Sequence record: NC_017487.1
Strand: one strand, 5' to 3'
Length of the DNA: 35,934 nt
Origin: a plasmid
Part shown: positions 1-35,934 of the stretch, piece after piece
How the letters are laid out: the number at the start of each line of letters is the position of its first letter
Position numbering within the stretch: position 1 is the first letter of the stretch
The notes under the pieces: generated by a model
Seen by the model: the letters and a program-made list of their open reading frames with translations, nothing else
Databases searched by the model: none
Told to the model about the DNA's origin: nothing
Position numbers and translations under genes: made by a program

Positions 1-196
1 ATAACCGATACAAACAGACTGATCAAATTCTATATTGATTAGTCTGTTTGCTTACGGGATGATTTTGACTTTTGATTTTAAATTTTTGAAAAAAATAAAA
101 AAAGGCGAAGCCTATATTAATTTATCATATATATTTTAATCTTTTCTTCTTTTGCGTCAAAAAAAAGTGAGTGTTTTCAAGGGGTTAAAGAATAAT

Positions 197-274
197 ATGT
201 GGAGAAAAAACTGTTTATATATGGAGAAAAAACTGTTTATATATGGAGAAAAAACTGTTTATACATGGAGAATG
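197..274 (+). repeat. three and a half tandem 22-bp iterons (atatggagaaaaaactgtttat)
   Basis: Direct tandem repeats at 197-218, 219-240 and 241-262, with a partial copy at 263-274. Confidence 0.9.
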
Positions 275-306
275 TCTATTATCTTCTCCATGTATTATGG
301 TATAAT
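264..306 (+). promoter_or_regulatory. inverted repeat catggagaa...ttctccatg (264-291) overlapping the putative repB promoter; -10 TATAAT at 301-306
   Basis: Perfect 9-bp arms right after the last partial iteron, followed by tggtataat. Resembles the RepB autoregulation operator of lactococcal theta plasmids. Confidence 0.55.
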
Positions 307-380
307 AAAAGCATGAAGAAACACTTTTCGTCGAGAGAATCTTCATGCGTATCTAAAAACACTCAAAGGAGCGTATTTCT

Positions 381-1532
381 ATGTCTAGTATACCAAAAAA
401 TGAACAAAATCAGAAGCAGGTGCAAATCTTGAACGAATTATCAAAACGAAAAGTAGTGGAGCATAATTCTTTAATTACCAGCATTGCCAAAATGGATAAA
501 ACCCCACTCAAAATGTTTGAGTTAGCCGTATCGTGCATTGATACCGAAGAACCGCCTAAAGATCATACAGTCTATCTCTCAAAAGAAGAACTTTTTACGT
601 TTTTTAAAGTTTCTGATAATGACAAACATAGTCGTTTCAAGCAGGCAGTTGAGAATATGCAGAAACAAGCTTTTTTCAAAATTAAAGAAAAAAAAGAACA
701 TGGGTTTGAGTTTGAAAATATCGTCCCTATTCCCTATGTAAAGTGGACCGATTATCATGATGAAGTTACTATTCGATTTAGTCCTGAAATCATGCCTTAT
801 CTAATCAATCTTAAAAAGAATTTCACACAACATGCCTTGTCCGATATTTCAGAACTCAATAGTAAACATTCTATCATCTTGTATCGTTGGTTATCCATGA
901 ATTATAACCAATACGAGCATTATAGTTATAAGGGTGGACGGAGAGAAGAACAAGTGGAAGCCTACCGCAATCCTTCAATTTCAATCCGAGAATTACGAGA
1001 AATGACGGATATAGTCAATGAATATAAACTTTTTGCAGATTTAGAAAAATGGATATTAAAAAAACCTTTGGAAGAAATCAATGATCATACTTCTTTTACC
1101 GTGACGTATGACAAAGTCAAAAAGGGGCGCTCGATTGATTCTATCGTCTTTCATATTACGAAAAAACGTCGAGCAGACGATAACAGCTACAAGTTGGAAG
1201 ATAAAGTCTACCAAGAAGATAAAGCACGTAAAGCAGAAACCGAAGACATGCTGACGGTACAAGCCCTAAAAAGTCCGTATACCAAGCTGCTTATGGAACA
1301 TTTCTTATTGTCTTATCTAGACTTGACGGATACTAAAATTCTTTCAGGCTTACAAGCACACGTGTACCCTCTCTATGACGAACTGAAAGACTTACGAGGG
1401 TTGAATGGGGTCAAAGACCACTTGTCTTATGTGAGAGCCAAGCGAGAAGACTACTCAAAGAAAAATATCACTAAGTATCTCAAAAAAGCAATCGAGCAAT
1501 ACCTACCCACGGTTAAAAGGCAGGACTTATGA
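381..1532 (+). CDS. repB: replication initiator RepB (Rep_3 family, lactococcal theta-plasmid type)
   Basis: 383-aa ORF, RBS aaaggag upstream, lies directly downstream of the iterons. Length and sequence character match lactococcal RepB. Confidence 0.9.
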   Translation: MSSIPKNEQNQKQVQILNELSKRKVVEHNSLITSIAKMDKTPLKMFELAVSCIDTEEPPKDHTVYLSKEELFTFFKVSDNDKHSRFKQAVENMQKQAFFKIKEKKEHGFEFENIVPIPYVKWTDYHDEVTIRFSPEIMPYLINLKKNFTQHALSDISELNSKHSIILYRWLSMNYNQYEHYSYKGGRREEQVEAYRNPSISIRELREMTDIVNEYKLFADLEKWILKKPLEEINDHTSFTVTYDKVKKGRSIDSIVFHITKKRRADDNSYKLEDKVYQEDKARKAETEDMLTVQALKSPYTKLLMEHFLLSYLDLTDTKILSGLQAHVYPLYDELKDLRGLNGVKDHLSYVRAKREDYSKKNITKYLKKAIEQYLPTVKRQDL

Positions 1533-2122
1533 TGAGTGAAAAGTTAAAGACAATCAAAGAGCTTGCGGATGAAATAGGTGTTTCAAAGCAAGCTGTATGG
1601 CAAAAAATAAAAAAAGAATCGTCAATAGATTTACGTCAATTTACGTCAAAAAAAGGAAATACCGTTTACGTTGACGTTGATGGTCAAAAAGTTATTAAGA
1701 ATGCTTTTTTTAACAAAACGTCAACTAAAAAACGTCAACAAAAAGTTTTTGTTGACGACAACGTGAATAATTCAGTTGATGACAATCCAGAGGGGAATGA
1801 AGAGATTTTATTTTTAAGGAATCTAGTGTCCGAACTCCAATCAGAAAAAAAAGACCTTCATAAGCTATTAGACCAGCAACAACGCCTAGCTTTGCAGGAT
1901 AAAAAATTGCTAGAAGAATATAAATCAGAAATCAATGAATTGAAAGCTCTTAAAATGCCTCAGGAGGATATGAAAGATGGCTCGTCTATAAGGGGTGAGG
2001 CGCAGGAAGAAATTGAACGACTGAAAGCTCAATTGAAGTTATCAGAAGAAGAACAAAACAAGGCAAAAGAAAAAGAGCCGGTAAAAACAGAATCTAAAAA
2101 ATGGTGGCAACTATGGAAATGA
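1529..2122 (+). CDS. repX: replication-associated protein RepX/OrfX-like (DUF536-like): N-terminal HTH, coiled coil, C-terminal KKWWQLWK
   Basis: Start overlaps the repB stop (ATGA). HTH-like N-terminus ELADEIGVSKQAVWQKI. Conserved LLDQQQRLALQDKKLLEEYK segment is shared with the ORF at 21144-21737. Confidence 0.7.
   Translation: MMSEKLKTIKELADEIGVSKQAVWQKIKKESSIDLRQFTSKKGNTVYVDVDGQKVIKNAFFNKTSTKKRQQKVFVDDNVNNSVDDNPEGNEEILFLRNLVSELQSEKKDLHKLLDQQQRLALQDKKLLEEYKSEINELKALKMPQEDMKDGSSIRGEAQEEIERLKAQLKLSEEEQNKAKEKEPVKTESKKWWQLWK
1630..1766 (+). repeat. cluster of at least six CGTCAA/TTGACG hexamers (including tandem tttacgtcaa x2) embedded in the repX coding sequence
   Basis: tttacgtcaa at 1630-1639 and 1640-1649. 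tttacgttgacgttga at 1665-1680. aacgtcaact at 1717-1726. aacgtcaaca at 1731-1740. ttgttgacgacaacgtg at 1750-1766. Confidence 0.8.
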
Positions 2123-2132
2123 GGGGGATCAA

Positions 2133-5100
2133 ATGAGTCATTCGGAACAAATGATTGAAAACCAGTTCATACAGATCTTAAGTGAGAAAGAAAATCAATG
2201 GACTTATCGTCCGGACTTGAAGTCGGAAGAAGCACTTTGGCAAAACTTTAGAGGTCATTTGAACCGAATTAATTTAGCAGTATTGGAAGAGCAACTATTA
2301 ACGGACAAAGAATTTAAGCAAGTCAAAGTCGAGTTTTCACGTTTGACCGGAACGCCTTTTTTAGCTTCTCAATGGCTTAGAGGAGAAAACGGGGTGGCTC
2401 AAGTTTTATTAGAGCGAGAAGATGGGAAAAAAGTGACTTTAGAAGCCTTTAGAAATAAGGATATCTCAGGAGGAACTTCTTCTTATGAGGTAGTTCACCA
2501 AGTGGTCCCAGATTCCTCTAGAGTAGATCGTGGAGATGTGAGCTTGCTGATTAATGGGCTCCCAATCATTCATATTGAGCTCAAAAAAGAGTCCGCTAAA
2601 GACGGTTTCATGCAAGCTTATTATCAAATTCAGCGTTATGCAGAAGATGGATTTTTTAAAGGGATTTACGCAACTACTCAAATCATGGTGATTTCAAATA
2701 AAGTCGATACCCGATACTTTGCAAGACCTAGTGAAGATACCGCTGAAGCCTATGCTCGGATGAAGAAGTTTTTATTTAATTGGCGGACTGAAGACAATCA
2801 AACGGTTTCCGATTTGTTTGATTTTACTCGTACAGTTTTGCGGATACCCGATGCCCATGAATTGATTAGCCAATATACCATTCTCGTCGATGATCAAAAA
2901 AATCAAAAATTCCTCATGGCTTTAAGACCTTACCAAATTCATGCTATTCGTAAGATTCGTCAAAAAGCGGCACAGCATGAAGGAGGATTTATTTGGCATG
3001 CGACAGGTTCAGGAAAGACCATTACCAGTTTTGTCGCAACGAAATTATTAGCACAAAATGCGATCGGTGTTGATCGTACGGTCATGGTTGTTGATAGAAC
3101 AGACTTAGATGCTCAAACGCAGGATGAGTTTACGAAGTTTGCCTCGGAATATCATACCGGACAAACGACCGGAAATTCGGTAGCCAATACTTTGATTGTT
3201 GGGATCAAAAATCAAAAACAGTTGGCTCGAAACCTCCTATCATCAAAAAATAATAATACGATTTTAGTGACCACGATTCAAAAACTCTCTGCGGCTATGC
3301 GAAGTGCCCAACAAGAGAGTGAAGAAAAAGGCTCGAATCAATTTGAGAAGCTACGGCAAGAACATCTTGTTTTTATTGTTGATGAGGCTCATCGTGCGGT
3401 TAGTGATGAGGAAATGAAGCGAATTAAGAAAATATTACCCAATTCAACCTGGTTTGGATTAACGGGGACGCCTATTTTTGAAGAAAATAAAAAGCAAGAA
3501 AATGGAACCTTTGCCAGAACGACGAGCCAGCAATACGGGCCACTCCTTCACTCCTATACAACCAAAAATGCCATGGATGATGGGGCTGTGTTAGGCTTTC
3601 AAGTCGAGTATCATTCACTGATTTCAGAAGAGGATCAAGAGGTGATTGTCACCCAACTCAATAAAGGAAAGTTGCCAGACGATGCCCTCCAACAAGAAAA
3701 ATTATTGCCTACGGAACTGTATGAAGCAGATGAACATATTCGTACCATGTTACAAAAAATCTTTAATCGGAGAAGTGTGGTCAAAAAGTTCAAGGTAAAG
3801 AATGGTTTTCCTACGATGTCAGCCATTCTTACCACTCACTCGATTGCCCAAGCCAAACATATTTACCGGATTTTAAAGGAAATGAAAGATAATGGGACAC
3901 TCTTGAATGGGCGACAATTTGATGAACGTCATCAACTGATTGATAAAGATTTCCCAAGAGTAGCTATTACCTTCTCAACCAATCCGGATCAATTAGAAAA
4001 AAATGAACAAGACGATGAATTAGTAGAGATCATGAAAGAGTATGCGAAACAGTTTGATGCCTCTCCTTATCAAGATGAGAAACTCTACAATCAAAATATT
4101 AATAAACGGTTGGCCCGTAAGGAAAAGCAATATCAATCGGAGGGTCAGTGGCTAGATTTTGTTATTGTTGTCGATCGTTTATTGACAGGCTTTGATTCTC
4201 CAACGATTCAAACCTTATATATTGATCGAGAAATGAACTATCAAAAGCTCCTTCAAGCGTTCTCAAGAACGAATCGTATTTATACGGGCAAAGATTCTGG
4301 TTTGATTGTCTCTTTTAGAAAGCCCTTCACCATGAAAGAAAATGTGAAAAACACGTTTCGTCTATTCTCAAATGAAAAGCAAAACTTTGATCAACTGATT
4401 CCAAAAGAATATGAAGAAGTCAAAAAAGAATTTATCGAATGTTCAACACTTTATAAACAAAGCGAAGCCGACCTATCGGATAATCCCAATGATCTTAAAA
4501 CGATGATTGCGCAAGTGAGTGCTTATCAAAAGCTAGAAAAGAGTTATAAAGCGCTCCGAAGCTATGATCAATACGAAGAGGACTTTGAAGCATTTTCAGA
4601 AGTAGTGGAGCAGTTGCCACAATATCAAGGAAAAACAGAAAATATTAAAACAAAGATTAAAGAAATGATCGAGGATGAGGAGCATCCTGAGGAGGACTTC
4701 GAGAAGCTTTTACAAGAGATTGCTTTTTCTTCGCAGCTCAATGCGACACATAAAGACGTCGTGGATAGTTTTTATATTAATCAACTTTTGAAAGCGATCC
4801 AATTAAACGAAGCAGGGGCCGTTGAAAAATTTGAAAAAGAAATCCAACAAAAGGATCCTCAAATCCAAAAGATGTATCACACCTTGAAAGATCAACTCGT
4901 CAATACTACTGAAGAGATCGATGTGGCTCAATTAAAAGAGACTTCGATTCAAAATGAAATTCAAAGACAACTTCAAAAAGAAGCTGAAGAATTTGGATTA
5001 TCCTTCGACTTTTTACAGTCTGCAATGAATGAATATCAAGGCGATAAGAAAACGATCCCTTATTTAACCCATTTACTGGATTCGATGACTCTTAGTAAAG

Positions 5101-5210
5101 AAGAGTTCGAAGCCAAAACGGGTGAAAAATACAGAAGAAGAACAAAAGTTTTAGAAGAACGACTACAACAAAACTTTGAACATCTTCAAAAATGGAAAGA
5201 AGAATTATAA
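2133..5210 (+). CDS. hsdR: type I restriction enzyme R subunit HsdR (SF2 helicase/ATPase motifs)
   Basis: 1025-aa ORF with an ATGSGKT Walker A and a DEAH-like VDEAHR motif. Upstream of the M and S genes. Its stop overlaps the hsdM start (TAATG). Confidence 0.92.
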   Translation: MSHSEQMIENQFIQILSEKENQWTYRPDLKSEEALWQNFRGHLNRINLAVLEEQLLTDKEFKQVKVEFSRLTGTPFLASQWLRGENGVAQVLLEREDGKKVTLEAFRNKDISGGTSSYEVVHQVVPDSSRVDRGDVSLLINGLPIIHIELKKESAKDGFMQAYYQIQRYAEDGFFKGIYATTQIMVISNKVDTRYFARPSEDTAEAYARMKKFLFNWRTEDNQTVSDLFDFTRTVLRIPDAHELISQYTILVDDQKNQKFLMALRPYQIHAIRKIRQKAAQHEGGFIWHATGSGKTITSFVATKLLAQNAIGVDRTVMVVDRTDLDAQTQDEFTKFASEYHTGQTTGNSVANTLIVGIKNQKQLARNLLSSKNNNTILVTTIQKLSAAMRSAQQESEEKGSNQFEKLRQEHLVFIVDEAHRAVSDEEMKRIKKILPNSTWFGLTGTPIFEENKKQENGTFARTTSQQYGPLLHSYTTKNAMDDGAVLGFQVEYHSLISEEDQEVIVTQLNKGKLPDDALQQEKLLPTELYEADEHIRTMLQKIFNRRSVVKKFKVKNGFPTMSAILTTHSIAQAKHIYRILKEMKDNGTLLNGRQFDERHQLIDKDFPRVAITFSTNPDQLEKNEQDDELVEIMKEYAKQFDASPYQDEKLYNQNINKRLARKEKQYQSEGQWLDFVIVVDRLLTGFDSPTIQTLYIDREMNYQKLLQAFSRTNRIYTGKDSGLIVSFRKPFTMKENVKNTFRLFSNEKQNFDQLIPKEYEEVKKEFIECSTLYKQSEADLSDNPNDLKTMIAQVSAYQKLEKSYKALRSYDQYEEDFEAFSEVVEQLPQYQGKTENIKTKIKEMIEDEEHPEEDFEKLLQEIAFSSQLNATHKDVVDSFYINQLLKAIQLNEAGAVEKFEKEIQQKDPQIQKMYHTLKDQLVNTTEEIDVAQLKETSIQNEIQRQLQKEAEEFGLSFDFLQSAMNEYQGDKKTIPYLTHLLDSMTLSKEEFEAKTGEKYRRRTKVLEERLQQNFEHLQKWKEEL

Positions 5211-6805
5211 TGGCAACAGGTTTAAATCAACAACTATGGGCTTCTGCGGATATCTTACGTGGGAAGATGGATGCAAGTGAGTACAAAAACTACTTACTGG
5301 GATTAATTTTCTATAAGTACTTGTCTGATGCGCAGCTTAGAGAAGTTTATGAACAAGAAAATGGAAAAACAGATACCTTCCCAGAACGTTCCACTCAGTA
5401 TGCAGGATTCATGGAGTGGTACGAAGAAGACAAAGACGATTTAATCGAAAATATCCAACCCAAACAAGGCTACTTTATCCAACCCGATCAATTGTTTTAT
5501 CACTACCGCATCAAAGCTGATAACTATGAATTTAACTTGACCGACTTACAAGCAGGTTTTAATGAGTTGGAACGTCAAGGAGAAGAATTTAGTGGATTGT
5601 TTGCGGATATTGATTTAAACTCCACAAAATTAGGCTCAAATGCACAACAACGTAATGTGACGATTACTGAGGTTTTACGTGCCTTAGATGAGATTGACTT
5701 ATTTGAACACAATGGCGATGTCATTGGAGATGCTTATGAGTATTTAATCGGGATGTTTGCGGCAGGTGCAGGTAAAAAAGCAGGAGAGTTTTATACCCCT
5801 CAAGCTGTTTCACGCATCATGTCAGAAATTACGTCGATCGGACAAGAATCTCGAGCGCCTTTTCATATTTACGACCCTGCGATGGGTTCAGGTTCTTTGA
5901 TGCTTAATATCCGTCGCTATCTCATCAACCCAAATCAAGTCCATTATCATGGCCAAGAGCTAAATACGACGACCTTTAACTTAGCGCGTATGAACTTAAT
6001 CCTTCATGGAGTAGATAAAGAACGCATGAACCTGAATAACGGGGACACTTTAGACGCCGATTGGCCGTCAGAAGAGCCTTATCAGTTTGATTCTGTGGTC
6101 ATGAACCCTCCTTACTCTGCGAAATGGTCAGCGGCAGATAAGTTTCTCTCTGACCCTCGTTTTGAGCGTTTTGGAAAATTAGCGCCTAAATCTAAAGCGG
6201 ACTTTGCCTTTCTCCTTCACGGTTTTTACCATTTGAAAGAATCGGGAACAATGGGGATTGTCCTGCCTCATGGCGTGCTCTTTAGAGGAGCCGCAGAAGG
6301 AACCATCCGTCAAGCTCTTTTAGAGATGGGAGCTATTGATGCAGTCATTGGCTTGCCGGCCAATATCTTTTTTGGAACCAGTATTCCGACAACGGTTATT
6401 ATTTTGAAGAAAAACCGCTCTCGTCGCGATGTCTTGTTTATCGATGCTTCTCAAGATTTTGAAAAACAAAAAAATCAAAATGTCCTGTTGGATGAACATA
6501 TTGATAAAATTGTTTCTACCTACAAAAAGCGAGAAGATATTGAAAGATATGCTCATGTTGCAAGTTTTGATGAGATCCAAGAAAATGACTTTAACTTAAA
6601 TATCCCTCGTTATGTCGATACCTTTGAGGAAGAGGAACCGGTTGATTTGGTTGCAGTAAATACCAATCTCCTTAAGATCAATGAAGAATTAGTTCAACAA
6701 GAGCAAGTGCTCTTATCGTTGATTGACAATTTTTCAGAAAGTGAAGAGAATCAAGCCTTGATTGAATCGATGCGTCTTCTTTTGAGAGGCGGTCATGATG
6801 AGTAA
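5210..6805 (+). CDS. hsdM: type I restriction-modification N6-adenine methyltransferase HsdM
   Basis: NPPY motif (VMNPPYS) and SAM-binding DPAMGSGS. The ATG at 5210 shares its A with the hsdR TAA, which fits better than the longer ORF starting at 5192. Confidence 0.92.
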   Translation: MATGLNQQLWASADILRGKMDASEYKNYLLGLIFYKYLSDAQLREVYEQENGKTDTFPERSTQYAGFMEWYEEDKDDLIENIQPKQGYFIQPDQLFYHYRIKADNYEFNLTDLQAGFNELERQGEEFSGLFADIDLNSTKLGSNAQQRNVTITEVLRALDEIDLFEHNGDVIGDAYEYLIGMFAAGAGKKAGEFYTPQAVSRIMSEITSIGQESRAPFHIYDPAMGSGSLMLNIRRYLINPNQVHYHGQELNTTTFNLARMNLILHGVDKERMNLNNGDTLDADWPSEEPYQFDSVVMNPPYSAKWSAADKFLSDPRFERFGKLAPKSKADFAFLLHGFYHLKESGTMGIVLPHGVLFRGAAEGTIRQALLEMGAIDAVIGLPANIFFGTSIPTTVIILKKNRSRRDVLFIDASQDFEKQKNQNVLLDEHIDKIVSTYKKREDIERYAHVASFDEIQENDFNLNIPRYVDTFEEEEPVDLVAVNTNLLKINEELVQQEQVLLSLIDNFSESEENQALIESMRLLLRGGHDE

Positions 6806-7991
6806 AAAAAGTCCACAATTAAGGTTTGAAGGTTTTACGGATGATTGGGAAGAACGTAAGTTAGGGGAATTAGGTTCTGTAGCGATGAATAGAAGGATTT
6901 TCAAAGATCAAACTTCAGAAAACGAAGAAGTCCCATTTTTTAAAATCGGTACTTTTGGAAGCAAACCAGATGCTTTTATCTCTCGTGAATTGTTTGAAGA
7001 ATATAAATTGAAATATCCATATCCAGAAATAGGGGATATTTTAATATCTGCTTCTGGAAGCATAGGTAGAACTGTTGTATATCAAGGGAAAGATGAATAT
7101 TTTCAAGATAGCAATATAGTTTGGTTAAAGCATGATGATCGCTTGAATAATAAGTTTTTAAAGCAGTTTTATTCGATTGTTAAGTGGCAAGGATTAGAAG
7201 GAAGTACGATTAAACGGCTATATAATAAAAACATTTTAGATACAGATATTAGTATCCCTAGTACCATTGAACAAAATAAGATAGGGATGTTCTTTGAACA
7301 ATTAGACGACACTATCGCTCTTCATCAGCGTAAGTTAGATTTGTTGAAAGAACAGAAAAAAGGATACTTACAAAAAATGTTCCCCAAAAATGGGGAAAAA
7401 GTTCCTGAATTGCGATTTGCGGGGTTTGCTGACGATTGGGAAGAGCATAAGTTGGGTGATTATATCATTCAGTATAGTGAAAAAACTAAACAGAATAATC
7501 AATATCCTGTTTTCACCTCCTCTAGGAATGGATTATTTTTTCAGAAGGATTACTATAAAGGGAATCAAATTGCATCCGAAGACAATATCGGATATAACAT
7601 TGTTCCCAGGGGATACTTCACATATAGGCATATGTCAGATGATCTTGTTTTTAAATTTAATATAAACGATCTAGCTGACTATGGCATTGTTAGTACTTTA
7701 TATCCTGTTTTCACCACAAATGAGCAATTAAACTCTAAATATTTACAATATCAGTTGAACGAAGGATCTGAATTTAGACGTTTTTCTCTTTTGCAAAAAC
7801 AAGGTGGTTCTCGAACATATATGTATTTAAATAAATTACAAAATATGATTTTAAATATTCCAAAATTAGAAGAGCAACAAAAAATAGGCTCATTCTTCCA
7901 ACAATTAGATGAAACTATCGCTCTTCATCAACGTAAGTTAGATTTGTTGAAAGAACAGAAAAAAGGCTTTTTACAAAAGATGTTTGTTTAG
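6795..7991 (+). CDS. hsdS: type I specificity subunit HsdS with two target-recognition domains
   Basis: 398 aa. Duplicated conserved segments LDDTIALHQRKLDLLKEQKKGYLQKMFP and LDETIALHQRKLDLLKEQKKGFLQKMFV. Start overlaps the hsdM end. Confidence 0.9.
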   Translation: MMSKKSPQLRFEGFTDDWEERKLGELGSVAMNRRIFKDQTSENEEVPFFKIGTFGSKPDAFISRELFEEYKLKYPYPEIGDILISASGSIGRTVVYQGKDEYFQDSNIVWLKHDDRLNNKFLKQFYSIVKWQGLEGSTIKRLYNKNILDTDISIPSTIEQNKIGMFFEQLDDTIALHQRKLDLLKEQKKGYLQKMFPKNGEKVPELRFAGFADDWEEHKLGDYIIQYSEKTKQNNQYPVFTSSRNGLFFQKDYYKGNQIASEDNIGYNIVPRGYFTYRHMSDDLVFKFNINDLADYGIVSTLYPVFTTNEQLNSKYLQYQLNEGSEFRRFSLLQKQGGSRTYMYLNKLQNMILNIPKLEEQQKIGSFFQQLDETIALHQRKLDLLKEQKKGFLQKMFV

Positions 7992-8005
7992 GGTCTATAA
8001 TTATA
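7990..8005 (+). repeat. 16-bp direct repeat agggtctataattata, copy 1
   Basis: An exact 16-mer recurs at 9384-9399, bracketing the corA-like cassette. Confidence 0.7.
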
Positions 8006-8176
8006 AATTAGATAATACATTAGAAGCTGGAGACGAGATTGTCTAGATAATGTGCGAGATAAAATTTTTAGCAGGTTATCATACATAAGACAAAATGTTT
8101 TTAAAACTGATAACGTATTTATTCCACAACAATTACGCATTTATTTTTGAGAAAAATATAAAGCAGGAGGATTACA

Positions 8177-9127
8177 ATGCTGAAAACTTATTCTTTAACA
8201 AAAAATACATTATTAGTTTCGTCAGAATCAAATATCAAAAATTCGTCTGTTGTTTATGTTTATGGTGACGAACGAGAATATATCGAATCTTTTGAACATA
8301 GATCTGACTTTAACATAGACAATATACTAACGTTTGATGATCGAGTTGCATATGACACGATGATAGATCAGAACGATGAAAAAAGTTTGCTCGTAAGTTA
8401 TTTGTTTCCCGAGATACATGAAGGTGGGCATCTAGATAATCTGACGACATCTGTTGTTTTCTTGGTATTTAAAAATAAGTTGATAATTTTTACAAAACAA
8501 AAATTAAAATTCATTCCCGAACTCTTATCCAATATGGTTTTACATGATGTCGATAATTTCATGCAGGAAGTACTTTTAAAGATCATGCAAAAAGATTTCC
8601 ATGTGATGCTTGACGACCTTCGTGGAGTCAAGGAAAAAATTGATGATTTAGACTCAGAAATATCAACGTCCGGTTCACTCAGACCAACGTTTGGTGATTT
8701 ATTGACTCTTCAAAAATACATGATAGCTTTGTCAACAACCTATGGCGCTAATCACAAAGCGCTGGATTTCATTAAAAAAAATTTTACAACTATTAATGAT
8801 ATTGATTTTACCACCCAAAAAATAATTGATGAGATATACAATACAAGCGACACAATGGATAGAATTATTTTAGGTTACAGTCAATATTTGGATTATTTGG
8901 AAAATATGATAAACAATATGATTTCGTATCAGCTAAACATGATTATGAAAACTCTAACAGAGATATCAATCGTTTTGACTATTCCAGCAATTATTTTTGG
9001 TTTTTGGGGAGTCAATGTCGATGGCCCGTTTGAAAAATCTTCTTATGGTGTTTTTGCTGTGCTGATTATCTCTGTTATACTAAGCCTAATTTGCTGGTTT
9101 TTGCTGCGACGCAAAACATATTTGTAA
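8177..9127 (+). CDS. CorA-family divalent cation (Mg2+/Co2+) transporter-like protein
   Basis: 316 aa with RBS aggagg. Cytoplasmic N-domain, two C-terminal TM helices, and a GVN variant of the CorA GMN signature (FGFWGVNVDGPF). Confidence 0.6.
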   Translation: MLKTYSLTKNTLLVSSESNIKNSSVVYVYGDEREYIESFEHRSDFNIDNILTFDDRVAYDTMIDQNDEKSLLVSYLFPEIHEGGHLDNLTTSVVFLVFKNKLIIFTKQKLKFIPELLSNMVLHDVDNFMQEVLLKIMQKDFHVMLDDLRGVKEKIDDLDSEISTSGSLRPTFGDLLTLQKYMIALSTTYGANHKALDFIKKNFTTINDIDFTTQKIIDEIYNTSDTMDRIILGYSQYLDYLENMINNMISYQLNMIMKTLTEISIVLTIPAIIFGFWGVNVDGPFEKSSYGVFAVLIISVILSLICWFLLRRKTYL

Positions 9128-9383
9128 AGTATTTGTGATACCCCAATATGATTTAAAGCAGAATTTCTTTGTTGACTTATTAAAAGGCTGGTTCCTTTCA
9201 ATAATTTAATAGCTTCAGCGGCTTCCTTCACAGTATGAGAGTTAGAATATTCAAAGATAGCCATATATCCTCTGACAATTGATATGTTGATTAAATGGTC
9301 ACATGATAAGGGTATAAACGAAAAGTTGTTTGGGATGCCAGACTAGGGACTATACTAGAAAACATCAGTACATTCCTTAGCTC

Positions 9384-9399
9384 AGGGTCTATAATTATA
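9384..9399 (+). repeat. 16-bp direct repeat agggtctataattata, copy 2
   Basis: Identical to 7990-8005. Confidence 0.7.
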
Positions 9400-9426
9400 T
9401 AATCGCCCCTGTGAAAACTTATTAAA

Positions 9427-9472
9427 ACAGCCCCTGTTATCTAATCCTTAGATAACAGGGGCTGTTTTTTTA
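9427..9472 (+). terminator. rho-independent terminator (15-bp stem, T-run)
   Basis: acagcccctgttatc ... gataacaggggctgt followed by ttttttt. Confidence 0.7.
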
Positions 9473-9494
9473 TTTATATGGTATAATAGTGCTT

Positions 9495-9761
9495 AAAAAC
9501 GTGAAGTATCTGAACAATTTAATAGAACAAGATCATAGGCCAATTAAGCGACGGAATAAATTTTATCGAAGTCTCCGGACTGCCTCATCCACGATTAGGG
9601 GGATGGAGACCATTCAAGGAATATATAAAAAGAACCGAAGAAATGGAACACTCTTCGGCTTTTCAGTTTCTACTGAAATCAAAATATTAATGGGAATACC
9701 TGCTTAGATTGACGGTTGGTCAGAGATAGTGTTTTTGAGTTGCAGACTTTGCAACAGAACC
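9495..9761 (+). mobile_element. IS6-family (IS1216/ISS1-like) 3'-terminal fragment with terminal inverted repeat
   Basis: ORF 9489-9707 encodes the transposase C-terminus (...NLIEQDHRPIKRRNKFY...GFSVSTEIKILMGIPA). Ends in the IR ...ctttgcaacagaacc at 9761. Confidence 0.8.
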
Positions 9762-9813
9762 AAATGGAGTAAATAACAGTTTAAACATAGTTAAACCAAT
9801 TGGGGAGCAAAGA

Positions 9814-10161
9814 GTGTCCAATTATGGACAACCAAAAGCATTCCTGGATATATTCTATACTGGTATTACTTTCTGGTATTCTTATAGAAATGATAATGCC
9901 CTGATTGCGATTGGAGTAAATAATTCAATGACAAAAGGATTAAATCGTCAAAACAATTCATATGGCAAATTTGTAACTTTGTGGGGAACATGTTCTAATG
10001 AAGCAATTCTTCTTGGGAAATATGGTCTATTAGGAATTTCTTTATCATATTTGGCGGCTATCTTTGCTGTTGCTGATGCCATCATTTTATATAAGAGCGA
10101 TATTAATAAACTAAAAAATACTTTTGTTGAGGCTTTTAATGATGATGATAGAAGACCTTAA
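9814..10161 (+). CDS. hypothetical small membrane protein (115 aa, GTG start)
   Basis: Long open frame in roughly 75% AT DNA. RBS ggggag 8 nt before the GTG. Two predicted TM segments. Confidence 0.5.
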   Translation: MSNYGQPKAFLDIFYTGITFWYSYRNDNALIAIGVNNSMTKGLNRQNNSYGKFVTLWGTCSNEAILLGKYGLLGISLSYLAAIFAVADAIILYKSDINKLKNTFVEAFNDDDRRP

Positions 10162-10186
10162 TCAAAAATAATTGGAGGGAACCAAC

Positions 10187-10519
10187 TTGGGAAGAAATAG
10201 GTCAATATTTGCAATTTTTCTATATGGTGTTGCATTATATGGAGCAACAATCATTGGAAAATTTCAGCAAACCAATATAATTCCACTTTTAATAATATTC
10301 ACTTCTACAATGCTCTGGTTTTTTACTTTTATTAATAGCTTCACTAACAAAAAAACCTTATCTTACATTTTATATGTATTGACAGCATTAATCTTTAGCT
10401 TATTATTTTGTTTATCATATTTTCTATTCACATTATTCCAGACTTCAATTGCTTATATATTTTTATTTGTAATTGAAAATATTTTAGCAGAAATATTTGT
10501 TGTTAGGGTACGAAAATAA
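10187..10519 (+). CDS. hypothetical small polytopic membrane protein (about 110 aa, TTG start)
   Basis: Open frame. RBS ggaggg before the TTG at 10187 (the ORF track starts at the TTG at 10172). Three to four hydrophobic segments. Confidence 0.5.
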   Translation: MGRNRSIFAIFLYGVALYGATIIGKFQQTNIIPLLIIFTSTMLWFFTFINSFTNKKTLSYILYVLTALIFSLLFCLSYFLFTLFQTSIAYIFLFVIENILAEIFVVRVRK

Positions 10520-10661
10520 AAAATGCAATAAAATATGTGGCAGCTCCGCTTGTAGGTAATGGTAATATGCTGGTTATTGCAAAAACGGTTTTAAAATAGT
10601 ATGATAATTTTAATAGATTAGATGCAGACTGGTAGGCTGTTACAGATTCGGAGTATGCACC

Positions 10662-11006
10662 ATGAAAAAAACAGGATTAAATATTGTGGTTTTATTTACT
10701 GTATTTTTAAGTATATATTACACATTTAATAATATTCTAAATATTAATTTGAAGTACTATTTTATACTTTTATCTTTTTTTTATATAATTCTTTTAATAA
10801 TTAATAATGAGCTTAAAAAAAGAAATATTATTAAAGATAATCAAGTATTTATCCCAGTATTTGCAAATACTTTCATCCTAGTTATAATCTCATTAATATG
10901 TATGTTTATCAACCATGAAAAAAGCGTGTTTAATTTAATAGCAATTCCAGCGTGTATTTTGGGTGCTGGAACAACATATTATTTATTAAAAATAATGCAA
11001 CCGTGA
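10662..11006 (+). CDS. hypothetical small polytopic membrane protein (114 aa)
   Basis: ATG start with RBS ggag. Three to four TM segments. A terminator follows. Confidence 0.55.
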   Translation: MKKTGLNIVVLFTVFLSIYYTFNNILNINLKYYFILLSFFYIILLIINNELKKRNIIKDNQVFIPVFANTFILVIISLICMFINHEKSVFNLIAIPACILGAGTTYYLLKIMQP

Positions 11007-11015
11007 AATAAATTA

Positions 11016-11060
11016 CAGCTCATAACTTAATCGTTGTGAGCTGGTCTTTTATTTTATTCT
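11016..11060 (+). terminator. hairpin terminator cagctcataac / gttgtgagctg plus T-rich tail
   Basis: 11-bp stem with one G-U pair, followed by gtcttttattttatt. Confidence 0.55.
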
Positions 11061-11614
11061 AAAACTTATTAATATATCTATAAATTGTGGTTCTTGAAAC
11101 TCCCCAAGAATCCGCAATCGACTTAATCGGCGTACCACTTTCTACCAAGGTTTTAAGAAGCTTTACGTCTTGTTCCGAAAATTTCTCAGGTCTTCCTCCA
11201 AGTCGTCCTCTTGCACGTGCGGCTTCTCTACCAGCGGCAGAACGCTCCAAAATAAGATTTCGCTCAAATTCCGCAAAAGCCGCAAACAAATGAAACATCA
11301 ATTGTCCAGTCGAACTTGATTTATCCATTGTAATATTTTCTTGTAGACTATGAAAACTTACCCCTTTATTATTAAGAGAATTAACAATATTAATGAGATC
11401 TTCCATATTTCTACCTAGTCGATCCAATCGCCAAACAACAATCGTATCCCCAGGACGAGAAAATTCGATGGCGGATTTTAATCCAGGTCTTTCTCTTTTA
11501 CTTCCTGACATATGGTCAGTAAAATATTTTTTCACAGTTATATTTTTTGAGACTATCTTTTTGTAAATCTAAATTTTGAAGTCCAGTTGAAACTCGTGCG
11601 TATCCTATATTCAT
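11059..11614 (-). pseudogene. serine recombinase (resolvase/invertase) gene disrupted by a 1-bp frameshift
   Basis: The catalytic N-terminus MNIGYARVSTGLQNLDLQKDSLKKYNCEKIFY* is in one frame from the ATG at 11614 (RBS gaaggag). The rest (...FTDHMSGSKRERPGL...LDRLGRN...HTH) is in the +1 frame. The shift lies in a T4/A-rich run near 11520-11535. Confidence 0.8.
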
Positions 11615-11744
11615 TTTTTTCTCCTTCATTTTAATTTATTGTACCATAACTTAGAAAGATATGTATAAATGAACATAGAATAAATTACGGGTTAATGAAC
11701 AATAAATGTAAATGTTTTTGAGAATTTTAATAAGAAAAGAAGAG

Positions 11745-11772
11745 TGTCCAGAAAATGACCTTTTTCTGGACA
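11745..11772 (-). terminator. perfect 11-bp hairpin tgtccagaaaa / ttttctggaca; terminator for the minus-strand amidohydrolase gene
   Basis: Perfect inverted repeat with a T-rich tract on the minus strand just beyond it. Confidence 0.6.
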
Positions 11773-11848
11773 GAGGATAGAAATATTTTTATAAGTTTAT
11801 TAAATAACGAAGGAGCAACTTTAGCTACAAATCTTGCTATTTGTAAAT

Positions 11849-13045
11849 CTACATTTTTTTATTGAAAAATAGATAGTTTATAGTTACAGTTGCAACTGCT
11901 TTAGCCGCGATTAAAATACTTTTCTCATTCATTTTAAATAAAGGGCTATGATGGGGATAATTTCCGCCGTCTTCAGGCTGTGCACCAATGTAAAAGAAAG
12001 TACTTGGTACAACTTGCCCATAATATGAAAAATCTTCAGAAGGATTTTGTGGTCCTAAATCGACTATATTATTGACTTCTGAAATATTCTGATCTTTTAA
12101 GCTGTCAACTACAAAGTGAGTGAGATTTTCTGAATTAAAGAGTACAGGATAGTTATCGTCATAATCTACAATCACTTCAACCCCAAAGGTTACTCCAACG
12201 CCTTTAGCAATTTGTTTCACTTGGTCTCGGATGACTTTTCTAGTTGTTTCTTTCATCATCCGAACATCCCCTTTTAACACTACTTTATCTTGTATAGCAT
12301 TAAAACTTCCTGCTCCATCAAATGATCCAATAGTTACAGTACCCATGTCAAATGGATCTATTCTTCTTGAAATTACTGTTTGGAGTTCAGTTACAAAGTA
12401 ACTAGCGGCTACTATTGCATCATTACTTAATTGTGGCATAGAAGCGTGACCTCCGTTTCCTTTGATTGTAATGGTGAAATTAGAACGTCCCGTTTGAGTT
12501 TCTTTATTATGATAGGCAATGACCCCTGTTTTAATTGTAGTCATCACATGAACCCCGATCATATTATCGACACCGTCAAGAGCTCCTGCTTTAATCATAC
12601 CTTTGGCACCACCAGGAGATACTTCCTCTGCTGGTTGATGGACAATTCTAACTCTTCCCGGAAGTTCTTGTTTTATTTTTACTAGTTCTCTAGCAAGTAC
12701 CATCAAATATGCAGTATGTGCATCGTGTCCACAGGCATGCATTACTCCTGGATTGACCGATTTAAAACTTAAATCATTATCTTCAAAAATAGCAAGAGCA
12801 TCAAAGTCTGCTCTCAACGCAAGAGTTTTTCCGGATTTTCCACCTTCAATATTAACGATGATTCCAAATCCCTTTCCGATAAGTTTTGGTTCACAGTCAA
12901 GTTCTTTATAAAAGCCCATAATATACTTAAATGTTTCTTTTTCTTGAAAAGAAATTTCTGGGTATTGATGAAGATGACGCCTAATTTGAATCATTTCATT
13001 CTCATATTGTGTTAAGCTAGTCAACAAATTATTAAGTAGTTTCAT
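11849..13045 (-). CDS. M20-family amidohydrolase (aminoacylase/hippuricase-like, peptidase M20D)
   Basis: 398 aa with the metal-binding motifs typical of M20D (HACGHD, GGHAS). Confidence 0.85.
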   Translation of the reverse strand: MKLLNNLLTSLTQYENEMIQIRRHLHQYPEISFQEKETFKYIMGFYKELDCEPKLIGKGFGIIVNIEGGKSGKTLALRADFDALAIFEDNDLSFKSVNPGVMHACGHDAHTAYLMVLARELVKIKQELPGRVRIVHQPAEEVSPGGAKGMIKAGALDGVDNMIGVHVMTTIKTGVIAYHNKETQTGRSNFTITIKGNGGHASMPQLSNDAIVAASYFVTELQTVISRRIDPFDMGTVTIGSFDGAGSFNAIQDKVVLKGDVRMMKETTRKVIRDQVKQIAKGVGVTFGVEVIVDYDDNYPVLFNSENLTHFVVDSLKDQNISEVNNIVDLGPQNPSEDFSYYGQVVPSTFFYIGAQPEDGGNYPHHSPLFKMNEKSILIAAKAVATVTINYLFFNKKM

Positions 13046-13257
13046 ATGATACCTCTAAACTTTCTACCCGAATTGCTAGTTAATTTCATTGGAAAATAAA
13101 TAAGTCGTGCTATCCTAATCTTAAAGCACTAAGCATTAGAAAGCTCACGACTTATATGACTTATAATAGCACACTTCCAAAAGTTTTTGTTTATTTACTG
13201 ACAACCATTGAGACGCTTTATCAAACGAGTGTTCCCCTTGAGGTTCAAAACCGAAAG

Positions 13258-14066
13258 GGTTCTGTTGCAAAGTTTTCCAAAAAATCTATTTTAGTGTAAA
13301 ATTGAGAAAAAAGACAGAGAGGACAGAGTAATGAATCATTTTAAAGGCAAACAATTCAAAAAATGACGTCATTATTGTCGCTGTTGGTTACTACCTGCGT
13401 TACAATCTAAGCTATCGTGAAGTTCAGGAATTGTTATATGATCGTGGAATAAATGTTTGTCATACTACGATTTATCGTTGGGTGCAAGATTACAGCAAAG
13501 TCCTCTATTATCTTTGGAAGAAGCAAAATAGACAATCCTTCTATTCATGGAAAATGGACGAAACCTATATCAAAATTAAGGGACGTTGGCATTATCTTTA
13601 TCGTGCAATTGATGCGGACGGCTTAACCTTAGATATCTGGTTACGAAAGAAACGGGATACGCAAGCAGCCTATGCTTTCTTAAAACGACTCCATAAACAG
13701 TTTGGTGAGCCGAAAGCAATTGTGACCGATAAAGCACCTTCTCTTGGCTCCGCCTTTAGAAAGTTACAGAGTGTGGGTTTATATCCTAAGACAGAGCACC
13801 GAACTGTGAAGTATCTTAACAATTTAATAGAACAAGACCATCGACCTATTAAACGACGGAATAAATTTTATCAAAGTCTCCGTACAGCCTCTTCCACGAT
13901 TAAGGGCATGGAGACCCTTCGAGGAATATATAAAAAGAACCGAAGAAATGGAATGCTCTTCGGCTTTGCGGTGTCTACTGAAATCAAGGTATTAATGGGA
14001 ATACCAGCCTAAGATATTTGGAGTTCAGAGAGGGCGAGTTTGATTTTCAAACTTCGCAACAGAACC
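13258..14066 (+). mobile_element. IS6-family element (IS1216/ISS1-like), 809 bp, copy A, transposase frameshifted
   Basis: Left IR ggttctgttgcaaagtttt at 13258. Right end ...cttcgcaacagaacc at 14066. The tnp ATG is at 13331, but an extra T (caaaaaatgacgtc versus caaaaaagacgtc in copy B) gives MNHFKGKQFKK*. The rest is ORF 13431-14012. Confidence 0.85.
13331..14012 (+). pseudogene. IS6-family transposase with a 1-bp insertion frameshift
   Basis: Compared with the copy at 18291-18941. Confidence 0.8.
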
Positions 14067-14377
14067 AAAATAAGCATAACTTTTAAAGTGCTCCATAACT
14101 GTTAGATTTCTTGTCTAACAATTATGGAGCACTTTAGGTTCCCTGTGCTTTTTTATTTGTTCAAAAACAGCAACCGTAATTTGTTTTTTCCCAGTACTAT
14201 AGCTAACTTAAATGTACTTTTCATTAGCCAACGTTAAAATTCGTCTTATACTAAAATTTAATTGTTTAAATGTGATAATCAATGTGATATTATTATTATA
14301 TGACAACAATGGTTGTTAACAACGTTTAAATTATTCGTATACTTATTCGTATACTATCAAAAATGGAGGAATAGGTA

Positions 14378-15619
14378 TTGAAAACAAATCGCTATGTTGT
14401 TGCGTTTGCAGGTGTCATGTTTCATTTAATGATTGGTTCCGTTTATGCTTGGAGTGTTTTTACTAATCCAATTGCAAAACAAAATGGTTGGGCAGAATCC
14501 TCAGTCGCTCTTGCATTTAGTATCGCTATTTTCTTCTTGGGAATGTCAGCCGCCTTTATGGGCAAAGTCGTTGAAAAAATAGGCCCTAGACTAACGGGAA
14601 CTATTGCTAGCTTTCTTTACGGAACTGGAACCATTATGACTGGTTGGGCTATCCATCAAAATTCAATTTGGCTATTATATCTCTCATATGGTGTCATAGG
14701 CGGCTTAGGACTGGGAGCAGGATACGTTACCCCTGTATCAACAATTATTAAATGGTTTCCAGACAAACGCGGTTTAGCAACGGGGTTAGCTATTATGGGA
14801 TTTGGTTTTGCAGCAATGCTGACTGGTCCTGTTGCTCAACAGCTAATGGCTAGTGTTGGTCTTGAACAAACATTCTATCTCTTAGGAACATTTTATTTTG
14901 TTATTATGCTGCTCGCTGCACAGTTTATTGTTCGTCCAAATCTGGCACTATCAAGCACTACTGAAAATAGCATTTCTCAAAAAAAGGGAACACGTCTAAC
15001 CCGAGGACCGGAGCTAACAGCTAACCAAGCCCTCAAAACTAAATCCTTCACTTTTCTTTGGATAATGTTATTTATCAATATTACATGCGGGATCGGCCTT
15101 GTCTCAGCTGCATCCCCCATGGCTCAAAGTATGACCGGCATGTCTGTCCAAACAGCCGCAATTATGGTTGGAATCATAGGCCTTTTCAATGGCTTTGGAC
15201 GTTTGATATGGGCAACTTTGTCTGATTATATCGGGCGCCCTGCTACTTTCAGTGCCATTTTTATTCTCGATATTGTAATGCTTTCAGCCATGCTCATCTT
15301 CAAATTACCGCTCCTATTTGTCATTGCATTATGCTTGTTGATGTCTTGTTATGGAGCAGGCTTTTCTGTCATCCCAGCCTACTTAGGTGATGTCTTTGGT
15401 ACTAAAGAATTAGGAGCTGTTCATGGATATGTACTGACAGCATGGGCTGCTGCCGGAGTTGTTGGACCATTACTATTATCATTAACACATCAACTGTTCC
15501 ACAATTATACTTTGACATTAGCTGCCTTTATTTTGATTGATCTATTGGCACTGCTAATCTCATTCTGGATACAACGAGATTTCATTAAAGCCAGCAAATT
15601 AATAAAAAGCAAATCATAA
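14378..15619 (+). CDS. MFS transporter, oxalate/formate antiporter (OFA) family-like
   Basis: 413 aa, 12 TM. N-terminal signature GSVYAWSVF typical of the OFA family. TTG start with RBS ggagga. Confidence 0.75.
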   Translation: MKTNRYVVAFAGVMFHLMIGSVYAWSVFTNPIAKQNGWAESSVALAFSIAIFFLGMSAAFMGKVVEKIGPRLTGTIASFLYGTGTIMTGWAIHQNSIWLLYLSYGVIGGLGLGAGYVTPVSTIIKWFPDKRGLATGLAIMGFGFAAMLTGPVAQQLMASVGLEQTFYLLGTFYFVIMLLAAQFIVRPNLALSSTTENSISQKKGTRLTRGPELTANQALKTKSFTFLWIMLFINITCGIGLVSAASPMAQSMTGMSVQTAAIMVGIIGLFNGFGRLIWATLSDYIGRPATFSAIFILDIVMLSAMLIFKLPLLFVIALCLLMSCYGAGFSVIPAYLGDVFGTKELGAVHGYVLTAWAAAGVVGPLLLSLTHQLFHNYTLTLAAFILIDLLALLISFWIQRDFIKASKLIKSKS

Positions 15620-15744
15620 AAAACTACTTTAAAGCGCATTAAATTATTAAAAACTAAGACAAAATTGCATAAAAAAGAGTCTAAAACAGCATGAGCCGTA
15701 AAGTGCAACACAAAAGTTAGACAAAATTGAATATTTATAAACTG

Positions 15745-15857
15745 CTAAGGCATGTTCCCTGTATTCGCAGGGAGTCATGCCTTTTGTTTTCTGTGATATT
15801 CGTCGATTGTTAAACCAATCGACGTAATTCTTTGTGATTTCCTTGAATTCTCCAATA
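15745..15857 (-). pseudogene. IS3-family transposase (OrfB) C-terminal fragment
   Basis: ...FKEITKNYVDWFNNRRISQKTKGMTPCEYREHA resembles the C-terminus of an IS3-family integrase. It is truncated upstream by the IS6 fragment at 15858. Confidence 0.6.
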
Positions 15858-15955
15858 GGTTCTGTTGCAAAGTTTTCCAAAAAATCTATTTTAGTGTAAA
15901 ATTGGGAAAAAAGACAGAGAGAACAAAGTAATGAATCATTTTAAAGGCAAACAAT
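15858..15955 (+). mobile_element. IS6-family 5' fragment: left IR plus the first nine transposase codons
   Basis: ggttctgttgcaaagttttcc... then atgaatcattttaaaggcaaacaat. Homology ends at 15955. Confidence 0.8.
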
Positions 15956-16258
15956 CCTGAAAAGTATCAGTATGATAAAAGTGAAGTTGTTGCTCATAAT
16001 GGTTTTAGATATCGTCAATATTTAACAGACGTTGGTGTAGATACAGATGTTATTCTGCAAGAAATAGTACAATGGATTCGTGAATCTAATTGTTATGAAT
16101 ATGGCGACTTGGTTGATTATGCTGTATCTGAAAAGTTTGATGAATGGTTTCCTACTGTTAGAAGTCAGACGATCTTTTTAACTGCTTATTTACGTTCTAA
16201 TCGGCATAAGCCTTTTAAAAAAATAGATAGAGAAACTGGAGAAAAATTTGTATTTTGA
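15956..16258 (+). pseudogene. 5'-truncated gene fragment (about 100 codons, no start codon), unknown function
   Basis: The frame is open from the IS6 junction to the TGA at 16256-16258 (...EVVAHNGFRYRQYLTDVGVDTDV...) and contains no Met. Confidence 0.4.
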
Positions 16259-16331
16259 AAGGTTTCATAAGACAGTTGATAAATTATGGAGTGACTATTC
16301 AGTATAAAATTTGAATAGGGAGTTAATAAAA

Positions 16332-16742
16332 ATGACAATAAATTTCAGTATAAGTAAAGATATCGATATTAAGCAATTAGAAGAATTATATAATGACGTT
16401 GGTTGGAGTGCGTATACTCAAGATTTGGAAGTATTAAAGCAAGCTATATTACAATCGTTAGATGTTATAACTGTTTGGAATGACGATAAATTAGTAGGGC
16501 TTATTAGGGCTATTGGAGACGGATTAACGATTGTGTATATACAAGATATACTTGTTTTGAATGCTTATCAGAATAAGGGTATTGCAAGTGAATTATTGCA
16601 AAGAATATTAAATAAATACAAAAATGTTCGTCAAAAAGTTCTTTTAACTGAAGAAGCTTCTGGTGTTAGATATTTTTATGAAAAGAATGGTTTCGAATCC
16701 TGTGATCAGGGATTGTTAGTTGCGTTTGCTAAAATGAACTAA
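16332..16742 (+). CDS. GNAT-family N-acetyltransferase
   Basis: 137 aa with acetyl-CoA binding-like motif QNKGIASELLQRIL. RBS agggag before the ATG at 16332. Confidence 0.75.
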   Translation: MTINFSISKDIDIKQLEELYNDVGWSAYTQDLEVLKQAILQSLDVITVWNDDKLVGLIRAIGDGLTIVYIQDILVLNAYQNKGIASELLQRILNKYKNVRQKVLLTEEASGVRYFYEKNGFESCDQGLLVAFAKMN

Positions 16743-16754
16743 ATTGTGATCTTG

Positions 16755-16779
16755 AGAGTGGCTTAGCCACTCTTTTTTT
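16755..16779 (+). terminator. rho-independent terminator agagtggc-tta-gccactct plus T7
   Basis: Hairpin directly after the GNAT stop, followed by ttttttt. Confidence 0.75.
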
Positions 16780-16947
16780 GTTTTGGCTTTATTGAACGAA
16801 AAAAATTGATAAATTTTTGAGTGAATTATCGCCCATTTTTTGGGCGGATTTTTTTGTGATTGGCACAAAAAAAGGTGTTTTTTGACACGAAGTGTCAATT
16901 TTTGCGCTAGCAAAAACAAGCCTCGCAGAGCCCACACTTTACCATGT

Positions 16948-17072
16948 GAAGAAAAGGAACGCTCTTCGGCTTTTCGGTGTCTACTGAACTCAATGTATTA
17001 ATGGAAATACCAGCCTAAGATATTTGGAGTTCAGAGAGGGCGCGTTTGATTTTCAAACTTCGCAACAGAACC
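16948..17072 (+). mobile_element. IS6-family 3'-terminal fragment (about 125 bp) with right IR
   Basis: ...ggaacgctcttcggcttttcggtgtctactgaactcaatgtattaatgg... ends cgcaacagaacc at 17072. Confidence 0.75.
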
Positions 17073-17076
17073 TTTC

Positions 17077-17490
17077 ATGCTCTCAGCATTATTTTCTAGC
17101 TTTGCAAATTTTTTTGAAACAAGTTATATTGTAGTTAAAAAAACTACAGGAGGATTTATCACATTTTTATTTGGAGCAATCGTTTGTGTCATTGCACAAG
17201 TATTACTTATTCCATTATTTGGCTTGAATGGTGCTGGATTAGCTTCAATGCTTGGATTCTTAACAACGTTTTTATTTCGTGTCAAGGATACGCAAAAATT
17301 TGTGGTGATTCAGATTAAATGGCGAACTTTTATAAGTAATTTTGTGATCATTTTGGTACAAATTCTTTGTTTATTTTATCTGCCGAGTAAAGTCTTGTAT
17401 CTATGCCTTGCCCTATTATTTTGTGGCATGTTAGTGGTTAATCAGCGTACAATTTTATACATTATCATGGCGCTAAAAAATAAAAAATAA
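17077..17490 (+). pseudogene. C-terminal fragment of a polytopic membrane protein, possibly a MOP/Wzx-type polysaccharide flippase
   Basis: 137-aa hydrophobic ORF that begins immediately at the IS6 end. Flippase assignment is a weak pattern guess. Confidence 0.35.
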
Positions 17491-17520
17491 GACATTTGGA
17501 ATGAAATCCTCATAAAAATA

Positions 17521-17564
17521 GACAGGAGATATATCTCGATACCATTCGAGATATATCTCCTGTC
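17521..17564. terminator. bidirectional terminator, perfect 19-bp inverted repeat gacaggagatatatctcga / tcgagatatatctcctgtc
   Basis: Lies between convergent genes 17077-17490 (+) and 17591-18166 (-). Confidence 0.8.
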
Positions 17565-17590
17565 TATTCTTATGCTACTTTTGGGTTAGC

Positions 17591-18166
17591 TCAACTCAAC
17601 CGCCTTTTAATCTCCCAACAACAATAATACCCAATCAAACAACCCAAAAAATTCAAGATAATATCACTAATGGCAAATGTGCCCAAATAAAAGATAAATT
17701 GAATCGTTTCAATTCCTAAAAGTGTGACCAAACTGACAATGACAAACTGTTTGAAATCAGTATTGATACAGTAAAGGCCACCTAAAGGAATGAAGTAGAT
17801 AATATTTAGCACTGCCTCTTGAATCGTTCTGGTATCCGCTTTTATAAAGTCAAAAGGATTCAGTGATATCGCCTGAAAATCCGTTGTTTTAGTAAAAAGC
17901 ACCATGAATAACAGTAATAAATACACACTGAAAGCAAGATAGAGATAAATAACTGAAAAATGTTTGAGGTGATACTGGATGCCAAACAACCAGATAATCA
18001 GCGTTAATAAGAGTATTAAAGTTAATGCGGTATAGTCAAAGTGGTTAATCAACCTAGCCAGGCTTTGATAGCGAGTGAGAACGGGCATAATCAGCCAAGT
18101 AATCGTCGCATAACTCAGGATAAATGTGACCAATAAACTGCTGAGGTAGATCATATATTTTCGCAA
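17591..18166 (-). CDS. VanZ-like family membrane protein
   Basis: 191 aa, 4-5 TM. C-terminal ...GIETIQF...ISDIILNFLGCLIG resembles the VanZ-family signature. Confidence 0.5.
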   Translation of the reverse strand: MRKYMIYLSSLLVTFILSYATITWLIMPVLTRYQSLARLINHFDYTALTLILLLTLIIWLFGIQYHLKHFSVIYLYLAFSVYLLLLFMVLFTKTTDFQAISLNPFDFIKADTRTIQEAVLNIIYFIPLGGLYCINTDFKQFVIVSLVTLLGIETIQFIFYLGTFAISDIILNFLGCLIGYYCCWEIKRRLS

Positions 18167-18206
18167 CTGTTTCTAACTCCTTTTCTTGATGAGATTAACC
18201 CTATTT

Positions 18207-19014
18207 GGTTCTGTTGCGAAGTTTGAAAATCAAACGCGCCCTCTCTGAACTCCAAATATCTTAGGCTGTTATTCCCATTAATACCTTGATTTAAGTAGAC
18301 ACCGAAAAGCCGAAGAGCGTTCCATTTCTTCGGTTCTTTTTATATATTCCTCGAAGGGTCTCCATGCCCTTAATCGTGGAAGAGGCTGTACGGAGACTTT
18401 GATAAAATTTATTCCGTCGTTTAATAGGTCGATGGTCTTGTTCTATTAAATTGTTAAGATACTTCGCAGTTCGGTGCTCTGTCTTAGGATATAAACCCAC
18501 ACTCTGTAACTTTCTAAAGACGGAGCCAAGAGAAGGTGCTTTATCGGTCACAATTGCTTTCGGCTCACCAAACTGTTTATGGAGTCGTTTTAAGAAAGCA
18601 TAGGCTGCTTGCGTATCCCGTTTCTTTCGTAACCAGATATCTAAGGTTAAGCCGTCCGCATCAATTGCACGATAAAGATAATGCCAACGTCCCTTAATTT
18701 TGATATAGGTTTCGTCCATTTTCCATGAATAGAAGGATTGTCTATTTTGCTTCTTCCAAAGATAATAGAGGACTTTGCTGTACCCTTGCACCCAACGATA
18801 AATCGTAGTATGACAAACATTTATTCCACGATCATATAACAATTCCTGAACTTCACGATAGCTTAGATTGTAACGCAGGTAGTAACCAACAGCGACAATA
18901 ATGACGTCTTTTTTGAATTGTTTGCCTTTAAAATGATTCATTACTCTGTCCTCTCTGTCTTTTTTCTCAATTTTACACTAAAATAGATTTTTTGGAAAAC
19001 TTTGCAACAGAACC
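18207..19014 (-). mobile_element. IS6-family element (IS1216/ISS1-like), 808 bp, copy B, inverted relative to copy A
   Basis: IRs ggttctgttgcgaagttt (18207) and ggaaaactttgcaacagaacc (ending 19014). Transposase ORF 18291-18941. Confidence 0.88.
18291..18941 (-). CDS. IS6-family transposase, 216 aa, shortened by about 10 aa by a premature stop (GAA to TAA)
   Basis: Full N-terminus MNHFKGKQFKKDVIIVAVGYY.... Ends ...GFSVST*. Other copies continue EIKVLMGIPA. Confidence 0.85.
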   Translation of the reverse strand: MNHFKGKQFKKDVIIVAVGYYLRYNLSYREVQELLYDRGINVCHTTIYRWVQGYSKVLYYLWKKQNRQSFYSWKMDETYIKIKGRWHYLYRAIDADGLTLDIWLRKKRDTQAAYAFLKRLHKQFGEPKAIVTDKAPSLGSVFRKLQSVGLYPKTEHRTAKYLNNLIEQDHRPIKRRNKFYQSLRTASSTIKGMETLRGIYKKNRRNGTLFGFSVST

Positions 19015-19209
19015 TACTAGACAAAAGGTCGGCTCCTAAAAATGGGTTTGTGATAAACACCATTTTAAAGGAAGCTGGTCTTTTTTGTCCGAACAGCGTC
19101 GGATTAATTTTACAATCTACCTATTAACCAAAATATCAAAAAAAGCGTATCATTGAAAGCGTAATGATTAAAACGTTTTTTACAAACGTTATAGAGGGGA
19201 GAAGTTAAT

Positions 19210-20889
19210 ATGGACTTAGTCGAAGAACTAGTCAATGTTGTTGGTAAAAAAAATGTTATTACTAACAAAGCAAAATCTTTACGTTTTAGGAAAGGGTACC
19301 GCTCAGGTAAGGGCGATGCAGTTGCAGTCGTATTTCCAACCACTTTAATGGCAATGTGGCGTGTGCTTAATGTTTTGCATGATAACAATATTATCATTAT
19401 TATGCAAGCAGCCAACACTAGTTTGACTGAGGGATCCGTACCAGCCCCAGGTTATGACCGTTCTGCAGTTGTTGTGAACGGCATGAAAATTAAAGATTTA
19501 CAGTTAATCAATAATGGGGAACAAGTACTAGCATTCCCCGGTACGACACTGTTTCACTTAGAAAATGAATTGCGACCACTTAAACGTGAACCACATTCAG
19601 TCATTGGCTCATCTAATTTGGGTGCATCGGTCATTGGTGGTATTAACAACAATTCTGGTGGTGCTTTGATCAGAAGAGGTCCAGCTTATACAGAGCTATC
19701 ATTGTATGTTTGGATTGATGAACATGACGAAATGCACTTAGTTAACCATTTAGGCATTGATTTGGGCAAAACGCCCGAAGAGATTATTACTAATTTGCAG
19801 AACCGCAATTTTGATTTGAATCAAGTACCAGCTACTGAACATCATGGTTCAATGTTCCATCATGAACAGGTTGTGCGTGACGTTGAATCTGATAAGCCTA
19901 TTCGATACAATGCAAATCCTAAAGAATTGTATGAAGTATCTGGATCGTCCGGTCACGTTGCGGCATTGGCTGTCCGCTTAGATACATTCCCAATGGATAA
20001 AAAAACACAAATGTTTTACATTGGAACGAATAATCCCGATGAGTTGGAAGATATTCGTCGCCATATTATGACGACATTCAAAGAATTGCCTGTTTCTGGT
20101 GAATATATGCATAAAAATGCTTATAAATTGGCCAAGAAATATGGTAAAGACTCACTAATTGTGATTGAAAAAATTGGTACGGGTCATTTGCCCCAAATGT
20201 TTGCGCTAAAAGCATGGGGCGAACGCTTTTTGAAGCACATTCCGTTTTTCAAACCTTATTTCCCAGATCGTTTGCTTCAAACATTAAGTAATTTATTTCC
20301 TAATCAAATGCCAAAGCGGTTAGATGATTATTACGAAAAGTACGACCATTACCTACAATTGAAAATGGCTGGTAATGGTATTGAAGAAGCGCGAGAGTAT
20401 CTCAAATCTTATTTTGACAAAGCCAGTGGCGACTACTTTGAAGCCGATGCCAATGAGACCAGTAAAGCGGAAACTCACCGCTATGTAACAGCTGGGGTTG
20501 CGATTCGATATCAAGAATTAAAACAGGATAGTATTGACATTTTGCCACTAGATATCGCGTTGGCAAGTAATGATTATAAGTGGTTCGAGCATTTGCCTAA
20601 AGAGATTGAAGACAAAATAAAACACAAAATTTATTATGGTCACTTACTTGATCACGTTATGCACCAGGATTATATTCTAAAACCTGGCGTCGATGCGCAT
20701 GAACTTAAAAAAGAAATGCTTAAAATTTTGGATGAGCGTCACGCTGTTTATCCAGCCGAACAAAATGTTGGGCATCTATATTTGGCAGCACCGGCCTTAA
20801 TCAAGCACTATAAGAAAAATGATCCAACTAATAGTTTCAACCCTGGCGTTGGTAAACAAACAATGTCTAAATATTGGGGCGAATACTAA
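19210..20889 (+). CDS. dld: FAD-dependent, quinone-linked D-lactate dehydrogenase (Dld-type)
   Basis: 559 aa, colinear with E. coli Dld (HSVIGSS.IGASVIGGI.NNSGG, GTN.P, PAEHNVGHLY...NDPTNS.NPG.GK). Confidence 0.88.
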   Translation: MDLVEELVNVVGKKNVITNKAKSLRFRKGYRSGKGDAVAVVFPTTLMAMWRVLNVLHDNNIIIIMQAANTSLTEGSVPAPGYDRSAVVVNGMKIKDLQLINNGEQVLAFPGTTLFHLENELRPLKREPHSVIGSSNLGASVIGGINNNSGGALIRRGPAYTELSLYVWIDEHDEMHLVNHLGIDLGKTPEEIITNLQNRNFDLNQVPATEHHGSMFHHEQVVRDVESDKPIRYNANPKELYEVSGSSGHVAALAVRLDTFPMDKKTQMFYIGTNNPDELEDIRRHIMTTFKELPVSGEYMHKNAYKLAKKYGKDSLIVIEKIGTGHLPQMFALKAWGERFLKHIPFFKPYFPDRLLQTLSNLFPNQMPKRLDDYYEKYDHYLQLKMAGNGIEEAREYLKSYFDKASGDYFEADANETSKAETHRYVTAGVAIRYQELKQDSIDILPLDIALASNDYKWFEHLPKEIEDKIKHKIYYGHLLDHVMHQDYILKPGVDAHELKKEMLKILDERHAVYPAEQNVGHLYLAAPALIKHYKKNDPTNSFNPGVGKQTMSKYWGEY

Positions 20890-20995
20890 AATAAAAAGTT
20901 TGTTAAAAAATAACCGTTATCGTCATTTGTCGATTCTGTAGTGACCCCTACTGATTGTTCTTAAAACAGTAACCAAATATTTAAAGATATACTTT

Positions 20996-21122
20996 AAAAA
21001 AACTTTTTAAAATTTTTAAAAAGTTTTTTATTGTTTTTTATATGATAAAATATAGCTATTAAAAGATTTAATAAAATTAAATTGAAAGTTTTTTTAAAAA
21101 TTTTTAAAAAAATTTTATAGAA
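20996..21122. promoter_or_regulatory. extremely AT-rich region with a perfect 33-bp palindrome (20996-21028) and a 24-bp palindrome (about 21090-21114)
   Basis: aaaaaactttttaaaa t ttttaaaaagtttttt and tttttttaaaaa tttttaaaaaaa. Confidence 0.45.
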
Positions 21123-21143
21123 AAAGAAAGGATATTTTTTTAA

Positions 21144-21737
21144 ATGGAGAAAAGTTATTCTGATTTTGCAAAAGAACTGGGAGTTAGTAAACAAAAGTTA
21201 AATTATTACGTCAATGATGAAAATAAAGAAAAAATTTTTATTAAAAAAGGCAACAAAAATTATGTTACCGAATTTGGACAAGAATACCTTTATAAAAAGA
21301 CTAAAGATAAAAATGAAAAAAAAGAAAGCGAAAAAAAAGAAAAAAATTTTGAGGTATTTTTTGATAGCATAAAAGAAAAAGATAAGCAGATTGACAAACT
21401 TCACCAATTATTAGACCAGCAACAAAGACTTTCCTTACAGGATAAAAAACTTTTGGAAGAATATAAAACAGAATTAAGTAACTTAAAAGCTCTTAAAATG
21501 CCAGAAGAAGAATTAAATATAGGAATCGAGCAACTTAAAAAAGAACTCGAAAAGGCAAATGATGAGATAGACCAAAATCAAGCGAAACTTGCTGAAAAGG
21601 ACAAACAAATTGAGAAAGACGAAAAAATAAACAAAGAATGGTCTGAAAGTAACAAAGAACTGGAAAAAGAAAACGAAAGCTTAAAAATGGAACTTCAAAA
21701 AGTTCAATCTAAAAAATGGTTTCAATTTTGGAAATAG
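21144..21737 (+). CDS. second, stand-alone RepX/OrfX-like (DUF536-like) protein
   Basis: 197 aa. HTH-like FAKELGVSKQKLNYYV. Shares the LLDQQQRLSLQDKKLLEEYK...LKALKMP core and the C-terminal KKWFQFWK with the gene at 1529-2122. No repB partner. Confidence 0.65.
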   Translation: MEKSYSDFAKELGVSKQKLNYYVNDENKEKIFIKKGNKNYVTEFGQEYLYKKTKDKNEKKESEKKEKNFEVFFDSIKEKDKQIDKLHQLLDQQQRLSLQDKKLLEEYKTELSNLKALKMPEEELNIGIEQLKKELEKANDEIDQNQAKLAEKDKQIEKDEKINKEWSESNKELEKENESLKMELQKVQSKKWFQFWK

Positions 21738-21758
21738 AAAAAGGAAGAAATTTTATAA

Positions 21759-23273
21759 ATGAAACATGTTGATAATGCACTAAGAAAAACTTTATTCATT
21801 CTTTTAGGCTTAATCTCTTTATTTTGGCTTTTTTGGACGTTCAAATATTTATTTACTGACAACTTGCGTAGCACAAGATATATTTTTTTGTTTGTCACTA
21901 TTCTTTTAGTGTTGCTTATATTTTTTTTAAATAAAAAATTTAAAGACTTATTATTTAAGACTTTTAAATTTATTTATGGACATAAGTATTGGTTTATTGG
22001 TATTCTTTTTATTTTACAAGTAGTTATATCATTATTTGCTCAGGCTTTAGCACAAGGAGATTCTGCTGTCCTTTATACTGTTGGTACTAATATACCTGAT
22101 ACGAAACAAACAATTCTAAAATACTTTTCTATCTATCCCAATAATTTTTTTATTCTAATTATAATCAAGATTATAAATAGCATTGTTACCCCTAAATACC
22201 TTATATTGTCATTTTCTATACTGAATGCTTTATTAATAGACAGTGGAATTATCTTATTAACTTCTATCGGTAAATATCTTAAAGGAGAAAAGTTAGCGCA
22301 AATTGTATTTATAGAATCATTTTTTTTGATTGGTCTACAACCTCAATTCCTTTATTTTTATACTGACCCAATTACCTTTTTCTTCACAAGTTTACTTTGT
22401 TTTTTAGTTGTAAAATATACTTATAAGAAATATTTAATTTGGTGGTTTGTTATTGGTCTAATTTTTAGTATTGCTTATAAAATTAGAGTACCTGTCGTTA
22501 TTTATCTTATAGCATTAATCATTGTTGTTATATATCAATTGGTCTTTTCGCCTGAAAAAATAAAAAAAAGAAAATTAGTCAATAAAACTGTCGTTTTGTT
22601 TAGTGGAATACTAATAACAATCATCGGAATTAATTATTATGCTCATCATCAAAAAATAACAGAATATGATACAAAATATAGCAGGAATTTTATGTATTTC
22701 ATTGATTTAGGACTAACAGATACAGGAGCAAACCATTCTCAATTACCTACTGAAATTCTAATTCCAGAAAAAAATGGAAAAATTCAAACAAGAACACAAC
22801 TAGAATCTAAACTAAACAAAGATATAAAAAACAGAATTAAAAACTATGGTATATTAGGTCTTATTAAACATCAAAATACAAAATTTAAGTATTTTGTTCA
22901 AGACGGTACTCTTGGTTGGACAACCGAGGCTGTGTTAGTAGAAAGTAATGTTGTAAAAACAAAATTTACTGAATCAACAATTGGTCATAAAATAAGAGAT
23001 ATTATTTATGTTCATAGACCGTATTACCCCAAATATGCGATATACATGCAAATAAGTTGGATTTTTGTTGTGCTAGGACTAGTCCTTTACTTTAAAAAAT
23101 ATAAAAAAGTTACCTATACTGAATTAGTTTTTCAACTTGTTTTATTAGGAGGGATTCTATTCTTATCATTATTTGAAGCAGGAAGAAGTCGGTATCTAAT
23201 ACAATTTTTACCAGCCATTATACTATTATCATCAATAGGTTATTTTAAAATGAATAGCTCCAAAAGCTCATAA
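21759..23273 (+). CDS. 504-aa polytopic membrane protein: N-terminal TM bundle, roughly 100-aa extracytoplasmic domain, C-terminal TMs
   Basis: Long ORF in roughly 25% GC DNA, 22 nt after the RepX-like gene. Topology loosely resembles GT-C glycosyltransferases or polymerases (speculative). Confidence 0.55.
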   Translation: MKHVDNALRKTLFILLGLISLFWLFWTFKYLFTDNLRSTRYIFLFVTILLVLLIFFLNKKFKDLLFKTFKFIYGHKYWFIGILFILQVVISLFAQALAQGDSAVLYTVGTNIPDTKQTILKYFSIYPNNFFILIIIKIINSIVTPKYLILSFSILNALLIDSGIILLTSIGKYLKGEKLAQIVFIESFFLIGLQPQFLYFYTDPITFFFTSLLCFLVVKYTYKKYLIWWFVIGLIFSIAYKIRVPVVIYLIALIIVVIYQLVFSPEKIKKRKLVNKTVVLFSGILITIIGINYYAHHQKITEYDTKYSRNFMYFIDLGLTDTGANHSQLPTEILIPEKNGKIQTRTQLESKLNKDIKNRIKNYGILGLIKHQNTKFKYFVQDGTLGWTTEAVLVESNVVKTKFTESTIGHKIRDIIYVHRPYYPKYAIYMQISWIFVVLGLVLYFKKYKKVTYTELVFQLVLLGGILFLSLFEAGRSRYLIQFLPAIILLSSIGYFKMNSSKSS

Positions 23274-23517
23274 TTTAAGTTTTAAGCACGATCAACCCTT
23301 AATCGGATAAATTTATAACTCACTCATTTAAACAGGATCTAACGTTCAAAAAATGCTATTCTCGTGTCTTTTATCCGAAAAGCCCTTCCTGCGTTAGTTC
23401 TTTCAGAAAATAATGTTCTCTTTTTTAATCGAGGAGTACAAGCGGAGCGACAAAAGCAAACAGGGGATCTTGAACTTGTCGCTCACTTTTGCTATACTAA
23501 AGCCCTTAAACATAAGT

Positions 23518-23543
23518 AAAAGCGCTAATTTAGCGCTTTTTTT
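23518..23543 (+). terminator. hairpin agcgctaa-tt-tagcgct plus T-run
   Basis: Perfect palindrome followed by ttttttt. Confidence 0.6.
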
Positions 23544-23546
23544 GTT

Positions 23547-23575
23547 GATTTTTTGGAAAACTTTGCAACAGAACC
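23547..23575 (-). mobile_element. 29-bp remnant of an IS6 left end
   Basis: gattttttggaaaactttgcaacagaacc matches 18986-19014. Confidence 0.7.
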
Positions 23576-23577
23576 GT

Positions 23578-23667
23578 TTAACCTTAGATATTTGGTTACG
23601 AAAGAAACGGGATATGCAAGCAGCCTATGTTTTCTTAAAAAGTATTCATAAACAGTTTGGTCAACAT
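23578..23667 (+). mobile_element. internal IS6-family transposase fragment (LTLDIWLRKKRD...HKQFG), upstream half of the Tn3-family insertion target
   Basis: Homology to the IS6 tnp. Ends at the 5-bp AACAT next to the Tn3-family IR. Confidence 0.8.
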
Positions 23668-23786
23668 GGCCCAGCGTACACATAACCCCCTAAAATCCAT
23701 ATAAGAGATTATATTATTGATTTATCGGTCTTTTTCTATCACTGAATCTTAGTAAAAAGCCTATCATTTTAAAAATGATAGGCTTT

Positions 23787-26705
23787 TTACTTACCTTGAT
23801 TTAATTCGCGAAGTTCTTCGGGTAAAGTAGTTAAATCAATTTTATATTCTCCTAACAAATTAATGTGTCTCCAAATTATAGGAGACGTATACTCTAAATA
23901 CTTCGTTATTTCTGGTTCGCTATTTTTACAATAGTTATACGCTTGTTGCAAATATACAGTATTCCAAAGGCTTATCGCATTAATCAGGATATTCAAAGCA
24001 CTTGCACTTTGAAGTTGCTTTTCAAAATCCTTCTCCATAAACTTTCCTCTCTGACCATTAAATAACTCCCTGGCTAAATCATTAATAAGTTCTCCACGAT
24101 TTAGCATTTGTGTGATTACTTTTCGTAAATCTTCATTAATCGCATACTCCAACAAAAAAATAGTTTTCTCAATTTTTCCCAGTTCGCTCAATGCCTGGGC
24201 GACTTTATTTTTTCGAGCATAAGAACCAAGCTTATTTAAAATTATTTTAGCGCTAGTTTTTCTTGTTTGAATGGAATAAGCGATTTGTTTAATTTCATCG
24301 TAATGCTTTTCTATTAAGTTTAAATTGACAGCGCGCTTAATTAGAGGTTGCATTTTTTTATACTGATCAGGAGATTTTATTGTATATAAGTTCATTGAAC
24401 CAATATCTCTAATTCGTGGTTCAAATTTGAATCCTAACAAGTGGAATAACGCGAATGCGGTGTCAGTATAAGCATTTGTATCAGAAAAATGTTCTTCAAT
24501 ATTTAATTCCGTATCATGTCCAATGGCACCATCAATAGCACTAGCAGCTTCTCGTTGATTTGTTGCGATCACTTCGACATAATGCGAAATATATTTATCT
24601 GCAGTATGACGATAGATAGTTGTCCCTTTTTTATTTCCATAATGAGGATTGAAATCCGAATGAATAGACGAAACTCCTAGCTGCATACGAAGACCATCTG
24701 AGGAAGCCTTTGATCCATCACCCCAAAATTCACTAAAAGGACAAGTAATCTGCTTATTAATTAATACTGACTGTGCTCGTTTGAAAGACTCAGGAGACAT
24801 ACGCCATTGTTTAGCATTTGCCATTTGAGCGGAAGTAATATGCGTAGATTTTCCCATATCTTGAAAGCGAATGTTTAAGCCCATAGCCATTAATGTAGAA
24901 AATAATACTTCTAATTCCTCTTTATTTGCTGAGTCTTTGGTGGCCTCATGAATAAATTCGTCCATAAACCCCGTCCAGTTATTGACTTCAATAAGTAATT
25001 CGACAAGATTTACATCTGGTAACAGTTTGTACAATGATTTTTTGTAATATTCAGCTTCTTCAGGAGTATTTTTTTCTTTTTTAGTAATAGTAAGTCTATC
25101 AAACGATTTTCCAAGTTTCTGATAAGCTTCTAGTCGTTCTTCTAAAACTTCAATTCTCGACGATAAATATTCTTTAAAAGTATCTGGAATTGTATGCGAT
25201 CCCATCATGGCGTCTGAACTCACAAGATAATTATCTAATTCCTGGTGTAAGACGCTTTGAGGCTCGATAACTTCTCCTGATCGAAGTCGATCATTTAATT
25301 CAGTAGCAGCAACTAATTCAAAATAAGAACGATCAATTGTCCCATCTGGGTTTTTGACGAGAGATTGCCATGGCTTTTTAACAAAATTTAATTCAATATC
25401 TACAGGTATTTTCCGTTTGTTTTCTTTCTTCAATACAGTAATTAATCTGAGCGCATTAATTAAACCATCATCATCCATTCTAGGTGATTTAAAATCAAGT
25501 GTTTCTACTAGTCTTGGTAAGTATCCTCGAATATATTGAGCTTTATACTGTACTAAACCCATATAAGTTCTCTTTCTGGGACTAGCAATTAGAGCTGCTT
25601 GTTGTCCTTCTTCAATCAGCTCGTTCCAATCGAATGATTGTTTTAATTGGCGGGCTAAGTTTTGAAAATCATTATTACAAATTGCGTGATCCAGCATACT
25701 AACAACCTGAGAAAAGTGCTTTAACATGCGGTTAGATTGCTCGCCCGTTTTTTTATTTTCTTCGTTTTTCTTGTGTAACCCACTTCGTTTAATTGATTGT
25801 ACAATTTTATTATGTACTTCAATTGCCAAATCAATTAGAGCTTTTCTATAACGAATTAAATAAACTACAAGCAAAGCATATCTTTTTGTTTCTTCAAATC
25901 TGCGTAGGTCAAAAGCATGATATCGTTCTGTTAATCTTGCTATCTGACTTAATCTCTTCTCATTGGTAAACGAAAATGTTAACTGCTCCAGTTTCAACTC
26001 TTTAATAACCGATATCCGGTCGCAAATTGATAGAATGGTATCTTTACTTGGTTTTCCACTAATATCTTGCAACCAGGCTAGTTTAGATTTTTTGGTATCC
26101 AAATTTACTACTAGTAAGCTATCTAATTGTTCCTTTTGATTCTCAGACAAAAGTTCAATTATTTTTTTGTAGAGATATTTTTCGTGATTCTGTCGAATAG
26201 TTGAAATCAAACGTTCGATCTCTGAAAGTTCTGGAAGTAAGATATGTTGTTCTCTTAATCGATAAATAGCTAAATTAATTAGAAAAAGTTCATCATTATT
26301 TTCTTGTATCGCTTCATTTAGAATATTTTTCAAATAATCCGATGCTTTTGAAGAATATAGGGAATAATTATAGTGTCTGCAAATTTTCTTTAAATGCACT
26401 AAGGGGGTATTTTTCTTACTTAAATAGTTATCTAAGTCTATAGTTGATATCTTTAGTTGGTCAGCAACGTACTCAACTAAAGATTTTGATACTTTATCAA
26501 CCGAATTTAAAGAAATTCCTGGATATCGAGCAAGACACAACTGCAGACCGATTCCTAATCTGTTTTCAACACCTCTGTGAGAGAGAATAAACTTCACATC
26601 CGACCGTGAAAAGCTAAAATATCCCTGAAACTCATCCTTTGATAGTTTATCTAAAGATAATAATGCTTCTTGCTGTGCCGATGAAGTCAGTTTATATGCG
26701 CCCAA
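23787..26705 (-). CDS. tnpA: Tn3-family transposase TnpA (DUF4158 N-terminus plus DDE domain)
   Basis: 972 aa. TTG start with RBS aggagg. Size and sequence typical of Tn3-family TnpA. Confidence 0.9.
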   Translation of the reverse strand: MGAYKLTSSAQQEALLSLDKLSKDEFQGYFSFSRSDVKFILSHRGVENRLGIGLQLCLARYPGISLNSVDKVSKSLVEYVADQLKISTIDLDNYLSKKNTPLVHLKKICRHYNYSLYSSKASDYLKNILNEAIQENNDELFLINLAIYRLREQHILLPELSEIERLISTIRQNHEKYLYKKIIELLSENQKEQLDSLLVVNLDTKKSKLAWLQDISGKPSKDTILSICDRISVIKELKLEQLTFSFTNEKRLSQIARLTERYHAFDLRRFEETKRYALLVVYLIRYRKALIDLAIEVHNKIVQSIKRSGLHKKNEENKKTGEQSNRMLKHFSQVVSMLDHAICNNDFQNLARQLKQSFDWNELIEEGQQAALIASPRKRTYMGLVQYKAQYIRGYLPRLVETLDFKSPRMDDDGLINALRLITVLKKENKRKIPVDIELNFVKKPWQSLVKNPDGTIDRSYFELVAATELNDRLRSGEVIEPQSVLHQELDNYLVSSDAMMGSHTIPDTFKEYLSSRIEVLEERLEAYQKLGKSFDRLTITKKEKNTPEEAEYYKKSLYKLLPDVNLVELLIEVNNWTGFMDEFIHEATKDSANKEELEVLFSTLMAMGLNIRFQDMGKSTHITSAQMANAKQWRMSPESFKRAQSVLINKQITCPFSEFWGDGSKASSDGLRMQLGVSSIHSDFNPHYGNKKGTTIYRHTADKYISHYVEVIATNQREAASAIDGAIGHDTELNIEEHFSDTNAYTDTAFALFHLLGFKFEPRIRDIGSMNLYTIKSPDQYKKMQPLIKRAVNLNLIEKHYDEIKQIAYSIQTRKTSAKIILNKLGSYARKNKVAQALSELGKIEKTIFLLEYAINEDLRKVITQMLNRGELINDLARELFNGQRGKFMEKDFEKQLQSASALNILINAISLWNTVYLQQAYNYCKNSEPEITKYLEYTSPIIWRHINLLGEYKIDLTTLPEELRELNQGK

Positions 26706-26749
26706 ATATTAAGCCTCCTTATTGGTAAGGTGATAAAATGTTGTTTCCT

Positions 26750-27316
26750 TTACTTTTTATTTTGACCATACCTTTGTTTATATCTCACGATTGTTGACTT
26801 ATCCAATTCAAACAATCGAGCTGTTTCTGTATACGTATGAACTCTTAAGTAGTCCAGTATTTCTTTAATCTGTTGCGTTGTTTTCTTTGGTTTTCGACCA
26901 TCTCGATAATTTGGGTTATGTTGTCTTTGATATTCTCTACCTTCTTGGGTTCTTTGAACAATCATATCTCGTTCAAATTGCGCAAAGGCTAAAAACATAT
27001 TCAACATAAGGCTACCGTTGGGGGTCCTATCAATTCTTCCCATATTAAGAATATTTACAACAACATCCTTTTCTTGTAGCTCTGAAATTAATTCTGTTCC
27101 TTGCTGGACAGAACGCGAAAGTCTATCTAGTTTTGCGACAATTAATTCATCACCTTCTGAAAGAATAGAAAGCAATTCATCGAGTTTGGGGCGGTCACGT
27201 TTTGTTCCTGTGTATTTTTCACTATAAATTTTTTCTGCCCCAGCATTCTTTAACTGTTCTAATTGATTCGCTAAATCTTGCTCATTTGTTGAAACCCTTG
27301 CATAACCATATTTCAT
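26750..27316 (-). CDS. tnpR: serine resolvase TnpR
   Basis: MKYGYARVSTNEQDL... catalytic Ser motif, C-terminal HTH. Confidence 0.9.
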   Translation of the reverse strand: MKYGYARVSTNEQDLANQLEQLKNAGAEKIYSEKYTGTKRDRPKLDELLSILSEGDELIVAKLDRLSRSVQQGTELISELQEKDVVVNILNMGRIDRTPNGSLMLNMFLAFAQFERDMIVQRTQEGREYQRQHNPNYRDGRKPKKTTQQIKEILDYLRVHTYTETARLFELDKSTIVRYKQRYGQNKK

Positions 27317-27822
27317 TGTACTTCACCTAGTTTTAAGATATCTTCTAATTTATTGTAATCTACAGTCTTACAAGATAAATCTATAAAATAATCCAGTTGC
27401 CATTGTTGTGTTTTTTCAGCTGTTTTATTTAAACTTTGTTCCCATAAAGGATAAACTCGTATTGCCATTTTTCCTTTAACTTGAGATGTTCTTAATATTT
27501 TTTGCTTTAATAACTCTGACTTCGGAAATACAAATAGTCCTTTGTGTTCATTATCAAACACATTAACAATTAAAAAATCAGGACTGTTTTTATAATCAAA
27601 TGCTTTATTTTTATTGTTATTATCTTTCTCCCAGAAAACAACGAAATATCCCTTTTTAGTCGGTGTTTTCTTAGCAAGTCTATTACGAAAACTATATTGA
27701 TTAATGCTAAAAGAAAAACTCTCATACTCACTATTTTGATGTTCTTCCTGATAATTATCAAAAGTACCCTTTAAAAACGGAATAAGCGTATTCTGTAATA
27801 GCTCCCCTGACTTTTTCATCAT
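27313..27822 (-). CDS. hypothetical 169-aa protein, passenger gene of the Tn3-family element (possibly MepB-like, uncertain)
   Basis: ORF whose start overlaps the stop of the upstream HTH gene and whose stop overlaps the tnpR start. No family confidently recognised. Confidence 0.55.
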   Translation of the reverse strand: MMKKSGELLQNTLIPFLKGTFDNYQEEHQNSEYESFSFSINQYSFRNRLAKKTPTKKGYFVVFWEKDNNNKNKAFDYKNSPDFLIVNVFDNEHKGLFVFPKSELLKQKILRTSQVKGKMAIRVYPLWEQSLNKTAEKTQQWQLDYFIDLSCKTVDYNKLEDILKLGEVQ

Positions 27823-28010
27823 TAAAATTTCTCCAATCTTGAATTACCTTCATTATCAAACCAAAGGCTTTTAAAACGTTTGATCGTATTCCACTGATAA
27901 CCCGTAGACTTAGCTATTCGTTTAAGACTCAATCCGTCAAGCATATATTCATATGCTAAAGTTTCTCTACTGTTTAAATCTTTTCGACTAAGATACTCTT
28001 TTTTTACCAT
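27822..28010 (-). CDS. small HTH DNA-binding protein (62 aa), first gene of the transposon operon
   Basis: ATG at 28010 with RBS aaggag. HTH-like LSLKRIAKSTGYQWNTIKRF. The longer 94-aa ORF (28106) lacks an RBS. Confidence 0.5.
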   Translation of the reverse strand: MVKKEYLSRKDLNSRETLAYEYMLDGLSLKRIAKSTGYQWNTIKRFKSLWFDNEGNSRLEKF

Positions 28011-28106
28011 ATTTCGCTCCTTTGATTCGCATATAATATTTGCACATCCACATGAGTTGATTTTATCACAATTTAATATCATATGCAAAACTGTTAAGTT
28101 ATGCAT

Positions 28107-28252
28107 ACATATGAGTTTGTTTAATAAGATATTCTATAAACTCAAATGTGCGAAGAAACTAAAAAAGCCCTAAACGAGCGTTTATGAGGCTTACAAAGAA
28201 TAGAAATATTGTTTGTTTATGGATTATATAACAAAAAATAAAGTTCAAATCT
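28107..28252 (-). promoter_or_regulatory. putative res site and promoter region of the Tn3-family element
   Basis: Only sizeable noncoding segment inside the element, upstream of the HTH-orf169-tnpR-tnpA operon. Contains short repeats (tatgca/atgcata). Confidence 0.3.
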
Positions 28253-28290
28253 CTTATATGGATTTTAGGGGGTTATGTGTACGCTGGGCC

Positions 28291-28750
28291 AACATAGAGT
28301 CATCGTAACAGATAAAGCACCTTCTCTTGGCTCCGCCTTTAGAAAGTTACAGAGTGTGGGTTTATATACTAAGACAGAGCACCGAACTGTGAAGTATCTT
28401 AACAATTTAATAGAACAAGACCATCGACCTATTAAACGACGAAATAAATTTTATCAAAGTCTCCGTACAGCCTCTTCCACGATTAAGGGCATGGAGATCA
28501 TTCGAGGAATATATAAAAAGAACATAGAGTCATCGTAACAGATAAAGCACCTTCTCTTGGCTCCGCCTTTAGAAAGTTACAGAGTGTGGGTTTATATACT
28601 AAGACAGAGCACCGAACTGTGAAGTATCTTAACAATTTAATAGAACAAGACCATCGACCTATTAAACGACGAAATAAATTTTATCAAAGTCTCCGTACAG
28701 CCTCTTCCACGATTAAGGGCATGGAGATCATTCGAGGAATATATAAAAAG
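28291..28750 (+). repeat. tandem duplication of about 230 bp x2 (28291-28520 and 28521-28750)
   Basis: aacatagagtcatcgtaacag...atataaaaag appears twice in tandem. The first copy starts at the Tn3 end/TSD junction. Confidence 0.85.
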
Positions 28751-28879
28751 AACCGAAGAAATGGAACGCTCTTCGGCTTTTCGGTGTCTACTGAAATCAA
28801 GGTATTAATGGGAATAACAGCCTAAGATATTTGGAGTTCAGAGAGGGGGCGTTTGATTTTCAAACTTCGCAACAGAACC
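28291..28879 (+). mobile_element. IS6-family 3' fragment (downstream half of the Tn3 insertion target) with an internal 230-bp tandem duplication and right IR
   Basis: Resumes the IS6 tnp at ...(Q)HRVIVTDKAPSLG.... Ends cttcgcaacagaacc at 28879. ORFs 28275-28538 and 28586-28825 are the duplicated tnp 3' part. Confidence 0.85.
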
Positions 28880-28923
28880 AATTTGTCCAAGATATTGACC
28901 CAAATACATATTATCTGCAATAT

Positions 28924-29361
28924 TTACTTAATAACTGTAATTGAGATTGGAGAATTTTTAACCATATAAGTAGCATGCGAACCAAAATATCCTTTAATTC
29001 CATGCATTGATCGCGATCCAATGATTAAGATATCTGCAGATGTTGCTGGCAAAATCGTCTTAGTAATTTCCTCGGCCGGATCACCTTCTCCACTGTACAG
29101 CTGAATGTTTTTTACACCGCTATTTTCTGCATATTGTTTGTACTTTTCCAAATTAAGTGACAATTGACTTTGTTTCTGGCTCAAGTACTCAGGGTCTAAC
29201 GCTTCATAAACATTCAGCTCTTCAATTTCTAAAATTGAGGCAATCAGTAATGCGGCTCCAGTTTTACTCGCTTGCTTTACAGCATATTGAAAGGCTTTTT
29301 GAGCTCCTTCTGATTCATCTACCCCAACTAAAATATTTTTAAATTCATCAAATCCTTCCAT
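28924..29361 (-). CDS. universal stress protein (UspA family)
   Basis: 145 aa. ...ILVGVDESEGAQKA... and C-terminal ATP-binding-like GSRS.HG..G...GS. Confidence 0.8.
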   Translation of the reverse strand: MEGFDEFKNILVGVDESEGAQKAFQYAVKQASKTGAALLIASILEIEELNVYEALDPEYLSQKQSQLSLNLEKYKQYAENSGVKNIQLYSGEGDPAEEITKTILPATSADILIIGSRSMHGIKGYFGSHATYMVKNSPISITVIK

Positions 29362-29369
29362 AGTGCTTC

Positions 29370-30947
29370 TTACCTTTCATTAATTAATTGATTATATTTT
29401 TTATTTCCTTTATACAGTTCAATAATTGTCCACGCTAACAGTAGTAATACTGCGACGATAATGACATAGGCAATAGAATCAGCTAGTACAAGTTGGCTTG
29501 ATGTCACCTTTTCACCAAAAAAACCTTCAATTTGGCCGGGCAATCCAATCAAATTTAAATATGTCAATCCAATTACTGAACCCCATCCTATTATCCGAAT
29601 AACTATCGAATTTTTAAACCGGCTTCCCATTTCCACCTCACTATTGGTCATCATTAATAATGGTACCATCGAAAATGGTAACGCAAAAGCTAAGAAGACT
29701 TGTGAATTATTCATTAGTGTATTTAACGCTGTGTGCTCCCGAATCGTTCCTTGCCTGCTTGTAATAATTACACAGATTAACACTGGGATAACTGAAATCA
29801 AACGCGTAATTAAACGTCTTAGCCAAATTGGCATTCTCATATGAATGAATCCCTCCATAATTACTTGTCCAGTTAAAGTTCCGGTAATCGTTGAATTTTG
29901 TCCAGAAGCTAGTAACGCGACTGCGAATAATGTAGAAAGAAGACCTGATTTTGCAACGGTGATTAAAATTCCGTTACTCAATGTATCCGAATTTGATAAA
30001 GCCTCATACAAGCCAAAGAATGATGGATCTTTCACTGCCCCTGTTTTAAAAACAGCAACTCCCATTATGAGCAATAAGGAGTTAACAAAAAAAGCGAGAG
30101 TCAATTGAATGTTAGAATCCCATGTTGAAAATCGTACAGCATTGGCGACTTCATCTTCATCCGTACGATTTATCTTTCGAGTCTGAGACACAGCCGAATG
30201 TAGATATAAATTATGAGGCATAACGGTTGCACCAATAATTCCTAATGCACCAGTTAAAGGCGTTTGACCACCAATTGAATGTGTAGAGGAGAACGTTTCA
30301 CCAGTCGGAACCAATCCTTTAAGTACATCCCCCCAATTAGGATCAGACAACGCTACTTGATAAACAAACACAAAAAGAATTACAAAAATCAAACAGACAA
30401 CTATTGCTTCAATTTTTCTAAAACCAACTTTCGTTAACAACAATAATAATAAAACATCAAATACCGTAATAAAGACTGCGACGACAAGCGGAATATTAAA
30501 AAGTAAATAAAGAGCAATTGATGCGCCAATTACTTCCGCAATATCTGTTGCCATAATCGCTAATTCCGTTAAAATCCATAAAATGATTCCTAGTTTTTTA
30601 CTTGTTCTCGCTCGAATTGCTTGAGCTAAATCCATTTGACTAACAATTCCCAATTTAGCAGCCATATATTGTAATAGCATTGCAATTAAACTAGACATTA
30701 AAATGACCGACATTAATAAATACTGGAAGTTTTGCCCACCCGTAATCGAAGTAGACCAGTTGCCTGGATCCATATATCCCACAGCAACTAATGCTCCCGG
30801 TCCAGAATAGGCGAACAGGGTTTTCCAAAAGCCTTTGCCTTTGGGTACCCCGACAGTTCCGTTAATTTCCTCTAAAGAGGGACCATTCGCATGCTGAATT
30901 AATCGAGGTTTGTGCTCTTTACCAGACTGACTTGTTGTATCTTTCAA
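29370..30947 (-). CDS. mntH: NRAMP-family Mn2+/Fe2+ transporter MntH
   Basis: 525 aa with the conserved GPG...YMDPGNW motif, 11-12 TM. Confidence 0.9.
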   Translation of the reverse strand: MKDTTSQSGKEHKPRLIQHANGPSLEEINGTVGVPKGKGFWKTLFAYSGPGALVAVGYMDPGNWSTSITGGQNFQYLLMSVILMSSLIAMLLQYMAAKLGIVSQMDLAQAIRARTSKKLGIILWILTELAIMATDIAEVIGASIALYLLFNIPLVVAVFITVFDVLLLLLLTKVGFRKIEAIVVCLIFVILFVFVYQVALSDPNWGDVLKGLVPTGETFSSTHSIGGQTPLTGALGIIGATVMPHNLYLHSAVSQTRKINRTDEDEVANAVRFSTWDSNIQLTLAFFVNSLLLIMGVAVFKTGAVKDPSFFGLYEALSNSDTLSNGILITVAKSGLLSTLFAVALLASGQNSTITGTLTGQVIMEGFIHMRMPIWLRRLITRLISVIPVLICVIITSRQGTIREHTALNTLMNNSQVFLAFALPFSMVPLLMMTNSEVEMGSRFKNSIVIRIIGWGSVIGLTYLNLIGLPGQIEGFFGEKVTSSQLVLADSIAYVIIVAVLLLLAWTIIELYKGNKKYNQLINER

Positions 30948-31020
30948 AATATTTCCACCTTCCTTTAAGAATATTATAAGTATACACCTCTTTTTTATAA
31001 AATTAAAGCAAAATATTAGG

Positions 31021-31034
31021 CAAACCTAAAAAAA
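31021..31034. promoter_or_regulatory. MntR/DtxR-box-like palindrome TTAGGCAAACCTAA about 75 bp upstream of mntH
   Basis: Perfect TTAGG-N4-CCTAA palindrome. Resembles staphylococcal and streptococcal MntR operators (TTAGGTTAGCCTAA-like). Confidence 0.4.
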
Positions 31035-31256
31035 ATAAACATCGCCTAATTTAATATTATTTGCCTTCATTTCATTTGTATCGGAATGAATCAATTGTAC
31101 ACTGGACCAATGTCAAATATTTAGACACAAAATGAGCTATATTTTCTTAAAATAATTTTCTTCTTTCTGATTTGGAGTTAAACCCTTGTTGGCGGAATGA
31201 GGATTATAATTGTTATAAAATTGTTCGATGTATTCAAAGCAAGAGAGTTGAACTTC

Positions 31257-32000
31257 TTAAATGGAGTGATAAGTTCTGCGATTAATTTCTCGTTGTTTAA
31301 GATACTTGAAAAAGACCTCAGTGACGGCATTATCATAAGGATATCCAGGCTTGGAGTAAGAAGCAAGCAATTGATGCTCATCTAATAACTTTCTAAAGGA
31401 AGCTGATTTAAATTGGCTTCCTTGGTCCGAATGAAAGATAATTGGTTCCTTAGGCTTCCTCTTATTTATAGCTATCTCTAAGGTGTCACAGGCGAGTTTA
31501 GCATCAATTCGATCACTTACTTTCCACGCAATACATTTCCTTGAGTAGAGGTCAAGAATAGCACAGAGATAAACGTGACGCTTAGGACCAATGGAAATAT
31601 AAGTAAAAACAGTTGTCCACACTTGATTGGGAGACTTGGGATTAAATTCCTCTTTAAGTAGATTATCAGAAGAAAATACAGGAGATGTGTTTGATTTAAA
31701 GCGAGGTTTGATGGTTGATATTTTAGGAAGTGTCATTGACTTGAGGAGTCGTAAGATATGCCCTTCAGAGACATTGATGCCATAGTCACGCAGGAGAATA
31801 ATTTTAAAAGCTCTTGTTCCAATTCTTTTCTTAGCTTTCATATAAATCTCAAGGAGTAATTTTCTCAAGCATTGATTTTCTACTTCACGCTTCGAAGGCC
31901 TCTTGTTTATGAAGTTATAGTAGGTGGAACGATTGACATGTAAAACACGACAGAGCATAACTGTCGTGTGTTCAAATCGGAGTCTGTAGATGGCTTTCAA
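31257..32000 (-). CDS. IS3-family transposase OrfB (DDE integrase core)
   Basis: ...WTTVFTYI...LCAILDLYSRK...HSDQGSQFKS...PYDNAVTE... DDE motifs. Confidence 0.8.
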   Translation of the reverse strand: MKAIYRLRFEHTTVMLCRVLHVNRSTYYNFINKRPSKREVENQCLRKLLLEIYMKAKKRIGTRAFKIILLRDYGINVSEGHILRLLKSMTLPKISTIKPRFKSNTSPVFSSDNLLKEEFNPKSPNQVWTTVFTYISIGPKRHVYLCAILDLYSRKCIAWKVSDRIDAKLACDTLEIAINKRKPKEPIIFHSDQGSQFKSASFRKLLDEHQLLASYSKPGYPYDNAVTEVFFKYLKQREINRRTYHSI

Positions 32001-32061
32001 TCTTACTTGGAGTTTTGCATGAATATGGCACTCGCTTTTTTTAAGATCAGATTTTCTTCCT

Positions 32062-32277
32062 CTAGTTGGGCATTCCTTTTTTGTAATTCTTGAATCTGTT
32101 TAGCAGCAACACCGTATTATCTTCAAGACGCACTTGAGAGTACTGCTTAATCCATTTTGCAAGTGCAGAAGAAGATACCCCATAATCTTTACAGAGTTCA
32201 GTTTGTGTTTTACCAGTTTGATAGAGATTAACGAGCGATTGTTTGAAATCCTCGTCGTAACGTTTAAAAACTGACAT
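32062..32277 (-). CDS. IS3-family OrfA (HTH), with apparent frame anomaly at its 3' end
   Basis: MSVFKRYDEDFKQSLVNLYQTGKTQTELCKDYGVSSSALAKWIKQY.... The expected leucine-zipper tail AAKQIQELQKRNAQLEEENLILKKASAIF lies in a different frame. Confidence 0.6.
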   Translation of the reverse strand: MSVFKRYDEDFKQSLVNLYQTGKTQTELCKDYGVSSSALAKWIKQYSQVRLEDNTVLLLNRFKNYKKGMPN

Positions 32278-32355
32278 AAAAGTCCTTTCATTTTTGTGTC
32301 TTAATAGACAGATTATAACACACAATTTTCTGTCCACTTTTATAGTATAGCTCCA

Positions 32356-32567
32356 TGGCACGTGTTGGTGATCTTTTAGGAATCAACTATCTAGGGACGC
32401 ATACCATGCGTAAAACAGGCGCTTATCGTGTTTATACGCAGTCGAATTATAATATTGGTTTAGTCATGCATTTATTAAACCATTCAAGCGAAGCCATGAC
32501 TTTAACATATCTTGGATTAGATCAAGCTAGTCGAGAAACGATGTTAGACCAAATTGATTTTGGGTAA
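32356..32567 (+). pseudogene. 3' fragment of a tyrosine recombinase/integrase gene truncated by the IS3-family insertion
   Basis: ...LGTHTMRKTGAYRVYTQ...LLNHSSEAMTLTYLGL. The His/Tyr box II region of tyrosine recombinases, without an N-terminus. Confidence 0.6.
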
Positions 32568-32583
32568 TGAATGTTTAGAACTT

Positions 32584-32613
32584 AGTAGTCGTCCAAAAAC
32601 GACTACTTTTTTT
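32584..32613 (+). terminator. rho-independent terminator agtagtcg...cgactact plus T6, followed by a second perfect 11-bp hairpin (32616-32639)
   Basis: Stem-loop plus T-run immediately after the integrase fragment. Confidence 0.8.
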
Positions 32614-32933
32614 GTTGAATCGTCCAAGGACGATTCAATGCTTTTGACTTGTAAGAACAGGATTGAATGAAGCCATACTGTTCGCATATTTTTAGTGGAT
32701 GAACAAACAAAATACGAGAGATTTTTTGTTCGTTCATCCATGGTTTTAGGAAAAAGAGGGACGATTTCGGAAGAAGAAAATCGTCTCTTTTTTTCTTCTT
32801 TTTGTATGACAAAAAGAAAGATCTTTTGCCCATTTTATTTTTATAAAATGGGTAGGTGGCGTTTGCGTAAAGCAAATCGACACACTCCAAAGGGGATAAA
32901 AGGGGAAAGTGAAACTTCCCCCTTTTCAAGCCA

Positions 32934-33100
32934 CATTGTAATACAAGAACGAAGTGATTTGTATTACAATGTGATAGCTTGCAGTATTTATGGTTTTATA
33001 TGGTCTATTTTGTTATAATGATTGTAACCGAATAAGGCGCAATGCTTATTACAAAATCAATGACAAAGGGCGATTGAGGAATGAGCGCTGGGGCATTTTA
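32934..33100 (+). promoter_or_regulatory. candidate oriT: 12-bp perfect inverted repeat (32934-32971) plus a nic-like ATAAGGCGC at 33032-33040, upstream of mobC
   Basis: cattgtaataca...tgtattacaatg. ataaggcgcaatgc resembles MOBQ-type nic regions (ATAAGTGCGCCCTT). Confidence 0.4.
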
Positions 33101-33118
33101 TCTTTGAGGAGGCTATTT

Positions 33119-33484
33119 ATGGATCAGAAAAATGTATCACAAAATCAAACAAAGTACATTCAATTTAGATTATCTGAAGAACAATACAATAAGCTGAAAA
33201 TTTCAGGAGAAACATATGGACTCTCTCCGAATCTTTATGCGAAAAAATTAGCACAAAAATCTCATTTAAAAAAACCTTATCTCGAACATGACCAAGCGAA
33301 ATCTTTATTATTAGAACTCTCAAAACAAGGAACCAATTTAAATCAAATCGCCAAGAAACTCAATCAATTCGATCGGATGGACAACCAAGATAAAGAACTG
33401 ATCGAGGCTTTACGCTATACATACGGAGTACTCGCTCAAGCTCAAAAGGGATATCAAGAGTTATGGCAACAATTGCAAAAATAA
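33119..33484 (+). CDS. mobC: mobilisation accessory protein MobC-like
   Basis: 121 aa, RBS gaggagg before the ATG at 33119. Immediately precedes and overlaps the relaxase gene. Confidence 0.7.
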   Translation: MDQKNVSQNQTKYIQFRLSEEQYNKLKISGETYGLSPNLYAKKLAQKSHLKKPYLEHDQAKSLLLELSKQGTNLNQIAKKLNQFDRMDNQDKELIEALRYTYGVLAQAQKGYQELWQQLQK

Positions 33485-34695
33485 GCAATGGCGCAAGTGC
33501 AGCGAGCGCCCTTAATTATGCTTTAGGTCAAGACAGACCCATGCATGAAAAAACTGAGCAGTGGCTACAAGATCATCAATTGGAACGTCCTGTGGAGCTG
33601 ACAAATTGTCGGGCAGTTGCCGTGGGTGGAACCAACGGGATTGATCCCTTTATTGCCAAAGAACAATTCGATGTCGTTCGACAACTTCATAACCAAACCA
33701 AAGAATCCAATCAAGTCTTGCGTATTACCCAATCTTTCGCCTTAGATGAACTGAATCCGAAAGTTCAAAAAGACTGGCAAAAAGCCAATGATTTAGGCGT
33801 TGAATTAGCAGAAAACCTTTATCCTAACCATCAAAGCGCTGTTTATACGCATTTAGACGGAAAAAATCACGTCTTACACAACCACATCATTGTCAATAAG
33901 GTCAATTTAGAGACAGGAAAGAAATTAAGAGAACAAAAAGGAGAAAGCGTTCAACGAGCACGAGAAATGAATGATCGACTCGCTTCTCGAGAAAACTGGC
34001 ACATTTTAGAGCCACCAAAAGAGCGTCAAACAGAGACAGAAAAAGAACTAATCGCCAAAAATGAGTATTCTTACATGGATGATTTGAGAGAAAGAATCAA
34101 TAAATCGCTTCAAGATGTCTCTGTGAGCTCATATGAGACGTTTAAAGAGCGTTTATCCGATAATGGTGTAATTCTATCAGAAAGAGGCCAAACGTTCTCA
34201 TACGCCTTTTTAGACGCCAATAATAAGCAAAGACGAGCACGAGAGACCCGGTTGGGTTCTGATTTTGGAAAGGAGACCATTTTACATGAGTTGGAAAACC
34301 GAGCAAGACAAAACGAATTTAGCGCTGTTGAACAACGAGAACCAGCGATTACTCCGCTTGAGCGAGACACTCAACAAAGAGAATCAGAAATTGTTAGCCT
34401 TGAACAAGCAATTGAACCAAGAAAATCAGAAGCTCGCAAGCGAGAATCAAAAATTAATCGATTTATTGACACAATCAAACAGTTTGCAGGACGAGTACCA
34501 GAACTTACTCAACGCGTTACAAGAAAATTAAAGCAAACAAAAGAGAAAATCCTCGATGATTTTGAACGTCGCTTTTCAAAGGACATGAAAAATTACGAGC
34601 AAGAACAACAGAAAAGCCTAGAAAAACAAGCGAATAGAGACGTACAGTCCGAAAAGAAACCAACAAAAGATCATGATCGGGGGATGAGTCTATGA
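33463..34695 (+). CDS. mobA: relaxase MobA (HUH nickase with 3-His motif HLDGKNHVLHNHIIVN)
   Basis: 410 aa. N-terminal relaxase domain with a candidate catalytic Tyr in SALNYALG, and an H.D...H.H.H motif. Confidence 0.85.
   Translation: MATIAKISNGASAASALNYALGQDRPMHEKTEQWLQDHQLERPVELTNCRAVAVGGTNGIDPFIAKEQFDVVRQLHNQTKESNQVLRITQSFALDELNPKVQKDWQKANDLGVELAENLYPNHQSAVYTHLDGKNHVLHNHIIVNKVNLETGKKLREQKGESVQRAREMNDRLASRENWHILEPPKERQTETEKELIAKNEYSYMDDLRERINKSLQDVSVSSYETFKERLSDNGVILSERGQTFSYAFLDANNKQRRARETRLGSDFGKETILHELENRARQNEFSAVEQREPAITPLERDTQQRESEIVSLEQAIEPRKSEARKRESKINRFIDTIKQFAGRVPELTQRVTRKLKQTKEKILDDFERRFSKDMKNYEQEQQKSLEKQANRDVQSEKKPTKDHDRGMSL
34286..34531 (+). CDS. candidate overlapping gene inside mobA (alternative frame), 81-88-aa coiled-coil protein with ENQKL heptad repeats
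   Basis: 267-nt window open in two frames. aaggag at 34269-34274, ATG at 34286 (TTG at 34265). ...NKENQKLLALNKQLNQENQKLASENQKLIDLL... Confidence 0.3.
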   Translation: MSWKTEQDKTNLALLNNENQRLLRLSETLNKENQKLLALNKQLNQENQKLASENQKLIDLLTQSNSLQDEYQNLLNALQEN

Positions 34696-35315
34696 ATAAA
34701 GATGAACAACTCGTTGTTCAAGTATTAAATGCTTATAAAAATGGAAAAATTGATTTCAGTCACGTTCCAGAACTAGAAACCTTAGTCCGTCAAGAGGTTA
34801 ATAAAGAGTTTCGGGACTACCAAGAAAAAATAGAAGCTGTTGCGAGTCAAAAAATGGAATCTGCCATTCAAGAACAACTCCATCGTTTAGAGGCAGAAAA
34901 CTTAAAAGCGGATATACTGAAAGAAATTCAAGATGAAAAACAAGAATTAATCACTTTGAAAAAAGAACTAAATGAACATCAAGAGCAGATAAAGGTAGAT
35001 CGAAAACATGCGATTGTCGAACATTACAGTATTTTGATTGTGAATATTATCTGCCTGTTCTGTTTCTTAGTTGTCGGTATTCTCATCGGACGATGGATTT
35101 ATAAAGGTATCTGGGACGGTTGGGGCTTACATATTTTGTATGACACAGTGATGGAAATACAGCCTAAACATCCTTATGGGGCAGTCGTTCTTGGATTAGG
35201 TGGTTTTGGTTTAATCGGTGCTGGAATTTATGGCAGTTTTCGATTAATGTATACCGCTTCAACATGGTTTGATCAACGTCCAAAAATTTTCAAAAGAATC
35301 TTTCCAAAAAAATAG
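34692..35315 (+). CDS. MobB-like mobilisation protein (coiled coil plus two C-terminal TM helices)
   Basis: 207 aa. Start overlaps the mobA stop (ATGA). Membrane anchor ILIVNIICLFCFLVVGILIG. Confidence 0.55.
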   Translation: MNKDEQLVVQVLNAYKNGKIDFSHVPELETLVRQEVNKEFRDYQEKIEAVASQKMESAIQEQLHRLEAENLKADILKEIQDEKQELITLKKELNEHQEQIKVDRKHAIVEHYSILIVNIICLFCFLVVGILIGRWIYKGIWDGWGLHILYDTVMEIQPKHPYGAVVLGLGGFGLIGAGIYGSFRLMYTASTWFDQRPKIFKRIFPKK

Positions 35316-35331
35316 AGAGTGAGGGGATATT

Positions 35332-35934
35332 TTGGTTTTAGACAATAAATTAGGTTTAACAAATTCAGCAGAATTAGCTAAACAAGAAGAAATCTTAACG
35401 AAAAAAAGAGCCAAAGAATTGTTTGAGTCTGGCAAAATAGAGGATCTGGAAATTGGGACGTTTCAAGGCTTATCTGATATTCATCAGTTTTTATTCCAAG
35501 ATATTTACGACTTTGCAGGAAAAATTCGAGAAGTGAATATTGCGAAAGGAAACTTTCAATTTGCGCCACGTATTTTTTTAGTGCAAACACTTGAATATAT
35601 TGATAAATTACCTCAAGAAACATTTGATGAAATTATTGATAAGTACTCGGATATGAATGTAGCCCATCCGTTTAGAGAAGGCAATGGACGAGCCACTCGT
35701 ATCTGGTTGGATTTAATTCTTAAAAATAAACTACACAAAATCGTCGATTGGAATCAAATTGATAAGGATGAATATTTAAATGCCATGATCCGTAGTACAG
35801 TCAGCACCAATGAATTAAAATATTTGATTCAAAAGGCTTTAACCGATGATTTAGGAAAAGAACAATTCTTTAAAGGAATTGATGCGAGTTATTATTACGA
35901 GGGATATTATGAAATAAAAACAGAAGATTTATAA
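35332..35934 (+). CDS. Fic/Doc-family protein (putative AMPylase) with HPFREGNGRATR motif
   Basis: 200 aa. Canonical Fic motif HxFx(D/E)GNGRxxR. TTG start with RBS gagggg. Stop TAA at the window end. Confidence 0.8.
   Translation: MVLDNKLGLTNSAELAKQEEILTKKRAKELFESGKIEDLEIGTFQGLSDIHQFLFQDIYDFAGKIREVNIAKGNFQFAPRIFLVQTLEYIDKLPQETFDEIIDKYSDMNVAHPFREGNGRATRIWLDLILKNKLHKIVDWNQIDKDEYLNAMIRSTVSTNELKYLIQKALTDDLGKEQFFKGIDASYYYEGYYEIKTEDL

What the first reader, a model, noticed from the sequence alone, without database searches (positions are those of the whole stretch)
1630..1766. Iteron-like CGTCAA/TTGACG repeat cluster hidden inside the repX coding sequence
At least six copies of CGTCAA/TTGACG sit within about 137 bp, including a tandem 10-bp direct repeat tttacgtcaa x2 and the palindromic acgttgacgt. 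From local base composition I expect fewer than 0.1 copies of this hexamer. The encoded peptide is not repetitive, so the constraint appears to act on the DNA. This looks like a protein-binding array. It could be a centromere, copy-control or incompatibility site, or an operator for the HTH-containing RepX itself. I do not know it as a described feature of lactococcal orfX/repX genes.
Basis: seen in the sequence. Interest (0 to 1): 0.55.

Follow-up and report, generated by a model that had tools for sequence, protein, structure and literature searches.

The report
Putative partition site inside plasmid orfX gene
Seven copies of a 6-base DNA word sit inside a lactococcal plasmid gene, and that gene encodes a relative of the staphylococcal Par plasmid-segregation protein, so the words are most likely the protein's own docking sites written into its coding sequence.

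Summary
CGTCAA/TTGACG occurs 7 times in window 1620-1757, against 17 times in the other 35.8 kb. The copies use two reading frames and both orientations. Given the protein sequence and local codon usage, about 1.0 copy is expected (P about 5e-5).

Orthologues about 70% identical keep five of the seven sites. One site keeps its CG while the codon changes between Ser, Ala and Thr.

OrfX/RepX is a homologue of the pSK1 Par single-protein partition factor: winged HTH, coiled coil with a DUF536-like stretch, and a KKWW tail. The pSK1 Par centromere has a similar anatomy, with 7 direct and 1 inverted short repeat in about 110 bp, but it lies upstream of par.

Here the array lies in a 270-bp variable cassette (1589-1858). 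The cassette also encodes the recognition helix, wing and linker. Other cassette types carry their own short repeats at the same place. The window-type cassette occurs behind two unrelated initiators.

Best reading: a centromere-like binding array for OrfX embedded in orfX. Binding and function are inferred, not shown. Two co-resident plasmids of one strain share the cassette, which argues against strict incompatibility. I class it as a new variant of a known kind, of moderate to high interest.

The parts
1529..2122 (+). orfX/repX gene (197 aa from ATG 1529; RefSeq-style start at 1532 gives 196 aa). It overlaps the repB stop codon. It encodes a pSK1 Par / RocS-like protein.
   Evidence: ORF list. 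The profile of 9 diverse OrfX proteins hits PDB 8csh (pSK1 Par) at E=1.4e-5 over both the HTH and the DUF536-like stretch. The Foldseek top hit is 8csh_A.
1532..1720 (+). [quoted passage not shown] Helix 1 is residues 8-15, the recognition helix 19-28, the wing strands 38-41 and 44-47, and helix 3 residues 49-63.
   Evidence: AlphaFold2 model md1f0a8530282. Match to the Par DNA-binding domain bound to centromere DNA: TM 0.82, rmsd 2.1 A, 30% identity. RacA-DNA ranks third.
1589..1858 (+). Variable 'specificity cassette'. It encodes the recognition helix, wing, helix 3 and disordered linker, and it contains the hexamer array. Conserved DNA flanks it on both sides.
   Evidence: Pairwise identity to other OrfX types is high up to about 1588, about 30-45% across 1589-1858, and 80-100% from 1859 on. 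The two-piece BLAST hits show the same pattern.
1620..1757 (.). The array: 7 CGTCAA/TTGACG sites with start-to-start spacings of 14, 10, 27, 48, 14 and 19 bp. Five of the seven read ACGTCAA and four read CGTCAAC.
1620..1625 (+). Site 1 (aatCGTCAAtag), frame 1, codons TCG TCA (Ser-Ser).
   Evidence: Kept in 8 of 9 unique sequences of the about 70%-identical clade. The codon holding the CG is TCG, GCG or ACG (Ser, Ala or Thr).
1634..1639 (+). Site 2 (ttaCGTCAAttt), frame 0, codons CGT CAA (Arg-Gln).
   Evidence: Kept in 9 of 9 divergent sequences.
1644..1649 (+). Site 3 (ttaCGTCAAaaa), frame 1, codons ACG TCA (Thr-Ser).
   Evidence: Kept in the lactococcal clade. It degrades to CATCAA in most of the divergent clade, where 1 of 9 keep it.
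1671..1676 (-). Site 4 (TTGACG on the + strand), inverted orientation, within codons GTT GAC GTT.
   Evidence: Lost in the divergent clade (0 of 9). It is replaced by TTGATG, or by a TTGACG shifted 3 bp in L032 and L050.
1719..1724 (+). Site 5 (aaaCGTCAActa), frame 1, codons ACG TCA.
   Evidence: Kept in 6 of 9 divergent sequences with an ACG to TCG (Thr to Ser) change that preserves the CG.
1733..1738 (+). Site 6 (aaaCGTCAAcaa), frame 0, codons CGT CAA.
   Evidence: Kept in 5 of 9 divergent sequences. It is the left arm of the 1733-1757 palindrome.
1752..1757 (-). Site 7 (TTGACG on the + strand), inverted orientation, within codons GTT GAC GAC.
   Evidence: Kept in 9 of 9 divergent sequences. 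It is the right arm of the palindrome.
1677..1682 (-). Degenerate site TTGATG (CATCAA on the - strand), one mismatch from the hexamer.
   Evidence: Read from the sequence. CATCAAC is the commonest 7-mer in the divergent orthologue L031.
1776..1781 (-). Degenerate site TTGATG, one mismatch from the hexamer.
   Evidence: Read from the sequence. The protein would allow TTGACG at this position.
1787..1951 (+). Coding region of the long coiled-coil helix (residues 86-140). It includes the family-invariant LLDQQQRLALQDKKLLEEYK, the DUF536-like stretch.
   Evidence: AF2 secondary structure, invariant columns in alignment A1, and alignment to Par LLENQQILALESNKK.
2096..2119 (+). C-terminal KKWWQLWK tail, a predicted short helix. 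It is a candidate membrane-binding amphipathic helix, as in RocS and Par.
   Evidence: Helix 191-195 in the model. K190 and W191 are invariant across OrfX types. The analogy to the RocS/Par amphipathic helix comes from PMC11500499. Membrane binding was not tested.
381..1532 (+). repB, a Rep_3-type initiator with the lactococcal RepB C-terminal domain. It is context, not part of the array.
   Evidence: Pfam Rep3_N, Rep3_C and L_lactis_RepB_C.
195..272 (+). The replicon's true iterons: a 22-bp unit repeated 3.5 times (ATATATGGAGAAAAAACTGTTT). They are unrelated in sequence to CGTCAA.
   Evidence: Read from the sequence. Described for this plasmid family in PMC3138775.

Best explanation
The CGTCAA array is a cluster of cis-acting DNA sites under selection at the DNA level. 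It is most likely bound by the winged-HTH domain of OrfX, the protein encoded by the same gene. OrfX is a homologue of the pSK1 Par single-protein partition factor.

Proposed mechanism:
1. OrfX oligomerises through its coiled coil.
2. It coats the 7-9 short sites, forming a centromere-like nucleoprotein complex on the plasmid.
3. Through its conserved DUF536-like stretch and KKWW tail it tethers or positions the plasmid, on the membrane or the nucleoid, so that daughter cells inherit it. No partner NTPase is involved.

orfX overlaps repB, so there is no upstream intergenic space. The sites are therefore written into the coding DNA, inside the same 270-bp variable cassette that encodes the recognition helix and wing. 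Protein specificity and target site are then inherited and exchanged together.

Shown: the enrichment, the DNA-level conservation, the homology to Par, the cassette structure, and type-specific repeats in other OrfX variants.
Inferred: that OrfX binds these sites, and that the complex serves segregation rather than regulation.
For: (1) There are 7 copies in 138 bp against 17 in the remaining 35.8 kb. Given the protein sequence, 1.04 copies are expected, P about 5e-5. It is the only such cluster in the window.

(2) The sites use two reading frames and both orientations, so the signal is not a peptide repeat.

(3) The array is conserved in a clade about 70% identical (Weissella, Latilactobacillus, Lactiplantibacillus and metagenome contigs). 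Hexamer columns differ at 2 of 42 positions, other cassette columns at 38 of 149, Fisher p=0.002. Site 1 keeps its CG through TCG, GCG and ACG codons.

(4) OrfX is homologous to pSK1 Par. The profile hit to 8csh has E=1.4e-5. The AF2 N-terminal domain best matches the Par DNA-binding domain bound to centromere DNA, with TM 0.82 and rmsd 2.1 A.

(5) The pSK1 centromere seen in L117 has a similar anatomy. It has 7 direct TTAGG(T/C) repeats plus 1 inverted repeat in about 110 bp, with spacings of 11, 9, 22, 31, 13 and 11 bp.

(6) Other OrfX cassette types carry their own short repeated words at the same place. An unbiased top-k-mer test against a synonymous null is significant for several of them: ACTAGTA, GACAAA, TGTTTAA, TATCTAA and CGAAAAC, the last found in three frames. 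In-frame tandem arrays show invariant cores and copy-number variation.

(7) The CGTCAA cassette occurs behind two unrelated initiators (74% and 23% identity to the window RepB). It therefore goes with OrfX and not with Rep.

(8) None of the window's other ORFs of 140 aa or more that were scanned against Pfam is a ParA, ParM or TubZ. In pIL4 the slot behind repB holds a ParA gene instead of orfX.

(9) The literature says that orfX is dispensable for replication but affects stability or copy number in some plasmids (PMC3138775, PMC3387028).

(10) Stand-alone Par-like genes have repeats upstream and no internal array. This holds for pSK1 par and for window 21144-21737.
Against: No binding data exist for any lactococcal OrfX.

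Third-codon-position conservation alone is not significant: 2 of 14 against 17 of 49, p=0.19.

Sites 3 and 4 are not conserved in the divergent clade.

Because repeats and specificity residues lie in the same cassette, their co-variation is automatic. It does not prove recognition.

Some types gave no significant repeat signal, namely L034 and L032.

L. lactis strain 223 carries two co-resident plasmids, pLla223III and pLla223IV, with near-identical cassettes of 6 and 7 sites. That is not expected of a strong partition-incompatibility determinant.

The window OrfX itself does not reach Pfam DUF536.

A centromere inside a transcribed and translated gene must tolerate RNA polymerase passing through it.
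Confidence: 0.55

Rival explanations
1. The array is an operator or regulatory roadblock. OrfX binds it to modulate transcription or translation of repB-orfX-hsdR, or to influence copy number, rather than to segregate plasmids.
For: The evidence for binding is the same as for the main explanation. The literature credits orfX homologues with effects on copy number as well as stability. The array lies just upstream of the hsdRMS genes.
Against: The sites lie about 1.3 kb downstream of the repB promoter region and inside the regulator's own gene. No promoter-like element coincides with them. The replicon already has the ctRNA_pND324 counter-transcript for copy control. The conserved DUF536-like stretch and the KKWW tail are features of segregation proteins. 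This rival is not exclusive with a centromere role.
Confidence: 0.15
2. The array is bound by a different protein, such as RepB, a host factor or a protein of a co-resident element. An example would be an auxiliary replication or handcuffing site.
For: DNA-level selection is shown, but the binder is not identified. One CGTCAA also lies in the conserved ori AT-rich region at 155.
Against: The array accompanies the OrfX cassette behind two unrelated initiators. It bears no resemblance to the 22-bp iterons. The ori-proximal ttcttttgcgtcaaaaaaaagtga is present whatever the OrfX type, so it is not linked to the array. Every OrfX type has a different repeat word, which fits a variable plasmid-encoded binder better than a constant host factor.
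Confidence: 0.1
3. There is no DNA function. The hexamers are a by-product of amino-acid composition, codon choice and small local duplications in a fast-evolving linker. The 10-bp and 14-bp tandem copies would be examples of such duplications.
For: Two short tandem duplications account for 4 of the 7 copies. Many other OrfX types have in-frame tandem repeats with variable copy number, typical of slippage in disordered linkers. The third-position test alone is not significant.
Against: The enrichment persists given the protein (P about 5e-5). The sites use two frames and both strands. Four of them lie in DNA that encodes the structured loop and wing rather than the linker. The sites survive about 30% nucleotide divergence, and amino-acid changes preserve the CG. 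A 10-bp duplication would shift the reading frame, so it could not simply be tolerated as slippage.
Confidence: 0.12
4. The array is an RNA-level or antisense element. The 1733-1757 palindrome would act as an intrinsic terminator for antisense transcription, or the repeated ACGUCAA would be recognised in the mRNA.
For: There is a terminator-like hairpin with a T-run on the minus strand at 1757-1733.
Against: In the divergent clade only the two hexamers are conserved and the stem between them is not. No Rfam family matches the region. No antisense promoter was detected. Sites in both orientations argue for duplex DNA recognition.
Confidence: 0.03

Closest known systems
pSK1 Par single-protein partition system of Staphylococcus aureus (Simpson 2003; Chan 2022; PDB 8csh)
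   Same: The protein is homologous: an N-terminal MerR-type winged HTH, a coiled coil with a DUF536-like stretch, a short C-terminal helix, and no NTPase partner. The cis site is a cluster of 7-8 short words (core 6-8 bp) in about 110-140 bp. The words have irregular spacing, several gaps being about one helical turn, and mixed orientation.
   Different: In pSK1 the repeats lie in the intergenic region just upstream of par, which is transcribed divergently from a RepA_N rep gene. Here they lie inside orfX, which is co-transcribed with and overlaps a Rep_3 repB. The word differs (TTAGGT against CGTCAA). Binding and a stability function are proven for pSK1 and not here.
RocS of Streptococcus pneumoniae (chromosome segregation)
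   Same: The three-part architecture is the same: wHTH, coiled coil with DUF536, and a C-terminal amphipathic helix. PMC11500499 links RocS to Par through the DUF536-plus-amphipathic-helix module.
   Different: RocS is chromosomal and no defined repeat array is known for it. Its DNA binding is regulated by StkP phosphorylation.
RacA and ram sites of Bacillus subtilis
   Same: RacA has a structurally similar wHTH, ranked third by Foldseek. It binds clustered centromere-like sites, and the ram consensus TGACGCCGGCGTCA contains the CGTCA core (PMC4914108).
   Different: The ram site is a 14-bp GC-rich palindrome on the chromosome, and RacA anchors through DivIVA. The shared CGTCA core may be coincidence. 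No base-contact mapping onto OrfX was possible.
RepA_N replicons (pAD1, pSK41 and relatives), with the origin inside the rep gene
   Same: A cis-acting repeat array is embedded in the central variable part of the gene whose product binds it, so site and specificity evolve together. This comparison rests on my own knowledge of Weaver et al. 2009.
   Different: Those arrays are replication origins bound by the initiator. orfX is dispensable for replication, and the true origin here lies upstream of repB.
parS inside spo0J/parB (B. subtilis)
   Same: It is a precedent for a centromere site that lies within the coding sequence of the centromere-binding protein. This comparison rests on my own knowledge of Lin and Grossman 1998.
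   Different: That case is a single 16-bp palindrome bound by a ParB-family CTPase with a ParA partner. The fold and the mechanism are unrelated.
pUCL287-type RepB (Tetragenococcus, Latilactobacillus)
   Same: It belongs to the same protein family (DUF536-containing, overlapping the upstream rep gene) and is credited with copy-number and stability effects. L033 shows the CGTCAA cassette in exactly this context.
   Different: No intragenic sites have been described for it. Published attention went to the 11-bp and 22-bp repeats upstream of repA.

Membership tests
pSK1 Par-type single-protein partition system | N-terminal MerR-type winged HTH homologous to the Par DNA-binding domain | tested here: met
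   The profile of alignment A1 hits 8csh Par at E=1.4e-5. The AF2 model against 8csh_A gives TM 0.82, rmsd 2.1 A, 30% identity, and is the top PDB hit.
pSK1 Par-type single-protein partition system | Central coiled coil containing DUF536 (PF04394) | tested here: inconclusive
   The window OrfX gives no PF04394 hit at E<0.1. The relative L036 scores 16.2 bits, below the 20.7 cut-off. However, the family profile aligns LLDQQQRLALQDKK to the DUF536 region of Par, and Par itself scores 27.3 bits. A long helix is predicted at residues 86-140.
pSK1 Par-type single-protein partition system | Cluster of short repeats next to the gene that acts as the centromere | tested here: inconclusive
   A cluster of comparable size, copy number and spacing exists. 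It lies inside the gene, not upstream, and its centromere function is untested.
pSK1 Par-type single-protein partition system | No plasmid-encoded partition NTPase partner | tested here: met
   The Pfam scans cover 23 of the window's 26 ORFs of 140 aa or more and show no ParA, ParM or TubZ. The three not scanned are 2133-5210 (taken as hsdR from its homologue's annotation), 18291-18941 and 19210-20889 (annotated as dld in pIL5). Smaller ORFs were not scanned.
pSK1 Par-type single-protein partition system | The protein binds the repeats specifically and increases segregational stability | not testable with these tools
   This needs EMSA or footprinting and plasmid-loss assays.
Iterons (initiator-binding origin repeats) | Direct repeats of about 17-22 bp, in one orientation, regularly spaced, at the origin, and matched to the Rep protein | tested here: not met
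   The core is only 6-7 bp, the orientation is mixed, and the spacing is 10-48 bp. The replicon's real 22-bp iterons are at 195-272. The same array sits behind initiators only 23% identical to each other.
ParABS type I partition (parS and ParB) | A ParB-family protein with a ParA ATPase and a palindromic parS | tested here: not met
   No ParB or ParA domains were found in OrfX or in the other ORFs scanned.
RepA_N-type intragenic origin | The repeat array inside the gene is the replication origin, and the gene product is the essential initiator | tested here: not met
   OrfX has no RepA_N domain. The literature states that orfX is not essential for replication (PMC3138775). This family is an analogy only.
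Known RNA families (Rfam) | A covariance-model match over the array | tested here: not met
   The only significant match in 1-2400 is ctRNA_pND324 at 298-381 on the - strand. Nothing matches at 1600-1800.

The most novel reading that the evidence does not exclude
Across the whole OrfX/RepX family of lactic-acid-bacterial theta plasmids, the centromere is encoded inside the partition gene itself. A cassette of about 270 bp, flanked by conserved DNA, holds both the specificity-determining recognition helix and wing and the matching array of short binding sites. The cassette would act as a self-contained, swappable partition-specificity module. Recombination at its conserved flanks would create new specificities, letting many related plasmids coexist in one cell. 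This would give the 30-year-old 'replication-associated' orfX a function and describe a new way of organising a segregation locus.
Probability: 0.4. Interest if true: 0.75.

Novelty: new variant of a known kind. Interest (0 to 1): 0.6.

Why it matters
Most lactococcal, enterococcal and lactobacillar theta plasmids carry orfX/repX. These include industrially important dairy plasmids and plasmids found in Listeria and Enterococcus. The gene has been called 'replication-associated' with no mechanism.

If the intragenic arrays are OrfX centromeres, three things follow.
- It would explain how 30-50 kb low-copy plasmids without ParA/ParB are inherited.
- It would extend the poorly understood single-protein Par/RocS segregation mechanism to a very large plasmid group.
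- It would show that a coding sequence can double as its product's binding-site array, with site and specificity exchanged as one cassette.

It also gives a directly testable design rule for stable food-grade vectors and for predicting plasmid compatibility.

Tried and rejected
(1) Ori-proximal CGTCAA at 155 as a second OrfX site: rejected. The same ttcttttgcgtcaaaaaaaagtga occurs upstream of repB whatever the OrfX type.

(2) TTGACG hexamers as -35 boxes of internal or antisense promoters: rejected. No promoter-like site overlaps them.

(3) The 1733-1757 hairpin as a functional terminator or RNA element: unlikely. The stem is not conserved and only the hexamers are. There is no Rfam match.

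(4) Direct sequence search of OrfX against the PDB found nothing. Only the family profile reached Par.

(5) The first homologous-protein search returned only near-identical proteins, which were useless for diversity. Diversity came from PLSDB, the genome-contig scan and the metagenome scan.

A shallow alignment, A2, was used instead, so the model confidence is moderate (pLDDT 71).

(7) The papers by Chan 2022 and Simpson 2003 on pSK1 par are not held. I read the pSK1 centromere directly from the plasmid sequence.

(8) The similarity of the RacA ram half-site (CGTCA) was noted, but I could not turn it into a residue-to-base argument.

(9) The co-residence test of the incompatibility prediction gave mixed results. 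In IL594, the four sampled plasmids whose orfX array is intact (pIL1, pIL3, pIL5, pIL7) carry four different cassette types, and in pIL4 the pIL3-type copy has lost its array. Strain 223, however, holds two plasmids with the same cassette. No systematic test was possible.

(10) Literature searches for a description of repeats inside orfX/repX found none in the held library. This is absence in that library only.
Full report
CONTEXT

Window 1-2122 is a classical lactococcal pCI305-type theta replicon. It holds the following features.
- An AT-rich region with 3.5 copies of a 22-bp iteron at 195-272.
- The ctRNA_pND324 counter-transcript at 298-381 on the minus strand, 69 bits.
- repB at 381-1532, with Pfam Rep3_N, Rep3_C and L_lactis_RepB_C.
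- orfX/repX at 1529-2122, overlapping the repB stop codon.
- A gene at 2133-5210, taken as hsdR from its homologue's annotation, followed by hsdM and hsdS.

The window is probably a whole 35.9-kb plasmid record. An identical protein is on record on a 35934-bp contig.

THE OBSERVATION

CGTCAA occurs at 1620, 1634, 1644, 1719 and 1733 on the + strand and at 1671 and 1752 on the - strand. That is 7 copies in 138 bp, against 17 in the other 35.8 kb.

TRF confirms the 10-bp tandem repeat at 1629-1649 and adds a 14-bp one at 1715-1744.

The real one is 1733-1757, made of sites 6 and 7.

The hexamers lie in frames 1,0,1,1,1,0,1 and encode SS, RQ, TS, VD, TS, RQ and VD, so the peptide is not repetitive.

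Three tests show the cluster exceeds chance.
1. I resampled synonymous codons for the OrfX protein with the window's own codon usage. This gives 1.04 copies on average, and only 1 of 20000 resamples reaches 7. The protein permits the hexamer at only 12 places, and 10 of those lie in 1620-1776. The amino-acid sequence itself therefore looks shaped to hold the word.
2. Among all 285-nt windows of the sequence, only those over this array reach 6-7 copies of any non-A/T-only 6-mer. The next best is 5.
3. In 45 window-type genes the density is 6.0 per 270 nt inside, against 0.15 per 270 nt in the flanks.

CONSERVATION

I collected orfX genes from PLSDB, from species-representative genomes and from metagenomes. 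That gave 94 genes and 68 distinct variable regions. There are 26 unique DNA versions of the window type.

A clade about 70% identical comes from Weissella, Latilactobacillus, Lactiplantibacillus and food metagenomes. It keeps sites 1, 2, 5, 6 and 7 in 8, 9, 6, 5 and 9 of 9 unique sequences. Sites 3 and 4 decay to CATCAA.

At site 1 the codon carrying the CG is TCG, GCG or ACG (Ser, Ala or Thr). At site 5 it changes from ACG to TCG. The amino acid changes while the DNA word stays.

Between the two clades, hexamer columns differ at 2 of 42 positions and other cassette columns at 38 of 149 (Fisher p=0.002). Third codon positions alone show the same direction, 2 of 14 against 17 of 49, but lack power (p=0.19).

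WHAT ORFX IS

A single-sequence search of the PDB found nothing. A profile of nine diverse OrfX proteins hits pSK1 Par (8csh) at E=1.4e-5. The alignment covers both the HTH (KTIKELADELGVSKQ against KTIKMVADELNVTKQ) and the DUF536 stretch (LLDQQQRLALQDKK against LLENQQILALESNKK).

An AlphaFold2 model (mean pLDDT 71) predicts these elements:
- a winged HTH, with helices at 8-15 and 19-28, strands at 38-41 and 44-47, and a helix at 49-63;
- a disordered linker at 63-85;
- long helices at 86-140 and 151-179;
- a terminal helix at 191-195.

Its best PDB match is the Par DNA-binding domain bound to centromere DNA (TM 0.82, rmsd 2.1 A, 30% identity). RacA-DNA ranks third.

PMC11500499 describes the same three-part architecture for RocS and notes that Par shares the DUF536 and amphipathic-helix module.

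The LAB literature calls orfX/repX dispensable for replication but sometimes involved in stability or copy number. I found no description of repeats inside it.

COMPARISON WITH THE KNOWN CENTROMERE

I read the pSK1 par locus directly (L117). Seven direct TTAGG(T/C) words and one inverted copy lie at about 1374-1484, just upstream of the par ATG. Their spacings are 11, 9, 22, 31, 13 and 11 bp, and there are none inside par.

The window array has 7 words, 2 of them inverted, with spacings of 14, 10, 27, 48, 14 and 19 bp in 138 bp. The anatomy is similar; the location differs.

In pSK1, par has its own upstream intergenic region. Here orfX overlaps repB and has none.

The second Par-like gene of the window (21144-21737) stands alone. 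It has AT-rich palindromic repeats upstream (20993-21030 and 21085-21118) and no internal word cluster. This fits the idea that the sites move into the gene only when no upstream space exists.

CASSETTE STRUCTURE AND FAMILY-WIDE PATTERN

OrfX proteins share an invariant start (MSE.LKTI.ELA.ELGVSKQ), an invariant LLDQQQRLALQDKKLLEEYK and a KKWW tail. Everything between is variable.

At the DNA level, identity to other types is high up to about 1588. It is at random level (30-45%) across 1589-1858, and 80-100% from 1859 on. The variable part is therefore a 270-bp cassette that encodes the recognition helix, wing, helix 3 and linker. The CGTCAA array lies inside it. Four sites lie in DNA encoding the structured loop and wing, and three in the DNA for the end of helix 3 and the linker.

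Nearly every other cassette type carries its own short repeats at the same place. They fall into two groups.
- In-frame tandem arrays with variable copy number. Examples are a 15-bp unit ACACCGTCAAAGACA at x4 or x21, a 24-bp unit at x3, x4 or x8, an 18-bp unit at x4, x7 or x10, and a 33-bp unit at x1, x2 or x3. Their cores are invariant, for example CCGTCAAAG and CCGACAAAG.
- Irregular multi-frame words like those of the window: CGAAAAC in three frames, GACAAA, ACTAGTA, TGTTTAA and TATCTAA.

Many of the irregular words pass an unbiased top-k-mer test against a synonymous null. Some types do not pass, namely L034 and L032.

Because repeats and specificity residues are physically linked, their co-variation is automatic. 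What counts as evidence is that a repeated word exists in type after type.

WHOSE SITE IS IT?

The window-type cassette sits behind a lactococcal RepB (L032, 74% identical to the window RepB). It also sits behind a pUCL287-like RepA that is only 23% identical and lacks the lactococcal C-terminal domain (L033). The array therefore accompanies OrfX and not the initiator.

It has no similarity to the 22-bp iterons. The single CGTCAA in the ori AT-rich region is a constant ori feature whatever the OrfX type.

None of the window's other ORFs of 140 aa or more that were scanned against Pfam is a ParA, ParM or TubZ. In pIL4 the slot directly behind repB is occupied by a ParA gene plus a small gene, which suggests that this slot holds the replicon's partition function.

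TEST OF THE INCOMPATIBILITY PREDICTION

81 PLSDB plasmids carry the window-type cassette at 95% identity or more.

In strain IL594, the four sampled plasmids whose orfX array is intact (pIL1, pIL3, pIL5, pIL7) have four different cassette types. The second pIL4 replicon has the same wHTH type as pIL3, but its repeat array is deleted in frame.

However, L. lactis strain 223 carries pLla223III and pLla223IV with near-identical window-type cassettes of 6 and 7 sites. The array is therefore not a strict incompatibility determinant. Alternatively, these 14-kb plasmids tolerate sharing it. A systematic census is needed.

REJECTED ALTERNATIVES

- No promoter-like site coincides with the hexamers.
- The minus-strand terminator-like hairpin at 1733-1757 is not conserved beyond the two hexamers.
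- No Rfam family matches the array.
- A pure slippage or composition origin is contradicted by the frame and orientation mix, by the codon-independent enrichment, and by conservation over about 30% divergence.

VERDICT

The best explanation, at confidence about 0.55, is a centromere-like array of binding sites for the Par-like OrfX protein, embedded in the cassette of orfX that also encodes the DNA-binding specificity.

Binding and segregation function are inferred from homology and comparative anatomy. They are not shown.

It is a new variant of a known kind: the pSK1 Par-type single-protein partition system with an intragenic centromere that can be swapped as a cassette.

Noticed in passing
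window 21144-21737 (+), with upstream 20993-21030 and 21085-21118: A second, stand-alone Par/OrfX-like gene of 197 aa. It has the HTH DFAKELGVSKQ, the stretch LLDQQQRLSLQDKKLLEEYK and a KKWFQFWK tail, and there is no rep gene upstream. Two AT-rich palindromic repeats (TTTTTAAAA(A)TTTTTAAAAA) lie upstream, like a pSK1-style upstream centromere. An identical gene is on pIL5 (L122 13163-13756).
   Followed up: partly
window 298-381 (-): A strong match to the counter-transcript RNA family ctRNA_pND324 (RF00238, 69 bits, gathering score 45). It overlaps the repB leader. This is the replicon's known antisense copy-control element.
   Followed up: no
L004-L012 (contigs in Streptomyces, Dactylosporangium, Amycolatopsis and Microbispora assemblies); also L018 (Proteus), L015 (Dysgonomonas MAG), L024 (Methanotrichaceae MAG): Near-identical lactococcal repB-orfX plasmid fragments appear as short contigs in assemblies of unrelated organisms. 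Nine of them are NPDC actinomycete genomes. This almost certainly reflects contamination of those public assemblies.
   Followed up: no
L123 (pIL4) minus strand, annotated 47375-47785; compare L124 (pIL3) 1181-1852: The orfX behind the second repB of pIL4 has the same wHTH type as the co-resident pIL3 (TNKTRISRIINK). However, the whole 18-bp repeat array, present about 14 times in pIL3, and part of the coiled coil are deleted in frame (...FKNEMQQRLALQDKK...). This could be loss of a shared cis site between co-resident plasmids, or a chance deletion at CAACAA microhomology.
   Followed up: partly
L123 (pIL4) 7594-9929: In the first pIL4 replicon, the position directly downstream of repB is occupied by a ParA-family gene plus a small ORF instead of orfX. 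The 'behind repB' slot therefore seems to hold alternative partition modules.
   Followed up: no
L118 and L119 (pLla223IV and pLla223III of L. lactis strain 223): Two co-resident 14-kb plasmids carry near-identical window-type cassettes with 7 and 6 CGTCAA sites. Their OrfX C-terminal halves differ.
   Followed up: partly
window 1733-1757: A perfect 11-bp inverted repeat with a 3-nt loop (CGTCAACAAAA AGT TTTTGTTGACG), followed on the minus strand by a T-run. The scan scores it as a terminator-like site. The stem is not conserved in divergent orthologues.
   Followed up: yes
window 140-180 and the equivalent position in many loci: The motif ttcttttgcgtcaaaaaaaagtga in the AT-rich part of the origin is conserved across lactococcal theta replicons, whatever the iteron or OrfX type. 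Its role is unknown to me.
   Followed up: partly
literature: pRC18 of Latilactobacillus curvatus (PMC7117683): A 168-aa DUF536/HTH protein named RepB' is reported as the replicase of a 3.4-kb minimal fragment. By sequence family it is a Par/OrfX-like protein. Either the fragment holds another replication function, or this family can do more than partition.
   Followed up: no
window 2133-7991: A complete type I restriction-modification operon (hsdR, hsdM, hsdS) follows orfX directly. This is the arrangement described for pIL6, whereas most relatives have only hsdS there (PMC3138775).
   Followed up: no
window 11-50: A near-perfect hairpin (acaaacagactgatcaa...ttgattagtctgtttg) at the very start of the window. 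Rfam picks it up only as a spurious miRNA-like match. It is probably a terminator of the preceding gene on the circular plasmid.
   Followed up: no

Follow-up and report, generated by a model that had tools for sequence, protein, structure and literature searches.

What separates the two parts of an IS6 transposase remnant on a plasmid of Lactococcus lactis, and does the tandem repeat beside the intervening DNA belong to the same event? The window, i.e. the whole stretch of DNA analysed, comprises 35,934 bp with a GC content of 34.54% and by these two values is plasmid pCV56B, for which the same figures (35,934 bp, 34.54% GC) have been published (PMC6458302); its sister plasmids are pCV56A and pCV56C. 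A sequence-only reading of the locus had proposed a Tn3-family transposon with perfect inverted repeats and a 5-bp target duplication, brought by genuine transposition into an IS6 copy that was itself rearranged. The explanation that we favour, and consider very probable, is a 4,623-bp Tn3-family transposon inserted in the 3' remnant of an ISS1-type element of this L. lactis plasmid, next to a 230-bp duplication that is most likely not biological; for transposition and resolution, it draws on analogy with related systems.

Ends and gene content of the element

Measured between the outer edges of its inverted repeats (IRs), the element spans 4,623 bp, with AACAT on either side (Table 1). The two 38-bp IRs are identical at 38/38 positions and AACAT flanks both, in agreement with the sequence-only reading; no further match to the 38-bp IR with up to three mismatches was found within the window, nor in 100 shuffles. 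Perfect complementarity extends 5 bp inward beyond the 38, to a total of 43 bp, and the 44-nt arms obtained in the repeat search consist of these 43 bp and one flanking base that matches by coincidence. The inner end of the IR is TAAG and its tip GGCCC rather than GGGG, the usual tip in the Tn3 family. As a relative on a plasmid of L. lactis LB7 likewise begins with GGCC, we regard this tip as a sub-lineage variant.

Table 1. Features of the transposon and its target in the window
Feature	Position	Strand	Basis or remark
29-bp inverted IS6 left end	23547..23575	-	exact reverse complement of IS bp 1-29
IS6 (ISS1-type) transposase remnant, left part	23578..23667	+	IS bp 366 to ~455
Target-site duplication AACAT, left copy	23663..23667	+	single in empty site of other plasmids
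IR-L, terminal inverted repeat at tnpA end	23668..23705	+	GGCCCAGCGTACACATAACCCCCTAAAATCCATATAAG; 38/38 vs IR-R
Perfect 20-bp hairpin over tnpA stop; likely bidirectional terminator	23751..23791	.	inverted repeat; putative function
tnpA, 972-aa Tn3-family transposase	23787..26705	-	PF01526, PF13700, NF033527, Tn4430 TnpA
tnpR, 188-aa serine resolvase (YARVS, Ser9)	26750..27316	-	PF00239 E=6e-40
MepB-like passenger, 169 aa	27313..27822	-	PF08877 E=3e-48; PDB 4lqe MepB E=3e-36
62-aa passenger or regulatory ORF (orf62)	27822..28010	-	WP_003130770 in RefSeq copies
Non-coding region	28011..28252	-	promoter-like site 28089-28060; hairpin + T-run 28190-28161; presumed res
IR-R, terminal inverted repeat at resolvase/passenger end	28253..28290	-	38/38 vs IR-L
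Target-site duplication AACAT, right copy	28291..28295	+	directly past IR-R
230-bp x2 perfect tandem duplication	28291..28753	+	begins at first base past IR-R; probable artefact
IS6 remnant, right part, including duplicated 230-bp unit	28291..28879	+	IS right end at 28862-28879

The gene order is IR - promoter/res region - orf62 - mepB-like - tnpR - tnpA - IR. The proposed Tn3-family assignment was borne out by Pfam, NCBIfam and Tn4430 TnpA matches: the tnpA product matches DDE_Tnp_Tn3 (PF01526) over model positions 1-389 of 389 (E=3e-127), has an N-terminal PF13700 domain (DUF4158), scores 747 bits with NCBIfam NF033527 (cutoff 500 bits), and was aligned with Tn4430 TnpA at E=1.4e-229 (element TnpA vs Tn4430 TnpA, residues 1-957 vs 1-966). 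Its DDE triad is intact, with D670, D742 and E872 aligned to D679, D751 and E881, the catalytic triad of Tn4430 TnpA (PMC9579193). The tnpR product retains the catalytic Ser9 and matches the Tn3 and gamma-delta resolvases with E ~1e-20; this serine resolvase (PF00239) is the sole recombinase, as no tyrosine recombinase ORF was found within 23668-28290. The stop codon of the mepB-like gene overlaps the tnpR start. The ATG of orf62 is preceded by GGAG, an alternative start at 28106, giving 94 aa, being less likely, and profile searches with orf62 returned sub-threshold HTH hints only (E ~0.1).

Judged by the architecture of the family, res probably lies in 28011-28252, between IR-R and orf62. 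A convincing three-subsite res pattern was not found in this region, where a promoter-like site and short repeats were seen. In an alignment with the LB7 relative, conservation of the non-coding region is limited to the IR, the hairpin near it, whose stem bases have changed, and a CCATA(T)AA motif in subterminal position. In other plasmids, solo IR-R fragments of 205 bp have a common inner breakpoint at window position 28086. As a candidate crossover site this position was rejected: the nearest inverted repeat (TCATATG...CATATGA, 28114-28079) has it at its margin rather than in its middle, and the break is therefore no evidence of a crossover site.

Insertion into an ISS1-type remnant

The translated flanks read ...LDIWLRKKRDMQAAYVFLKSIHKQFGQH on the left and (Q)HRVIVTDKAPSLG... 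on the right of the element, and at the DNA level both align with bp 366-809 of a full-length IS6 copy at 13258-14066 with ~95% identity. This copy is 809 bp long, has GGTTCTGTTGCAAAGTTT ends and contains a DDE_Tnp_IS240 ORF (PF13610, E=1e-42). The flanks are contiguous IS6 sequence, and the element did land in an IS6 copy, as had been read from the sequence. Of the IS6-family features, the target presents the match to bp 366-809 and the terminus at 28862-28879; compared with ISS1 and IS6, it retains only the 3' 444 bp, behind the 29-bp inverted left end. Both this inverted end and the truncation are found with 100% identity in transposon-free plasmids and are therefore ancestral to the insertion. 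To this extent the IS6 copy is rearranged as the sequence-only reading had stated; the 230-bp duplication, which it had counted as a further IS6 rearrangement, is absent from every related plasmid backbone. The remnant is non-functional and older than the transposon insertion; the element thus entered an IS6 fragment that was dead beforehand, and no function was lost.

The empty site was reconstructed by taking out the element together with a single AACAT and a single 230-bp unit. At least 16 other Lactococcus plasmids match the resulting sequence with 100% identity over 496 nt and accordingly contain the uninterrupted IS6 variant that the earlier reading had suggested seeking in related plasmids, and left-flank matches in 46 plasmids end exactly at 23667. 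An empty site that is intact over 496 nt in this many plasmids shows that the insertion is real; together with the AACAT duplication we read it as the bona fide Tn3-family transposition event that had been postulated.

Following the family mechanism, TnpA would nick the 3' ends of the element and join them at AACAT to phosphates of the target with a 5-bp stagger. In the replication by the host that follows, the element would be copied and the gaps filled, giving rise to the 5-bp duplication and a cointegrate, which the resolvase would separate at res, probably between IR-R and orf62.

The 230-bp duplication beside IR-R

The segment 28291-28520 is repeated with 100% identity at 28521-28750, with AAC recurring at 28751-28753. 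A 168-bp x2 duplication is found in pCV56C, where it starts exactly at IR-R and lengthens a VirB4-like CDS relative to the FDAARGOS_1064 copy; the same plasmid of FDAARGOS_1064 is without it. In pCV56A, a 205-bp x2 duplication (17,057-17,476), far from the transposon and absent from an independent assembly, has its copies parted by AATCACTAGT, which we take to be insert-flanking sequence of the pGEM-T/pGEM-T Easy vectors. This vector match is indirectly corroborated by primers in a published study (PMC3101654). Because the pCV56A and pCV56C duplications are absent in independent assemblies and a vector-like 10-mer stands at the pCV56A junction, the 230-bp duplication is most likely a gap-closure or assembly artefact of this record. 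The contig would have broken where the three-copy repeat ends, and the gap would have been closed by a PCR/Sanger read with untrimmed overlap. No vector bases are seen at the 230-bp junction itself, and its 3-bp microhomology, AAC, is also what a real microhomology-mediated duplication would show. FDAARGOS_1064 may also be a different strain from CV56, in which case its missing 168-bp and 205-bp duplications may be real polymorphisms.

We consider it unlikely that the 230-bp duplication and the 168-bp duplication of pCV56C are real and were caused by the transposon end. Under this explanation, TnpA would nick the 3' end at IR-R. Repair of the nick, or of a replication fork collapsing there, could proceed through strand displacement, a template switch or joining by microhomology to a point 170-230 bp downstream, and would duplicate the flank from the nick onwards. 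Two independent duplications would then start right after IR-R because this is the TnpA cleavage position, and it is indeed improbable that a random duplication boundary would coincide to the base with the end of the element; but assemblies, too, break precisely at repeat ends, both cases stem from one 2011 assembly project, and a flank duplication was found in 0/16 copies from other assemblies (Fisher p=0.018), with a pCV56C-type plasmid in another assembly also lacking it. The AAC microhomology at the window junction fits such a repair, whereas the pCV56C junction has none, and the similar-size pCV56A duplication with its vector-like 10-mer lies far from the transposon. That the duplications adjacent to IR-R (230 bp, 168 bp) are real and record an undescribed side-reaction of a Tn3-family transposase, by which a 3'-end nick leads to tandem duplication of the adjoining target DNA, we hold to be quite improbable.

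The probable finishing errors in the CV56 assembly bear on the insertion as well: misassembly might have put a collapsed three-copy transposon in the wrong replicon, pCV56B truly having an empty site. That the strain carries the element on three of its plasmids would accord with this, as would the finding of this junction in no other record searched. A misjoin would not, however, yield a correct 5-bp duplication at a contiguous site, and AACAT at both junctions, with flanks exactly contiguous in the empty site, therefore makes this explanation scarcely credible. We thus retain a real insertion next to a duplication that is most likely artefactual, and note that the 230-bp, 168-bp and 205-bp duplications in the plasmid records of CV56 probably arose as finishing errors.

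Distribution and relationship to known transposons

The same element was found at 99.8% identity or more in at least 30 plasmids and in many contexts, and identical copies reside on three plasmids of the single strain CV56. The IRs are perfect in 18/18 copies examined (the one in the window and 17 others, with identical IR), so the constancy of the IRs across independent copies was confirmed, and seven sites have perfect 5-bp AT-rich target duplications (AACAT, ATATC, GTAAA, TAAAA, AAATA, TTTTA and TATAA). These data bear out the recent activity proposed by the sequence-only reading and support an apparently recently active, otherwise ordinary element. Interrupted loci include conjugation genes (VirB4, coupling protein), a pilin gene and others. 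Flanks have been exchanged among copies, which recombination of one copy with another, either homologous or at res, would bring about. The identical copies within one strain and the exchanged flanks lend indirect support to replicative transposition through a cointegrate. The copy in NZ_PP589769.1 occupies the near-identical coordinates 23667-28289 by chance, with different flanks. The right junction of the window, GTGTACGCTGGGCCAACATAGAGTCATCG, had no match elsewhere in public genome, viral and metagenome contigs; unmatched in these three collections, this insertion therefore has no independent copy there.

A published name for the element was not found in the literature searched, which took in a survey of Tn3 toxin-antitoxin systems, the pan-plasmidome of L. 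lactis and a paper on conjugation of pNP40, and database records annotate it merely gene by gene. By its sequence features we class it as an apparently unnamed Tn3-family transposon common on Lactococcus plasmids. For a small Tn3-family element that is widespread among Lactococcus plasmids of dairy and human origin, it is now defined where it ends, which target sequence it duplicates and which genes it contains. This is of modest practical value, and a new biological question would arise only if the flank duplications prove real.

The closest solved relative of the transposase is TnpA of Tn4430 from Bacillus thuringiensis, with a full-length alignment and a conserved DDE triad. Tn4430 has 38-bp terminal IRs with inner TAAG, 5-bp AT-rich target duplications and a similarly small size, and its cointegrates are resolved by the tyrosine recombinase TnpI at irs. 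In the element a serine resolvase is found instead of the TnpI/irs system; without a tyrosine recombinase, it is therefore not a variant of Tn4430 itself. It further differs in the IR tip, GGCCC and not GGGG, and in the MepB-like and orf62 passengers. Transposases of Bacillus plasmids are ~36-39% identical to its TnpA (tblastn), the proteobacterial members TnAs1, TnAs3 and ISPa38 ~31%.

With Tn3, gamma-delta (Tn1000) and the Tn21-type transposons, the element has the module of TnpA and serine resolvase in common, and in the Tn21/Tn501 group tnpR is likewise upstream of and co-directional with tnpA. Unlike in these, passengers are placed between the presumed res/promoter region and tnpR, to which they are translationally coupled, and there is no resistance gene. 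A minimal relative on the L. lactis LB7 plasmid NZ_CP117406.1 (3378-7229) has a tnpA that is 78% identical at the DNA level; tnpR and tnpA follow in the same order, and the hairpin beside the IR is conserved. Its IRs begin with GGCC and, further inward, have the AAATCCATATAA motif in common with those of the element, differing at about 10 of the 38 positions, and it is without the orf62 and mepB passengers, so that tnpR directly follows the non-coding region.

Insertion and target

Once the element (23668-28290) is deleted together with one copy each of AACAT and the 230-bp unit, an empty site of 496 nt remains, which at least 16 Lactococcus plasmids (e.g. CP034582.1, NC_015863.1) carry with 100% identity. 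The uninterrupted variant that the sequence-only reading had proposed to look for thus exists, and its claim of a bona fide transposition is borne out. With the left flank as query, 46 plasmids matched over at least 80% of its length, and in all 20 of these that were listed the match stops exactly at 23667; the insertion is real. The backbone belongs to a common L. lactis plasmid family.

Both ends (23668-23705, 28253-28290) read GGCCCAGCGTACACATAACCCCCTAAAATCCATATAAG and form perfect 38-bp inverted repeats with TAAG, each immediately abutted on the outside by AACAT, as had been claimed. Complementarity runs 5 bp further inward, and one base outside also pairs, by coincidence. Further matches to the repeat with at most 3 mismatches were found neither elsewhere in the window nor in 100 shuffles.

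The flanks, translating as ...KSIHKQFGQH and (Q)HRVIVTDKAPSLG..., correspond to bp 366-809 of an ISS1-type IS6 element (reference: the intact copy at 13258-14066, whose ORF matches PF13610), which confirms the proposed landing in an IS6 copy. Ahead of the target, at 23547-23575, IS bp 1-29 recur in inverted form without a mismatch. Remnant and inverted end are also present in transposon-free plasmids, and the arrangement is therefore older than the insertion. Of the rearrangements originally ascribed to the target, the inverted end stands, but predates the insertion; the 230-bp duplication is probably no rearrangement of the IS6 copy.

The plasmid is much remodelled by IS6 elements: two full-length ISS1-type copies lie in opposite orientations (13258-14066, 18207-19014), a pair of IS6 ends 1,215 bp apart (15858-17072) encloses no ORF of 150 aa or more, and a solo end is found at 9744-9761. 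Separately, a 22-bp unit (ATATATGGAGAAAAAACTGTTT) is repeated 3.5 times at 195-272, just upstream of a 383-aa ORF (381-1532). In related plasmids RepB initiators are annotated over this query range; the repeats resemble theta-replicon iterons.

The 230-bp duplication beside IR-R

The tandem unit starts at 28291, the first base after IR-R, with AAC once more after it, and was found in none of the related backbones compared. Among 17 further copies of the element, only that of pCV56C (NC_017484.1) has a comparable flank duplication, a perfect 168-bp tandem pair (6124-6459) starting exactly at IR-R and extending the annotated VirB4-like CDS by 168 nt. In the independent assembly FDAARGOS_1064, the pCV56C-type plasmid NZ_CP065985.1 is otherwise identical in this region, without the 168 bp. 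For pCV56B of L. lactis CV56, PMC6458302 gives the same size (35,934 bp) and GC content (34.54%) as the window has; with the window being pCV56B, the 230-bp and 168-bp cases therefore share one assembly project.

The sister plasmid pCV56A (NC_017483.1) differs from its FDAARGOS_1064 counterpart NZ_CP065987.1 mainly by a twofold 205-bp duplication (17057-17476), absent in the latter. Its copies are split by AATCACTAGT, the sequence that borders inserts in the vectors pGEM-T and pGEM-T Easy. Indirect corroboration comes from primers designed on a derivative of pGEM-T Easy (PMC3101654), and the stretch looks like residual vector. Small indels also occur in the transposon copy of pCV56A, immediately internal to IR-L.

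The ends of multi-copy repeats are where contigs break, and an untrimmed gap-closing read at such an end would leave exactly this pattern of flank duplication. Weighing these points, we consider the 230-bp duplication very probably an assembly artefact; that a nick at the transposon end, where the unit starts, gave rise to a genuine duplication appears improbable.

Genes and non-coding region

All genes of the 4,623-bp element are on the minus strand, and stop/start codon overlaps join orf62, the MepB-like gene and the resolvase gene, all upstream of tnpA.

Features of the element (window coordinates)
Feature	Position	Strand	Remarks
Hairpin + T-run	28190-28161		reads inward, just inside IR-R
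Promoter-like site	28089-28060		between IR-R and orf62
orf62 (62 aa)	28010-27822	-	HTH hints only, sub-threshold
MepB-like protein	27822-27313	-	PF08877 3e-48; PDB 4lqe 3e-36
Serine resolvase (tnpR)	27316-26750	-	PF00239 6e-40; YARVS Ser9; Tn3 and gamma-delta resolvases ~1e-20
Transposase (tnpA), 972 aa	26705-23787	-	PF01526, PF13700, NF033527, Tn4430 TnpA

In the transposase, PF01526 spans the whole model (3e-127), PF13700 lies at the N-terminus, and NF033527 (NCBIfam) scores 747 bits (cutoff 500 bits). Among solved relatives, Tn4430 TnpA is the nearest (E=1.4e-229 over the full length), and D670, D742 and E872 align with its catalytic triad D679/D751/E881 (PMC9579193). A perfect 20-bp hairpin overlaps the tnpA stop.

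We infer that res is located in the non-coding stretch between IR-R and orf62, within which mapping gave no defined site. The hairpin and T-run of this stretch are kept in a relative on the L. lactis LB7 plasmid NZ_CP117406.1 (~7085-7115), with stem bases differing between the two elements (GCCTCATAAACG/CGTTTAGGGC vs GGTACCATAAACG/CGTTTATGGTACC). Because the structure is kept with changed stem bases, it suggests a functional terminator, which may shield the element from outside transcription.

Distribution and relationship to known transposons

The whole element occurs at 99.8% identity or more in at least 30 PLSDB plasmids, nearly all from Lactococcus, in contexts including a VirB4-like gene, a coupling-protein gene, a SpaA pilin gene and spots beside IS6 and IS982 copies. 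The inverted repeats, checked across independent copies, are perfect in 18 of 18. Intact, AT-rich 5-bp duplications were found at seven sites (AACAT, ATATC, GTAAA, TAAAA, AAATA, TTTTA, TATAA); a matching duplication is absent in 11 of the 18 copies. Some of the unmatched flanks recur at different copies: L006 and L008 share the right flank, L009 and L017 the left, and the left flank of L010 is the reverse complement of the right flank of L012. Such sharing is expected if copies on plasmids in the same cell recombine, and points to recombination or inversion between them. The element had been called recent, and the spread and intact duplications agree; judged by them, it is recently active.

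A solo 205-bp IR-R end (28086-28290 in the window) with 13 shared bases (TCAAAAAATAGCT) is present in at least four plasmids. In pLG9 (NZ_KM007159.1) and NZ_CP087603.1 it lies at 1488-1705, with different flanks on both sides and an identical inner breakpoint; it may be the leftover of a deletion or a fragment that was mobilised.

No published name was found in the literature accessible to search, and RefSeq labels are generic only. A variant of Tn4430 was rejected because the recombinase is a serine resolvase. The LB7 relative (3378-7229 of its plasmid) has 78% tnpA identity, GGCC-tipped repeats and the order tnpR-tnpA, and is minimal, without orf62 and mepB; both genes are therefore passengers. 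It directly adjoins a second, different pair of resolvase and Tn3-family transposase (138-3395). With TnpA, DDE triad, 38-bp repeats with TAAG, 5-bp target duplication and resolvase gene, the element is by sequence a Tn3-family transposon, with a presumed res site and a presumed replicative mechanism. Within this well-known family it is new, or at least has no name yet, and it sits in a dead IS fragment.

Follow-up and report, generated by a model that had tools for sequence, protein, structure and literature searches.

An alternative-frame leucine-zipper gene probably encoded within the relaxase gene mobA of a lactococcal-type mobilisation operon

In the plasmid RSF1010, the small mobB gene lies in another reading frame inside the relaxase gene mobA/repB (PMC2200642), and the staphylococcal genes mobA, mobB and mobC overlap in part (PMC6157413). 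Staphylococcal MobB is a single protein of 223-231 aa that extends past the mobA stop codon into the DUF334 transmembrane domain, the Pfam entry covering residues 110-228 only. The work of Meyer and colleagues on R1162 is said to have established that MobB stabilises the relaxosome and promotes transfer. In lactococcal plasmids, mobB starts on the mobA stop codon, a Fic-domain gene bears the name mobD, and the published mob operon comprises four genes, no ORF being listed inside mobA (PMC6098607).

The DNA analysed here (the window) is the whole of a 35,934-nucleotide stretch of plasmid record NC_017487.1, and its mob operon is the same mobC-mobA-mobB-mobD operon as in pNZ4000 and the pLd plasmids (Table 1). 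The separate mobB-like gene that the first-pass annotation had placed after mobA is indeed present, in the +2 frame relative to mobA, with an ATG that overlaps the mobA TGA (ATGA). The same annotation had reported a second open frame within mobA and proposed that it might be an unannotated overlapping gene. The open frame was found again at 34265-34531 on the + strand, wholly inside mobA and in its +1 frame, and the proposal is supported by a conserved start, an open frame and synonymous constraint. We consider it quite probable that positions 34286-34531 form a genuine protein-coding gene, including the start-codon use, the split of mobB and the accessory role described below. The RefSeq records examined carry no annotation for this nested ORF, and a few GenBank records label it "hypothetical protein" (NRO31906.1, GAA5500159.1); another "hypothetical protein", H76, proved to be a fragment of the mobA frame. 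The nested peptide is identical in NC_002137.1, a 42,810-bp Lactococcus cremoris plasmid that we take to be pNZ4000.

Table 1. Coordinates of the mob operon genes and of the nested ORF in the window.
Feature	Position	Strand	Description and basis
mobC	33119-33484	+	Relaxosome accessory, first gene of the mob operon; Pfam NikA-like and MobC matches, annotation in homologous plasmids
mobA	33463-34695	+	Relaxase, 410 aa; PF03432 at residues 47-179, annotated relaxase in homologous plasmids
Shine-Dalgarno of nested ORF	34268-34275	+	GAAAGGAG; 10 nt 5' of the ATG
Nested ORF	34286-34531	+	81 codons and TAA, +1 frame of mobA: MSWKTEQDKTNLALLNNENQRLLRLSETLNKENQKLLALNKQLNQENQKLASENQKLIDLLTQSNSLQDEYQNLLNALQEN
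Leucine-zipper core	34328-34456	+	Residues 15-57 of the nested protein; heptad analysis
mobB	34692-35315	+	207 aa; N-terminal domain, coiled coil, transmembrane hairpin
Fic-domain gene ("mobD" of lactococcal plasmids)	35332-35934	+	Pfam Fic match; final gene of the operon, running to the window's end

The nested ORF ends at a TAA (34529-34531), 161 nt short of mobB and 164 nt short of the mobA stop. It counts 81 codons from the ATG at 34286 and 88 from a TTG at 34265, within a +1 frame that is open from 34214 over 105 codons, 24 of them 5' of the ATG. The ATG had been pointed out previously together with an AAGGAG ribosome-binding site; both exist and recur in homologues, the AAGGAG lying at 34270-34275 rather than at 34269-34274. 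The Shine-Dalgarno sequence is written by the MobA codons G-K-E, within a conserved MobA motif (D[YF][EDG][KR][EG]). An ORF does run from the TTG, which had been offered as another start, but this codon lies 5' of the Shine-Dalgarno sequence and is an unlikely start; in the homologue L003 the conserved ATG comes immediately after a TGA. The RNA around the Shine-Dalgarno sequence and the start displays no significant fold (z = +0.84). The region also contains imperfect direct repeats, AGAATCAGAAATTG-like units that differ at wobble positions of the alternative frame, and two database proteins (P0004 and P0005) carry deletions mediated by such repeats.

The +1 frame is open beyond chance, since it contains 17 stops over the 297 codons upstream and since synonymous-codon resampling of the window mobA, with the MobA protein held fixed, preserved 81 or more open codons in just 0.14% of trials (P=0.0014). 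The same procedure gave P values of 0.042, 0.0018, 0.055, 0.006 and 0.0002 in five other lineages, the six being not fully independent. One-piece ORFs (see below) were left out and their P=0 ignored, because they extend beyond mobA.

Start signals are conserved across distant homologues, in which MobA identity is only 29-54%. A start codon occurs in the +1 frame at the equivalent of MobA His275 in 34 of 38 unique contexts (ATG, with one GTG and one TTG); in L061 and L068 the alignment slipped and the start is displaced by a few codons, which brings the count to about 36 of 38. The MobA residue at this place varies (N/H/D/Y/I/R), and the MobA codon overlapping the start is always NAT (AAT 15, CAT 11, GAT 3, TAT 3), never NAC. 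A G-rich core (AAGGAG, AAGGGGG or AGGGAG) stands at a fixed distance from the start in 36 of the 38 contexts. In the close clade, 124 of 126 plasmid records keep the ORF intact over 80% or more of its length, and all intact homologues examined, down to ~30% MobA identity, retain the +1 ORF with its ATG and Shine-Dalgarno sequence and carry no stops in it, so that the alternative frame does stay open in related mobA genes. The only broken case is L004, a decayed mob module with a frameshifted mobA, where the nested ORF contains stops. Homologous nested ORFs were found in five deep clades. That of Lactobacillus brevis pLB925A03, whose MobA is about 51-53% identical, encodes 82 aa and that of Ligilactobacillus 95 aa; longer versions occur in the L005/L034/L037 group (110-117 aa) and in Carnobacterium L036 (118 aa).

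The nested frame is also under purifying selection. Among 18 unique mobA sequences of the close clade, variable sites at mobA codon positions 1/2/3 number 15/3/56, 17/6/33 and 11/6/19 in three non-overlapped parts of the gene, against 14/8/7 inside the overlap. Third positions are variable at 7 of 82 codons in the overlap versus 108 of 329 elsewhere, about 4-fold fewer (Fisher p=3.7e-6). This excess synonymous constraint is replicated in a second clade, where third-position variability between L029 and L030 is 0.11 in the overlap and 0.36 outside (p=1.4e-6); the window compared with L019 presents the same deficit (p=2e-5). Undisputed mobA/mobB overlaps of the one-piece type served as positive controls, with a fall from 0.63 to 0.21 in Carnobacteriaceae (p=3e-15) and from 0.34 to 0.13 in a staphylococcal pair (p=3e-4). 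The comparison of L005 with L034/L037 is uninformative, since a mosaic replacement has affected the 3' half of the nested ORF there. Variation recurs every 3 nt in register with the +1 frame, the alternative-frame wobble being the most variable position and the second positions being suppressed along the entire ORF. Within the close clade, 20 of 29 substitutions in the overlap are non-synonymous in the alternative frame, and constraint on the nested peptide is there moderate.

The product has the character of a helical leucine zipper. Heptad analysis places Leu at seven consecutive d positions, and the a positions (N19, S26, N33, N40, N47, N54) are mostly Asn, five in number, rather than hydrophobic. 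AlphaFold2 models a single helix over residues 3-80 (mean pLDDT 96.1). Of the four ENQKL repeats that had been counted, three are ENQKL and one is ENQRL, and they are written with differing synonymous codons. The block LNxENxxLNxENQxL is kept across clades, and in its fuller form LNNENxxLNQENQxL the Leu is encoded by TTG, CTG, CTC, TTA or CTT; the MobA residue at the nucleotides of those Leu codons varies (L/I/F/A/T). The C-terminal block LQTxYxxLQxxYxxL is conserved as well. Between clades, identity reaches 28-40% in the alternative frame versus 16-30% in the MobA frame, and the peptides of the window and L003 match with a BLASTP E=1e-5. The MobA segment over the same nucleotides had been described as a poorly conserved linker, which fits its low identity between clades, but it is not free of constraint (BLASTP E=3e-6); some of the alternative-frame similarity is therefore shared signal, the MobA frame being significantly conserved there too. 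Tryptic digestion of the nested protein would yield TNLALLNNENQR, LLALNK, QLNQENQK and LIDLLTQSNSLQDEYQNLLNALQEN.

Database searches gave no functional lead for the nested protein, with the single peptide or with profiles. Pfam and NCBIfam scans of the peptide returned just sub-threshold coiled-coil noise, and no hydrophobic segment was found. The single-peptide search of protein databases retrieved 5 proteins, each of them a close variant or an artefact of frame fusion, and profile searches 13 clusters and 18 representatives among 1.84 billion, which were nested ORFs or marginal, unrelated coiled coils. The pattern resembles the parallel zippers of GCN4-type bZIP proteins: successive heptads carry Leu at d, and Asn occurs at a, where in GCN4 it favours in-register parallel dimers. 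This is a likeness of pattern only, as the nested protein lacks a basic DNA-binding region and has five a-position Asn instead of one.

How does this ORF relate to mobB elsewhere? In most of the relaxase family, the +1 ORF runs beyond the mobA stop and encodes the membrane protein MobB in one piece, an arrangement found in plasmids of the pC221 type and in enterococcal, carnobacterial and Bacillaceae plasmids. The staphylococcal mobCAB modules of the pC221/pC223/pSK639 type share with the window the relaxase family, the +1 frame and an internal ATG with a Shine-Dalgarno sequence at the homologous mobA codon (internal mobB ATG at 4308 in pC221, at 2198 in L006). The nested start falls at the [HNDY]-E/G-[LF] codons of a conserved MobA motif, as it does in pC221-type MobB, and the nested and staphylococcal proteins both begin with M-S-[WLM]-K-D/E, followed by a polar region and a coiled coil. 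In contrast, a long-MobA Lactobacillales subclade, window included, has an ORF of 81-118 aa that encodes the coiled coil only and ends inside mobA, followed by a separate mobB; compared with the pC221 type, the 81-aa protein of the window is without transmembrane domain, the transmembrane body being a separate downstream gene. Since residues 45-184 of the window MobB align to residues 45-189 of the one-piece MobB of L086 (BLASTP E=2e-7), the N-terminal overlapped module of the one-piece protein would be the counterpart of the nested ORF. The transmembrane region of the downstream MobB aligns to the one-piece MobB profile as well (hhalign probability 85%). By position, the nested ORF corresponds to the 5' stretch of mobB that overlaps mobA in plasmids of the pC221 type and in many other Firmicute plasmids.

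Homology of the zipper itself to one-piece MobB is not claimed, as hhalign aligns the nested proteins to one-piece MobB N-termini over residues 1-11 only (probability 22%). In part, it is the MobA motif that determines these first 11 residues. No one-piece MobB occurred among the profile matches to the nested ORF in the 1.84 billion representatives searched. A heptad motif, Lxx[QE]Nxx[LI], is common to both proteins as judged by eye only. The comparison with RSF1010 that had been drawn at the outset is fair for the architecture, a small gene fully inside a relaxase gene, but no homology is expected: the mobB of RSF1010/R1162 is regarded as an analogue that differs in relaxase subfamily and in position within the gene and is without a leucine-zipper repeat, and the window has a second, separate mobB besides. 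The arrangement is a variant of known overlaps, the mobB-in-mobA of RSF1010 and the mobB overlap of pC221.

Such a start site in common with one-piece mobB makes it historically plausible that the ORF is a relic, the leftover and untranslated 5' end of an ancestral mobB kept open by a MobA sequence and composition that disfavour +1 stops. The hydrophilic MobA segment does lower the frequency of these stops, as the resampling P of 0.04-0.06 for L003, L005 and L034 indicates, and the 20 of 29 peptide-altering changes in the close clade would fit as well. We nevertheless regard this explanation as unlikely, because the frame is open in at least five clades with MobA 36-54% identical, two independent clades of recent origin still show suppressed mobA synonymous sites (p about 1e-6 each), the alternative-frame wobble is the most variable position, and the heptad Leu and the LNxEN motif are kept through synonymous codons; moreover, in L004 the ORF has decayed along with the mob module. 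Slightly less credible still is translation with an irrelevant peptide, which would tune ribosome traffic, mRNA stability, the MobA C-terminus or mobB expression. In its favour, no features are more strictly conserved than the start codon and the Shine-Dalgarno sequence, and the length and middle of the ORF differ between clades (81 to 118 aa, with mosaic inserts); but it has no need for the heptad Leu, the Asn at a or LQTxYxxLQxxYxxL, nor for suppressed second positions along the ORF, and direct coupling to mobB is improbable given the 161-nt distance and an upstream mobB frame that is closed.

The imperfect direct repeats, and the deletions they mediated in P0004 and P0005, could suggest that the constraint stems from a nucleic-acid element such as an RNA structure, an internal promoter, a secondary oriT or protein-binding repeats. 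This is very improbable, as variation is phased with the +1 frame, the frame and the start signals outlast a nucleotide divergence that is past blastn detection, no significant RNA fold lies at the start and the repeats differ at the alternative-frame wobble. Hardly conceivable, finally, is ribosomal frameshifting from mobA into an isoform of MobA with a zipper tail. The 24 open codons 5' of the ATG in the window and rare database proteins that fuse both frames (P0002, P0005) would permit it, but in L003 a TGA stands right before the ATG, the conserved Shine-Dalgarno sequence and ATG favour initiation, no slippery motif was noted, and the fused proteins are encoded on single short metagenome contigs or are truncated remnants. 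A fusion of the nested ORF to the downstream mobB by frameshifting was rejected too, in view of the gap and of the stop-rich mobB frame upstream.

The nested product is most likely a translated accessory mobilisation protein that would derive from the N-terminal module of MobB. If so, ribosomes would initiate independently, within the mob operon mRNA, at the internal Shine-Dalgarno sequence and ATG, both embedded in the MobA motif D-F-G-K-E-T-I-L-H-E-L-E, and would produce a leucine zipper of 81 residues, helical throughout, in which Leu fills the d positions and Asn most of the a positions. Across the relaxase family, mobB would use this start as well. In most plasmids the +1 ORF continues past the mobA stop and ends in transmembrane segments, whereas mobB would in effect be split in the long-MobA Lactobacillales subclade, its N-terminal coiled-coil module staying as a fully nested small gene and its membrane-anchored body forming a separate downstream gene with its own start. 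By analogy, the nested zipper may pair with itself, with the coiled coil of the membrane-bound MobB or with MobA, and may help to link the relaxosome to the transfer apparatus of a helper plasmid. We propose only tentatively that it is an independent fifth protein of the mob operon, which pairs specifically with the coiled coil of membrane-anchored MobB, reconstituting a split MobB, and is needed for efficient transfer, and that mobB truly begins at the internal start in all Firmicute plasmids with a relaxase of this family, among them resistance plasmids of staphylococci and enterococci.

Mob modules of this type are carried by well over a hundred dairy Lactococcus plasmids and have relatives in Enterococcus, Staphylococcus, Listeria and Streptococcus; there they mobilise technological traits and resistance genes. 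The accepted list of four genes (mobC, mobA, mobB, mobD) would be incomplete, with a conserved and selected gene inside the relaxase gene, and mutations or deletions in the 3' third of mobA would also affect a second protein. The family-wide internal start would imply that mobB is routinely annotated too short, in staphylococci as 151 aa versus 223-231 aa. If the tentative reading as a fifth protein were true, the MobA "linker" and the nested protein would be dual-coded and co-evolving, and mobB would usually be truncated or missed by annotation pipelines in this relaxase family. The locus would represent a clean bacterial case in which dual coding has lasted long and a split gene has kept one of its halves nested, and mutations that are silent in one frame make it directly testable.

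The window is a segment of a Lactococcus theta-type plasmid whose cargo comprises RepB, a type I restriction-modification system, CorA, a D-lactate dehydrogenase and a Tn3-family transposase, and whose 3' end holds a mobilisation operon. The mob module is 96-99.5% identical in more than 120 plasmids, mostly from Lactococcus and also from Enterococcus, Streptococcus, Listeria, Vagococcus and Lactobacillus. In the literature this operon is described as mobC-mobA-mobB-mobD, and an ORF inside mobA is not mentioned (PMC6098607).

Features at the 3' end of the window
Feature	Coordinates	Strand	Remarks
IS3-family element	31257-32361	-	overlapping ORFs of 99 and 247 aa
Short integrase-like fragment	32355-32567	+	immediately 5' of the oriT region
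13-nt inverted-repeat pair	32898-32926		upstream of mobC
Perfect 15-nt inverted repeats	32932-32946/32959-32973		upstream of mobC
mobC, 164-aa form	32990-33484		in some RefSeq records, ATG 32990
mobC, 121-aa form	33119-33484
mobA	33463-34695		PF03432 relaxase
Open +1 frame of mobA	34214-34531		TTG 34265
Shine-Dalgarno sequence of nested ORF	34268-34275		GAAAGGAG
Nested ORF	34286-34531		ATG 34286, 81 residues
MobA terminal motif	34680-34695		R-G-M-S-L
mobB (usual name), membrane protein	34692-35315
Fic gene	35332-35934

The mobC start is ambiguous between the two tabulated forms (some RefSeq records, L089 and L094 among them, carry the longer one and others the shorter). In about 200 further plasmids, mostly of Lactococcus, the match is limited to a ~155-bp segment that runs from the region 5' of mobC into the gene (window 33000-33154; 85-93% identity). 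These segments look like orphan oriT copies; the tabulated inverted repeats lie at 32898-32973. The IS3-family element has the usual orfA/orfB frameshift arrangement. The lactococcal module was also found at 92-99% identity on short contigs of many actinomycete 'NPDC' assemblies from one sequencing project (Streptomyces, Microbispora, Amycolatopsis, Dactylosporangium, Lentzea; L010-L014, L020, L022, L024, L025, L031), and in assemblies labelled Saccharibacteria, Methanobrevibacter and Proteus (L018, L019, L023); these almost certainly reflect contamination or mis-binning, not host range.

The first-pass annotation had proposed an unannotated overlapping mobilisation gene within mobA. Its second open frame, TTG, ATG and ribosome-binding site are all present, the site being one base away from where it had been placed, with the ATG 10 nt downstream of the Shine-Dalgarno sequence. 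The preceding 297 codons carry 17 stops in this frame, and when synonymous codons were drawn by the gene's own usage with the MobA protein kept constant, only 0.14% of trials left 81 or more codons of it free of stops. The repeat reported as four ENQKL units proved to be three ENQKL and one ENQRL. The ENQKL units differ in synonymous codons (GAG/GAA, CAG/CAA, AAA/AAG, TTG/CTC/TTA), a hint that the second frame is under selection, and are read as RESEI, RKSEA and RESKI in MobA. Among metagenome variants (proteins P0002-P0005), some have lost 105 nt in frame between ENQ units (P0004, P0005) and some carry 1-nt indels fusing the MobA and nested frames (P0002, P0003, P0005). The repeats seem prone to slippage or recombination.

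Homologues were collected by tblastn and a pattern scan with one genome per species (~90 loci, MobA 29-100% identical), and the place of window MobA His275 (H of ILHELE) was mapped on each. A +1 start codon stands exactly there in 34 of 38 unique contexts (one GTG, one TTG, otherwise ATG); L061 and L068 have their ATG a few codons away, owing to slippage of the alignment. The MobA residue at this site is variable (N, H, D, Y, I, R) and its codon is always NAT (AAT 15, CAT 11, GAT 3, TAT 3), never NAC, as selection on an overlapping ATG would predict. A G-rich Shine-Dalgarno core, encoded by the [KR][EG] of the MobA motif D[YF][EDG][KR][EG] (e.g. EKE, DKG, ERE), lies at a fixed distance upstream.

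Variable sites were counted by mobA codon position in 18 distinct sequences of the close clade. At positions 1/2/3 they number 15/3/56 in the relaxase domain, 17/6/33 in the middle, 14/8/7 in the overlap and 11/6/19 in the tail (chi-square p=1e-4 for the shift in distribution). MobA third positions, which are second positions of the alternative frame, vary at 7/82 sites inside the overlap versus 108/329 outside (Fisher p=3.7e-6), and position 1, where the nested frame has its wobble base, becomes the most variable. The overlap has the lowest per-site variability in mobA (0.118), yet encodes the part of MobA least conserved between clades. The third-position deficit recurs in an independent clade (L029 versus L030, 0.11 versus 0.36, p=1.4e-6) and between the window and L019 (p=2e-5). 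The mobA/mobB overlaps of plasmids with a one-piece mobB, taken as positive controls, behave alike: in Carnobacteriaceae the third-position rate falls from 0.63 to 0.21 (p=3e-15) and the position 1 rate rises from 0.28 to 0.41, and in a staphylococcal pair the third-position rate falls from 0.34 to 0.13 (p=3e-4).

Between deep clades, which retain the ORF, identity is 28-40% in the nested frame, 17-34% in the third frame and 16-30% in the MobA frame, in agreement with the first-pass description of this MobA segment as poorly conserved. In BLASTP of the window against locus L003, both the nested (E=1e-5) and MobA (E=3e-6) frames are significant, so that the region is dual-coding and not the product of a frame switch. 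Within the block LNNENxxLNQENQxL, Leu codons vary synonymously (TTG/CTG/CTC/TTA/CTT) while the overlying MobA residue varies (L, I, F, A, T). Stops occur in the nested frame of a decayed module, L004, with truncated mobC and frameshifted mobA. L. lactis A12 pA12-3 (L093, NZ_LT599052.1, 478-1710) has an unannotated mobA with two in-frame stops and an intact nested ORF, a single case that could be due to chance at 95% identity. L001 carries a truncated mobA remnant (1549-1881) adjoining a RepB gene.

The encoded protein has leucine at seven successive d positions (L15, L22, L29, L36, L43, L50, L57), with N19, S26, N33, N40, N47 and N54 at a. From a shallow eight-member family alignment, AlphaFold2 models residues 3-80 as a single unbroken helix (mean pLDDT 96.1). 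The family conserves an N-terminal MSWxxE, the central zipper block and a C-terminal block LQTxYxxLQxxYxxL, with a variable, mosaic insert between the last two. No Pfam or NCBIfam family matched it. The ORF is unannotated in the RefSeq records examined; a few GenBank entries list it as a hypothetical protein, and protein databases hold about a dozen clusters.

Such an ORF could be a relic, could serve through a purely regulatory act of translation, could overlie a constrained nucleic-acid element, or could belong to a frameshifted MobA isoform. All four are disfavoured, mainly because the constraint is phased with the nested frame, the heptad residues are conserved, and L003 has a stop codon immediately 5' of the ATG. 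No structure was found in the RNA around the nested start. The sequence data show an ORF that is conserved together with its start signals, is subject to purifying selection phased to its reading frame and specifies a helical zipper. A selected, protein-coding nested gene is, as judged from sequence comparison, probable, which supports the first-pass proposal; ribosomes would start on it independently within the mRNA of the operon.

In the majority of the family (MobA 300-430 aa), including staphylococcal pC221-type plasmids, E. faecium, Carnobacteriaceae, Bacillaceae, Macrococcus and Nosocomiicoccus, the +1 ORF is mobB itself: it has 148-271 aa, passes the mobA stop by 100-520 nt and terminates in transmembrane segments (in pC221, L088, it starts at 4308 and runs 223 aa across the origin). 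Partial overlap of staphylococcal mobA, mobB and mobC is documented (PMC6157413). From the conserved Shine-Dalgarno and internal ATG, staphylococcal DUF334 MobB has 223-231 aa, versus 151 aa in RefSeq; in S. aureus NZ_CP034010.1 (L006), the ORF spans 2198-2890 (230 aa) and RefSeq annotates the last 151 aa, from 2435. The Pfam DUF334 match is confined to residues 110-228, mobA synonymous sites are suppressed from the internal ATG on, and databases contain both forms (WP_231638431.1 being the 230-aa one). Hundreds of records probably have the start annotated downstream of the real one.

In a long-MobA Lactobacillales subclade (410-480 aa), the +1 ORF is a coiled coil only and ends 128-218 nt before the mobA stop. 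It measures 81 aa in the window clade, 82 in L. brevis pLB925A03 and relatives, 95 in Ligilactobacillus, 110-117 in the L005/L034/L037 group and 118 in Carnobacterium L036. At most of these loci a separate frame +2 gene with a transmembrane hairpin starts on the mobA stop codon (ATGA), and the mobB-like gene noticed at first pass is this one. Window MobB residues 45-184 align to residues 45-189 of one-piece MobB (E=2e-7), and the transmembrane regions match with 85% hhalign probability, so that the downstream gene corresponds to the MobB body of one-piece plasmids. Where one-piece MobB has its N-terminal, mobA-overlapping module, this subclade has the nested ORF. We read the two genes as a split of one-piece mobB, in which the nested ORF would derive from that module. 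Homology of the zipper to one-piece MobB was not demonstrable: hhalign aligned the first 11 residues only, and an exhaustive profile search with the nested family did not return one-piece MobB. In Oceanobacillus sp. CF4.6 (L056), a 181-aa +1 ORF with a C-terminal transmembrane segment lies entirely within a 479-codon mobA, followed by an unrelated gene; such a layout, with the whole of MobB encoded inside the relaxase gene, would make a third arrangement. The conserved last MobA residues (G-x-S-R/L in distant homologues) overlie, in the window, the GGGGGATGAG Shine-Dalgarno region and ATGA overlap of mobB, and are retained in one-piece plasmids, though without a following start there.

In RSF1010, mobB is likewise a small accessory gene within the relaxase gene, in another frame (PMC2200642), whereas the fully nested zipper gene without transmembrane segments of the lactococcal-type operon appears undescribed. 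By analogy with RSF1010/R1162 and pC221 MobB, and from the split-gene geometry, its product may be an accessory mobilisation protein whose zipper would pair with itself, with the membrane-anchored MobB coiled coil or with MobA, a role and partner that we propose less confidently than the coding capacity of the gene.
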